Shown here one piece after another: positions 1 through 64,000 of a DNA stretch of 64,000 bases. This DNA comes from Eledone cirrhosa (Eukaryota): contig OZ024742.1 in assembly GCA_964016885.1 (NCBI GenBank), positions 357,058,001-357,122,000 of the forward strand. Direction: 5' to 3'. The notes under the pieces were generated by a model. It had not been told where the DNA came from, searched no databases, and saw only the letters and a list, made by a program, of their open reading frames with translations. The position numbers were made by a program, and so were the translations under genes. How positions within the stretch are numbered: the stretch's first letter is position 1; each line of letters opens with the position of its first letter.

Positions 1-29
1 TGTGTATAGCAATATCTGTAGGTGTGAAA

Positions 30-332
30 AGAACAAAGGAACACAGTGCTCAATCAGGAAGAGGGCAGAAATATATTATTTATTTATGTTCATATACAGG
101 GAATAAAGGATTTACTCAAGGTTTCAAGGCCAAAATTGGACCATACCTTCATTATACAAAGGGCATTAAATCTGTAACTTTTCTTTAGGCATTTAGACGC
201 GTTTCTATGAGTTTGTGAAGAAGGGTCACAAATTTGATGCCTCTTGCATTCTGGAGGTATGGTCAAATTTGGGCCGTGATACCTTGGGTAGCACTTTTGT
301 TTCATGTATGAACATAAACAAAAAATATTATA
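30..332 (-). mobile_element. Old fold-back PLE-derived insertion carrying the 3' half of a hammerhead
   Basis: Diverged inverted arms at about 70-185 and 217-332 (GGACCATACC vs GGTATGGTC; ATGTTCATATACA vs TGTATGAACAT). The centre 196-205 reads GAAACGCGTC on the minus strand. It abuts (TA)n. Confidence 0.5.
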
Positions 333-389
333 TATATATATATATATATACATGTATATATATATATGTATATATATGTATATATATAT

Positions 390-1223
390 ATATCATAAAT
401 CATGTCCTTAGAATTATTAGATAAAATATATACCAATTCCTCTTCCAATTAGCATAATTAACCATATAAAAAATCAATTAGACCAAGCTATAAGAAGAAA
501 GGCTCTTATGAAGAAATCTCCGACAAATAACCGAAAGTGGCCTCTTCGTGGTGGCCCCAATAGAGTATTTATCCAACATTTCGACAGCATGTAGAAACTG
601 ACTAAATATATCATCAACCATACACAATTAGGTGTAAAATTAAACTTAGAAGAAATGTGTACATACTGTAATTATATCTCTACCATGGTTTCATCCGTAT
701 TTTTAGACATCCAATTAATAGGAATGTCTTGAGTTAGGATTCATCAGGAGACAAACTCAAAATCAGACATCTAGTTTTCCAACCTCATCGCGCCAAAATT
801 AGATTAAAAAATGGATAAGAATCGCTATGTGGCTGTGGTCAAGCTAGAAAGAATTGGATGTCTAAAAATACGGATGAAATCATGGTAGAGGTATAATTAC
901 GGTATGTACACATTTCTTCTAAGTTTAATTTTACACCTAATTGTGTATGGTTGATGATATATTTAGTCAGTTTCTACATGCTGTCGAAATGTTGGATAAA
1001 TACTCTATTGGGGCCACCGCGAAGAGGCCACTTTCGGTTATTTGTCGGAGATTTCTTCATAAGAGCCTTTCTTATAGCTTGGTCTAATTGATTAATTATG
1101 CTAATTGGAAGAGGAATTGGTATATATTTTATCTAATAATTCTAAGGACATGATTTATGATATATTGCTCTGATTATTTAATTTATTAATTCTTCATAGA
1201 GCTTAAAAGTGACCGCTTGCAAC

Positions 1224-1228
<5 letters not shown>
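390..1228 (-). mobile_element. PLE-derived fold-back element (family A) with hammerhead and one-sided tail
   Basis: Arms 390-715 and 851-1162 are near-perfect reverse complements. The right arm continues about 60 nt further (TTGCTCTG...GCAACATG). It is flanked by (TA)n on both sides. Confidence 0.75.
675..753 (-). ncRNA. Type-I hammerhead ribozyme
   Basis: Minus strand: TGTCTC-CTGATGA-ATCC[...]GGAT-GAAA-CCATGG-TA-GAGATA. Stem I is TGTCTC/GAGATA, stem II is ATCC/GGAT, and stem III is the palindrome ACCATGGT. Confidence 0.75.
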
Positions 1229-1284
<56 letters not shown>

Positions 1285-1285
<1 letters not shown>

Positions 1286-1524
1286 CAAGAAAGATAAACA
1301 AACTTGCCTCAACACTTAATTTTAAATCTTTAAATTTTAATTCTTTTTAATTGTAATACTCAACATTTGATGAGGTGGATTTCACTGATACATCAAAACC
1401 GGTTATATTTTTTATATAATTCATATAGGGATAATTCTTTTAAAAAAGAGTTTTATAATGTATCATTTTTTCAATAATGACACTTAAATATATTTAATAT
1501 ATTTTCTGTGCTATTTCCAACTTC

Positions 1525-1528
<4 letters not shown>
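1285..1528 (+). repeat. Single arm of fold-back family B (also at 50345-50830) with a degenerate hammerhead-like core
   Basis: Shares TAATTGTAATACTCAACATTTGAT... and ...ATTTCCAACTTCACCTTCTC with 50597-50830. Core-like text TTGATGA-GGTG..CATC-AAAA-CCGG-TT at 1367-1404. Confidence 0.55.
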
Positions 1529-1587
<59 letters not shown>

Positions 1588-1591
<4 letters not shown>

Positions 1592-1852
1592 TAAATCATG
1601 TTCTTAGAATTATTAGATAAAATATATACCATTTCCTCTCCCAATTAGCATATATAACCATATAAAAAATCAATTAGACCAGGCTATAAGAATAAAGGCT
1701 CCTATGAAGAAATTGATTTTTTATATGGTTAATTGGGAGAGGAAATGGTATATACTTTATCTAATAATTCTAAGGACATGATTTATGATATATTGCTCTG
1801 ATTATTTAATTTATTAATTCTTCATTGAGCCACAACGTGACCGGTTGCCACA
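1588..1852 (+). mobile_element. Shorter fold-back copy of family A
   Basis: Same start (TATCATAAATCATG) and same tail (TTGCTCTGATTATT...GTGACCGGTTGC) as 390-1228. The fold-back turn is near 1711. It sits in (TA)n. Confidence 0.75.
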
Positions 1853-1883
1853 TATATATCTATGACTTTATGTATATTTAAAT

Positions 1884-1946
<63 letters not shown>

Positions 1947-2314
1947 TATATATAAACAATATTTGATATGAGATCCTTTAACAAAATATGAAATGTTTAA
2001 GTCCCAATGGAACTGGACATAATTGTACATAACTATAAATAAAAGTTGAAAAAATGTAGGCAAGGTACTCCTAGAGATTGAAAGAAATGAGGAGAGGGGC
2101 CACTTTCCATTTTCTCTTCTGTCTCCATTTTTGAACTATCATTTATAGTGAGCAACTAATATTATGGGATACACACATTCCAAATATAAACTCTGATCAC
2201 AGATAGACTGTTCTTAATGGATATCTTAAATCAAAATACTTTCTCCTTACTTCAAATATAAAAAGAAAATAATTGAATAAATACTAAGCACCCCATGATG
2301 GTGATATTGGGATG

Positions 2315-2950
2315 ACTCTGTAGAAACAGGAGACAGCTTCTGCTACGCGGGTGACCGAATCAGCACAGAGGTGGGTGTTCTCAAAGTACAGTAGTCAGTG
2401 GAAGAACGGGATGGAAAACGTTCAGGGAGCTACTACCACTGCTAGCTACAAAAAGGCTTTTCCCTAAAAATGAAAGACAGACTGGATGATGCATGCATGT
2501 GAACAGAAATGTTGCATGATAGTAAGACTTGGGTGCTATGTCCAGATGAATTGCATAGATTAGAAAGAAATGAAGCTTGCATGATAGGATAGATGTGTAA
2601 TAGTAATATACGTGAACAGCAAAGCATAAACGAACTAAGAGAGAGACTAGACAGAAGAGGAATCAAATGCTGTGTGCAGGAGAGGAGATTACATTGGTAT
2701 GGGCATGTGACGTGCATGAAGGACGACAGCTGCATAAAAAGGTGCAGAATGCTCAAAATCGATGGGTGCCTTGGAGTGGGGAAACGAAGGAAGATTTCGG
2801 ATGAAGTGATATAAGCCGACCTTGCCCAATTGAGATCTCTGGCATTACACAATAATACAGAAGACCCAACTTCCCACAGGCACAGGCCAAATCTGAAGCA
2901 TATAGACATTATGCACCAAAAATGGATGTAAAACGGTGAAAATGGTGATA
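2315..2950 (+). mobile_element. RTE LINE 3' fragment, decayed
   Basis: ORF 2593-2814 (ERRLHWYGHVTCMKDDSCIK...) matches the C-terminus of ORF 42091-43752. Confidence 0.9.
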
Positions 2951-3077
2951 TATATATATGTAGGTTTTTTTTCATGTTTCAATATTAAGGTATATAAATA
3001 TTGAGTTTTGTCATATATTACTCACTACCATGACTGAATTTTAACCATCTACTATGTCAGTGTGTCATGCATCATTT

Positions 3078-3144
3078 TATTTTATCTGATGAAGACGTAC
3101 TGTTGAAGTTAACTCAGTACTTCTGAAATATGCATAATACAATA
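3078..3144 (+). ncRNA. Type-I hammerhead ribozyme (PLE terminal repeat)
   Basis: TATTTTAT-CTGATGA-AGACGTACTG..CAGTACTTCT-GAAA-TATGCA-TA-ATACAATA. Confidence 0.7.
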
Positions 3145-3278
3145 TACTTGGACACAAGAATATCTATTTTGTTAATATTTTGAATGAATATTAATAACTC
3201 CGGAAAACCATATTTGTTGAGTGCTTCCAATCTATTGTAAAGCTCATTATTTGATTTATTCATTGAACCTTGTTTAAC

Positions 3279-3336
<58 letters not shown>

Positions 3337-3470
3337 GTTAAACAAGGTTCAATGAATAAATCAAATAATGAGCTTTACAATAGATTGGAAGCACTCAACA
3401 AATATGGTTTTCCGGAGTTATTAATATTCATTCAAAATATTAACAAAATAGATATTCTTGTGTCCAAGTA

Positions 3471-3537
3471 TATTGTATTATGCATATTTCAGAAGTACTG
3501 AGTTAACTTCAACAGTACTTCTTCATCAGATAAAATA
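3471..3537 (-). ncRNA. Type-I hammerhead ribozyme (inverted copy)
   Basis: Reverse complement of 3078-3144 with a perfect 10-bp stem II, AGAAGTACTG/CAGTACTTCT. Confidence 0.7.
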
Positions 3538-5692
3538 AAATGATGCATGACACACTGACATAGTAGATGGTTAAGATTCAGTCATGGTAGTGAGTAATAT
3601 ATGACAAAACTCAATATTTATATACCTTAATATTGAAACATGAAAGAAAACCTACATATAATACATATAATAGAGTGGGTGCGTGTGAGAAAGCTTAAAA
3701 AATATATAGCAGAAATATAACTGTTAGAGATTCAAATAATTTAAATTACTAAAGAAAGAGGAAAGAAAAGAAAGGCATAGAGAAAAAAACAGATGAGGGG
3801 ATAATATAGCTAGCAAGAGCATAGAAAGCAAAAGAGAGTTGATTACAGAGAGAGAGATAAAGAGGAATACTTTTTATAGTGTAATATATAGGGAGATATT
3901 AATTGTATATTTCTATATAGAACAACGTTTGGGCTTAGCTTTAGGAAACAGAAAAAAACTCAATTCATTGAATTATTGAATTATCTAAAGGTATTCATCA
4001 ATCGAAATTTTAAATATAATTGAGTGTAATCATATGAAGGTTAATAACAAGTCTTTAGATAATTATCTATATATATACAATATATATCCAAACATATCTG
4101 GTTGACCGTTAACATTCAACCATTTAATTTAAGTTAGTTCAGAGTAATGAATAATATTTTAGGTTATAAAAGTTAATAAATATCTGTATTAATATTAAAG
4201 TATACTATCATATTTAATTTATAAAATCAAATTTTATGAAATCAAATTTAAAGGATTTACAAACACGAGAAAGAAAATATAATGTTTTTACATCCTCACG
4301 AAGGTAAACTTTACTAAATTTATTATATAATATTAAATTATTTATGTTATATTGAAAATAGTTTACATTATATAATTTAGAAAATAATTACAGTTATAAT
4401 TTTTAAAGAATTTTAAGATTAACAATTTGAATGCCTAAAAGATCAACAGGCCTTATAATTAAACTTTAAAAAGTTTGATTATTAAATTATATATATGCGT
4501 TTATCAAAAAAATACACAAAGATTATATTGTCTAAAGATTAAGATGATACCTCTCAATTAGACATAACATAATACAATACAATAAATAAGTTACTGATAA
4601 TATTGTTAAAATTAATGTTTTAGATCAATTATTATAATAGGATCATTTAATAGATATAAACTATAAATATACAAGTCAAAACTTCATGAATCCTAAGGAT
4701 AAGGACTAGATTCAAAATAAAAAGTGAAAAAGTAAAAATAATGAATTTTTTGCGATCATAAAAGTGTCCAATATCAAAGAATATAGTTTTAAAATGCAAG
4801 AGAGTTTTTTTATTTTTAAGATTTATATAGTAGACTAACAATACTTCTAAAGTGTCCACGAAGATGATAGAAAGAGGAGCTAAGGATTTCAATGACCCGA
4901 AGGTAACCCGAATTTAATTAAAATAAATTAAATTAAATTAAGTAATAATCGTTATATAATTTAGAACATTAAGAAAATATCTAACAATTATAACAGTAGA
5001 GAGTCATTTACGTATCCAAATTACTTATAAAAGTAACTAGGAGCACGTTATTCTAGATAAACAGATTTGTTCAAATATATAGAGAGAGGTATTAGTGAAA
5101 CGATATACATATAATAAATACATAATTACAAACATTATTAGTAATGTTATAATTGTAGTTTTACATCCAGTTTAGTGGAAAGAAAGACCAATATTTGTCG
5201 ACGAGTATGATTTGTGATATTTATACATAAATATATATAAACAAATAAAAATGTACAAATCTAACTTTTTGAATCCTAAAACATACTCAAAATGAGTAAA
5301 TATATAAATGCATGAATGATTTACGGTTCAATTATAACCGGTAATCTTATAAGTTATATATACAAATTATATATTTAAAACAAAAACAAATATATAAGGA
5401 TCCCAATCTAAATTATATATATCTAAAATAATCCAAAGATGTGTATATTCATCAAGAGAACATGTTAACAAATAATATACCTAAACAGGACCCTTTAGTC
5501 TAACATTAATTCTATCATAAATGAATAGAAAATAAAACATTATTAAAGTTTTATAATCTGTTATAACGTTTTAGGTACACAGTTGATAAGAGACGTCAAA
5601 AATTCAAACCCGTTTATTTAATGTTTTTTTTCCTGACTTTTTGCGAGGCTTGGAATGTAGACAAAGCTTTATGACGGCAGTTTGAGAATAAT

Positions 5693-5760
5693 TGAGGTTA
5701 AGTTAAGGGTAACATCAAGGAAATTAACTATTTTGGTACCACTAAATTAAATAGTAGAAT
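5693..5760 (-). pseudogene. PLE reverse transcriptase fragment
   Basis: The minus strand translates GTKIVNFLDVTLNLTS, the xxFLD motif of PLE RTs. It is fused out of frame to LFSNCRHKALSTF, the endonuclease C-terminus. Confidence 0.65.
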
Positions 5761-5773
5761 TCTAAACCATAAT

Positions 5774-6309
5774 TTGCATACATTTAACAATAATGAATAT
5801 AATAACACTAACAATATTGATACTATGAATAACATTAACAGCAATATAAGCACTATCAATAGAACATTTCGAAGTAATAATAGTGTTAATATAAATTATA
5901 ATAATAATAAACCGAAATGTAATTGTAAAAATAAACCAGATTGCCCTCTGCAAAATAATCGTCTGGATACAAATTTGGTATATAAATGCACCGTAAAAGC
6001 AAATAACATCGCATACAACTATATAGGGGCAATTTCTTCAACATTTAAATCGAGATTTGGGAATCATAGATGCTCTTTTTTGAATCCTAATAAGAAGTCT
6101 TCGACTTCTTTATCACAACTGATATGGTCATTAAAAGACAAACATTTAAAATACTTGATTTTTTGGATGAAGCTATGTAATAGTAGAATTTACTGGAATT
6201 CGTCAATATCACCTAACTGCAACCTCTGTACCATGGAGAGCCTATTAATATTTACTAATTATGAAAACTTAATTAACAAAAAAAGTGAATTATTCTCAAA
6301 CTGCCTTCA
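5774..6309 (+). pseudogene. GIY-YIG endonuclease of a Naiad-type PLE (fragment)
   Basis: CNCKNKPDCPL...LVYK...YIG...FKSRFGNHRCSF...TSLSQLIWSLK...CNLCTME...LINKKSELFSNCLH. This has the VYx/YIG, catalytic R, CxLC and CxH pattern of this PLE clade. Confidence 0.85.
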
Positions 6310-7913
6310 TAATAATGTTTGTAATTATGTATTTATTATATGTATATCGTTTCACTAATACCTCTCTCTATATATTTGAACAATCTGTTTATCTAGAATA
6401 ACGTGCTCCTAGTTACTTTTATAAGTAATTTGGATACGTAAATGACTCTCTACTGTTATAATTGTTAGATATTTTCTTAATGTTCTAAATTATATAACGA
6501 TTATTACTTAATTTAATTTAATTTATTTTAATTAAATTCGGGTTACCTTCGGGTCATTGAAATCCTTAGCTCCTGTTACTATCATCTTCGTGGACACTTT
6601 AGAAGTATTGTTAGTCTACTATATAAATCTTAAAAATAAAAAACTCTCTTGCATTTTAAAACTATATTCTTTGATATTGGACACTTTTATGATCGCAAAA
6701 AATTCATTATTTTTACTTTTTCACTTTTTATTTTGAATCTAGTCCTTATCCTTAGGATTCATGAAGTTTTGACTTGTATATTTATAGTTTATATCTATTA
6801 AATGATCCTATTATAATAATTGATCTAAAACATTAATTTTAACAATATTATCAGTAACTTATTTATTGTATTTTATTATGTTATGTCTAATTGAGAGGTA
6901 TCATCTTAATCTTTAGACAATATAATCTTTGTGTATTTTTTTGATAAACGCATATATATAATTTAATAATCAAATTTTTTAAAGTTTAATTATAAGGCCT
7001 GTTGATCTTTTAGGCATTCAAATTGTTAATCTTAAAATTCTTTAAAAATTATAACTGTAATTATTTTCTAAATTATATAATGTAAACTATTTTCAATATA
7101 ATATAAATAATTTAATATTATATAATAAATTTAGTAAAGTTTACCTTCGTGAGGATGTAAAAACATTATATTTTCTTTCTCGTGTTTGTAAATCCTTTAA
7201 ATTTGATTTCATAAAATTTGATTTTATAAATTAAATATGATAGTATACTTTAATATTAATACAGATATTTATTAACTTTTATAACCTAAAATATTATTCA
7301 TTACTCTGAACTAACTTAAATTAAATGATTTGAATGTTAACGGTCAACCAGATATATTTGGATATATATTGTATATATATAGATAATTATCTAAAGACTT
7401 GTTATTAACCTTCATATGATTACACTCAACTATATTTAAAATTTCGATTGATGAATACCTTTAGATAATTCAATAATTCAATGAATTGAGTTTTTTTCTT
7501 TTTCCTAAAGCTAAGCCCAAACGTTGTTCTATATAGAAATATACAATTAATATCTCCCTATAAATTACACTATAAAAAGTATTCCTCTTTATCTCTCTCT
7601 CTGTAATCAACTCTCTTTTGCTTTCTATGCTCTTGCTAGCTATATTATCCCCTCATCTGTTTTTTTCTCTATGCCTTTCTTTTCTTTCCTCTTTCTTTAG
7701 TAATTTAAATTATTTGAATCTCTAACAGTTATATTTCTGCTATATATTTTTTAAGCTTTCTCACACGCACCCACTCTATTATATGTATTATATGTAGGGT
7801 TTTTTTCATGTTTCAATATTAAGGTATATAAATATTGAGTTTTGTCATATATTACTCACTACCATGACTGAATCTTAACCATCTACTATGTCAGTGTATG
7901 TCATGCATCATTT

Positions 7914-7988
7914 TATTTTATCTGATGAGGACGTACTGTTGAACTGTTGAAGTTAACTCAGTACCTCTGAAATATGTATAATAAAATA
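7914..7988 (+). ncRNA. Type-I hammerhead ribozyme
   Basis: TATTTTAT-CTGATGA-GGACGTACTG..CAGTACCTCT-GAAA-TATGTA-TA-ATAAAATA, with a perfect 8-bp stem I. Confidence 0.75.
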
Positions 7989-8031
7989 TACTTGGACACA
8001 AGAATATCTATTTTGTTAATATTTTGAATTA

Positions 8032-8114
<83 letters not shown>

Positions 8115-8214
8115 TATATAAGGGCGTAGGAAGACAGGAGAGTCAATGGCCATCCAATAAAGTATTTTTCATTTTGTGTGGAATAAGTGACTCCTGGTCA
8201 TCATTAAGATACCT

Positions 8215-8510
8215 CTCTAGGAGAAGGTCACTGTGATACAAGAATTGCAGGAGTTGGTGCCGTAATATGCCAGCTTCAACATTCAGTAATCAGAAGAAGA
8301 GATGCAGATGTAAAAGCCAAATTCGCTATCTTCAATTAAGTATTTGTGTCAACCCTCACCTATGGTCATGAATCTTGTGCAATGACCAAAAGTATACAAT
8401 CAGAAATACAAGTTGCCAAAATGGCCAAGGGTCTAATATTACTCTATAGAGTACAAAGCTCGGAGATCAGAGAGCCACTCCAGGTACAGCTGCTACATCT
8501 CTGAATTGAG
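8215..8510 (+). mobile_element. RTE-clade (Expander/Rex3-like) LINE fragment
   Basis: Translates DTRIAGVGAVICQL...KAKFAIFN*VFVSTLTYGHESCAMTKSIQSEIQVAKM. Confidence 0.7.
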
Positions 8511-8689
8511 AGACTGTCTCAGACGTGAGTCTGCATATTGAAACATATCTGATTAGCTTCTGATTCCAAAGTCACGTTTGATCATTAACAGATCGTTCCT
8601 CGAGCTGATCGACAGTGAAACATATGTAATAGGTAATAAATATGAATATGATGCAACACTGATTCTTTGTTCCTTTATATATTAATACA

Positions 8690-9070
8690 TGGCTTAGTGG
8701 TTAGAGCATTGGGCTTGCAAGCGAAAGGTTGTGACTTCAATACTCGGACTGGGTGATGTGTTGTTTCCTTGAGCAAGGCACTTTATTTCACGTTTCTCCA
8801 GTTTACTCAGCTGTAGAAATGAGATGATAGGACTCGGGTCCTTATCATTCCACTGCAAATTTGTCGTGGAGGTGCCACGGCAAAAAAAGCACCCAGCACT
8901 CACTGTAAATGATTGTTAGGAAGGGCATCCAGCTGTAGAAATAAGCCAGAATCAGTTCCTATATGAGCAAGATCAGCCAACCGGACACTGCTCACAACAG
9001 GACAACCTATCTAACCCATGCTAGCATGGAAGAATGGACATAAAACGGTGATGATGATGATGATGATGAG
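8690..9070 (+). mobile_element. tRNA-derived SINE head joined to the RTE 3' UTR and (GAT)n tail
   Basis: A-box-like TGGCTTAGTGG and B-box-like GACTTCAATAC, then the RTE 3' motif TAGGAAGGGCATCCAGCTGTAGAAA and (GAT)n. Confidence 0.65.
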
Positions 9071-10876
9071 GAGGAGGATATATATAGTTTAAGATGGTAG
9101 TATGGACGAAACAAGAGAAGAAAAGAAATCCTTCATCAGCTGTAAAACGAAGATCAAGATGTTGCGATGCTTAATACACAACATCTTAAAGCGATCAGCG
9201 GTGTTCCCAAGGCCTTTTCTCAGTCAAAAGTCCAGGAGGGAAAAAAAGAAAATGAAGGAAAAGGAAAAAAAAAGAAGAACAAAAAGAGGGAAAGGTAGTG
9301 AGGATATATATATATATATATGAACGTTTCGTTCGTATTTCATGGTTGAGCAGTTAGCAATAGAAAGCGTATTGGACCATAAAATGATTTAGCTGCAGTG
9401 AAAACCTAGCAAAGTAACATAGTGATGAAACAGCCAAACACAAAAAAAAGGGGAATAAAAGAAATTATTATTCAATTAAACACAATTTATTCCTTTCCCC
9501 AAGAAAAGTCCCCTTGAGCCTTATCAGAGGAAATTATTCTCACTATAAATGTACAATGCTAGAGTAAATAAAATATTGGATTACAGAGCACAGATCTGGA
9601 TTTAGTTGTAGATATTATGCTGTTTTTCAGCTTCAGATTATCTGCTCAATTAATATATTGATATTATATCATCTTAGTATTCTTATTGCACAGTTCTCCA
9701 ATTGTTCATTTATTCTACCTATTGATTCTAGTAATGTAATCTCAAATGTTTTATTGGTTATATTATGTTAGAGGCAACTCTAATTGTGATTTTTTTCTGC
9801 GTCTGGTCGTTCTCTTTGTTCATTATATTGCTATCTCTAACATTTTTTAGATATTTTCCTTGATACAACATCTCTTAGACCACATATTTCACTGTAGTGT
9901 TCTGTCTCTCTATGTGTGTGTGTTTGTTTGTGTGTGTGTTTGTGAGTGTGTGTGTGAGGGGGGAGGGGGTAATCTGTTCGTGTGTATTTATGTGTGAATA
10001 TATTTGTTTATGTGTGTGTGTTTGGTGAGTGCATGTTTGGTGAATGTGTGTTTATATGTGTGTGTTGTTTATGTGTGTGTTTGGTGTGCGTGTGTATGTC
10101 TTTATGTGTATCTGTCTGTTTGTATTTCTATGTGTTTCTGTGCAATGAAACATCATAAAAAGTTTGTTTCCTGTTATTATTGTGAAACTGTCTTCTGACT
10201 TAAATTCTATAATCTTTATATTCTTATTGATTTAAAAGGTAAAAAGCAGCGCTTCATTTACATTGAAGTTTGTTATTTATTTTACTTTTAAAGCTGAATG
10301 ATTATTAAGAAAGTTTCTCAGAAATATGCTGAGGAAATATTTTTGTTGTTGGAAATATTTTCGTCAATTCTGGCTGTGTATTTTGTTCTTAAATTTAAAT
10401 TATGAGCTAGTTTTTAGTATAGCTAAAATGTTGTTTAATTCTCCTTGTTGCCTTAATATTTTAGCCAATGTTAGCTATAACTTGTTTTAGTTTAAGTATA
10501 TTTGCTGTATATTTAGAAGTAAATATATGAAATATATATATATCAAAATACTTTGACAGTTTAATATCAACAGCAGCTGTAGAGTATCAATAAATATTTC
10601 TCTAAGTTGAAGAAATTATTAGTAAGGAGATAAACCAGCCAACACCGTAGTCTGTTTATCTAATCTAACAATTGCTGACTATCCATCTAACAATAAGAAA
10701 TACAGCTTTACATGTAGTACCAAGTTGTGATTGTGGTCACAGTTCACATATATAGGTTTGACTGACCTCATATGAGGTTAAATCTCATAGTGAGCAGGGG
10801 TGACTTTAGGTGTTTTAGAGGAGCTAGTCCTATCATAAAAATTCACCCAAGGGCTGAATGTCAATCTGTTGCATGG

Positions 10877-11084
10877 TTGAACCCTCTAGCATTTAATCTG
10901 GTTGTATCTGGCCAAAATTCTCTCACCTCTGTTCAAACCGGCCATAACTGGCTGCTTATACTGATGTTAATGCATTGTTTTCAAAATAAATCTCAATATC
11001 TCAGATTCGATATTATGTGAGATAAAGCCTTTACTGTGCAAATACAATAGTAAATATAGAGTAATGTAAATGATAAAGGGTTAA
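10877..11084 (+). mobile_element. piggyBac-like MITE
   Basis: AACCCT...AAAGGGTTAA ends; homologous to 49036-49264 and 49612-49840. Confidence 0.6.
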
Positions 11085-11289
11085 TAACCAGCTGCTGCCA
11101 GTACTCATTTTTTTCCAGCTGAATGGACAGGAGCAATAGGTAATGAAGTGTTTTGCTAAACTACACAATTCCAGAAATTGAACCTATAACCTTGTGACTC
11201 TGATTCCACTAATTTAACTATAGGCTACACACTTTCTTACATGTAGCAAGCCCTATGACATAAGTTTACTTCAGATTAATTCTGTTTAT

Positions 11290-11735
11290 TAATTTCTGAC
11301 ATAGGCACAAGGCCAACAATATTTTGAGAGAGCTAAGTTAAGACATACCTCAGTGTGTCACTGGTACTTTATTTTATTGACCCCATGAGGATGAAAGGTA
11401 AAGCTAAACTCAGAACATAAACAGCTGTAACTCTATGCCCATAAGCTTGTTGTCCAACATTCTGCCGATACTACCAATCCACCTCCTCGGTAGCGCAGAA
11501 GGTAGTACATCATTCTCATAAAAATTGTTTCTGATTTAGGAACCACGCCAACATTTTCTGGAGAGAGGAAAGGTTATAAGATCAACCCCAATATTTAACT
11601 CGTACTTTATTTTATTGACCCTATAAGTATGAAAGACAAATCTAACCTCAGCAGGATTTGAACACAAAACAAAAAGACAGAGCAAATGCTGTAAAGTATA
11701 TCCGATGCTCTAACGATTCTGGCAATGCACCACCC
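11290..11735 (-). mobile_element. Two tandem copies of the abundant tRNA-derived SINE
   Basis: Reverse complement of GAGTTCAAATCC...GCCTTTCATCCTTACGGGGTCGATAAAATAAAGTACCAGT, decayed. Confidence 0.7.
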
Positions 11736-12713
11736 TTGTTTATTCTAACAATGGTGATCATTTTCTGAATGAGCTTCAGTAAAATTCTATTTATCATGTA
11801 GTGGAGTTTATTGAAACAGCACAACTAGTTGCAAGTCATTGCTTAAGATTTATTCCAATAGGGAATGACCAACAAAAAACTAAGAGCATCTGGTTGTGCG
11901 AATTAATATGAAATATGGAATGTAAAAAACAAAAATAGGCAATTTAGCTACAAGTAAATTGATTGCATTTCAGGGTATAAGGAAGCAATGTTTTAAAAAA
12001 TATGAGATGTGTATGTTAGCATTGTTTCTATGATTTATTTACACAAAGTTTTCCTCCCATTCACTGTGGCTATTCTGCTTCATTTATTTCTGTAGCATCC
12101 ATTAAAGATGTGGAATAACAACATAACAGATTTCAAATTTTGGCATCCATCAAGTTTTAACTTCTCTGATACATTTTAGCTTCTGTAAATGAGACGAATC
12201 CAAAACCATAATCAAACTGACACAATTGATGACTAACAGCTGTACACACACACAAATGAAGATATTAACCATAATTCATTAGTATTTGGGTTCTAGTTCA
12301 ACTGTTATTATATATTTCTCCATAAAGTTAGTTTATAAATAAAATATCCTATTGCTGATATCTGCAATAATTCACCAAAGCCATTGATGCATCTTATTGC
12401 ATATGATAAACCTTAAGAATTTCTCTCCTATATTGTTTTTTCATGTGGATTGATATGAATTGTTTTGTCATTGAAGTTTAGCCAAAAACAAACAAACATT
12501 GGTAAGCAGAATGTGTAATGAGTTTATGCACAAATAAAAAAAGATGACTTATCAATAAAAAATATACATAGAACAGTTCAATATTTTCTAGATCGCATCC
12601 ATACCTTTTCTACCATTAATCATTGTTAGTTTTGACTTTACTATCAGTGATTTAGCACCATTTAATTCTGATATAGTTATTGACTTCTATCTCATGAAAA
12701 ATATTGTTTTCAT

Positions 12714-13037
12714 CGTCGTAGTAGTAGCAGCAGTAGTAGTTGCAGTAGCAGCAGCAGTAGTAATAGCAGTAGTAGCAGTAGTAGTAGTAGCAGTAGCAGC
12801 AGTAGTAGTAGTAGCAGTAGTAGTAGTAGCAGCAGCAGCAGCAGTAGTAGTAATAGCAGTAGAAGCAGTAGTAGCAGTAGTAGTAGTAGCAGTAGCAGCA
12901 GCAGTAGTAATAGCAGTAGCAGTAGCAGCAGTAGTAGCAGCAGCAGTAGCAGTAGCAGCAGCAGTAGCAGTAGAAGCAGTAGTAGTAGTAGCAGTATCAG
13001 CAGTAGTAGTAGTAGCAGCAGCAGTAGTCGTAGTAGT
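12714..13037 (+). repeat. (GTA/GCA)n compound trinucleotide microsatellite
   Basis: Seen directly. It explains the poly-Val/Ala ORF 12694-13047. Confidence 0.95.
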
Positions 13038-13254
13038 ATTAAGTTAAGTTAAACTATCTAATTGCAGCATATTGCAGGGTAGGGTCCTGTAACTTCCGAG
13101 GGAGTCTTAGGGGCCCCATATTGACATACAGCAATTTAAAGACATTTTAAAACCTAGCTGAGCCCAATATTTTCCAGGTCTGAATACAGCAGATTTCTTT
13201 CAGAAAAGGACAGAGAGTAAGGGAATGAATAAGAGGATGAATAAGTGAAGGAAT

Positions 13255-13598
13255 CTGCCTCAGTATTTGACTAATACTTTTTTTTATTAACCTTGAATGG
13301 ATGAAAGGCAAAGTTAACCTCAGTGGAATTTGAACTCAGAGGGCAGAGAGTTGAAATGAATACTACAAAGCACTCTATCTGACATTCTAACCACTCTAAC
13401 CAACTTGCTGTCTACCTCAGTGTATTATTAGTTGCTTATTATTTTTGCTCCTGATAATATTTCAAATGAAATCTTTGATATATGAAACTGAATATTTTCA
13501 ACTATCTAGTCAACTACTTTAATTTAATGTTGCCTCATTTGCAACAGCTGTTGAAGAAAATTCACAATTACAATATATTGTTTATATGTGCTCTCAGA
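13255..13598. repeat. Direct repeat of 30595-30938 (SINE plus flank)
   Basis: TTATTAACCTTGAATGGATGAAAGGC...CAACAGCTGTTGAAGAA...CTCTCAGA is shared at high identity. Confidence 0.85.
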
Positions 13599-14427
13599 AT
13601 CAATTTAATGTCTTTACGTCTTATATTAGATCAAGGGGAGCTAGCCATATTAAAATTAAGAGTTATGTATAATAATCTTCGAATGTCTGTGAACCTCAAC
13701 ACATGAACAATCTATACACCAACACTTTTCATTGTTGTATATACATTTTATGATAAAAAACAATTATGAATAATATTGTATGCACACGAAATTATCATTC
13801 ATGTATTTTCTTCATTAAACACATTATAAATAACATGTAACAGCTTGTCAAAGGAAGAAGATGTAGTTATTAGTTCAGTGTTCTGATATGTTGGCTATGT
13901 TAGATAGTTATAATGAATAGCAGAAATAACTTTAGATGACATCTTTCAGGAGGTTAACGAAGCCTTCTTAACAAAGAATGAGGTTTTTAAATCTTGACTG
14001 GGCTTAGAAATAACTCATCTTTCTTGCACACACAGTACAAGCATCTTACAACCGCAGCACAAATAGTTACAGTAAAAATAGATAAAATGGTCAGCCTTTA
14101 AAGTAAATAAAGGTTCACCAACAAACAATGATAGAATAATTAAAATTGTGTATTCTAATTTTTTTGTATGAGGAGCCTTAAACCCTGAAAATCCCTGGGC
14201 CCCCCAAGTTCTAAACCCAAACCTGTTTGTGAAAACCCTTACAACCTTTTTTGTAGTTTGCTTGGAGTAATGTATAAAGTGTTAAAGATAGTGTTTTGTT
14301 TGGAAACTACCATAATGTGAAGTGGATGGTAAATAATAAATATATGATAAAAATGATTTGTCCTTATACTTGTTAATAAAACCCCATCATCATAGGATCT
14401 ATAAAGACCTGTAGGGTAACACTCCAA

Positions 14428-17400
14428 CATCATCATCATCATCATCAACGTTTTACGTCCGTTCTTCCATGCCAGCATGGGTTAGACAGGTTGTCCTGTT
14501 GTGGGCAGTGTGCAGTCAGCGGACCATGCCTTGCTCATACAGGAACTGATTTTGGCTTGATTTCTACAGCTGGATGCCCTTCCTAACACCAACCTCATTT
14601 ACAGTGTGTGCTGGGTGCTTTTTCCGTGGCGCCTACACGTCCACTTTACAGTGTGGGCTGGGTGTTTTTTTGCCGTGGCACCTCCACGACCACCTTGCAG
14701 TGGGAGGGTGTGGGGCATATTATCTATATGCTTCAGCATGTACCCATGGGAGGTCAGGTACTCTGTATTACTGCGTGACGCCAGAGGTCACGGTCATGTG
14801 TCATCGCCTTTGAGAGGTGTAATTGGGTAAGGTCCGCTTTTATCACCTCATCCCAGGTCTTCTTGGGTCTCCCCACTCCACGGTTTCCATTGACTTCTAG
14901 TGCTCTGTACCTTTTTATGCAGCTGTCATCCTTCATACGCATCACATGTCCATACCAACGCAACCGCCTCTCCTGCACACAGCATTTGATTTCTCTTATG
15001 CTCAGTCTCTCTCTCAATTCATTTATGCTTTGTCATTCACGTATATTACTATTACACACCCATTGGAGCATGCAGGCTTCATTTCTTTCTAATTTACGTA
15101 AGTCTTCCACCTTCAGCCCCCCGGTCTCACAACCATGTAACATTAGTGTTCGGATACACACATCATATAGTCTGCCTTTCATTTTGAGGGAGAAGCCTTT
15201 TGGAGCTAGCAGTGGCAGTAGTTCCTTGAACTTCTTCCATCCCATTCTTACCCTAGTTATTGTACTTTCTGAACATCCACCTTCGCTGCTAATTCGGTCA
15301 CCTAGGTAGCAGAAGCTGTTTACTGTTTCTAGAGAGCCCTCCCAGAGATTTGTGGTACTTGTTTCCTGTGGCTGTTTGCTTCTTGCTGTCCAAGCACAGC
15401 TGCTGCATGTGAAGCCTACATTCTTAATTAAGCATCCTGAGATCCCGCTACATCTCTTGTGTACCCATTGTTTGCATTTGAGGCAGAGAATGGAGTTACT
15501 ACCTACACCTTTCCTACATACTGAGCAAGGCCATTTCTCTGAGGGGATCTGGGTTCTGTTTTCTCATCTACTTACAAGGACCTTAGTCTTTGTCATGTTG
15601 ACTTTGAGACCCTTTCTTTCTAGTCCCTGCTTCCAAGTTTGGAATTTCTTCACTAGTTCAACCATAGATTCAGCTATAAGTGCGAGGTCATCAGCATACA
15701 GGAGTTCCCATGGGCATCCAGTCTTAAACTCCTCCGTTATTGCCTGCAGGACTATGATGAACAGGAGAGGGCTAAGAACAGAGCCCTGGTGGACACCAAC
15801 CTGTATGCTAAATTCCTCGCTATACTCATTGCTAATCCTTACTTTGCTGACTGCTCCCCTCTACATGGCTTGTACAGCTTTCACAAGCCATTCATCTACT
15901 CCTAGTTTTCTAAGAGCCTACCAGATTACAGCACATGGAACTCTGTCAAAGGCTTTCTCGAGATCGACGAATGCCAGGTAGAGTGGCTTACTTTTAGCTA
16001 GGTACTTTTCCTGTAACTGCCTCACAAGGAAGAGGGCATCAGTGGTGCCTCTTCCTGGTACAAACCCAAATTGCATCTCATCTAGTTTCACCCGGTCCCT
16101 AATCAACTGTGCTATAACTCATTCTGTTACTTTCGTGACCTGGTCCATCAGCTTTATACCTCTATAGTTTCCTCTATCTAGTGCATCACCTTTACCTTTG
16201 TAGCAGTTGACAATGATGCTACTGCACCAATCTTTTGGTATGACACCTTCTAGTATTATCTGGTTAAAAATACGTGTGGTTATAGTGTGACCTACAAACC
16301 CAGATGCCTTCAGCATCTTGGCAGCTATACCCGATGGACCGGTTGCCTTCCCCATCTTGATATCTTTGATTGCCTTACTTACTACATTGCTGCTGACTTG
16401 TACTGCTGGCCCCTCTATAGGGTCTACTTGGGGTAGGGTCTCTTCTTCCCATGCATTCTCCACATTTAGTAATCTACCATAATGGCTCTTCCATGCATCT
16501 TTCTTCTCAACACTTGTGAGGGCAAGCTCATCTTTATCATTCCAGAGACATTTCTCTCCAATGACATCACAATTCTCTCTGACACACTGCCTAGGCTTCC
16601 CTCTTGGTCTCTATGTAATGTACCCTGCTCCCCCCCCCGTTCTTCCATTCTTTCCATGCCTGTCTCTTGGCCTTAACTGCCTCATCTACCTTATTGTTCC
16701 ACCACCAAGTCACTCTCCTCCTGCTTGCGGTCTTACTCCAGCCACAGACCTCATCCGTCACCTCTAGTAAGTTATTTTTTAGGAACTCCCAGTGCTCTTC
16801 TACATTGAATGTCTCTATCTGTTCTTCTTTACTGTCGTAGGCATTGAGTAAAATATCTTTAAATCTGTTACTGGCTGAGGGGTCTTTCAGCTTCCAGATC
16901 TTTCTTCTGCAGGTTGGCCTCTGTTTCCAGGTTTATCTAGTTCTGACCGTGAGGTTGCTGACAACTAAGCTAAGTTGGGAGGTACATTCCTCACTAGAGT
17001 AGGCTTTTGTGTTTACGACCATCCATCTGTCACATCCTCTGATGAGGATAAAATCTATCTGACTAGAATGTTCCCCTGATCTATAGGTGATCAGGTGGTT
17101 GTCGGGTTTTTTTGAAGATTGTGTTACATATCGACATGTCATTGGCGTCGCAGAATTCTAGAAGTCTGAATCCTTCTTCATTTCTTGTGCCAACCCCGTG
17201 GCCTCCATGGACTCTATTGAAGCCGTCACAGTGTTTACCTACATGTCTGTTAAAATCTCCTGCGATGATTAGGAAGTTGTTGTCGTTTGTTAGAACAGTA
17301 GTGTGCATTAGGGACTCGTAAAACCTATCCTTAAGTTCGTCTGGCAACCCCGATTCGGGTGCGTAAGCTGATATTATTGTGGTAATTGTTTTATTCAGGA

Positions 17401-17870
17401 CTAGTCTGAGTTTAATGATTGTTGCATTTACCCTGTACACTGAGATTACTTTATATACCCACTTGTCAGCTAGTAATATACCTACACCACCCATCCCATA
17501 GTCATTTTTTCCCCAGAAAAATTTGTAGCACTGACTTTTTCCTACAAGGACTCTAGCAGACTCTCATCTCCATCTAGTCTCTTGCACACAACATACATCA
17601 ATTTCCTTTCGCTCCAGCAATTCTACAATTTCTCCTGCTCTTCCTTTCATTGTGTTTACATTGATGGTACCAACTCGGAGTTTTGGGCATTTGTCGACAC
17701 TCGTAGGGAAGGGTCGATTTTTGCAGGGGGGTGTGTGTGCTTCCTCTTTCTGGATTGGGGCTTCACATGGGTGCTTGGTAGCTCACGGATTCATATTCAT
17801 TTCATCTATTAATTCAGAGTTGCTCCAATTTATTCTCAGCTCATCCATACATAATGGTAGGAAAATTCAG
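14428..17870 (-). mobile_element. Near-full-length RTE LINE, inactivated (APE endonuclease, RT, (GAT)n tail)
   Basis: Minus-strand ORF pieces: GVGILL...ISAYAP...AGDFN (APE); NYRGIKLMD, QFGFVPGRGTTDA, FVDLEKAFDRV (RT); RLRWYGHVMR. Tail at 14428-14446. Many stops and frameshifts. Confidence 0.95.
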
Positions 17871-17984
17871 GTCTAGAAGAACAGTGGTATCATTGCTATC
17901 ATATTTAAAACATTTACTGTCTAATTTGCATTGTAGTAGATTCCAAACAAAACTACAATTTGTATATATATATCTATTTACAAA

Positions 17985-18381
17985 GCGAAACCTACAGTCA
18001 GTAGGCACCTCTTAATCAAATATACACCCCAACCCACTACCCCTACTCCAACTTCCCATTCCCACCAACATCACCCTTTCTCTGTAAAGTTATGTTGGTA
18101 CCACAACATCCAGTCCAAACTAATAAGGTCGTATAGGGGTCACAACGAAAAACACGCAGTCCATGCTGTAATGTGGCCATGTAGATACCACGGTAGAAAC
18201 CTCCCAGTCCATACTGTAAATGTGGTTGGTGTTAGGAAGGGCATCCAGCCGTAGAAAACCTGCCAGATAATCCTATACGAGCAAGACATGGTCACCCAAC
18301 CAATCTTGCCTCAAGTGGGACAATTCCTGTCTAACCCATGCTAGTGTGGAAGATAGATGTTAAACGATGATGATGATGATA
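17985..18381 (+). mobile_element. RTE 3' UTR fragment
   Basis: Homologous to 29820-30204 and ends in (GAT)n. Confidence 0.85.
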
Positions 18382-18396
18382 TATATATATATATAT

Positions 18397-18572
18397 ATAG
18401 AAGTCGTAACACAACAGTTAGTTCACCATACCGAGAACAATTGTTTCACATCCGCTAAGGTGAAATTATTGTTCTCGGTATGGTGAACTAACTGTTGTAT
18501 TACTACTTCTACAAAACTTGTCCCATGGACTGAGTGCTCTACCACTACAGATATTACCTTCCAGTGTTCTAC
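18397..18572 (+). mobile_element. Mini fold-back PLE-derived insertion (family C) with tail
   Basis: Arms 18397-18447 and 18460-18511, then a tail of about 60 nt. Each arm holds GAAA-CAATTG-TT-CTCGGT (or a one- to two-base variant). Confidence 0.65.
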
Positions 18573-18659
18573 TTCTCTCTCTCTCTCTCTATATATATAT
18601 AGAGAGAGAGAGAGGGGGGAGAGAGAGAGAAGGAGTTCGACAACAGCTAGTTCACCATT

Positions 18660-18702
18660 ATCGAGAAGAATTGTTTCACCTAGATCGGATCATCAGCTCA
18701 GT
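18660..18702 (-). ncRNA. Type-I hammerhead ribozyme (family C; one stem III mutation)
   Basis: Minus strand: ACTGAG-CTGATGA-TCC-GATCTA-GGT-GAAA-CAATTC-TT-CTCGAT. The sibling copy gives CAATTG-TT-CTCGGT, which restores the palindrome and stem I. Confidence 0.65.
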
Positions 18703-18827
18703 TTAAATGAGTTTGTACGGAAAAGGAAAAACAACTGTACGAATATGGATGTGCAGAAACAGTCACTTCCCAAAGGGGAGGTAAACCCACGATCGATCGA
18801 TGTCTGGGAGATTATATAAATATATAT

Positions 18828-19030
18828 GTAGGCACCACAGAAAAATAGCTCCCAGCACTCACTGTAAATGAGGTTGGTGTTAGCAAGGGCATCCAGCTGT
18901 AGAAATCAAGCCAGAATCAGTTCCCGTATGGGCAAGACAAGGTCAGCCGACTGGACACTGCCCACAATAGGACAACCCGTCTAACCCATGCTAGTGTGGA
19001 AGAACAGATGTAAAACGGTGATGATGATGA
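18828..19030 (+). mobile_element. RTE 3' UTR fragment
   Basis: Homologous to 45000-45202. Confidence 0.85.
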
Positions 19031-19071
19031 ATGATATAGCATGACCCTCCCAAAGTATAACAATATATATA

Positions 19072-19380
19072 TCGTCATCATTTCCGTTTAATGTCCATTT
19101 TTCCATGCTAGCATGGGTTAGACGAGTCAAGCCAGATCAGATGACTGTGTCTTGCTCATACAGAACTGGCTTGGTTTCTATGGCTGTGTGCTTTCCCTAA
19201 TGCCACCCACATTTACAATGTGTACTGGGTATTTTGTCATGTCACCACCATGACCAATTTATAATGTGTACTGGATGTTTTTTGTCATGACACCTTCACA
19301 ACCACTTTACAGTGTGGACTGGGCATTTTTTGTTGAGTTGTCATCAGCCACTTTACAATGTGGGGTGGGGGCTGCAGTCA
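19072..19380 (-). mobile_element. RTE 3' UTR fragment, older
   Basis: CATGCTAGCATGGGTTAGAC and CCACTTTACAGTGTG subrepeats, as in 14450-14700. Confidence 0.7.
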
Positions 19381-20934
19381 AGAAGTTGAATGAGGATAGG
19401 AGAAGTAGATCTAGGGTGACTTCCATACAGTTTCAATCTCCCAAATGCCACTTATAAAACACTGTCAATCCAAAGCTACAGTAGAAGATACATGACTGAT
19501 GTGTATCTCAGTGCAATAGAACTCAGAACTATATAGTTGTGAAGTGAACTTATTAACCAAACACATGTCTCTATCAATAATACTGATATTTTCTGAATAT
19601 TTCTTGGATTGCTTCCTTTGTAATTGCTCTAACTAGATGAAACAGTTGTTACAACATTCTGAAATATACAAGACATGTAAAAATTAAATTATACTCATTA
19701 CAAGAAGACTCTGATATCCCTTTGAGAATTATCTATTCTTGATTATAGAAGTTCCATCTAAATGTTTTAGAAGTATGTTAAGACCGAGTTGAAATCCTGT
19801 GCAGTAATTTTAGTTTATTAGTAAATTTGATGCTAGCGTGTTCTTCTGATAATAAAGTATCATACTTAAACTAGTTCTTTGGAAATCTTTGTAGAACATC
19901 ATCTGATAGTTATATTACAGCCACCATATCCTTTAGATAGAAGATTTGTCTTAATCATATTATTACAAGAACTAATAGACAGTGAATTGTCAGCCATTAC
20001 ATTGGATAGACTGTTTTATGGTATTTGTTTTCTGGCTCTCTGTGTTCTGAGTTCAAACTCTGCTGAGGTGAACTTTACATTTCCTCTCTTTCTCACTCTT
20101 GTTCCTTCACTAGAGGAAATAGGCTGCTTTCAGTTATGTAGAGAGATGTGCTCAACCAGGTTTCAAATGCTCAAGACATATCATAAGTCACAACAATGCC
20201 TCTACAACTCCATTAGGAGTTATGTGTCCATGGATACACCCACATGACCTAAATATCTAGACCCCCTTTGGTCATGGATGACCATGGGTTTTGCACCCAG
20301 GAAGTTCCCCTTCAAGGCAAAAGTCTGGACAAGGTGTGTTTGTGGCAGACCAGCAGTCTCCTGTCTCCACTGATGTTGTCCAAGGAAAAGGCAAAGGCTG
20401 TTTACATCTTGGCATAAGTGACATCACAACTCCTTTCTACAGCTCAGTCTTGTTGAAGGACAAAACTCAGCCTGGTCCAGGAATCAAACTAACAACCTTA
20501 CAATTGTAAGCCAATGTGTTACACACTAAGCCATACACTTTCAAGACCTACAACAGAAAAACTTACATCAAGAAATCATTAAAAGAATTCCAAATCTTCT
20601 GTAATCGTCCCTCTACACCAATCTAGCATAATTGCCTCTGTTGATGTGTTCACATTCAATATCAAATAGACTCGTTGTTTCAGTGCCCTAGCTTTGTCAT
20701 CACCTGTGGTAATGCTGCCAGCATATTGGCTTACCTTAAAAATGTCCATTAAACCTTGTACTGTGGTGTGCAGCTGCTTGTCGCACTTGGTGGGGAATTG
20801 ATGGTTGTTTTTGTTAGTTTTTTTTCCTTCCTTTTCCTTTTTTCTCGCTTTGATCATAAATTTATGTGCATTATATTTGTCAGGTTCCTTGCAATAATTA
20901 ATTGTATTTATTATATGTGTTTAAATCACACGGT

Positions 20935-21548
20935 GAATTGGCAGTATTGGTAGAGAGTTGGATGCCATGCTTTCCAACATAGTTACGTCCCTTTATGTTC
21001 TAAGTTCAAATCCCGTCGAGGTTAACTTTGCCTTTCATCCTTACGGGATCGATAAAATAAAGTACCAGTAATGCACTGGGTAATTGCTGGCTTTGTGCCA
21101 AAAGTAGAAACAATTATTACATGGCAAGTGGATTAGCAGTATCAGTGGAGGGTCAGACGCCATATTTTGCAGCATAGAGTTACGACCCTTTATGGCCTGA
21201 GTTCAAATCCCGCCAAGGTTAACTTTGCCTTTCCTCCTTACGAGGTCGATAAAATGAAGTACCAGTAATACACTTGGATAATTGCTGGCCTTGTGCCAAA
21301 AGTAGAAACAATTATTAATGGCAGGAACAGTAGAGCATCGGACACCATGCTTGACAGCATAGAGTTACGGCCCTTTACACCTTTACAGTCTGCGTTCAAA
21401 TTTCACCGAGGTTACCTTTACCTTTCATCCTTACAGAGTCAATAATATAAAGCTCCAGTAACGTACTGGTGTTGATTTAATCAACTTTGCCCCCCCCCCC
21501 CCCCAAAAAAAAAAATTACTGGTGTTGTGCCTCTACTAGAAATCATTA
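20935..21548 (+). mobile_element. Three tandem tRNA-derived SINE copies
   Basis: B-box (GA/AA/GC)GTTCAAAT followed by CTTTCATCCTTACG..GTCGATAAAAT.AAGTACCAGT, three times. The central block resembles the Meta-SINE domain as I recall it (unverified). Confidence 0.8.
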
Positions 21549-22510
21549 TTACATCATCATTGATTTTCCATTCACTTTGCTGGCAAGGGTTTACAGCCAT
21601 ATGTCTTTTCTAATGTGAACCCTTTTAGCTGTCCCTTAGAACACACTGAGATATATTGTACATATTCTAAAACTCGGGGTACAAACAGCCATTAATAACC
21701 CAAACAATTCTAGATTTTACTAGTTATATATCTGTCTTTTATTAAGTTAGTTATTTTACTAAATCTCTTATAATTATTTTGAGAGTTAAAACACAGAAGT
21801 AGATTATACATGATAGAAATATGGCCACAAAAGGTTTCATAAAGGGATTTTACTTGTACCATAGAAAATAGCTTTGCACATCTTTATCATACATCATATA
21901 TCATGTCTGTGTGTGAGTCTATGGGTCATTGTGTGCATATGTATGTGCTTATGTATATGTGTGTGTGGTGTGTGTATGTGTGTGTATGGGTCTGTGTGTG
22001 TGTATGTGTGTGTATGGGTCTATGTATGTGTGTGTGGTGTGTGTATGTGTCTCTGTGTGTATGTGTATGTGTGTGTGTATCTGTATATATGTGTGTGTAT
22101 ATGTGTTTGTGTGTGTATAATGGATATGAATTGGTAGTAGTGAACAATATCAGATTAATTACTTAACAATATTTGTTCTCTGTGCTCCAAGTTCAAAGCA
22201 AGCTGAGGTCTACTCTCATTTTAGGTGGGTCTCTGTATGGCTAAGGTAAATAAAGTTTTATTTGAGGATGGTGGCTAGAAGGATTGCTGGATAATTGTCA
22301 CAATGCTTTATGCTATCTTTCTTGGCCCATTCGAGGTTGTCTTCAGTTCCTCTGGTGTCAAGATTATAGAACTCTGCTTTTCCCTTGGAGCACAATGGTA
22401 ACATGAGGAAGGAATACTTACATGCATGAGCAATTACTGGTTTTCCACAACAAACTTTGTCTAGGCCTGCACCTTAGAGATTAATTTTCCTGGTGTAGAT
22501 CCACAGCATC

Positions 22511-22539
<29 letters not shown>

Positions 22540-22542
<3 letters not shown>

Positions 22543-22715
22543 ACGAAGAAATTGTGGTAAGAAACCAGATGGACCATAATGCACCAGAGTACTCAATACT
22601 AAGGGTAATAGAGTGGGTAATAGGAAAAAAGTATGATCCTGACGGCAGAGCTCAAGCTGTTTCGACAGCTATTTCTGGACTGTCCAGAAATAGCCGTCAA
22701 AACGGCTTGAGCTCT
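22540..22715 (-). mobile_element. Fold-back family D copy in (TA)n
   Basis: Homologous to 54921-55114 and 50917-51060. Hairpin GAGCTCAAGCTGTTTCGACAGCTATTTCTGGAC / GTCCAGAAATAGCCGTCAAAACGGCTTGAGCTC. Confidence 0.7.
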
Positions 22716-22767
<52 letters not shown>

Positions 22768-22774
22768 CAAAGAA

Positions 22775-23055
22775 GATCGTTACTGACTTACTTTAATGTC
22801 CTTACTGCAGTTTTTTTTATATATATATATATAAACTTGAATCTGTTATTTTAATAAATATTTGCTCTAGGTTTCTGATATATTTGATATATATTTATAG
22901 TAATAATAATAAATGTGAAGACTAAAATCCAAAGAGGGCTCGATAAGGATAAATATATATCAAATATATCAGAACCATCGTGCAAATATTTATTAAAATA
23001 ACAGATTAAAGTTTATATATATATCAATGAAACTGCAGTAAGATATTGGTAAGAT
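22775..23055. repeat. Diverged AT-rich inverted repeat
   Basis: Arms at about 22775-22898 and 22949-23055. The right arm contains GAAACTGCAGTA. Confidence 0.6.
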
Positions 23056-23379
23056 ATTGTTGTTTGTGTAGAGCCAAGAGGTGTTGGACACAACATGTTT
23101 AATGTGAACAAGGGATACAAATGATCTGGGAGTGCCTGAGTAGAGGTGGCACAATAGCAGCCATATGCAAGAAGCAGGGGCCATTATAGTCTAAGTAGAA
23201 AAGGCAATGAGCAACGGTAACATAGCTTTGAGCTAGGGCCTATAATATGTAATTGAAATACTTTATTAAAGTCAGAGAAGCAGCTTTCTCTAGATGAATC
23301 TTAGATGTATCTGTGTGCCACAGCAGCAGAGCTGTCTTAGCTTTAAGAACACATCTCCATCTTAGATATCACCTGGACT

Positions 23380-23770
23380 TTGTAGATGGTCAATAAAGGT
23401 TTAGGATCTGCTATGGTAGAAGTTCAGGTATCTTTCTCAGAGTCATACTTAGGACTTCTTGACAATTTGACATCACAAATGAGGAAATCATGGAAAGAGA
23501 CTGTCTGAATAATCTGCAGGATACCATTGCCCTACAATGGTGGAAAATGCTACAAATGTCCACAAAAAACCAATGAAGGCTTCCCTTGAATGGAAGCGAA
23601 AAGGATAGTGTAGAAAACAAAGCAGACCTGCCAAGACATGGTTTAGGTCTGCAGAGGAATACCTAACAGAGATAGACATGGGCTAGGAGCAGATCTGTTA
23701 TAAAGATTGTGACCTTAGGGAATGGAGATCCCTCATCACCCCATCTACCATGGAGAGCAAAACGAAATAA
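23380..23770 (+). mobile_element. Old RTE-clade LINE C-terminal fragment
   Basis: Broken translation FLRVIL...DITNEEIMER...RPAKTWFRSAEE...REWRSLI. Confidence 0.55.
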
Positions 23771-24884
23771 AGAAGATAATGTTAGATTTGAATATTATCT
23801 AGGAGAACATTTATCTCTCCTCTACTTCTCACAACATATTGGTGAATGACATTAGCAATTTAAAACTGTGATTTAGTAAAAGATCGATCTTACTTTTTTA
23901 TGTAGACATGTAGAACTAGTTGTTTTATTCATGGAAACATTAAAATGGTAATAGTGGCATACAATCATATATACATATAAGATATTTACTGAAAAGTAAT
24001 TTATTGCAGCTAAGCTTTAAACCATCAATATTATGGTTTCCGGTAAGATTTTAATATTGGCAGGTAAACTGAAATGACTCCAATTAAATATGACAAAAAT
24101 AATAAATCATCAAAGTAGTTTATAGGTGCCAAAATCTTAAAAGCATTTTATATTTTTATCATTATAGTTTTATTGGAAAATATATAGAGAAGCAGAGTTT
24201 GTAATTTCATAGGTTGAAAAAAATTGAAACAGTGAGAAACTTTTGACTTGCCAACGAGTATCAATATAAAAACCCGTTGAATATATGTTTTTAAAAACTT
24301 GAAACTGCCTCATTGAGTCAATAAATCTAATGAAAACATAATTTTTCATCTTTTTTATTCATTTATTTTCTTAAAAACTTATTTATCTGCAATATTTTAG
24401 GTAGATGTGAAATTTATATCACATATATAAAAAAAATGAGAGAAAAAATCATGTCGTAGTTCAACATTTTGCACTCTTCCTGTCTCCAACTACAGACTGT
24501 CTGGCTATAAAGTTTATAAAACAGAGAATATAGATATATACACTGTTTTTTATATAAATATATAAGCAATCGAAATGGTAATCTACTTGCCTGATACTTT
24601 ACTTTATCATCTTCAAAATGACAAAAGGCAAAATTGGTCTCAACAATATTCAAACTCAGATTGTAAAGTGCAGGACAAATGGTGCTAAACCTTTCCTGAA
24701 TCCTCTCATTAACCTTCCAATCCCTGCTAATGAAGTGTATAAATCCTGTCCATAAATTGAAACTATTGATGAAAAATATGACTGAGTAGATAGAACATTA
24801 GACCAAATTCTCATGGATTTAAGTTTAAATCTATAGCAAAGATTTGGAATTCTAAACAGCTTCAAATAAAAATATTCAAATAAT

Positions 24885-25100
24885 GGTTTCTGATTTAGGC
24901 ACGATACCAACAATTTTGTGGAGGGAAAGTCAATTAAATCGTCCTCAGTGCATTACTGGTACTTTATTTATCAACTCCGTAAGGATAGAATGTGCAGCTA
25001 ACCTCAGTGGGATTTGAACCCAGAACATAAAGGGACATAACTATGGGCCGCAAAGCATGTTATCTGATGCTTTACTAATACAGCAAACCCTCTGCCCTTG
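24885..25100 (-). mobile_element. SINE copy
   Basis: CATTACTGGTACTTTATTT...GGGATTTGAACC. Confidence 0.7.
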
Positions 25101-26429
25101 AAAATATTAAAATAATAGATATTTAATTTCTTTGTGCTTCATATTTATTTTTTCTGTTGCTTAATCAGAAGAAAGGGCAGTAATCCTAATACTTCTCATG
25201 TCTTTCATGACTGGTAGGAGGAATATAGATATCATCAGACTGAAGACCTAGCTTAAATATTTGCAACAGATTAGACTCATCTAAAGGCAACCAAGGGCCG
25301 GATGTTGGTGGTAAATCAAGCTTTAGCATAAATCTACCACTTAACTAAACCTTGACAGTATTGGAATTCAACACAAATACTGTGAGACATCTCATCCATT
25401 GCTGTAATCATTCTGCCAGTCCACTGACTTAAGTTGACATTTTATTTTTTGAACTAAGAAGGACAAAAGACAAAACTAGCATTTGAGACATTTGAACTCA
25501 GAATGATATGAACTGACATAAATACTGCAAGGCATTTTTTATGATGCTCTAATACACCTATCCTGAACTAGGTACTTAATGGGTAAAATACAAATAGTTT
25601 CAAACCTTTTTCAAGCCTAATATATTCTTAACAGCCTCTGTAATATTTCTTGAAAAGACTTTATAGATCCTACATCTGGAGATTATTTTCACCTTACACC
25701 ATAGTTAAAGAAGTGAGCTATTTGAAAGACACTAAGTACATCTTGTCAACTTAATATATTCTTTTATATTTTTGATTGTTAGGCTTGAATCATTAGGCCT
25801 GAATCCAGTGTTGAGCATCATTTTTTTTTGGGGGGGGGGGGGGGGGGGGGGGTAGTTGATCATGTCAAACCCAGTATTTAGATTAGGCAAGTAATTATTT
25901 TCATCATCTCTATTGCATCTCTAAGGTAATTCTTTGACATAAAGGGACACACATTGACACAACAGTAGAGACAGAACCATAAACACAGGCACTCAGGCAT
26001 ACACATACATATACATGCTTTAATGGTCAGACCTCGTCGTTCCCTGCGAAGTATAATGTAAATGCCATGTTTCTTATCTCTCTCCAGCCTATCGGTCCAT
26101 TCATTCATATATCCGTATCATCGCCCAGAATCCAATCTTTGCTCTCTCTCAATCCTATTCTATAATTCTGTCTGGTTGTTTCTAAATAATCTTCTTGTAT
26201 TTTAAAACACCATTATTCGCTTATTATTACTGTTATATGCTTCTCCGATTATGCCCAAAATTCGAAGATTTCATTTAAACCCTCTCGCTAACTACCCCAT
26301 TTGTTTTTCTAAAATAACAATCTTGTTTGTTTAATTTTGGCCGAAGAATTCTAGGATTTATAAAATGGCCTCATTGTCCCTCTTATCCTTTACCCCCGGC
26401 CCCACTATATCGTATTACGCGCCGGCTAA

Positions 26430-29400
26430 TTCTGTCTCACTGTTCTAAATAATCTTCTCCACGCTTGTTCTAAAATAATCTTCTCTTTGCTAACTACCCC
26501 ATACCCTGCCCCCACTCTCCACCTTTATTATTTGGACCAATCACAAGTCAACGGCCTATGCTATCACTTCTGGCTGCTTTTCGATATGATGGATGGACTA
26601 AGGAATTTCTGGAGAGTCTGAAGAATCTGGACACTCGATGACAATGCCAAAGATAACGACAAATTCACCTCATGCTGCCGGACGAAAGGGTAACGCCCCC
26701 TCGTCTTTGTTTCGGCCGCGGATGGCCAACATAACCCCAACTCCATCCCCCTCACCCCTCCCTGCGCCCCATCCTCCAAACACAATCCAAAACTTCAGAG
26801 TTGGTACCATGAATGTAGGCACCTTAAAAGGCCGCTCTAACGAGGTTGAAGAAATGCTTGAACGTAAGGAGGTTGATGTTTGCTGTATCCAAGAGACCAG
26901 GTGGAGGGGCGGGTCGGCTAGATTCATTGTGGGTAAAAAACGTTGCTATAAGCTTTTCTGGGTGGGAAATGACAATGGGATAGGTGGGGTAGGAATCATG
27001 TTAGCAGAAAAATGGGTGGATAAGATAATACATGTAAATAGAGTGAATGACAGAATAATTAAAATAAGACTTGTTCTAAATAGAACTACTGTGACAGTAA
27101 TATCTGCATACGCGCCCCAATCCGGACTGCCTGGCGCTATAAAAGAGAGATTCTATGAGACACTGATGCTCACTACCTCCCAAATAACCGACAGTGACTA
27201 TATAATTATTGCTGGCGACCTAAATGGCCACGTTGGACAACATTGTGACGGCTATGACGGAATCTACGGAGGCTATGGGTTTGGTACTAGAAACGAGGAA
27301 GGCTCCAGAATCCTGGAATTCTGTGATGCAAATAACCTAACTATCTGTAACACTAACTTCAAAAAACGAGACAATCACTTGATCACCTACAGATCAGGGG
27401 AACATACCAGCCAGGTAGATTATATCCTTACCAGAAGATGTGACAGAGTGTCTGTTGTAAACACTAAATCCCTCCCCCATGAAGAATGCACCTCCCAACA
27501 TAGACTGATAATTAGCAACCTCATAGTCAGGACGAGACGTACTAGACAGCAGAAGAGGACTATCCTCAGGAGAAAAATATGGAAGCTAAAGGACCCCACA
27601 GCCAGAAATAAATTTACAAGCATATTACTTGATGCTTTCGACAGTAAGAAAGAGCAATTAGAGTCGTACAATATAGAGGAACAGTGGGAATTCCTGAAAG
27701 CAAACCTGCTGATGGCGGCGGACGAAGTCTGTGGCTGGAGCAGGCCTGTAGGCAGGAGGAGAGTAACAAGGTGGTGGAACAGTAAGGTGGAGCAGTCAAT
27801 TTAGGCCAAAAAGCAGGCATGGAAAGTATGGCAGGATGGGGGAAGTAGAGAAGACTATCAAGTGGCCAGGAGGGAAGCTAGGAGACAAGTGTACTTTGCA
27901 AGAAGGGAAGCAGAGGAAAGAAAGTTCAAGCATGTTCTACAACGTGAGGACCAAAAACGTGAGGTGTTCAGGATTGCTAGGCAATGTGTCAAGGAAAACC
28001 TAATATTGTCGAGGAGAAGTGTGTACTTAATGATGATGGCATACTTGCCATCACTGACGCTGATAAGAAGGTAGCTTGGAAGTGTCACTACGAAAGGAGA
28101 ATAAATGGGAGAAAGACAGTCTCCCCCACATCGACCCAATAGAGAGACCAGCAGTGTTAGTCGCAGGTAGTATAATAAGTAAGGCAATCAAAGATATGAA
28201 GACAGGTAAGGCGACTGGGCCTTCGTAAATAGTTGCTGAGATGCTGAAAGCCTCTGGAACGGTGGGACACACCATGGTCACCCGGATAGTTAACCAAGTC
28301 ACACAGAATAGGGTTGTTCCAAAGGACTGGCATAGCAGCAGCATCATTAACTGCTACAAGGGTAAAGGAGACGCCCTAGAATGTGTAACTATAGAAGCAT
28401 TAAATTAATCGACCAGGTCATGAAGGTCACAGAAAAAGTAATAGCGCAACTAATCAGAGAGAGAATTGATCTAGATGAAATGCAGTTCGGGTTTGTGTCA
28501 GGCAAAAGTACCACAGACGCTCTTTTCATTGTACGACAACTACAGGAGAAATACCTAGCTAAAAGTAAACCCCTATACTTAGCTTTTGTCGACTTGGAGA
28601 AAGCCTTCAACAGAGTCCCCCATTCCATTATCTGGTGTTCTCTTAGAAAACTAGGTGTTGATGAATGGCTTGTGAGAGCTATACAAGCCATGTATAAAGA
28701 AACAGTCAGCAAGGTTAGAATTAACAATGAATATAGTGAAGAGTTTAGCATAAAAGTTGGTGTTCATCAGGGCTTTGTTCTTAGCCCCCTACTATTTATT
28801 ATTGCCCTTCAGGCTATAACATTGTAGTTCAAGACCGGCTGCCCATGGGAATTCCTATACACAGATGATCTAACGCTCATAGCTGAATCAATGGCCGAGC
28901 TAGAGAAAAAATTCCAAACATGGAAGCACGGCCTAGAATCAAAAGGCCTTAAAATTAACATGGCTAAGACTAAAGTTCTAATTTGTAGGAAAGAAAATAA
29001 GGCGCCGGTCCCTTCCAGGAAATGGCCATGCTCAGTGTGTAGGAAAGGCGTAGGTAGAAACTCCATTTTATGTCCCAAATGCAAAGTATGGGTGCATAAA
29101 AGATGTAGTGGGATCACAGGTAAGCTAACTAAGAACATAGATTTTACATGTGGCCGGGGCTCTGGTGCAATAAGTAGCAGCAAGTGCCCACAAAATACTA
29201 GCTCTTTCAATTGCGCAGAGGGATCTATAGAAATAGTGGACAGCTTGCGTTACCTGGGTGACAAAATCAGCAGCGGGGGAGGGTGCTCTGAAAGTACAGT
29301 AGCTAGAGTCAGAACTGGATGGAAAAAGTTCAGAGAACTTATACCACTATTAGCCGCTAAAGGGTTCTCCCTAAAAATGAAAGACAGGCTGTATGATGCC

Positions 29401-30200
29401 TGCATACAAACAGCAATGTTGCATGGCAGTGAGATCTGGGCATTGTGTGCAGAAGATATACGCAGACTAAAGAGGAACGAAGCTTGCATGCTCCGCTGGA
29501 TGTGTAATAGTAATATACGTGAATGGCTAAGCATAAACGAACTAAGGGAAAAATTAGAAATAAGAGGGATCAGATGTTGTTTACTCGAGAGAAGGCTACG
29601 TTGGTATGGTCACGTGATGCGCATGAAAGACGACAGCTGTATAGAAAAGTGCAGGGCAATAAAGATAGATGGTAGCCACGGAGTAGGCAGACCCAGAAAA
29701 ACCTGGGACGACCTGATAAATTCCGACCTCACACACTTACACCTCTCCAAGACAATGTCACTGGACCGAGATTTTTGGTGGTACTCAGTAATAGAGAAAA
29801 CCCGCCTTACCTAAATACAAAGTAAAACCTACTACAGTCAGTAGGCATCTCTAGCAAAATACACACCCGTCCCACCACCCCCACCCATCCACGCCGCCCC
29901 TTTCAATGTAAAGTTATGTTGGTGCCACAACATCCAGGCCGAAACAAATGAGGTCGTGTAGGTGTCACAACAAAAATACACACAGTCCACGCTGTAATGT
30001 GGCCGTGTAGGCAACATGGTAAAAACCTCCCAGTCCCACACTGTAAATGTGGTTGGTGTTAGGAAGGGCATCCAGCTGTAGAAACCCCGCCAGACAGTCC
30101 TATGCGAGCAAGACAATCACTCTTGCCTCAAGTGGGAAAACTCCCGTCCAAACCCATGCAAGCGTGGAACATGGACGTTAAACGATGATGATGATGATGA

Positions 30201-30204
<4 letters not shown>
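26430..30204 (+). mobile_element. Full-length-like RTE LINE, inactivated
   Basis: APE domain 26638-27804 (GTMNV, CIQETRW, ISAYAPQ, AGDLNGH, VDYIL, SQHRL), then RT pieces to 29814, a 3' UTR and (GAT)7. Stop at 27802, frameshifts near 28000-28380 and a stop at 28825. The 5' end is uncertain. Confidence 0.95.
26558..26641 (+). CDS. 27-aa upstream mini-ORF of the RTE, overlapping the main start (ATGA)
   Basis: MLSLLAAFRYDGWTKEFLESLKNLDTR*. Its TGA at 26639-26641 overlaps the ATG at 26638-26640. Confidence 0.4.
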   Translation: MLSLLAAFRYDGWTKEFLESLKNLDTR

Positions 30205-30247
<43 letters not shown>

Positions 30248-30594
30248 GGATAGGCATCTAAACAGTTTCCTTCCCAGAATTTCCACATACAAGACAATAG
30301 TCAACTCAAAGTTACAATAGAAGATGTTTTCCCAAATTACTGTGCAGTGGGATCAAGCCTAGCACTATGCAGTTAGTAACCACTTGGCTTTATAATTATG
30401 TTATATTGTATGTATGGACCTGTAACACCTAAAAGAGTTAAAGGGCACCATATTGTAATACAATGTTTCTAAGGCATTTTTTATTTTTAAACCTGGTGGA
30501 GCCCGTCTCCTCTCCAGGTTTCCAGAGATAGATAGAGTGGGAGAATGGAAGTGAGAAAGAGATATAGAAGAAGAATTGACAACAGTACTAGAAT

Positions 30595-30938
30595 GGTACT
30601 TTTTTTTATTAACCTTGAATGGATGAAAGGCAAAGTTAACCTCAGTTGAATTTGAACTCAGAGGGCAGGGAGTTGAAATGAATACTACAAAGCACTCTAT
30701 CTGACATTCTAACCACTCTAACCAACTTGCCGTCTACCTCAGCATATTATTAGTTGCTTATTATTTTAACTCCTGATAATATTTCAAATGAAATCTTTGA
30801 TATATGAAACTGAATATTTTCAATTATCTTGTCAACTACTTTAATTTAATTGTTTCTACTTTTTTTAATGTTGCCTCATTTACAACAGCTGTTGAAGAAC
30901 ATTCACAATTACAATGTCTTGTTTATATATCCTCTCAG
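30595..30938. repeat. Second copy of the 13255-13598 duplication
   Basis: Direct sequence match. Confidence 0.85.
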
Positions 30939-31211
30939 AGAGCAGAGAACTGAAAGGAATACTGCAAAGCATTTTATTTATCATTCTAATGATAATGCTT
31001 CATTATCTTATATTACTAATCAACATTTTACCTCTATTTACCATGTTTGCGTGAATTAGATAGCTTGTCATGTTCTGAAACTTGATATGTCTGATGTCTG
31101 TGAATTGCTAATATATTCTATTTTTCTATGGTATCTACAGCTGGATGTCCTTCCTAATGACAACCACTTTATGGCCTGACAGGGTGGTGTAAAGGTTATT
31201 TATAAAACGCT

Positions 31212-31402
31212 AATAATTGTTTCTACTTTTGGCACAAGGCCAGCAATTATCCCAGTGCATTACTGGTACTTTATTTTATCGACCCCGTAAGGATGAAAGG
31301 GAAAGTTAACCTCGGCAGGATTTGAACTCAGAATGGCAAGGGCTGTAACTCTATGCATCAAAGCATTGTGTCCGACCCTCTACCGATACTGCCAATCCAC
31401 CA
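31212..31402 (-). mobile_element. SINE copy
   Basis: TACTGGTACTTTATTTTATCGACCCCGTAAGGATGAAAGG...GGATTTGAACTC. Confidence 0.85.
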
Positions 31403-33724
31403 AAACGATAATAGAGCAACAATGCAAGAGAGAAAATTTCTTAGATATTGTTAGTGTATTTTATTCTGATAGTTTTTAACAATCTGGTTTAGCCTGGTTG
31501 AAGGAGTCACAGTATCTTAGCAGATAAGGAAGAAATCTTAATAGATTTGGGAATATTTCCATGGAGAGCCCTTCTTCTTACTACAACTTTTTAGAATAAT
31601 TAAAAAAGTGTATGTGGCAAATTTGATTTGGAATACCAAGCTAATTGGCATACAAAATGTTCAGAGACTAAGAAATAGATGAGTTGTTTGATGGGTTTCT
31701 TTTGTGTAGGTGGGTGGGGGGTGGGGGGGGGGGGGGGGGTAGCAATTTAGAAATATCTTACATGAAACATCTGTGTTGATTAATTTAGAAGTCACTTGAA
31801 TAGTTATATATAACAGTCTTTAGGTACAAAGAAATTCTATTTTTAGAGAATAATATGATACCATCACCCTGTATGATAACACTAAAGAGAAACTGATAAG
31901 TAATTAAAAATCTCTTTCTTATTTATATTTGTTTTGATCATTTTATTATTGTTTTTGTTAATCTGATTGACAAGGAAAATATAATCAAAGAAGAACTGGC
32001 TTTTGGTTCATGTTCAAAAGTAACAATCGTGACTCTTTCCATGGTGTTTGACTGTTTCAGGAAGCTCATAGATTTGCTATTTGCCTCGAGCACAAATCTT
32101 AAATATGATTGTCTCTACTAGGCTATAGGAATCATTGAAATAATTCATTGGTTGTGCTTCGAAAAGATAAAAAGGTTTACAATAATATCAATCAGATTGC
32201 TCAAATACTGACAGTTCTTTTTTTATTGGCCATATTTTCTAGATATAGGAAGTAATTTACTGAGCAGGAAATTGTTTTACTATGAAACTTATGCATGGAA
32301 AGATATAACATTTCTAAACTATTCAACTCACAATCTTTGAACTGATAAGAGAATCAAAATGAAAATAAAAGAAATAGATAAATGATTTACTGTATGTTTT
32401 CTCTGCATTTCACTTAAAGTGAATTGGAAAGAACAGAAGAGACTTTTGTATATAACAATGAATAAAATAAAATATCAAAATTCTCATCAAAGTAAATATG
32501 ATATTGCTATTTCTTTCCTATATTTATGACTCAGTTTTTAAACATTCAAAAGGAATTTTCTTTTCATCTTAAATGTTGAACAGATAAAATGACAAGTGCG
32601 TTGTTTTTGTTTTGTTTTATTTATTTTTTGCTTTGTTTTATTTATTTATTTGTTTTTTGTGTGTGTGTTTTTATGTGTGTGTCTGTTTGTGTCAATTATA
32701 TACTATGCTATTAATCTCTTCTTTCTATCCATCAACCAAAATAAAAATTGAAAAGAGAAATATTACCCATCACATGTTAAATGCTGCAAACATTAAAGCC
32801 ATATATCTCTTTTGAAATGTATAAAAATTTAAATCAATAGAAATTTAATTTTAGTTTCCGTTTATTTTTTCTACTTTGAAAATGGAATGTAAAATTTGGT
32901 TTATATTACTTTCCTATATGCCAATATTTCACTGTTGCATTATAAATATTATCAAATACATTTCAATAATCTTGTGATCATTGTTTAGTTTGTAAATTAC
33001 TCCAATCAAATTTTCCAATTGTATTACTGTGTCTCAATTCAATTTTTTTCATGTCATATTTCAAATGCAATCTACAGCAAATGCCATTATATTTATAAAC
33101 ATAGATTCTGTTTTCCAAATTCCATTCACAAAGTATTGGTTAACCTAAGGCTATAGTAGGAGACACTTGCAGTTCTGTAGCGTTGAATCTGAGTTAAACT
33201 TCTGCATAGTTTCCATCTAACAATTCCACTCATAATGTGGAGACTTCTGGTGCCCTTGACCATAGGACCACTTCACGACTCACCACCATCGGCACAAAGC
33301 TGGCTATCCGCAGATTTGAGCCTCGCAAGCTGGAATGTCTCTTACAACATATCTCCCTTACCATAAGCCTTTTCTGTTTTGCCCATTTGATTATGATAGT
33401 GAGAGATAGTGAGATCAAGAGCGACTGGGGTTATTGAGTTCAGTATTTGGGTCATGCTACGATTAACCACTGCAATGAGAATGGTCAACACATCAGCAAT
33501 GATAAACCTCACTAAACAAACTACAGCCACAATGTATTGGTTAAATAGAGTCTATTGTAGAGCATACTTGTCCAATCTGCAATGCAGAGTGGAGCCCAGA
33601 TGAAAATGATTGAGAACTGAGTTTCTTAACTGCATAATCATATGATGATATATAGAATAATTGAATATGTCAGTTTTTTTAGTAAGGACAATGGATTTTT
33701 AAAAATTAATATAACTATAAAATA

Positions 33725-33942
33725 GGGTGGTGGATTGGCAGTATCAGTAGAGCATAAGACAAAAAGCTTTGCAGTATTTAGTTATGGCCCTTTATGTTCT
33801 GAGTTCAAATCCTGCCGAGGTTAGCTTTGGCTTTCATCCTTGTGGGGATGTTAAAAAGAAGTACCAGTAATGATCTGGTGTTGATTGAATCGACTTTCCC
33901 CTCCACCGAAATTTATGGCTTTGTGCCTAAATCAGAAAACAA
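33725..33942 (+). mobile_element. SINE copy
   Basis: GGTGGATTGGCAGTATC...GAGTTCAAATCC...CTTTCATCC. Confidence 0.8.
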
Positions 33943-34398
33943 TATAAGCATAAAATAGTTTAAATTGGAAGATGCTTGTCTAATGTTAAAATATGTGTCA
34001 AAATGGTTAATAGAGATTACTGTATATACTTGTGTATAAGTTGAGAAATATGTAACAGAAATATTGATAGTAAAATAAGGGAGGGGTTGCTTATATTCAA
34101 GGTCAATATTTTGCCAATTTTCACCAACTTCAACATCTATATAAAAAGGATGAAAATATATGCAGCATCTGGTAATTTCTGTAATGGAAAATGAAAATAT
34201 TTTAAAAATTAAACTTTAATCATCATACACATAATATGGACATTTGGATAATGAATCATCATCATCATCTTCGTTTAACGTCCATCTTCCACGCTAGCAT
34301 GGGTTAGATGGAATGTGTAAAATATTAAATGTTATGGAAGTTGAGAGGAAACAAGTTGATATGGTGGAGTTACACTATAGCTATGTGTATATATACAT

Positions 34399-34441
<43 letters not shown>

Positions 34442-34989
34442 AATGACAGGTATAGAAATTGTTTTAGCAAGAAGCTAATAGTATTCTATAACATATATGT
34501 GACTATGTCGTCAAGATGGGAAAAGTAGTTAACGTAAGATTTAGGAAAAATAATTCAAACTCATCTCAAAAGAGAATCAGGATACAAATTCATCCACAGA
34601 ATTTAGTGAAATCCAGGGAAAAATCAATAGACCTTTAACTCATGATAAAATAAAGTTTAAAACACTTATCATTCAATTTGGAATAACATCAAATGCTCTG
34701 TATAGTCTTAAAAGACTATTTCATGAAAGCTTTCAGTGGAGATGGTCACGATTGGATTTCAATCGTCAGCAGAGCTCAACAGATAACCAGGGCTACCACA
34801 GTATTATAAGCCGAAAAGGGAATTCTAAAACTGGCTAGTTCGCCATCATGCGTGATTATGAAAACGCACATGAGGAAAAACGGGGCTAGTGACGTCAGGA
34901 TGAAAGTGAATGTTTATTTACAAGAAATAGCAGTCAAATACATTCTGAAAAAAACTCTACAAAAGGAGTTCAGCAAATAGCAATATTAT

Positions 34990-35034
<45 letters not shown>

Positions 35035-35164
35035 TGTTCATTGAAACATTTCTTTATAAATATACTGAAACATTTGCACAGACACAGAAATATATTTATA
35101 ATCATGCAGAGTCAGTAAGATACACATACACTAATGAACAGACAAACAGACTATATATATATAT

Positions 35165-35832
35165 ACTAGCTGGCGCCCGGCAAGGTATACCTACCTCCAC
35201 CACTCCACTGCAAAGATACCACACACCCTCCCGTGTCACATTGTCCTTCCGACTTCATAGCAAAGGGGAGGAGCTACCGTAGAAATGAGTTTAAAAAGAA
35301 AGAGTTAAGCTGTATTGTTAATATACATACATACATACATACATACGACAGTCAGCTTTATAAGTATAGATATGTGTGTGTGTGTTTGTGTATGTGTTTG
35401 TGTATGTGTGTTTGTGTATGTGTTTGTGTATGTGTGTGTCTGTGTGTTTTGTTTTGATGTTATCCGGCAATTGGCAAAATCATGTGTGAAAGTATGTGTA
35501 TTTGTGTGTGTGTGTGTTACTTATGCGAGCGATGACATGGTCCTCCTCTGTCTCTCTCTTTCTCTCTCTCTGAATAACTAACACTTTAATTTCATCTCTC
35601 TCTGTCTAACGGCCTATCTCTTTCTTTTCCCCAACCTCTGTTTTTCTGTCTCTCTCTGTAAATGTGTGTGTGATTATAGAGAGAGGGAAGAACGACGGTA
35701 TGAAGAGTGACAGAGAGAGTAAAGCAGTTAAATTATAGAGAGGGGGAATGATCTATTATAGAGAGAGGAAAGAGTGACAGAGAGAGTAAAGCTAAGAAAC
35801 TATAGGGACACTCAGCTTTATAATATTATAGA
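35165..35832 (-). mobile_element. Probable non-autonomous Helitron(s)
   Basis: On the minus strand there are two A|TCTATA...ATAAAGCTGA 5' ends (35832 and 35370) and a GC-rich GCCGGGCGCCAG-CTAG|T 3' end at 35165, with internal microsatellites. Confidence 0.45.
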
Positions 35833-36066
35833 TATATAAGGTAAAAGATAATAAAAGGGTTTGAAAAGCAAACCTAGTATATATATAAAAGATCTTCATA
35901 ATATGTACAAAAATTGATGTTCAGCAAAGATAACTTTTTCATGTTGGATTATCAGAACATTTGTTATTAGGTTAAATTTCTTTTCTTGTTAAAACTCCTG
36001 CATGCTGATTCTCTACCATATTAGTTTAGTCACTTCTGTCCTTGCTAATTTAAGGAATACACACAA

Positions 36067-36092
<26 letters not shown>

Positions 36093-36100
<8 letters not shown>

Positions 36101-39100
36101 GTGAATATAGACATAGAATATTCGAAAATATTCTGTATGTTTATAATAAACATTTTGAAGACCTAATCGCTATAGAATAGAATACGTCACGTATTACAAT
36201 TAGATTCTCGATAAAAGCAAGGGAAGTAATCTACGCGTTTCATTCTCGTTAGAAATCATCAGGACTACATATCCAGTGCTTTTATCGAGAATGACACAGC
36301 TAGAGACTTATAGAATACTTAGCTGTGTACAGGAACTGGTTTGAAAGAGCGGTTGCCGGTCCGGCAGAAATTAGAAATTGGAATAGATGCTCTGAAATAG
36401 CGATATATATGTGAATATAGACATAGAATATTCGAAAATATTCTGTATGTTTATAATAAACATTTTGAAGACCTAATCGCTATAGAATAGAATACGTCAC
36501 GTATTACAATTAGATTCTCGATAAAAGCAAGGGAAGTAATCTACGCGTTTCATTCTCGTTAGAAATCATCAGGACTACATATCCAGTGCTTTTATCGAGA
36601 ATGACACAGCTAGAGACTTATAGAATACTTAGCTGTGTACAGGAACTGGTTTGAAAGAGCGGTTGCCGGTCCGGCAGAAATTAGAAATTGGAATAGATGC
36701 TCTGAAATAGCGATATATATGTGAATATAGACATAGAATATTCGAAAATATTCTGTATGTTTATAATAAACATTTTGAAGACCTAATCGCTATAGAATAG
36801 AATACGTCACGTATTACAATTAGATTCTCGATAAAAGCAAGGGAAGTAATCTACGCGTTTCATTCTCGTTAGAAATCATCAGGACTACATATCCAGTGCT
36901 TTTATCGAGAATGACACAGCTAGAGACTTATAGAATACTTAGCTGTGTACAGGAACTGGTTTGAAAGAGCGGTTGCCGGTCCGGCAGAAATTAGAAATTG
37001 GAATAGATGCTCTGAAATAGCGATATATATGTGAATATAGACATAGAATATTCGAAAATATTCTGTATGTTTATAATAAACATTTTGAAGACCTAATCGC
37101 TATAGAATAGAATACGTCACGTATTACAATTAGATTCTCGATAAAAGCAAGGGAAGTAATCTACGCGTTTCATTCTCGTTAGAAATCATCAGGACTACAT
37201 ATCCAGTGCTTTTATCGAGAATGACACAGCTAGAGACTTATAGAATACTTAGCTGTGTACAGGAACTGGTTTGAAAGAGCGGTTGCCGGTCCGGCAGAAA
37301 TTAGAAATTGGAATAGATGCTCTGAAATAGCGATATATATGTGAATATAGACATAGAATATTCGAAAATATTCTGTATGTTTATAATAAACATTTTGAAG
37401 ACCTAATCGCTATAGAATAGAATACGTCACGTATTACAATTAGATTCTCGATAAAAGCAAGGGAAGTAATCTACGCGTTTCATTCTCGTTAGAAATCATC
37501 AGGACTACATATCCAGTGCTTTTATCGAGAATGACACAGCTAGAGACTTATAGAATACTTAGCTGTGTACAGGAACTGGTTTGAAAGAGCGGTTGCCGGT
37601 CCGGCAGAAATTAGAAATTGGAATAGATGCTCTGAAATAGCGATATATATGTGAATATAGACATAGAATATTCGAAAATATTCTGTATGTTTATAATAAA
37701 CATTTTGAAGACCTAATCGCTATAGAATAGAATACGTCACGTATTACAATTAGATTCTCGATAAAAGCAAGGGAAGTAATCTACGCGTTTCATTCTCGTT
37801 AGAAATCATCAGGACTACATATCCAGTGCTTTTATCGAGAATGACACAGCTAGAGACTTATAGAATACTTAGCTGTGTACAGGAACTGGTTTGAAAGAGC
37901 GGTTGCCGGTCCGGCAGAAATTAGAAATTGGAATAGATGCTCTGAAATAGCGATATATATGTGAATATAGACATAGAATATTCGAAAATATTCTGTATGT
38001 TTATAATAAACATTTTGAAGACCTAATCGCTATAGAATAGAATACGTCACGTATTACAATTAGATTCTCGATAAAAGCAAGGGAAGTAATCTACGCGTTT
38101 CATTCTCGTTAGAAATCATCAGGACTACATATCCAGTGCTTTTATCGAGAATGACACAGCTAGAGACTTATAGAATACTTAGCTGTGTACAGGAACTGGT
38201 TTGAAAGAGCGGTTGCCGGTCCGGCAGAAATTAGAAATTGGAATAGATGCTCTGAAATAGCGATATATATGTGAATATAGACATAGAATATTCGAAAATA
38301 TTCTGTATGTTTATAATAAACATTTTGAAGACCTAATCGCTATAGAATAGAATACGTCACGTATTACAATTAGATTCTCGATAAAAGCAAGGGAAGTAAT
38401 CTACGCGTTTCATTCTCGTTAGAAATCATCAGGACTACATATCCAGTGCTTTTATCGAGAATGACACAGCTAGAGACTTATAGAATACTTAGCTGTGTAC
38501 AGGAACTGGTTTGAAAGAGCGGTTGCCGGTCCGGCAGAAATTAGAAATTGGAATAGATGCTCTGAAATAGCGATATATATGTGAATATAGACATAGAATA
38601 TTCGAAAATATTCTGTATGTTTATAATAAACATTTTGAAGACCTAATCGCTATAGAATAGAATACGTCACGTATTACAATTAGATTCTCGATAAAAGCAA
38701 GGGAAGTAATCTACGCGTTTCATTCTCGTTAGAAATCATCAGGACTACATATCCAGTGCTTTTATCGAGAATGACACAGCTAGAGACTTATAGAATACTT
38801 AGCTGTGTACAGGAACTGGTTTGAAAGAGCGGTTGCCGGTCCGGCAGAAATTAGAAATTGGAATAGATGCTCTGAAATAGCGATATATATGTGAATATAG
38901 ACATAGAATATTCGAAAATATTCTGTATGTTTATAATAAACATTTTGAAGACCTAATCGCTATAGAATAGAATACGTCACGTATTACAATTAGATTCTCG
39001 ATAAAAGCAAGGGAAGTAATCTACGCGTTTCATTCTCGTTAGAAATCATCAGGACTACATATCCAGTGCTTTTATCGAGAATGACACAGCTAGAGACTTA

Positions 39101-41348
39101 TAGAATACTTAGCTGTGTACAGGAACTGGTTTGAAAGAGCGGTTGCCGGTCCGGCAGAAATTAGAAATTGGAATAGATGCTCTGAAATAGCGATATATAT
39201 GTGAATATAGACATAGAATATTCGAAAATATTCTGTATGTTTATAATAAACATTTTGAAGACCTAATCGCTATAGAATAGAATACGTCACGTATTACAAT
39301 TAGATTCTCGATAAAAGCAAGGGAAGTAATCTACGCGTTTCATTCTCGTTAGAAATCATCAGGACTACATATCCAGTGCTTTTATCGAGAATGACACAGC
39401 TAGAGACTTATAGAATACTTAGCTGTGTACAGGAACTGGTTTGAAAGAGCGGTTGCCGGTCCGGCAGAAATTAGAAATTGGAATAGATGCTCTGAAATAG
39501 CGATATATATGTGAATATAGACATAGAATATTCGAAAATATTCTGTATGTTTATAATAAACATTTTGAAGACCTAATCGCTATAGAATAGAATACGTCAC
39601 GTATTACAATTAGATTCTCGATAAAAGCAAGGGAAGTAATCTACGCGTTTCATTCTCGTTAGAAATCATCAGGACTACATATCCAGTGCTTTTATCGAGA
39701 ATGACACAGCTAGAGACTTATAGAATACTTAGCTGTGTACAGGAACTGGTTTGAAAGAGCGGTTGCCGGTCCGGCAGAAATTAGAAATTGGAATAGATGC
39801 TCTGAAATAGCGATATATATGTGAATATAGACATAGAATATTCGAAAATATTCTGTATGTTTATAATAAACATTTTGAAGACCTAATCGCTATAGAATAG
39901 AATACGTCACGTATTACAATTAGATTCTCGATAAAAGCAAGGGAAGTAATCTACGCGTTTCATTCTCGTTAGAAATCATCAGGACTACATATCCAGTGCT
40001 TTTATCGAGAATGACACAGCTAGAGACTTATAGAATACTTAGCTGTGTACAGGAACTGGTTTGAAAGAGCGGTTGCCGGTCCGGCAGAAATTAGAAATTG
40101 GAATAGATGCTCTGAAATAGCGATATATATGTGAATATAGACATAGAATATTCGAAAATATTCTGTATGTTTATAATAAACATTTTGAAGACCTAATCGC
40201 TATAGAATAGAATACGTCACGTATTACAATTAGATTCTCGATAAAAGCAAGGGAAGTAATCTACGCGTTTCATTCTCGTTAGAAATCATCAGGACTACAT
40301 ATCCAGTGCTTTTATCGAGAATGACACAGCTAGAGACTTATAGAATACTTAGCTGTGTACAGGAACTGGTTTGAAAGAGCGGTTGCCGGTCCGGCAGAAA
40401 TTAGAAATTGGAATAGATGCTCTGAAATAGCGATATATATGTGAATATAGACATAGAATATTCGAAAATATTCTGTATGTTTATAATAAACATTTTGAAG
40501 ACCTAATCGCTATAGAATAGAATACGTCACGTATTACAATTAGATTCTCGATAAAAGCAAGGGAAGTAATCTACGCGTTTCATTCTCGTTAGAAATCATC
40601 AGGACTACATATCCAGTGCTTTTATCGAGAATGACACAGCTAGAGACTTATAGAATACTTAGCTGTGTACAGGAACTGGTTTGAAAGAGCGGTTGCCGGT
40701 CCGGCAGAAATTAGAAATTGGAATAGATGCTCTGAAATAGCGATATATATGTGAATATAGACATAGAATATTCGAAAATATTCTGTATGTTTATAATAAA
40801 CATTTTGAAGACCTAATCGCTATAGAATAGAATACGTCACGTATTACAATTAGATTCTCGATAAAAGCAAGGGAAGTAATCTACGCGTTTCATTCTCGTT
40901 AGAAATCATCAGGACTACATATCCAGTGCTTTTATCGAGAATGACACAGCTAGAGACTTATAGAATACTTAGCTGTGTACAGGAACTGGTTTGAAAGAGC
41001 GGTTGCCGGTCCGGCAGAAATTAGAAATTGGAATAGATGCTCTGAAATAGCGATATATATGTGAATATAGACATAGAATATTCGAAAATATTCTGTATGT
41101 TTATAATAAACATTTTGAAGACCTAATCGCTATAGAATAGAATACGTCACGTATTACAATTAGATTCTCGATAAAAGCAAGGGAAGTAATCTACGCGTTT
41201 CATTCTCGTTAGAAATCATCAGGACTACATATCCAGTGCTTTTATCGAGAATGACACAGCTAGAGACTTATAGAATACTTAGCTGTGTACAGGAACTGGT
41301 TTGAAAGAGCGGTTGCCGGTCCGGCAGAAATTAGAAATTGGAATAGAT
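36093..41348 (-). repeat. Tandem array of a 310-bp hammerhead-containing unit (retrozyme-like), about 17 copies
   Basis: GTGAATATAG recurs at 36101, 36411, 36721 ... 41061 (period 310). I saw no differences between units. The last unit is cut at 41348. Confidence 0.95.
36226..36268 (-). ncRNA. Type-I hammerhead ribozyme, first of 17 minus-strand copies (every 310 bp, to 41186-41228)
   Basis: GTAGTC-CTGATGA-T-TTCT-AACG-AGAA-T-GAAA-CGCG-TA^GATTAC. Intact core, stem I GTAGTC/GATTAC, palindromic stem III ACGCGT. Confidence 0.88.
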
Positions 41349-41845
41349 TTCTAACGAGAATGAAACGCGTAGATTACTTCCCTTGCTTTTATCGAGAATC
41401 TAATTGTAATACGTGACGTATTCTATTCTATAGCGATTAGGTCTTCAAAATGTTTATTATAAACATACAGAATATTTTCGAATATTCTATGTCTATATTC
41501 ACATATATATCGCTATTTCAGAGCATCTATTCCAATTTCTAATTTCTGCCGGACCGGCAACCGCTCTTTCAAACCAGTTCCTGTACACAGCTAAGTATTC
41601 TATAAGTCTCTAGCTGTGTCATTCTCGATAAAAGCACTGGATATGTAGTCCTGATGATTTCTAACGAGAATGAAACGCGTAGATTACTTCCCTTGCTTTT
41701 ATCGAGAATCTAATTGTAATACGTGACGTATTCTATTCTATAGCGATTAGGTCTTCAAAATGTTTATTATAAACATACAGAATATTTTCGAATATTCTAT
41801 GTCTATATTCACATATATATCGCTATTTCAGAGCATCTATTCCAA
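41346..41845 (+). repeat. Inverted 1.6 units of the 310-bp repeat
   Basis: Exact reverse complement of the array. It joins through a GAT microhomology at 41346-41348 and ends in (TA)n. Confidence 0.95.
41645..41687 (+). ncRNA. Type-I hammerhead ribozyme (plus-strand copy)
   Basis: GTAGTCCTGATGATTTCTAACGAGAATGAAACGCGTAGATTAC; predicted cleavage between 41681 and 41682. Confidence 0.88.
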
Positions 41846-42051
41846 TATATATATATATATATATATATACAGAGAGAGGGGAGCATGTGGGAGTGAGTCA
41901 GTGTTACAACAAATTAACAAACCATACTTGAGGATACGTGTTTCACCCAAATAATTCTTCAACTGCTCACCAACCTTGGATATAACTTCCCAGCTTTTCA
42001 CTACAATATCTGCATTTAGGTAGATATGAGTGTAACTATAGTTACATATAT

Positions 42052-44135
42052 ACAGTCTCCCCCCACATCGACCCAATAGAGGGACCAGCAGTGTTAGTCC
42101 AGGGTAGTACAATAAGCAAGGCAATCAAAGATATGAAGACGGGTAAGGCGGCTGGTCCTTCGGAAATAGTTGCTGAGATGCTGAAGGCATCTGGTTCGGT
42201 GGGACACACCATGGTCACCCGGATAGTTAACCAAGTCGTACAGAATGGGGTTGTTCCGAAGGACTGGCGTAGCAGCATCATCGTTAACTGCTATAAGGGA
42301 AAAGGAGACGCCCTAGATAGGAGTAACTATAGAGGCATTAAATTAATCGACCAGGTCATGAAGGTCACGGAAAAAGTAATAGCGCAACTAATCAGAGAGA
42401 GAATTGATCTAGATGAAATGCAGTTCGGGTTTGTGTCAGGCAAAAGTACCACAGACGCTCTTTTCATTGTACGACAACTACAGGAGAAGTACCTAGCTAA
42501 AAGTAAACCCCTATACTTAGCTTTCGTCGACTTGGAGAAAGCCTTCGACAGAGTCCCCCGTTCCATTATCTGGTGGTCTCTTAGAAAACTAGGTGTTGAC
42601 GAATGGCTTGTGAGAGCTATACAAGCCATGTATAAAGAAACAGTCAGTAAGGTTAGAATTAACAACGAATATAGTGAAGAGTTTAGCGTAAAAGTTGGTG
42701 TCCATCAGGGCTCTGTTCTTAGCGCCCTACTATTTATTATTGCCCTTCAGGCTATAACAGAGGAGTTCAAGACCGGCTGCCCATGGGAACTCCTATACGC
42801 AGATGATCTAACGCTCATAGCTGAATCAATGACCGAACTAGAGAAGAAATTCCAAACATGGAAGCACGGCCTAGAATCAAAAGGCCTTAAAATTAACCTG
42901 GCTAAGACTAAAGTTCTAGTTTGTAGGAAAGAAAATAAGGCGGCAGTCCCATCTGGGAAATGGCCATGCTCAGTGTGTAGGAAAGGCGTAGGTAGAAACT
43001 CCATTTTATGTCCCAAATGCAAAGTATGGGTGCATAAAAGATGTAGTGGGATCACAGGTAAGCTAACTAAGAACATAGATTTTACATGTGGCCGGTGCTC
43101 TGGTGCAATAAGTAGCAGCAAGTGCCCACAAAATACTAGCTCCTTCAACTGCACAGAGGGTTCTATAGAAATAGTGGACAGCTTCCGTTACCTGGGTGAC
43201 AAAATCAGCAGTGGGGGAGGGTGCTCTGAAAGTACAGTAGCTAGAGTCAGAACTGGATGGAAAAAGTTCAGAGAGCTTATACCACTATTAGCCGCTAGAG
43301 GGTTCTCCCTAAAAATGAAAGGCAGGTTATACGATGCCTGCATACGAACAGCAATGCTGCATGGTAGTGAGACCTGGGCATTGTGTGCAGAGGATATACG
43401 CAGACTAAAGAGGAACGAAGCTTGCATGCTCCGCTGGATGTGCAATAGTAATATACGTGAACGGCAAAGCATAAATGAACTAAGGAAAAAATTAGAAATA
43501 AGAGGGATCAGATGTTGTTTACTCGAGAGAAGGCTACGTTGGTACGGTCACGTGATGCGCATGAAAGACGACAGCTGTATAACAAAGTGCAGGGCAATAA
43601 AGATAGACGGTAGCCACGGAGTAGGCAGACCCAGAAAAACATGGGACGAGCTGATAAATTCCGACCTCACACGCTTACACCTCTCCAAGACAATGTCACT
43701 GGACCGAGACCTTTGGCGGTACTCAGTAATAGAGAAGACCCGCCTTACCTAAATACAAAGTTAAAACCTACTACAGTCAGTAGGCATCTCTATCAAAACA
43801 CCTCCCCGTCCCACCACCCCCACCCCATCCATACCGCCCCTTTCAATGTAAAGTTATGTTGGTCCCACAACATCCAGGCCGAAACAAATGAGATCGTGTA
43901 GGTGTCACGACAAAAAAACACACAGTCCACGCTGTAAATATGGCCGTGTAGGCAACACGGTAAAAACCTCCCAGCCCCTCACTGTAAATGTGGTTGGTGT
44001 TAGGAAGGGCATCCAACTGTAGAAAACCCGCCAGACAGTCCTATGCAAGCAAGACAACCACTCTTGCCTCAAGTGGGAAAACCCCTGTCCAAACCCATGC
44101 AAGCGTGGAACACGGACGCTAAACCTGATGATGAT
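42052..44135 (+). mobile_element. 5'-truncated young RTE LINE
   Basis: Colinear with 28116-30204 and ends in GATGATGAT. Confidence 0.95.
42091..43752 (+). CDS. RTE reverse transcriptase, open frame of 553 aa, lacking the endonuclease, with an internal Cys-rich PHD-like finger
   Basis: NYRGIKL, QFGF, FVDLEKAFDRV, GVHQGSVLS, LLYADDL, FRYLG and RLRWYGHV motifs. It has no native start, so it is probably not expressed as such. Confidence 0.85.
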   Translation: MLVQGSTISKAIKDMKTGKAAGPSEIVAEMLKASGSVGHTMVTRIVNQVVQNGVVPKDWRSSIIVNCYKGKGDALDRSNYRGIKLIDQVMKVTEKVIAQLIRERIDLDEMQFGFVSGKSTTDALFIVRQLQEKYLAKSKPLYLAFVDLEKAFDRVPRSIIWWSLRKLGVDEWLVRAIQAMYKETVSKVRINNEYSEEFSVKVGVHQGSVLSALLFIIALQAITEEFKTGCPWELLYADDLTLIAESMTELEKKFQTWKHGLESKGLKINLAKTKVLVCRKENKAAVPSGKWPCSVCRKGVGRNSILCPKCKVWVHKRCSGITGKLTKNIDFTCGRCSGAISSSKCPQNTSSFNCTEGSIEIVDSFRYLGDKISSGGGCSESTVARVRTGWKKFRELIPLLAARGFSLKMKGRLYDACIRTAMLHGSETWALCAEDIRRLKRNEACMLRWMCNSNIRERQSINELRKKLEIRGIRCCLLERRLRWYGHVMRMKDDSCITKCRAIKIDGSHGVGRPRKTWDELINSDLTRLHLSKTMSLDRDLWRYSVIEKTRLT

Positions 44136-44388
44136 ACTCACACATGCACACAAACATGCACACACATATATATATTTGTATTTACTAGTGTAAGTAGAGG
44201 ATCTACTACAGGCTCAGCTGTTTCAACTAGAAGTTATAGACCCAACTGCAATGTCTAACAGCTTGTATGTAGCAAGCCTTTTCCTTTATACCTACTCTGT
44301 TTCTTCTCATGCATAGAGTACAACTTTGATCTGTGGTCTTCACAGTCTCAACACCACAGACATTCAATATGTATAATATACATACATA

Positions 44389-45202
44389 TACGGGATGGAA
44401 GAAGTTCAGGGAGCTACTGCCACTGCTAGCTGCAAAAGGCTTTTCCCTCAAAATGAAAGGCAGACTGTATGATGCGTGTATATGAACAGCAATGTTACAT
44501 GGTAGAGAGACCTGGGTGCTGAAGGTGGACGACTTACGTAGATTAGAAAGAAATGAAGCCTGTATGCTCCGATGGATGTATATTAGTAATTTACGCGAAC
44601 GGCAAAGCATAAACGAATTGAGAGAGAGACTGTGCATAAGAGGAATCAAATGTTGTGTGCAGGAGAGGCGGTTGCATTGGTATGGACATGTGATGCGCAT
44701 GAAGGATGACAGCTGCATAAAAAGGTGCAGAGCACTAGAAGTCAATGGAAACCGCGGAGTGGGGAGACCCAAGAAGACCTGAGATGAGATGATAAAAGCC
44801 GACCTTACCCAATTACACCTCTCAAAGGTGATGACCGTGACCTCTGGTGTCACGCAGTAATACAGAAGACCCGACCCTCCATGGGTACAAGCCAAAGCTG
44901 AAGCATATAGACAATATGCCCACACACCCTCCCACTGTAAAGTGGTTGTGGAAGTGCCACAGCAAAAAAGCACCCAGCCCACACTGTAAAGTGGACGTGT
45001 AGGCACCACGTAAAAAAAGCACCCAGCACTCACTGTAAATGAGGTTGGTGTTAGGAAGGGCTTCCAGCTGTAGAAATCAAGCCAGAATCAGTTCCCGTAT
45101 GAGCAAGGCATGGTCAGCTGACCAGACACTGCCCACAACAGGACAACCTGTCTAACCCATGTTAGCGTGGAAGAACGGATGTAAAACGGTGATGATGATG
45201 AT
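44389..45202 (+). mobile_element. RTE 3' fragment (defective subfamily)
   Basis: Near-identical to 61417-62220. Confidence 0.92.
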
Positions 45203-45210
45203 ATATATAA

Positions 45211-45257
<47 letters not shown>

Positions 45258-45849
45258 GAGAGAGAGAGTGCATATACATGTTTCATCTGCTTTGTATGGT
45301 AAAAAAGAAAATGACATTCAAAATTTGGCACTATTATTGTCTGCCAAAGGGAAGTAAACAAGTGTTTGAAAAACTTGGAACTTTATAAAACATGAAATAG
45401 TAGAAACTCATTATATAATGGAGTTGAGAAACAAAAATCTATACTGTGAAGGATATTTTAAAACATTTGGGATATCAAAATATATAAATTTTATAATATT
45501 CTACACTGATGGGAATTTACAAAACTGTGCCATCTAAACATATTGTGTTGATTCGCTGTTTTGGCTTATACAAGGAGGTTGGATTTTTTCCCATTGCTCG
45601 GATATGAAATAAGAGAGTCGGCATATATTTGGATTGACTTATTTATGTGTATATAAGTTAAATAATCATCATTTAACATTCAGGGCTTGAAAGGGACATC
45701 AAAGGCCAGACAAATACTCCAGTGGAGCTACTGGTTTCTTAGATGGGTCAGAGGCCCAAATCCCATTTAGATGTTTCCATGCTTTACTGAGTGCAGTTTA
45801 TCATAGCACCAGCAATAGAGAGGTTGTCATGTTTTTAATGCAGCTATTC

Positions 45850-46386
45850 AGTCCCCCTGTCCTATAGTTACAAATCCAAAATATATGATGTTTGTGGTGT
45901 TGGTCAGCAGACAGCTTTATTAGATTGTTCAAGTCTCTGGTCATATGTTTAAATAAACATATGGTGTTAAATCACTTAACCTCTAGCTCTACAAAATAGT
46001 TCAGCCATGCGGGCATAATCACTGCCTCCATTTAACACACGTGGACATGCCAACAACGTCAGAAAACAGCACAGCTCCCATGACTTTCAGAAACATTTTT
46101 TCACGCTCAGAGTTGCTGAAGCCTGGAACAAACTACTTGCATCAGTTGTTAGCTGTCGAGACACTGCATCCTTTAAAACCTCCATGCTTCCTGAGATTCG
46201 CCTACACTACACCTAATATTCCCCCCTCCATACACACACACACACATGTATTTCATGACTTGTACACTGTTCATTTTCCTGACATTTGTACATTATTCTA
46301 TGTACTATACATGCACCTTTGATGAGTTGTAGTGCACCTGAGCACTGTATACAATAATTACATTATTATTATTATTATTATTATTA
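45850..46386 (+). mobile_element. CR1-clade LINE 3' end with (ATT)n tail
   Basis: TRGHANNVRKQHSSHDFQKHFFTLRVAEAWNKL..SVV...ASFK. Its terminal sequence recurs at 56072-56130. Confidence 0.75.
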
Positions 46387-46894
46387 TCTCTCTTGCTCTC
46401 CCCATCTCTCACTATTACAAGCAAATGGGGTCCATGTGCTGGCTGCCCTGCAGCCCAGGTAGACAGAAATATATTGTAAAAGAGATTTAATAACAGAAGG
46501 AACGTATAAATACTCTAGCTACAGTTTAAAGTTATAAATTTAATGCCACTGGAGTTTCAATCCCACTGTGGTTAACTTTGCATTTAATCCTTTCAAAGTT
46601 GATGAAATAAAATACCAGCTCAGGGAAGTGGATTGGCAGAATGTATAGAATGTTGGATAAGATGCTTTGTAGTATTTGTTCTGGCTCTTTCTGAGTTCAA
46701 ACCCTTCTGTGACTTATTTGGGTGGTAGACTCTAACAATACTTTAGTTTAACTCCACAACCTGGCATTTGGGTACATTTAGTAAAGTACACTTAAATCAG
46801 GTTCTCAGTTTGAGAATATCTCCCACCCTGGGGATACCTTCCACCCAGATACATTGAACTGGATCATGCAAATTACATTTCCCACCTTAACTAA

Positions 46895-47080
46895 ATAATT
46901 GTTTCTACTTTTGGCACAAGGCCAGCGATTACCCCAGTGCATCACTGGTACTTTATTTTATCAACCTCTTAAGGATGAAAGGCAAATTTAACTTTGGCAG
47001 ATTTGAACTCAGAACGCAAAGGGCCATAACTATGCTGCAAAGCATAGTGTCTGACGCTTACCGATACTGCCAAACCACCT
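46895..47080 (-). mobile_element. SINE copy with probable target-site duplication
   Basis: SINE consensus match. CCACCTTAACTAAATAATT occurs at both sides (about 46882 and 47075). Confidence 0.8.
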
Positions 47081-47695
47081 TAACTAAATAATTTTAAAAA
47101 GATCTATCTAAGATTATAAAGCAAAATTATTTCTTTTCAGAGGGTACCAAGTAAAATGAATCTTTCAGACATTATCAGTGGAAACATTGTTATTTTCCAT
47201 GTGTTGAAAAATTAGATAAACTGTCCTACAGCTTTTTCATAAACTACGACAACAAAAACATGAATAATTTCATAAACAGTATCTTAAATTTTCCTCATTT
47301 CATTAGAAATACCTCAAACCAAACAGTTTTAACTCAAAATTGCTTTCATTGTGTTACATTTTTATATATAAAATAGATTTTACTTTCTTTTAAATATATA
47401 TTGATATGAACAAAATTTCATTTTGAACTAAATATTATTGTTCTGTGATATTTTTGTTTTTTATCTTACTCGGTTTGGAACGAAGCATTTTACTTTCAAT
47501 TGAAGTAATGAAAAATAAATACTTATTTTCCATTAATATAATCTATAACAAAATATCTACAGGATGTTAGAAATCAAAGAATATAAATTCACCTGTCAGG
47601 CACACATTCATTTATACATTCTAATAATTACAACTATTGATAGAGGTAACACGAAATATCTTTTGTTTCATGTACACTTGCTTCAACTTTGTCAT

Positions 47696-47780
47696 AGTGA
47701 GAGATAGAGAGAAAGAAGTTGAAGGCATGAGTGAGAGATAGAGAGAAAGAAGTTGAAGGCATGAGTGAGAGATAGAGAAA
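47696..47780 (+). repeat. 34-bp tandem repeat, about 2.5 copies
   Basis: AGTGAGAGATAGAGAGAAAGAAGTTGAAGGCATG repeated. Confidence 0.9.
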
Positions 47781-49035
47781 GAGTAGGAAGCACGGCAGAA
47801 AAAGAACGAAGAAAGATATGAATTTTAAATATTAATTCTTAATGTGATGGTCATAGGATGGGCATCCAGCTGTAGAAATCATGCAAAAAAGGGGCTGAAA
47901 AGACTCTTCAGTTTCAGTTATGTTAAAATAACTACAAGCTCTGTAATATCTGTGGAAGGATATACAAACCCAGTGAACTTTATCCACCAGTAGACAACTT
48001 TCCAAAGGAAGGGTTGGAGGACTCTTCAGTGTTTTTCAAGGATATATCAACCTCCCTAATAATGATACCATGTTAAATTTTTCCCAGAGAACTCTCTAGA
48101 AAATGAAAACTCATGTGACATGTGTCCATTCCTCGCCAACTTCTGCCCATCTGAGAGATTAGTAGTGCAGTTTAATTATTGACTGATGTGGTGACAACTC
48201 TTCTAACACTTTGTAGCAGGGAAATCACACACACACACATACACACAACCACCACCATCACCATCATCATCACCATTATTATTATTATTATTTTATGTCC
48301 GCTTTTCCCTGCTTGCAAGGGTTGGACGGGTTCTATTCAGCACAGCATCTCTCCACTTGTCACGGTCCTTCGTCATCTCCTCCGTAACTTAAACTAACTA
48401 ATATTGTCTTTACAGGTTCAAAACTAGGTTTTACTATATATGTGTATTAATATAAGCAAGTATTGCACCAATAAAAATATAAACATCGGCGAGAAAGGAG
48501 ATTAGGAATGTATTTGCTTTAATAAATGTTTCTGTGTCTATTATAATTGACTACATATGCTTTCTTGTTCAAGCATTAAGTCCTGATATACATAAACAAA
48601 ACCTTATCTACCTTCACATATGTATATATAGATATATCTATATATTCATATATACAAATGGAAGTTTATTAAAATTGAAGTTTTGGCTGTGGCCAAGCTA
48701 ACGGTATGCAATTAGGAATGTGCAGCAAAGCACTCGATAAGGTTGTGTCACCTTAGAGTAATAACATATGTTAGATAGCTTGACAAATTGAAAACTGCAA
48801 CCAGTGAAGCCTGCCACATGAAACCAAAGCAACAAAAACACCAATCAGCTATATATATAATCATATATATAGTAAAACCCAGAATTAAAGGAATATCTTG
48901 ATGGTCTGAAAAACTTAATTCAAATAGTTCTATAGAAGATAAATATCTTCAGTGAGAAGCTAAAAATTCTTGTGTTTCAGATACTTGTCCTTCTTTGAAG
49001 AGAGAAAATATACGTACCATATTTTTATCAGTGAC

Positions 49036-49264
49036 TTAACACTTTAGCATTTAAACTGGCCATATCCGGCCAGAATTTTCTCACCTCTCTCTGTTCAAAC
49101 CAGCCATAATCAGCTGCTCATACTAATATTAAGGTATTGTTCTCAAAATAAGTAACATCAAAATCTCATAGATTCAATATTATGTGAGATAATTATGTGA
49201 GGTAAAGCCTTTACTATGAAAATACAATAGGAAATATAGAGAAATGTGAATGCTTAAGGGTTAA
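49036..49264 (+). mobile_element. piggyBac-like MITE
   Basis: TTAA-CACTTTAGCATT ... AATGCTTAAGGG-TTAA. Confidence 0.7.
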
Positions 49265-49611
49265 GCTTCCAAAATATTGGATTTTCTCACACTTTACTTG
49301 CTGCAGAATTATTTATAAAATACACACACGCACACACACATACCTACATATATATATATATATAAAATTCAATCTATGAAAACAACTTAGATAATATATG
49401 GACTCAAAAACTCAGGCTGAAAATTTGCCTTTTAGAATTTCCAAAAAAAATAATGGCAAAGCAGACATATATGAAAAGTGATTAAATTCTACTCCAATCA
49501 TCCTCTTAAAAAAACTCCAAATAAAACCCATCCCAAATGAACCAGAAAACCAACAAAGACTTGGAAAAAGATGGCCTTAAAAAAATTTCAATGGAGATAG
49601 GAGTATTATGG

Positions 49612-49840
49612 TTAACCCTTTAACATTAAAATTACTCTATATTTACTATTGTATTTTCATTGTAAAGGCTTTATCTTATATAATTATCACACATGGTATC
49701 AAATCTACAAGATTTTGATATTATTTATTTTGAGAAAAATACTTTAACATAAGTGTGAACGACCAGTTACAGCCAGTTTGAACAGAAGGAGGTGAGAGAA
49801 TTCTGGCCGGATATGGCCAGTTTAAATGCTAAAGGGTTAA
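49612..49840 (-). mobile_element. piggyBac-like MITE, opposite orientation
   Basis: TTAA-CCCTTTAACATT ... AATGCTAAAGGG-TTAA. Confidence 0.75.
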
Positions 49841-50344
49841 GTAAATAAATATTTTAAAAAGACTCCCGTTGCATTTTCAAATTCTTTTGCTTATATATAT
49901 ATATATAACCCAGAAACAAAGCAAAATGAAAAACAATTATTTAGGGGAAACCTTAAATAACTATTTTTTCAAAATAAAAATACAAGCAACAGACACAGAA
50001 CTCCATGGTCATCAGCCCTTGAGATGGACTTGTGCAATTTCGACCCCTACCAACGGTACTGCTGGTCCACCCAGGGTCACACCGTTTGACATAAGCCAAA
50101 TGCTATCCAGTGGAGTAAAAGACAAGAGACAAAAGATTCATTTATAGCAATTAAGCTACAAAACACAGAGAATCTTGTGTGACGTCATGGAAAATGTGTG
50201 GTGCCTCACATAGCACGAGAGACATGAATGAAACAACTAAAATAAAGGGTTAAAAAAGCAAGAAGAAAGTAAGATATTGTATTAAAAAATATGAATATAT
50301 ATATTAGAAAAGGGAAGTAAGGTTCTATACAAAATAGTGGATAT

Positions 50345-50827
50345 AGAGAAAAAATGAAATTGGAAATAGCACGGAAAATATATTTTAGGGTCTATTTTTC
50401 TTTTTTTTTTCCTTTCTTTGATTCGTCAAAGTGACATTATGGAAAAGATGACATTATTGAAAAAATGAGAGGGACAATTCTTTTAAAAACAGTTTTAAGA
50501 TGTATATAAAGTGTTACCGGTTGCGATGTATTATTAAAATTAATCTTATCAAATGTTGAGTATTAAAATTAAAAAGAATTAATAGGAATTAAAACTAAAT
50601 TCTTTTTAATTGTAATACTCAACATTTGATAAGATGAATTTTAATAATACATCGAAATCGGTTATACTTTATATACTTTATATACTTTATATACATTATA
50701 AAACTTTTTTTAAAAGAATTGTCTCTCTCATCTTTTCAATAAATAATGTCACTTTGACGAATCAAATAAGGAAAAAAAGAATAACAGACCCTTAAATATA
50801 TTTTCCGTGCAATTTCCAACTTCACCT

Positions 50828-50830
<3 letters not shown>
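50345..50830. mobile_element. Fold-back family B element
   Basis: Arms at about 50345-50580 and 50597-50830. Hammerhead-like text TTGATAA-GATG..CATC-GAAA-TCGG-TT at about 50626-50663. Confidence 0.65.
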
Positions 50831-50916
<86 letters not shown>

Positions 50917-50920
<4 letters not shown>

Positions 50921-51060
50921 CAAAGAAAGTGTGGTAAGAAACCAGATGGACCATAACACACCAGAATACTCGATACTTGGGGTAGTAGAGTGGATAAGAG
51001 TTTGGATCTAGCTGTTGAAATGGCCAGAGCTCAGCCATTGGGGTCCTGACTCTTTTCCTA
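50917..51060 (-). mobile_element. Fold-back family D copy, decayed
   Basis: GGTAAGAAACCAGATGGACCATAA shared with 22556; in (TA)n. Confidence 0.65.
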
Positions 51061-52044
51061 TATTTATATATAAATAATGGTTTTGGATATCCACTTTACA
51101 TGTTGGCATAGGTGTGAGCAATGTTTGAGGCTGTCTTACAGTTGGATCCCCTATTTTATGCCAACTCTTCTAGAAGGCTCTAATGGTTTGCAGGAATATA
51201 GTGTATCTATTACATATAAAGCCAAAGATACATTTGATACATATACATGTGTGTGTGTGCAGCAAATACCTTTTGTATATATATGTAGATATATATATAA
51301 AAGGACGAGGGAGAGAGAATTAGCAAGACAAGAGATCACGTTTGATTGTGTCTATTAATGTATAGAAACTAGAAGTAAATTACAATAGATATTCTTGCTT
51401 CCCCACCACCATCTCCCCTATACTTCTTCTCCTCCTCTTTTGCCAGCCAACCAGTTTTACCTTTTTTTTTTATGAAATTATAAAAGAAATATATGTAAAA
51501 ATGAAGAAAGAATAAATATGTTATCTACTCCAAGCTATTATTGTACATTGGCATCTGTCCCATAAAGTCATAATTCTCTTCCTGTGGCATACTTGAAATT
51601 AAAATAATCAATATAGAAAATAAAATAAATTCAAACTTGGTGCTAAACAATTAGTTTCTTTTTTGTATTTTTTTTACTTTCACTTTTATATATTTCTTTA
51701 TATTTCATTTCATTGCAAATAATTTCTGTTTCTTTATTTCTCGCAATACAAAAGAATACATATTCAAAATCTAAATTTTTTTAAATATTCATATGTATAT
51801 TTTTGTTTTTATTTTATATGATATTTTGGTACATTCCACCAAACAAAAGCTTATCCTGGAAATCTATAAATGGCCATAGCAAACGTAATAAAGAATTTAC
51901 ATATAGTAAATAGCAGAGAGGGGCAGGGGAGACAGTTTAGAATACATATGGAATTTGTTATATATTTCAATAGATGAGAGAATTCTGATCCATGAAAATT
52001 TTAATATAAAACTATTAGAGCAAGAATCTGTTGAATAAATGTTC

Positions 52045-52099
<55 letters not shown>

Positions 52100-52666
52100 C
52101 CAGGCAGTGTAACTTGGAGTTACTGTAGGTTCACCCGGGTGAGCACTCGATGTTTAGGTTCACTTCAGTGTCGAGGTGTAGAGCTATACAGAGTGTATTA
52201 TCGTGAAAAGATAACAAGGATGATTGGTTACTCCTTCATTACATTTATTGATTGGTGATGCACGTTTCGCCACTGATCAGCTCAAGGTTCGATCTATATC
52301 GATCTTACCCGACTCTGAAATCTGCGGCTCGGCGGACCCCTTAAAATGCTAGTAGAAAATGAATACATGCTATATGATAAAATCAGAAATTCATATGTTG
52401 GTCAATAAAGATTGTTTTGATTGGTGGAATAGATCATAGGGATGTTTTTGCCTGTAGTGCATGTGGGGGTGGATGTGATGATAAAATGGTGGTGACGGTC
52501 ACAGGCTGAGATAGGCTGTGGTGTGGGGGTGGTGGATTGTCGGTAGACAGATTGGCATATATTTGTGCCGGATTTTTGTGTGTGGTGTGAGTGTGGTGTT
52601 GTTGTTTGTGGTAATGGTGTTTATGGTGGTGTAATGGATGTGTTGGTGTTGTCAAATTCAATAAGG

Positions 52667-54008
52667 AGAAGGCAATAATGGAGGAGTTTAAGACCGGATG
52701 CCCATGAGAACTCCTGTATGCTGATGACCTCGCACTTATAGCTGAATTTATGGTAGAACTAGAGAAGAAATTCCAAACTTGGAAGCAGGGATAAGAAAGA
52801 AAGGGTCTCAAAGTCAACATGACAAAGACTAAGGTCCTTGTAAGTAGACGAGAAAACATAACCCAGATCCCCCCAGGGAAATCGCCTTGCTCAGTATGTA
52901 GGAGGGGTGTAGGTAGAAACTCCATTCTCTGCCCCAAATGCAAATAATGGGTACACAAGAGATGTAGCAGGATCTCAGGAAACTTTACTAAGAATGTAGG
53001 CTTCACATGTAGCAACTGTGCTGGGACAGCAAGCCTCAAACAGCCACAGGAAACAAGTACCACTAAACTCTGGGAGGACTCTGTAGAAACAGTAGACAGC
53101 TTCTATTACCTAGGTGACCGAATTAGCAGGGGAGGTGGGTGTTCAGAAAGTAAAAATAACTAGGTTAAGAACGGGATGGAAGAAGTTCAGGGAGCTACTG
53201 CCACTGCTAGCTGCAAAAGGCTTTTCCCTCAAAATGAAAGGCAGACTGTATGATGCGTGTATATGAACAGCAATGTTACATGGTAGTGAGACCTGGGCAC
53301 TGAAGGTGGAAGACTTATGTAGATTAGAAAGAAACGAAGCCTGTATTCTCGAATGGATGTGTAATACGCGAACGGCAAAGCATAAATGAATTGAGAGAGA
53401 GAGACTGAGTATAAGAGGAATCAAATGCTGTGTGCAGGAGAGGCGGTTGCATTGGTATGGACATGTGATGGGTATGAAGGATGACAGCTGCATAAAAAGG
53501 TGCAGAGCACTAGAAGTCGAGTGGGGAGACCCAAGAAGACTTGGGATGAGGTGATAAAAGCCGACCTTACCCAATTACACCTCTCAAAGGTGATGACCGT
53601 GACCTCTGGTGACCTCTGGCGTCACGCAGTAATACAGAAGACCCAACCCCAAATGGGTTCAAGCCGAAGCTGAAGCATATAGACAATATGTCCACACACC
53701 CTCCCACTGCAAAGTGGTCGTGGAGGTGCCACGACAAAAAAGCACCCAGCCCACACTGTAAAGTGGACGTGTAGGCGCCACGGAATAAAAGCACCCAGCC
53801 CACTCTGTAAAGTGGACGTGTAGGCGCCACGGAAAAAAAGCACCCAGCACTCATTGTAAATGAGGTTGGTGTTAGGAAGGGCATCCAGCTGTAGAAATCA
53901 AGCCAGGATTAGTTCCCGTATGAGCAAGACAATGCCCACAACAGGACAACCCGTCTAACCCATGCTAGCGTGGAAGAACGGACGTAAAACGATGATGATG
54001 ATGATGAT
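52667..54008 (+). mobile_element. RTE 3' half (defective subfamily)
   Basis: Starts at AGGCAATAA.GGAGGAG, just before LYADDL, and ends in (GAT)n. Confidence 0.92.
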
Positions 54009-54886
54009 ACATAGACACACTTAGTCTGACAAAAACGTTGTATACATACACATGTGTATATATATATGTATATAGAGAGGGGGATAGCCAGTGGAGATGG
54101 CGTTGTTGATAGAGAGAGGGGGAGAGCCAATGGCGTTGTACATATAAATATACTTACACACAGACACACACACTTGCGTTGTTTAGGGAGGGATGATATG
54201 TGTTGGTGATGTTAATGATGTTAATGATTGTTGAAGTATGGAGATTATCTAGTGGTGGCGATGGTGGTGTGTGCAGTAGAATATTTACAGGATCGAATTT
54301 TAAGGAAGGATTGCAGGTTAAAAAAAGACAGAGGAAACACGGGGAAACAAGGTTGTGGGTGTGGGATGGTAGACATATAGCGATGTCTATGGTGGTGGTG
54401 GTGGTGGCTATGGAGTGATATGATCGACATTATATTTACAGGATTGGATGCTACTGTAGTTTACAAGGTAAAACCTGACAGAGAGGACAGATAGAACACC
54501 ATGGTACTGAGATGAAGGGTGTATGGTGATGTATCTTTTGGTGGGGGTGAAGGATGCGACATGATATTTACTTCTGAACTTTCCAACTGCAACCACATTT
54601 ACAGTGAATGCTGGGTGCTTTTTTTCCTGTGGCGCCTACACGTCCACTTTACAGTGTGGGTCGGGTGTACATATACATATATATATATATACAGACATAT
54701 ATGTGCGTGTGAGTCCTGGGTTCAATCATGGGGTAACCACAGCAAAGTACTCAATATATTAGTAGAGTGTAAACATCATGTTTAATATAGAAATGGCTTC
54801 TACAGAACTACAACTGTTTCATTCAAAAGAAATAATCAGGAAAGCCGATTGTAGGCTTTCCTGATGATTTCTATATTAAATATTAA

Positions 54887-54920
<34 letters not shown>

Positions 54921-54925
<5 letters not shown>

Positions 54926-55114
54926 AACAAGTAAGACCCCGACGGCTGAGCTCAAGCCGTTTCGACGGCTAATTCAGTCCAGAATTAGCCGTCGAAACGG
55001 CTTGAGCTCAGCCGTCGGGGTCTTACTTGTTCCTATTACCCACTCTACTACCCTAAGTATTGAGTACTTTGGTGCGTTATGGTCCACCTGGTTCCTTACC
55101 ATATTTCCTTCGTT
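54921..55114 (+). mobile_element. Fold-back family D, best copy: perfect hairpin plus tail, with the 3' half of a hammerhead
   Basis: Arms 54921-54975 and 54982-55036, tail 55037-55114. GAAA-CGGCT-TGAGCTC-AGCCG-TC-GGGGTC gives stem III and a GUC cleavage triplet. Confidence 0.7.
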
Positions 55115-55884
55115 ATATATATATATATATATATATATTGGAGCTCAGTTGGTTCTGATGGTGAGTTCTATACTTGATTCAATCAATGGATTTTCTTGCT
55201 AGTGAAATTGCCATGCAAGTGGTTGAGTATTCCACAGACAGAGGCAGCCTTAAAGTAGTTCTTTGCGAGATTCAGGGTGAAACATGTGTGACGAGATTGC
55301 TCTCTTGACTTACAGGTACAATTAATTCTGGCCAGCTGAGTAGGGCTGGATTTAATTGAGTGCAAATGGGGCAATTGCCACAGCCCCCCCCCCCCCCCCC
55401 TGCAGTGGGGACCCCAACAGCAACAGCTGCAGCAATTTATTAGTACCCTCTGCTGGGGGTTTCAGGTTTATCTCTTTGACAACGACGACTATATTTTTAG
55501 CAAAATGTATTTTATGTCCTTACTGTGGCAAACTTCAACAAATGTCTGGTCTCTACTACTACTACTACTACTCCCACCACCACCACCAACACTACTACTA
55601 CTACTACTACTACTACTACCGCTAGTGTAAATGTCTGGTGTCAGACTCTAACAATCTGTCCTACACAGTGTAGAAAGTGGCCGTAAAATGAGGATGGTTA
55701 GATGTCTTGAATTTAATACCTGTATGTATAACTTTTCAATTCCAATTAACTGTGCCAAGCTGACTTTGATATGTAAAATTGGGGGTTTGCTGTGTATTGG
55801 GGGGTCCAGGACCCCAAGATCTGGCCTTGCATCTGGGTGGACTGCATCAACTATAGGACTTTGCTGATTGGGACCCACAAGCTA

Positions 55885-56242
55885 TGCTGGGGGCTTGGAG
55901 GCCATGATTTCCAGCATAGTTACATCCCTTTACGGTCTGAGTTCAAATCCCGCCGAGGTTAACTTTGCCTTTCATCCTTACGGGGTCGATAAAATAAAGT
56001 ACCAGTAATGTACTGAGTAATTGCTGGCCTTGTGCCAAAAGTAGAAACAAGTATTCTATGTACTATACATTCACCTTTGGTGAGTTGTAGTGTACGTGAG
56101 CACTGTACACAATCATTTTCATTATATTATAGTACATAGAATAATTATTTCTACTATTGGCACAAGGCCAGCAATTACCCAGTACATTACTGGTACTTTA
56201 TTTTATCGACCCCGTAAGGATGAAAGGCAAAGTCAACCTCGG
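55885..56242. mobile_element. Two SINE copies in inverted orientation around a CR1 tail fragment
   Basis: 55885-56050 on plus and 56140-56242 on minus. Confidence 0.8.
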
Positions 56243-57330
56243 TACATAGAATAATGTACAAAAGTCAGATACTTGTGTACAAATATTCCAATACGGCAAG
56301 GCCTAATGGATTCCCCTTGCAGCACGTACAATCTGGACACTCACACACACCTTGGTGTTATGACAATACTATATATCATTTCACACCTTTTATTATTAAG
56401 GTTTTTGATGTTCTATTGAGAGAATCGTTTTTACTGAAAATATCAAATAATGTACAGCATTTTTACCAGTATCACAAAAATGCTGGTCCACCCACACACA
56501 CATACACACACACACACATATATACACACACACATACACACGCGTACACTAACATACAAAGAGACATATACACACACACACACCTCTCCGTATAAGACGA
56601 GCTGAAAAATATCTTTTAACATATTAAAATATCCCCCACACACGTACAGACACATTCCTACTGACCGATCCCTCTACCACGAATTACTCTGTTACATACA
56701 CACACACACACACACTTGTCTTAATAGGCATCTGAACTGTTGACCTGTCAGCAGGCTGCGGTTCGCACACACATCCCTGCTGACCATTATCACAACAACG
56801 AAGCTCTTTACTACTACTACTACTACACACACACACACACACACACATATTTGTCTTGAAAGACTTATTTTTCAGTGACTTCTCAATCAGCCGAGACAAA
56901 CCTACATTTGGCGCAAAATCAATTTTTAACATTCACATGACCTCTACCGACCAATCAAAATTGTTTTGACCACAATAAGTTTTGCAACACGAATTGGCGC
57001 GAAACTTATTTTAACACATCTAGAGCCACTTTTTTCACATAAAACAGGTAGAATTTCCAAAACTAATCGGATTAGAGCAAACATCACGGGTGCTCTATCT
57101 CAAAATTATTTTTGAAAAGCATTAGAAATGCGCAACCGGTAAAGACTTAAAACCAAAACTGAATACTAACCAATACTATTACTAATTTTTACTTATTCCT
57201 AATTAAACTATTTTTTACTGGGAACAATTTGTCAGCATTTTCTTTTCCTTTTACCAATATATCATAACTCGTGTGTTACACCTCTATTTTTTAAATATAT
57301 ATATATATACATATATTCATTCCTCATATA

Positions 57331-57364
<34 letters not shown>

Positions 57365-60225
57365 TTAAGGATACTATTTATGGTTATGTATATAATAAAA
57401 CCTTTTATAGTTATATATATTTTAAACCCTAAATAGTGAAAGACAGTAATTCATTACTATCTTATTACCAGTAAGATAAATAGCTCAATGTAACAACATC
57501 AGTTGTTTTACAGAGCAGTTATATAGAAATTACATGAATCAAAGTTCAGTTTAAATCATTTATTTGCTTACAATTGTTTCCTCCAAACCGAGGTTCGGAT
57601 TCTTCGGAGCAATTATTTAGTGATTTTTTACATACTCGACCTCCTTTTCAACACAAGAGACATATAGAAACATATGTATATATTGACCCACAGTGGGTTG
57701 ACATCCATCATAATAATATAGCATGGCAATTTACATACAAAGGTTACAGTCATATTAAAGGACAAAATTAAAGTTAAAATAAAAATAAAAATAAAAATAA
57801 AACATTGGCAGTTTATGAAGATAAAGCAAGAGGAAAGTTTAGAGTAGTCAGTGTATGTAACAGTCTCACGTGTGGCATGCACGCGTGTCTTATTTATACA
57901 GGATTATAGTGCGGCAGATTGTTACATGTAAAATAAGCAGTCAAATCAGGCAATCAATAGCATCATGGGGGCTGTATTGTTAAAGCATTTTTCACACACA
58001 CCTGTACGATATAGAAGCCCGTGTGTAGAGAGACACCAAAAATATCAAAAATATTACAAATGTGAAGCAAAATAGCACCACTGTCCTCGCACCCACCACC
58101 ACTCACATAATCCAGGAAACGCAATTTATAGACTACATGTCCATCACACAATCCACGATGATTCAACATTGGGTGCCTGGTGAACCATGTTATAAATCAT
58201 AGCTTGTCGTTCTTTAATTCGATTCATAGATCAGGTTGTTTTTGTTGTGAGAGATGACATTGTATTATATTCCGGAAGTGTGTGTGTGATTAAGGGGAGT
58301 TAATGCGTAAGGGGAGGTAACTAGCTGATTTCCATAGTTAAATTTATTATCCTAAAGTACATTAATGGTGTTTCAAATGAGTCCCTATCATATAAGGTTA
58401 TAAACAATTTCTAAATTTAAGTATCTTATCTATAAATTACAGTGTAGTCTATCAAGAAGGACTAAAGGTATCCATATCAGGATGATTACCTTCTATCATG
58501 GAGTGCCACAACCGAACATTCTACATGAAGAGTCAGACCTCCAAATCAATGATCTTTGTAACTGTAGTCCACCCGCAGAACCTAGCAGGGTCTTATTACT
58601 ATATATGACTCCTGGTAAGCTCTGGGTCATTGTATGTCTGAATGCATGGCAAAGTTAAATATCACCAGGGTGGTCCAGAGATCAATTGTCTCATACAAAG
58701 ACACTAATCTGGCCATCAAGTCATACATATACTCATAACTCATATATCACCTGTAAATAATTCATTGTACTCAGCATATAGAATATATAGCTCTTTTAAT
58801 AAATTAATTACTTAATCTTCTATTTATCCTATGGTGGCACTCCATGTACAGGACAATGTTAGCACAACCAATTCAGTGCCTACAGTTTACATTAATTGTA
58901 TATTAGTGCAATGTAGTCCAAGTAATTTAAAGCCAATATACCAAAAGTAGAAGTACATGGGGATATCTCTAGGGTAAAAGGTACTATGAGTGTGTCACTA
59001 TTTGTGTTAAAGTGGATTAATGGGTGTGGAGATGAGGTGTAAGGTGTGCCCCTGGTGCTAGTTGCTAGAGGTGGTGACGGGTTCAAGTCTGACATTGTTA
59101 TATATTGGGTTTAAAGATTTGGAAGGAGTGCCGGAAGCGGTGTTGGCAAGACGCGAACACTTCTGATTTTTTATTAAGGAGGTTATGGTTAGAGAAGATG
59201 ATAGTATGGGTCTCTAGTAGACAGAGGTTACAAAATGTATTAGGTGGTTTGTACGATGTCGCATTACCTATCACTTCCCATTTAAGTGTATATGGTTTAT
59301 TTTTAGTTTTTAGATAGTGTATGTAGCTAGATAGTGAAGTGGAGTTGGCTAGACTGTGTTTTTTGAAAGAGTGGAGGTGCGAATTGTATCTAGTTTTGAA
59401 GCAGTTAGAAGTAGAGCCTATATAGGTTTCAGAACAGTTGTTAGTTGTGACTGTGTATGAGTATATGATATCCTTGATTAAGTATTTTTTATCTAAAGGG
59501 CAGGTTCTATTTGATATACAGTTACAATTATTCTGGGTGTTAGTCTGCCGGTTATTATGTTGTGTAGAAGTCTGGATGGTAGCTATAGGGTTATGGTTAT
59601 GTGGGTTGTCGTTCCCAGCGTTATTGATTACACTAGTGCTATTACTATTATTTCTATTGATATTAGGGTTAGTTGCTATAATGTTATTTTGAAGGTTTAT
59701 CGTCTGTTGTGATTTAGTTTGTTGGAAGTAAGAATTAATTTTTCTTTTATTGCTACTAGCTATGTGATATGCTATGTTAGGCGTAGTAGAGTAGGAGATA
59801 TTAAAATCTCCTACTCTACTACGCCTAACAATCTGCCGCACTATAATCTTGTATAAATAAGACACGCGTGCATGCCACAAGTGAGACTGTTACATACACT
59901 GACTACTCTAAACTTTCCTCTTGCTTTATCTTCATAAACTGCCTATGTTTTATTTTTTATTTTTATTTTTATTTTAACTTTAATTTTGTCCTTTAATATG
60001 ACTGTAACCTTTGTATGTAAATTGCATGCTATATTATTATGATGGATGTCAACCCACTGTGGGTCAATATATACATATGTTTCTATATGTCACTTGTGTT
60101 GAAAAGGAGGTCGAGTATGTAAAAAATCACTAAATAATTGCTCCGAAGAATCCGAACCTCGGTTTGGAGGAAACAATTGTAAGCAAATAAATGATTTAAA
60201 CTGAACTTTGATTCATGTAATTTCT
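57365..60225 (-). mobile_element. Second Naiad-type PLE remnant with terminal inverted arms
   Basis: Arms 57523-57923 and 59826-60225 are reverse complements and enclose a GIY-YIG ORF. It is flanked by (TA)n and (CT)n(TA)n. A diverged relative of the arm lies at about 62335-62540. Confidence 0.8.
59098..59825 (-). pseudogene. PLE linker and GIY-YIG endonuclease (5'-truncated)
   Basis: ISYSTTPNI...CNCISNRTCPL...IIY...YIGSTSNCFKTRYNSHLHSF...TSLSSYIHYLK...W...CNLCLLE...LLNKKSEVFASCQHR. Confidence 0.88.
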
Positions 60226-60441
60226 CTCTCTCTATATATATATACATTTTTATTAATACATTTTTACACTTCTTAATCCAATTATTAGTATTTAAACCCA
60301 ATATAAAATAGTATACCCAGTTTCTATATTTTAGACCTCTAATATTTGAATACCTTCTATAATATTCGCACATACACCTCATCAATTTACTTTTTAACCG
60401 TTATTTACAGCTAGTTTCATTTTGACAGCATTCCTGATCAA

Positions 60442-60501
<60 letters not shown>

Positions 60502-60667
60502 TCTTTCTTTTTTCCTTTTTTCCTCTCTTATCTTTCTTTTTCCTTTTTCTCCCTCTTCTTTCCTTTTCTTCTATTTTCCTATCTTTTTCTTACTCTTATA
60601 TTTCTGTCATATGTAGACCTTGCACTTTCCTGTTGAAAGTGTTTTTAGGCCTCATATCATGTTACCT

Positions 60668-60737
60668 TATTTTATGTGATGAAAACACAATTTTTGTCCC
60701 AGGACGATGTTGTTTTCGAAATGCGCATAATAAAATA
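60668..60737 (+). ncRNA. Hammerhead ribozyme with a core mutation (GTGATGA)
   Basis: TATTTTAT-GTGATGA-AAACA..TGTTTTC-GAAA-TGCGCA-TA-ATAAAATA. Same stem I as 7914-7988; palindrome ATGCGCAT. Confidence 0.6.
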
Positions 60738-60860
60738 TATGGAACATTTTTAACCATCTTTTAATTTCTTCTTTAATATATACTCAGGTTCTACCAACTG
60801 TTGAGTGCTACTTATCTGATATATGCATAGTTTTATTGTTCTACAATATTACTCACCTTC

Positions 60861-60895
<35 letters not shown>

Positions 60896-60915
60896 GTGTG
60901 TGTGTGTGTGTGTGT

Positions 60916-62220
60916 AGAAGGCAATAACGGAGGAGTTTAAGACCGGATGCCCATGGGAACTCCTGTATGCTGATGACCTTGCACTTATAGCTGAATCTAT
61001 GGTAGAACTAGAGAAGAAATTCCAAACTTGGAAGCAGGGACTAGAAAGAAAGGGTCTCAAAGTCAACATGACAAAGACTAAGGTCCTTGTAAATAGACGA
61101 GAAAACAGAACCCAGATCCCCTCAGGGAAATGGTCTTGCTAAGTATGTAGGAAAGGTGTAGGTAGGAACTCCATTCTCTGCCCCAAATGCAAACAATGGG
61201 TACACAAGAGATGTAGCGGGATCTCAGGAAGCTTAATTAAGAATGTAGGCTTCACATGCAGCAGCTGTACTGGGACAGCAAGCAGCAAACAGCCAGGAAA
61301 TAAGTACCACCAATCTCTGGAGGGCTCTGTAGAAACAGTAGACAGCTTCTGCTACCTAGGTGACCGAATTAGCAGCGGAGGTGGGTGTTCAGAAAGTACA
61401 ATAACTAGGGTAAGAACGGGATAGAAGAAGTTTAGGGAACTACTGCCACTGCTAGCTGCAAAAGGCTTCTCCCTCAAAATGAAAGGCAGACTGTATGATG
61501 CGTGTATATGAACAGCAATGTTACATGGTAGAGAGACCTGGGCGCTGAAGGTGGACGACTTACGTAGATTAGAAAGAAACGAAGCCTGTATGCTCCGATG
61601 GATGTATATTAGTAATATACGCGAACGGCAAAGCATAAACGAATTGAGAGAGAGACTGTGCATAAGAGGAATCAAATGTTGTGTGCAGGAGAGGCGGTTG
61701 CATTGGTATGGACATGTGATGCGCATGAAGGATGACAGCTGCATAAAAAGGTGCAGAGCACTAGAAGTCAATGGAAACCGCGGAGTGGCGAGACCCAAGA
61801 AGACCTGAGATGAGATGATAAAAGCCGACCTTACCCAATTACACCTCTCAAAGGTGATGACCGTGACCTCTGGTGTCACGCAGTAATACAGAAGACCCGA
61901 CCCTCCACGGGTACAAGCCAAAGCTGAATCATATAGACAATATGCCCACACACCCTCCCACTGTAAAGTGGTCGTGGAAGTGCCACAGCAAAAAAGCACC
62001 CAGCCCACACTGTAAAGTGGACGTGTAGGCTCCACGTAAAAAAAGCAGGCAGCACTCACTGTAAATGAGGTTGGTGTTAGGAAGGTCATCCAGCTGTAGA
62101 ATCCAAGTCAAAATCACTTCCTGTATGAGCAAGGCATGGTCAGCTGTATGAGCAAGGCATGGTCTAACCCATGCTAGCATGGGAGAACAGACGTAAAACG
62201 GTGATGATGATGATGATGAT
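60916..62220 (+). mobile_element. RTE 3' half (defective subfamily)
   Basis: Same 5' breakpoint as 52667; (GAT)n tail. Confidence 0.92.
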
Positions 62221-63794
62221 GTATGTAGATGTGTGTGTGTGTGAGTGTATGTAAACAAATACTTATATGCATATATATATATATGAAATATATGAAATAT
62301 AAGAATCAAAGAACTGTTCAAAACATTATTGTGCTTACAGCTGTTTCCTCCAAACCGAGGTTTGGATTCTTCGGAGCAATTTATTAATGCATGGACAGTT
62401 ATATGACCTCCTTTTCAGCCGAGAGACATACCAATACATATTCAAACATTGATACATATTCAAACATTGTGGGTCAACATTCATTACAGAATTTAGAGTG
62501 GCAGTACACACTTCGAGATTACATTTATATTAATAGGTACAATCAAAAATCAAAGATATAGGTTAAAGTACAACATGAAGATTTAGGGTGTGTGTAAAAT
62601 ACTTACAACTGCATAAGGTTTTGTGTTTACATAACCATAAATAGTATAACTAATACTATATATATATATATATATATAAATATCTACATATATACATATA
62701 TATCAACAACAGAAGGTCGGACTGGAAAATTTACTTTAGAATGTTAATTACATGAAAGCATTAGACATATTTCGATGGCCGAGCCCTATCGTGTGATTAT
62801 GATGCAATGCTAAATGATTTCATCGGGTGTTATTTGCAGAATTATATAACAGATTTATGCTGAACACAAACAGAGAATAGAAAATAGACAACCAATTTGG
62901 GGAACCATCTGCCATGGTTATCACACAGAAAATGTCCAGCAACACCTGCAGCAACAGCCACTCAGTTTCACGCGGCTCATTTCTCAGGTGCATTGTTATC
63001 TTTCCAATTTTTTCAGAGGAAATCAGCACAGCATTTTCTAATGACACACTTTCCATGGCAACTGGTATAAAAAGGAAGTGGTTTGGCAAGCACTGGTATT
63101 TTGTATCTTCTTCTCTCTAGCATTACAAGCAATGGTGCTTGGGTGTGTGACCCAAGCAACAAGGTAGGAGGCAGAGAACAAGTGACAACATATGTGAGGA
63201 ATTGTGTCTAAAACTGACTTTATAACAAGCAATTCATATTTTTCTTCTAGTAAACATGATTGTTGACCTGTTAAACTTATTATTATGAGAGAAGAATATT
63301 CACAAATTTGGCTTAAAAACGATTAAATATGGAAAAGAAAAATAACAGCATAATTAAGTAATAAGAAAATGAGGAAGGAGTAAAGAAGGGCAGATCTGGA
63401 TGTATGGGAAAGTAAAGGAATGGACTATAAAAAGTCATAAATGAGAAGAAAAGGGGGAGAAAGCACGGACTCTAGGGCCATAGATGTGAAGGATGGGAAA
63501 GGCGAGAGGGTGATGGGCTCTGTGCCAAGGGTGTAGCGGTGTTAGGACTGCAACCTACAGACAAACCTGTAAAAACATTTCTGTGGACAATGGCCAGCGA
63601 TACCCACTGCAACAGCCACCCCACCTCGTGGGCCACCTTCCTCAGATGTGCTGCTGATGTTTGAATCTTGGGGAGGAGCTCAGCAGTATGGGGTCCGAGG
63701 ATGCCTAAGGCCTTGAAGGTCTACTGGTGTGAAGAGGAAGTGGTCAGACAATCCCCTGTATTTGTTCATCTTCCTTTTAGCCCATATCCTGCCA

Positions 63795-63942
63795 GAATTC
63801 CTCCACCTCTTTCTGTTCAAATCGGCTGTAACCGGCCACTCATACTGATGTTAAGAAATTGTTCTCAACATAAATAATATCAAAATCTTACAGATTCATT
63901 GTAAAATAATTATGAGATAAAGCCTTTACCATGAAAATATAA
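63795..63942 (+). mobile_element. Partial piggyBac-like MITE, followed by a SINE end at the window edge
   Basis: GCCAGAATT..CACCTCT.TCTGTTCAAA..GAGATAAAGCCTTTAC shared with 10910-11040. The SINE is at 63940-64000 on minus. Confidence 0.6.
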
Positions 63943-64000
63943 TTGTTTCTGCTTTTGGCACAAGGACAGCAATTATTCCAGTGCATTACTGGTACTTTAT

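Follow-up and report, generated by a model that had tools for sequence, protein, structure and literature searches.

Paired back-to-back arrays of a 310-nt hammerhead retrozyme in Eledone cirrhosa, probably inserted by PLE machinery

A tandem array of a 310-bp unit in a 64,000-nt stretch of the Eledone cirrhosa genome (contig OZ024742.1, hereafter the window) is, on balance, likely to be a non-autonomous, non-coding hammerhead retroelement of the non-LTR retrozyme type, with an endonuclease-bearing Penelope-like element (PLE) supplying the copying machinery in trans. We have little doubt that PLE machinery, recognised here from its footprint, made the insertions of this family. The enzyme that moves animal retrozymes has so far been hypothetical, supported in the available text of Li et al. 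(2026, 10.64898/2026.07.22.740005) by co-occurrence and homology, and the family described below, more than 1,300 near-identical insertions whose ends are strictly paired, provides evidence at the level of junctions. The origin of tandem, inverted and tailed PLE insertions has been named as unsolved (Frangieh et al. 2024, PMC11167929; Arkhipova et al. 2013, PMC3846280), and the same family is a large natural dataset on how such insertions form, in which the tiny unit makes arm length and haplotype readouts of template geometry. Each ingredient of this reading is already known, and we did not find their combination in print. We found no published report of PLE junction signatures in retrozymes, of which the supplements of Cervera 2020 and Li 2026 might contain some.

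The window array consists of two arms of one haplotype. The long arm (36093..41348, ribozyme sense minus) is, in the assembly, a period-310 run with 100% matches over 16.95 units, and, numbering the unit from the first base past the predicted cleavage site, its 3′ end lies at position 139, the inner start site, and its 5′ truncation at position 154. The short inverted arm (41346..41846, plus strand) carries 1.62 units, with a 5′ truncation at position 285 and a 3′ end at position 165, the outer start site. The arms meet head-to-head, 5′ to 5′, with a 3-nt overlap or microhomology (41346..41348), and a 26-nt 'tail' (41821..41846, plus strand; unit positions 140-165) extends the insertion on one side alone. 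The outer 3′ ends of both arms abut the (TA)n target microsatellite (left part 36080..36092, right part 41847..41869), which is matched by the AU-repeat stretch of the inner start region (36093..36102, minus strand; unit positions 130-139), and a target duplication at this insertion is indistinguishable from the (TA)n repeat itself. An earlier note on this DNA had described about 17 head-to-tail units without differences in one concatemeric insertion; the identical units and the concatemeric nature stand, but the segment 41346-41846 is inverted, and the insertion appears to comprise two arms from two fixed start sites rather than the product of one primer. The unit has a GC content of 35%, and its longest stop-free frames, 59 aa in the ribozyme sense and 46 aa in the opposite one, agree with that note's statement that no ORF reaches 60 aa; an ORF with RT and GIY-YIG domains, the criterion for an autonomous PLE, was absent from the 310-bp unit. 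The array showed 0 differences across 18.4 units, compared to 0.10% within other arrays, as expected for the very young insertion that had been proposed. Consensus polishing during assembly could contribute to the homogeneity of the window array.

The unit contains a predicted type I hammerhead with a long, extended stem I. Its sole complete copy in the short arm (41621..41709, plus strand) has CUGAUGA at 41651-41657, stem II at 41658-41671, and GAAA with the palindromic stem III at 41672-41680, with predicted cleavage after 41681 on the plus strand; the motif includes the palindrome ACGCGU and the site GUA^GAUUAC. In the long arm, 17 minus-strand CUGAUGA cores recur at 310-bp spacing, one in every unit, so that the earlier placement of a complete hammerhead per unit on the minus strand applies to this arm but not to the short-arm copy. 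The Hammerhead_1 scan that had been proposed as a check was negative, as an Rfam scan returned no hammerhead family at the gathering score, nor up to E = 10, and the ribozyme call is therefore based on covariation together with the motif. In a comparison with four older relatives, 91% of cells were paired and both sides had changed in 14 of 27 pairs; 0 of 500 shuffles reached this level, and slid controls gave 40-47%. The test covered five related sequences only and took its structure from one of them. This covariation of the hammerhead stems suggests that the ribozyme is under selection. Common unit variants are located at the variable core position or in loop II, or else preserve or re-form a pair, and a natural stem II variant that re-forms the first pair also occurs. 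A chimeric origin of the ribozyme module was rejected, the whole unit being collinear with the older relatives in the alignment. The fold is more stable than that of 200 shuffles (z = -4.4 circular, z = -3.5 linear), and since the opposite strand folds at least equally well (-77.7 versus -67.8 kcal/mol), folding is uninformative on strand. The ribozyme is predicted to be weak, given a U-U mismatch as the first pair of stem II, where G-C is usual, a cost of ~5 kcal/mol for a lone stem III pair in the monomer (the stem III self-duplex is at -9.5 kcal/mol), and the GAAA core being sequestered when the RNA adopts its lowest-energy fold.

These properties place the unit alongside the metazoan non-LTR retrozymes, with which it shares a tandemly repeated, non-coding unit that is a few hundred nucleotides long, as set out in the available text of Cervera and de la Pena (2020, PMC7229834) and Li et al. 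(2026), as well as low GC, one type I hammerhead per unit, a stable fold and coexistence with autonomous PLEs. Both size and GC fall within the definition of that class (tandem and non-coding, ~150-450 bp, GC <50%), and a hammerhead in every unit and dispersed copies were both found. The weak, palindromic stem III resembles that of the axolotl HHR_Amex1, and the U-U at the base of stem II resembles HHR_Amex2. Of 9 frog retrozyme dimers tried in vitro, a single one cleaved, according to the accessible portion of Li et al. (2026). The family differs in its insertions, which are mostly paired back-to-back arms in (TA)n, whereas the retrozymes in those portions of the literature are head-to-tail, with target duplications if present. 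It differs also in that circular RNA has been demonstrated for metazoan retrozymes, while here the circle is deduced from DNA copies. A plant LTR retrozyme, with type III hammerheads in LTRs, a PBS, a PPT and a 4-bp target duplication, was rejected because of the type I topology, the tandem arms and the (TA)n ends.

A genome-wide search, which the earlier note had called for, located at least 14,356 exact ribozyme matches, corresponding to ~4.4 Mb of the genome (14,356 x 310), and near-identical copies dispersed across the genome with more than 1,300 ends per class bear out its view that this is not an ordinary satellite. Ends of the 'inner' class, near unit position 139, numbered 1,362, and those of the 'outer' class, at 165/170, numbered 1,422 (1,123 and 299), compared to 0 for the reversed patterns used as a control. 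On one contig, C1 (1-201.75 Mb), where exact-pattern ends within 20 kb were paired, all 72 back-to-back pairs joined an inner to an outer end and none joined like with like; by exact patterns, 28 of the 100 inner ends and 30 of the 102 outer ends stayed unpaired. A head-to-head second arm was present in 11 of 14 young loci chosen by similarity, with L036, L037 and L039 lacking a full one, while loci L101-L120, having been chosen as end pairs, are uninformative on how often second arms are missing. Counted from position 139, the tail is 26-31 nt long; priming that starts near 130, as suggested by terminal-unit changes at 131, would make it 35-40 nt. These results make priming at two fixed sites highly likely.

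An inverted 5′-truncated copy with a 30-40 bp tail at one end is a PLE hallmark according to the available text of Craig et al. (2021, 10.1101/2021.04.23.441226), and the non-autonomous Chlamys PLEs treated there, such as MRC1, count among the closest systems. In the only in vitro PLE system that we invoke, the purified PLE cleaved the two target strands and extended each of them, with synthesis starting at two neighbouring internal positions that bracket the tail (Frangieh et al. 2024). The retrozyme insertions show head-to-head 5′-truncated arms and a one-sided tail, in a genome where intact, young endonuclease-bearing PLEs have the same target. With such PLEs they share the 5′ truncation, the inverted 5′-truncated copy, the tail at one end, the microsatellite targets and a hammerhead upstream of two internal start sites; they differ in lacking an ORF and in arms of up to 27 whole 310-nt units, versus one to three. 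Elements with intact RT and GIY-YIG domains are present in the genome and end in (TA)n like the retrozyme, and where both ends of two-armed loci were seen, 12 of 12 pairs showed the same layout: 9 of 9 loci in a 900-aa family (ends 535/575, ribozyme-like site 431) and 3 of 3 in a 775-aa family (ends 548/609). Taken with the 72 inner-outer pairs, this gives junction-level evidence for the PLE enzyme that had been thought probable.

A match between the unit and a particular autonomous partner was also sought. None of the five autonomous PLE families sampled, from more than 10,000 GIY-YIG candidates, had a terminal repeat matching the unit, the 784-aa family being present in few loci only and the 796-aa family lacking a resolved terminal repeat. 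Searches of PLE loci with the unit, by BLAST and as a nucleotide profile, yielded nothing beyond separate nested copies of the retrozyme or weak matches at the level of the ribozyme, and alignments of the end regions with four PLE families did not reach significance (p = 0.11 to 0.94). For metazoan retrozymes, PLE mobilisation was argued, in the available accounts, from co-occurrence and from terminal-repeat homology to an autonomous PLE; such homology is absent among the five families sampled here, and our argument is drawn from junctions. A PLE fragment joined to an older relative at L050 was set aside, as its array ends elsewhere, in (TAA)n.

The arms also carry information on the template. 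Among uncut arms in L101-L120, 35 of 44 were longer than one unit, with a maximum of 27 units. Across the 34 junctions analysed, only 1 of 68 5′ ends fell within 5 nt of the cleavage site, and the cleavage junction was exact in all 271 units matched by pattern. Divergence was 0.10% within arrays and 0.75% between them, with 16 haplotypes among 32 loci, and both arms shared a haplotype in 18 of 18 informative insertions (a hand count; 22 insertions in L101-L120), the chance of this being ~0.16 per insertion. Because arms share a haplotype, mostly exceed one unit and are truncated without regard to the cleavage site, a circular monomer is favoured and is the likely template. The earlier proposal of rolling-circle copying of a 310-nt circle is thus favoured by arm length and haplotype, and it stays at the level of deduction. 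The same PLE two-site priming could instead have taken as its template a long linear RNA, transcribed from an existing array and left uncleaved, with the ribozyme weak or used at another step and any circles a by-product; we consider this unlikely, although it is the alternative with most in its favour. The purified PLE mainly used unprocessed linear RNA, and ribozyme cleavage was dispensable, mutants still being inserted (Frangieh et al. 2024); the ribozyme is predicted to be weak, source arrays of adequate length exist (spans reach 15 kb), and a homogeneous source array would likewise yield identical arms. However, copying arrays only shortens them, and single-unit changes would pass on as mosaics, whereas private changes at L113 and L116 are fixed in every unit of both arms and common polymorphic sites are never mixed within one insertion of L101-L120; new changes fixed in this way require a one-unit bottleneck. 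The conserved ribozyme pairing must also have some use. Single units without the common position 156 change in L033-L042 were treated as selection bias rather than as mosaics, because these loci had been ordered by how closely they resemble the rarer haplotype of the window, and no such units occurred in L101-L120.

With a circular template, an insertion would begin with transcription of an existing array, from which adjacent ribozymes, paired through the palindromic stem III, would cut out 310-nt monomers to be ligated into circles, as their anatomy and published retrozymes suggest. A PLE protein, probably a dimer, would then cut both (TA)n strands, where its footprint is seen, and two cDNAs would be primed, one per broken end, at fixed sites 26-40 nt apart and ~130-170 nt downstream of the cleavage site. 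Each cDNA would circle the template for a random number of turns, after which the cDNA 3′ ends, probably in this order, would pair over 1-5 nt and each serve to complete the other's second strand. The outcome would be two 5′-truncated arms placed back to back, with a tail on one side. The microhomology this predicts was observed, since 24 of 34 junctions had no inserted bases and the mean overlap was 2.25 nt compared to 0.76 nt at random; the 34 include an internal duplicate at L101 and the duplicated locus L115, none being dropped, and several long junction 'inserts' are the product of trimming at a nearby substitution. We tentatively suggest that two PLE-dimer RTs copy one 310-nt circle at once, displacing each other's cDNA. 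With no greater assurance, both cDNA products may then prime each other's second strand. Arm lengths were uncorrelated (rho 0.06), which is neutral on whether two polymerases share one circle. If such double rolling-circle copying is true, PLE pseudo-LTR, tandem, inverted and tail structures would generally be its products, and the 310-nt circle would be a minimal natural substrate. With a 310-nt circle, the (TA)n target and intact PLE ORFs of 900, 775, 784, 796 and 830 aa from one genome, a direct test is possible.

In L1 twin priming, two target ends prime on the RNA and leave an inverted junction with microhomology; the position at which the second primer anneals is internal and varies, and the first cDNA ends close to it. 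Two-end priming and the inverted junction with microhomology are shared with the retrozyme, but here both start sites are fixed, arms are usually many units long, and an arm's 5′ end lay within 12 nt of the other arm's start site in only 7 of 27 insertions, the window included (chance ~15%). A linear RNA with L1-style priming would also give such abutting arms. Self-primed fold-back of a single cDNA, with the endonuclease cutting at the other fixed site, is an improbable source of the inverted arm. It was proposed for PLE head-to-head repeats with palindromic junctions (Arkhipova et al. 2013), it predicts the identical haplotypes of both arms, and arm 5′ ends are a few bases apart in L038, L041, L110, L105 and L113. 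The majority of junctions, however, are not palindromic, the L043 arms (positions 54-139 and 84-165) cannot be copies of each other, and two start sites were directly observed in vitro (Frangieh et al. 2024). Moreover, the longer arm came from the inner site in 11 and the outer site in 15 of 26 insertions (hand count), so that fold-back would need the first arm to switch sites case by case.

That short copies were inserted and then grew locally as a minisatellite by unequal crossing-over, as discussed for vertebrate retrozymes in the available text of Li et al. (2026), is very unlikely. A few arrays (L101, L110, L111 and L115) do carry signs of later duplication or conversion. Against such growth, arrays are already multi-unit while nearly free of mutations, as in the window, both inverted arms are multi-unit with a single haplotype, and two units would be required initially, with simultaneous growth at all of more than 1,300 dispersed loci. 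An assembly artefact, which the perfect identity of the window units might suggest, is hardly credible given thousands of ends with unique flanks and a common architecture. In two of four other public runs, of whatever kind, the unit formed a single 340-base contig of one 310-base turn plus overlap, which tandem DNA would give as readily as a circle. Contigs of other public runs contain the unit, and in one run its loose ends lead into (TA)n at positions matching those in the genome.

The 310-bp repeats in the window form an insertion with two inverted arms. The earlier note had described 36093-41845 as one head-to-tail array, which holds for the long arm (36093-41348, minus strand), a perfect period-310 run of 16.95 units with its 3′ end at unit position 139 (position 1 being the nucleotide just 3′ of the predicted cleavage), but overlooked a short arm of 1.62 units in the opposite orientation (41346-41846, plus strand) with its 3′ end at unit position 165. 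The short arm starts right at the edge of the long arm with a 3-nt overlap, and both 3′ ends face outward, each into one half of a (TA)n repeat. The unit has a GC content of 35% and, consistent with the earlier statement that it lacks an ORF of 60 aa or more, its longest frame is 59 aa. The array had been called very young; no difference was found across 18.4 scored units, and it is among the youngest of its family. About 120 bp to its right starts a LINE-type element (RT plus PHD finger), one of several copies in the window (26602-29814, 41986-43752, 14779-17563, 44227-45087, 52434-53102, and 61352-62107), flanked by 47-49 bp tandem repeats at 14598, 19211, 44933, 53705, and 61959. C-terminal fragments similar to endonuclease regions of Penelope-like elements (PLEs) were present at 5702-6358 (plus) and 59098-59889 (minus); the latter, without a Pfam hit on its own, belongs to a PLE family with intact 830-aa copies elsewhere.

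Dispersed copies, as anticipated, were found elsewhere in the genome. A 29-letter ribozyme pattern gave 14,356 matches, which is a minimum because variants that do not fit it go uncounted. Ends running into (TA)n numbered 1,362 at the inner site (unit position ~139) and 1,123 and 299 at the outer site (165 and 170, respectively), more than 1,300 per class and a ratio of about 1:1 genome-wide, with 0 from reversed-pattern controls. Pairing was tested on the first 201.75 Mb of contig C1, where all three end lists were complete (100 inner, 79 + 23 outer). All 72 back-to-back end pairs within 20 kb joined an inner to an outer end (median span 7.9 units; binomial p ~ 2e-22 if ends were freely chosen). 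For the 28 inner and 30 outer ends without a partner, mutation, a different end position, or a one-armed insertion are candidate reasons. In a similarity-based selection of 14 young loci, 11 had two arms and three did not. No bases were added at 24 of 34 head-to-head junctions, and the overlap averaged 2.25 nt, compared to 0.76 nt at random. This is a real, young, and abundant retrozyme-type family, and all 72 pairs bear the two-start-site signature of PLEs. At the loci L110, L101, L115, and L111 (second insertion), a rare change shared by two non-adjacent units, or a junction duplicated within the array, suggests later duplication or conversion; at L115 the whole insertion is duplicated.

PLE insertions are described as 5′ truncated, often with a neighbouring inverted copy, in microsatellite targets, and with a tail of 30-40 bp usually at one end (Craig 2021, 10.1101/2021.04.23.441226). 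A purified PLE, predicted to be a dimer, cut and extended both strands of AT-rich DNA from two adjacent internal start sites, located downstream of the ribozyme on either side of the tail (Frangieh 2024, PMC11167929). The Eledone cirrhosa genome is rich in young intact elements with RT and GIY-YIG, among them five or more PLE families whose intact frames run to 775-905 aa (L131-L146, L147-L156, L157-L166, L167, and L168-L169). In the 900-aa family, head-to-tail tandems with an exact 3,127-bp unit occur alongside two-armed insertions in (TA)n, the latter with ends at 535 and 575 and a ribozyme-like site at 431; among 27 loci, both end sites were paired in all nine two-armed loci with both ends seen, the others being one-armed or cut. 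In the 775-aa family, ends 548 and 609 were paired in 3/3, and two further families have two end classes. Because the two-armed, paired-end layout of the 310-bp repeat is that of the published PLE footprint and of this genome's own PLEs, PLE machinery very probably inserted it, and the repeat works like a non-autonomous PLE. No terminal repeat shared with the unit was found in five PLE families sampled. The 900-aa and 830-aa families carry a hammerhead-like motif with CCGAAGA where CUGANGA is expected, while a pattern search of the 784-, 796-, and 938-aa families gave no motif.

By anatomy as read from sequence, the repeat is a non-LTR retrozyme. In retrozyme papers, as far as their available text goes, PLE mobilisation is a candidate or is backed by co-occurrence and homology (Cervera 2020, PMC7229834; Li 2026, 10.64898/2026.07.22.740005; de la Pena 2020; Goubert 2022; PMC9977147; PMC8490949), and inverted arms, tails, and paired ends are not described in the available text of these or of Cervera 2014. 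The earlier note knew of no description of the family; searches of the open literature, judged by title and start of abstract, likewise listed none, nor any on a PLE footprint in retrozymes, and Repbase or subscription papers may catalogue it.

Each unit contains the type I hammerhead motifs noted earlier, namely CUGAUGA, GAAA, the palindrome ACGCGU, and the predicted cleavage site GUA^. Stem II, between CUGAUGA and GAAA, spans 4 bp, the basal one a U-U, and a 6-bp stem I is followed by a perfect 16-bp extension. The Rfam scan that had been suggested did not recognise a hammerhead in the unit. Four older relatives in the genome (~70-80% identity) were alignable across the whole unit; with the unit itself they make five related sequences, from one of which the structure was drawn. 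Both partners changed in 14 of 27 named pairs, and pairing held in 91% of cells, compared to 78.6% after shuffling (0/500 as high) and 40-47% when slid. Stem III of the older copies is longer than in the young unit and likewise palindromic, and the common variants of young copies lie in loop II or at the variable position of the core, or they keep or restore a pair. Poor activity is predicted for a single 310-nt monomer, since its lone stem III pair would cost ~5 kcal/mol and its best fold, 1.5 kcal/mol below the one with stem II, hides GAAA; two stem III palindromes together have a predicted pairing energy of -9.5 kcal/mol. The weak stem III and the U-U base of stem II both occur in axolotl retrozymes, whose dimers cleave far better than their monomers (Cervera 2020, PMC7229834).

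The template was probably a circle, as already proposed for PLE tandems (Cervera 2014). From a linear self-cleaved monomer, no arm could be longer than 139 or 165 nt. Among uncut arms at L101-L120, loci picked as end pairs, however, 37/44 exceed 165 nt and 35/44 exceed one unit, the longest reaching 27 units; of 68 arm 5′ ends, only one was 5 nt or less from the cleavage site. The cleavage junction was exact in 271/271 matched units, as would not be expected from repeated jumps between linear monomers. Units diverge by 0.10% within a locus compared to 0.75% between loci (16 haplotypes in 32 loci), the haplotype was the same in both arms at 18/18 informative insertions (hand count; chance ~0.16 each), and private changes are fixed across both whole arms of L113 and L116. 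This is most simply explained by a one-unit bottleneck followed by amplification, which a circular RNA would provide. Similar arms would also come from a long uncleaved linear transcript of a homogeneous source array; a PLE favoured unprocessed RNA in vitro (Frangieh 2024, PMC11167929) and only 1/9 frog retrozymes showed ribozyme cleavage (Li 2026, 10.64898/2026.07.22.740005), but we consider this template unlikely. Fold-back of one cDNA (Arkhipova 2013, PMC3846280) may lie behind some palindromic junctions, but fails at L043, where neither arm is contained in the other. Which arm is longer also varies between insertions (11 vs 15, hand count), and fold-back does not account for this. Of the earlier proposal of rolling-circle reverse transcription of a 310-nt circle by a PLE enzyme, the PLE part is supported by the 72/72 inner-outer pairs; we infer the circle, and favour the full mechanism slightly more cautiously than the circle itself.

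The unit was found in six public runs (four organism labels, four studies), which shows that it is present outside this assembly, although one run may be the assembly's own source. Four of the runs were examined: one yielded 667 pieces, in which loose ends run into (TA)n at the established end positions, two yielded a single 340-base contig each, and one yielded short pieces. Units near-identical to window 41346-41846 occurred under four organism labels (runs X1, X3, X4, and X6), for which close species, mixed samples, or transfer are candidate readings.

PLEs and hammerhead repeats are nested in each other's (TA)n ends (L082, L088, L090, L102, L109, and others), as at L109, where the 310-bp repeat lies between two ends of the 938-aa PLE family; such sites therefore receive insertions repeatedly. 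A second tandem hammerhead family (L093:7700-9901; related copies at L075, L094, L141, and L142) has a unit of ~480-510 bp with a variable (TA)n inside, and its array starts with an inverted piece; it shares the U-U stem II base, AACA loop, six-base palindromic stem III, and GUA^ with the 310-bp unit, but its stem sequences differ. A third (L086:985, L083:9245, L090:6700-8000, and L091:3150-3350) forms short back-to-back insertions in (TA)n; its stem II is nearly identical, but its stem III is long. Older relatives of ~314 bp (~70-80% identity) lie at L045, L048, L050, L052, L081:329-706, L097, and L163:1111-1626; L045 and L048 are two-armed and, where mapped, end at the same unit positions as the young family, and L050 ends in (TAA)n and adjoins a decayed PLE ORF.
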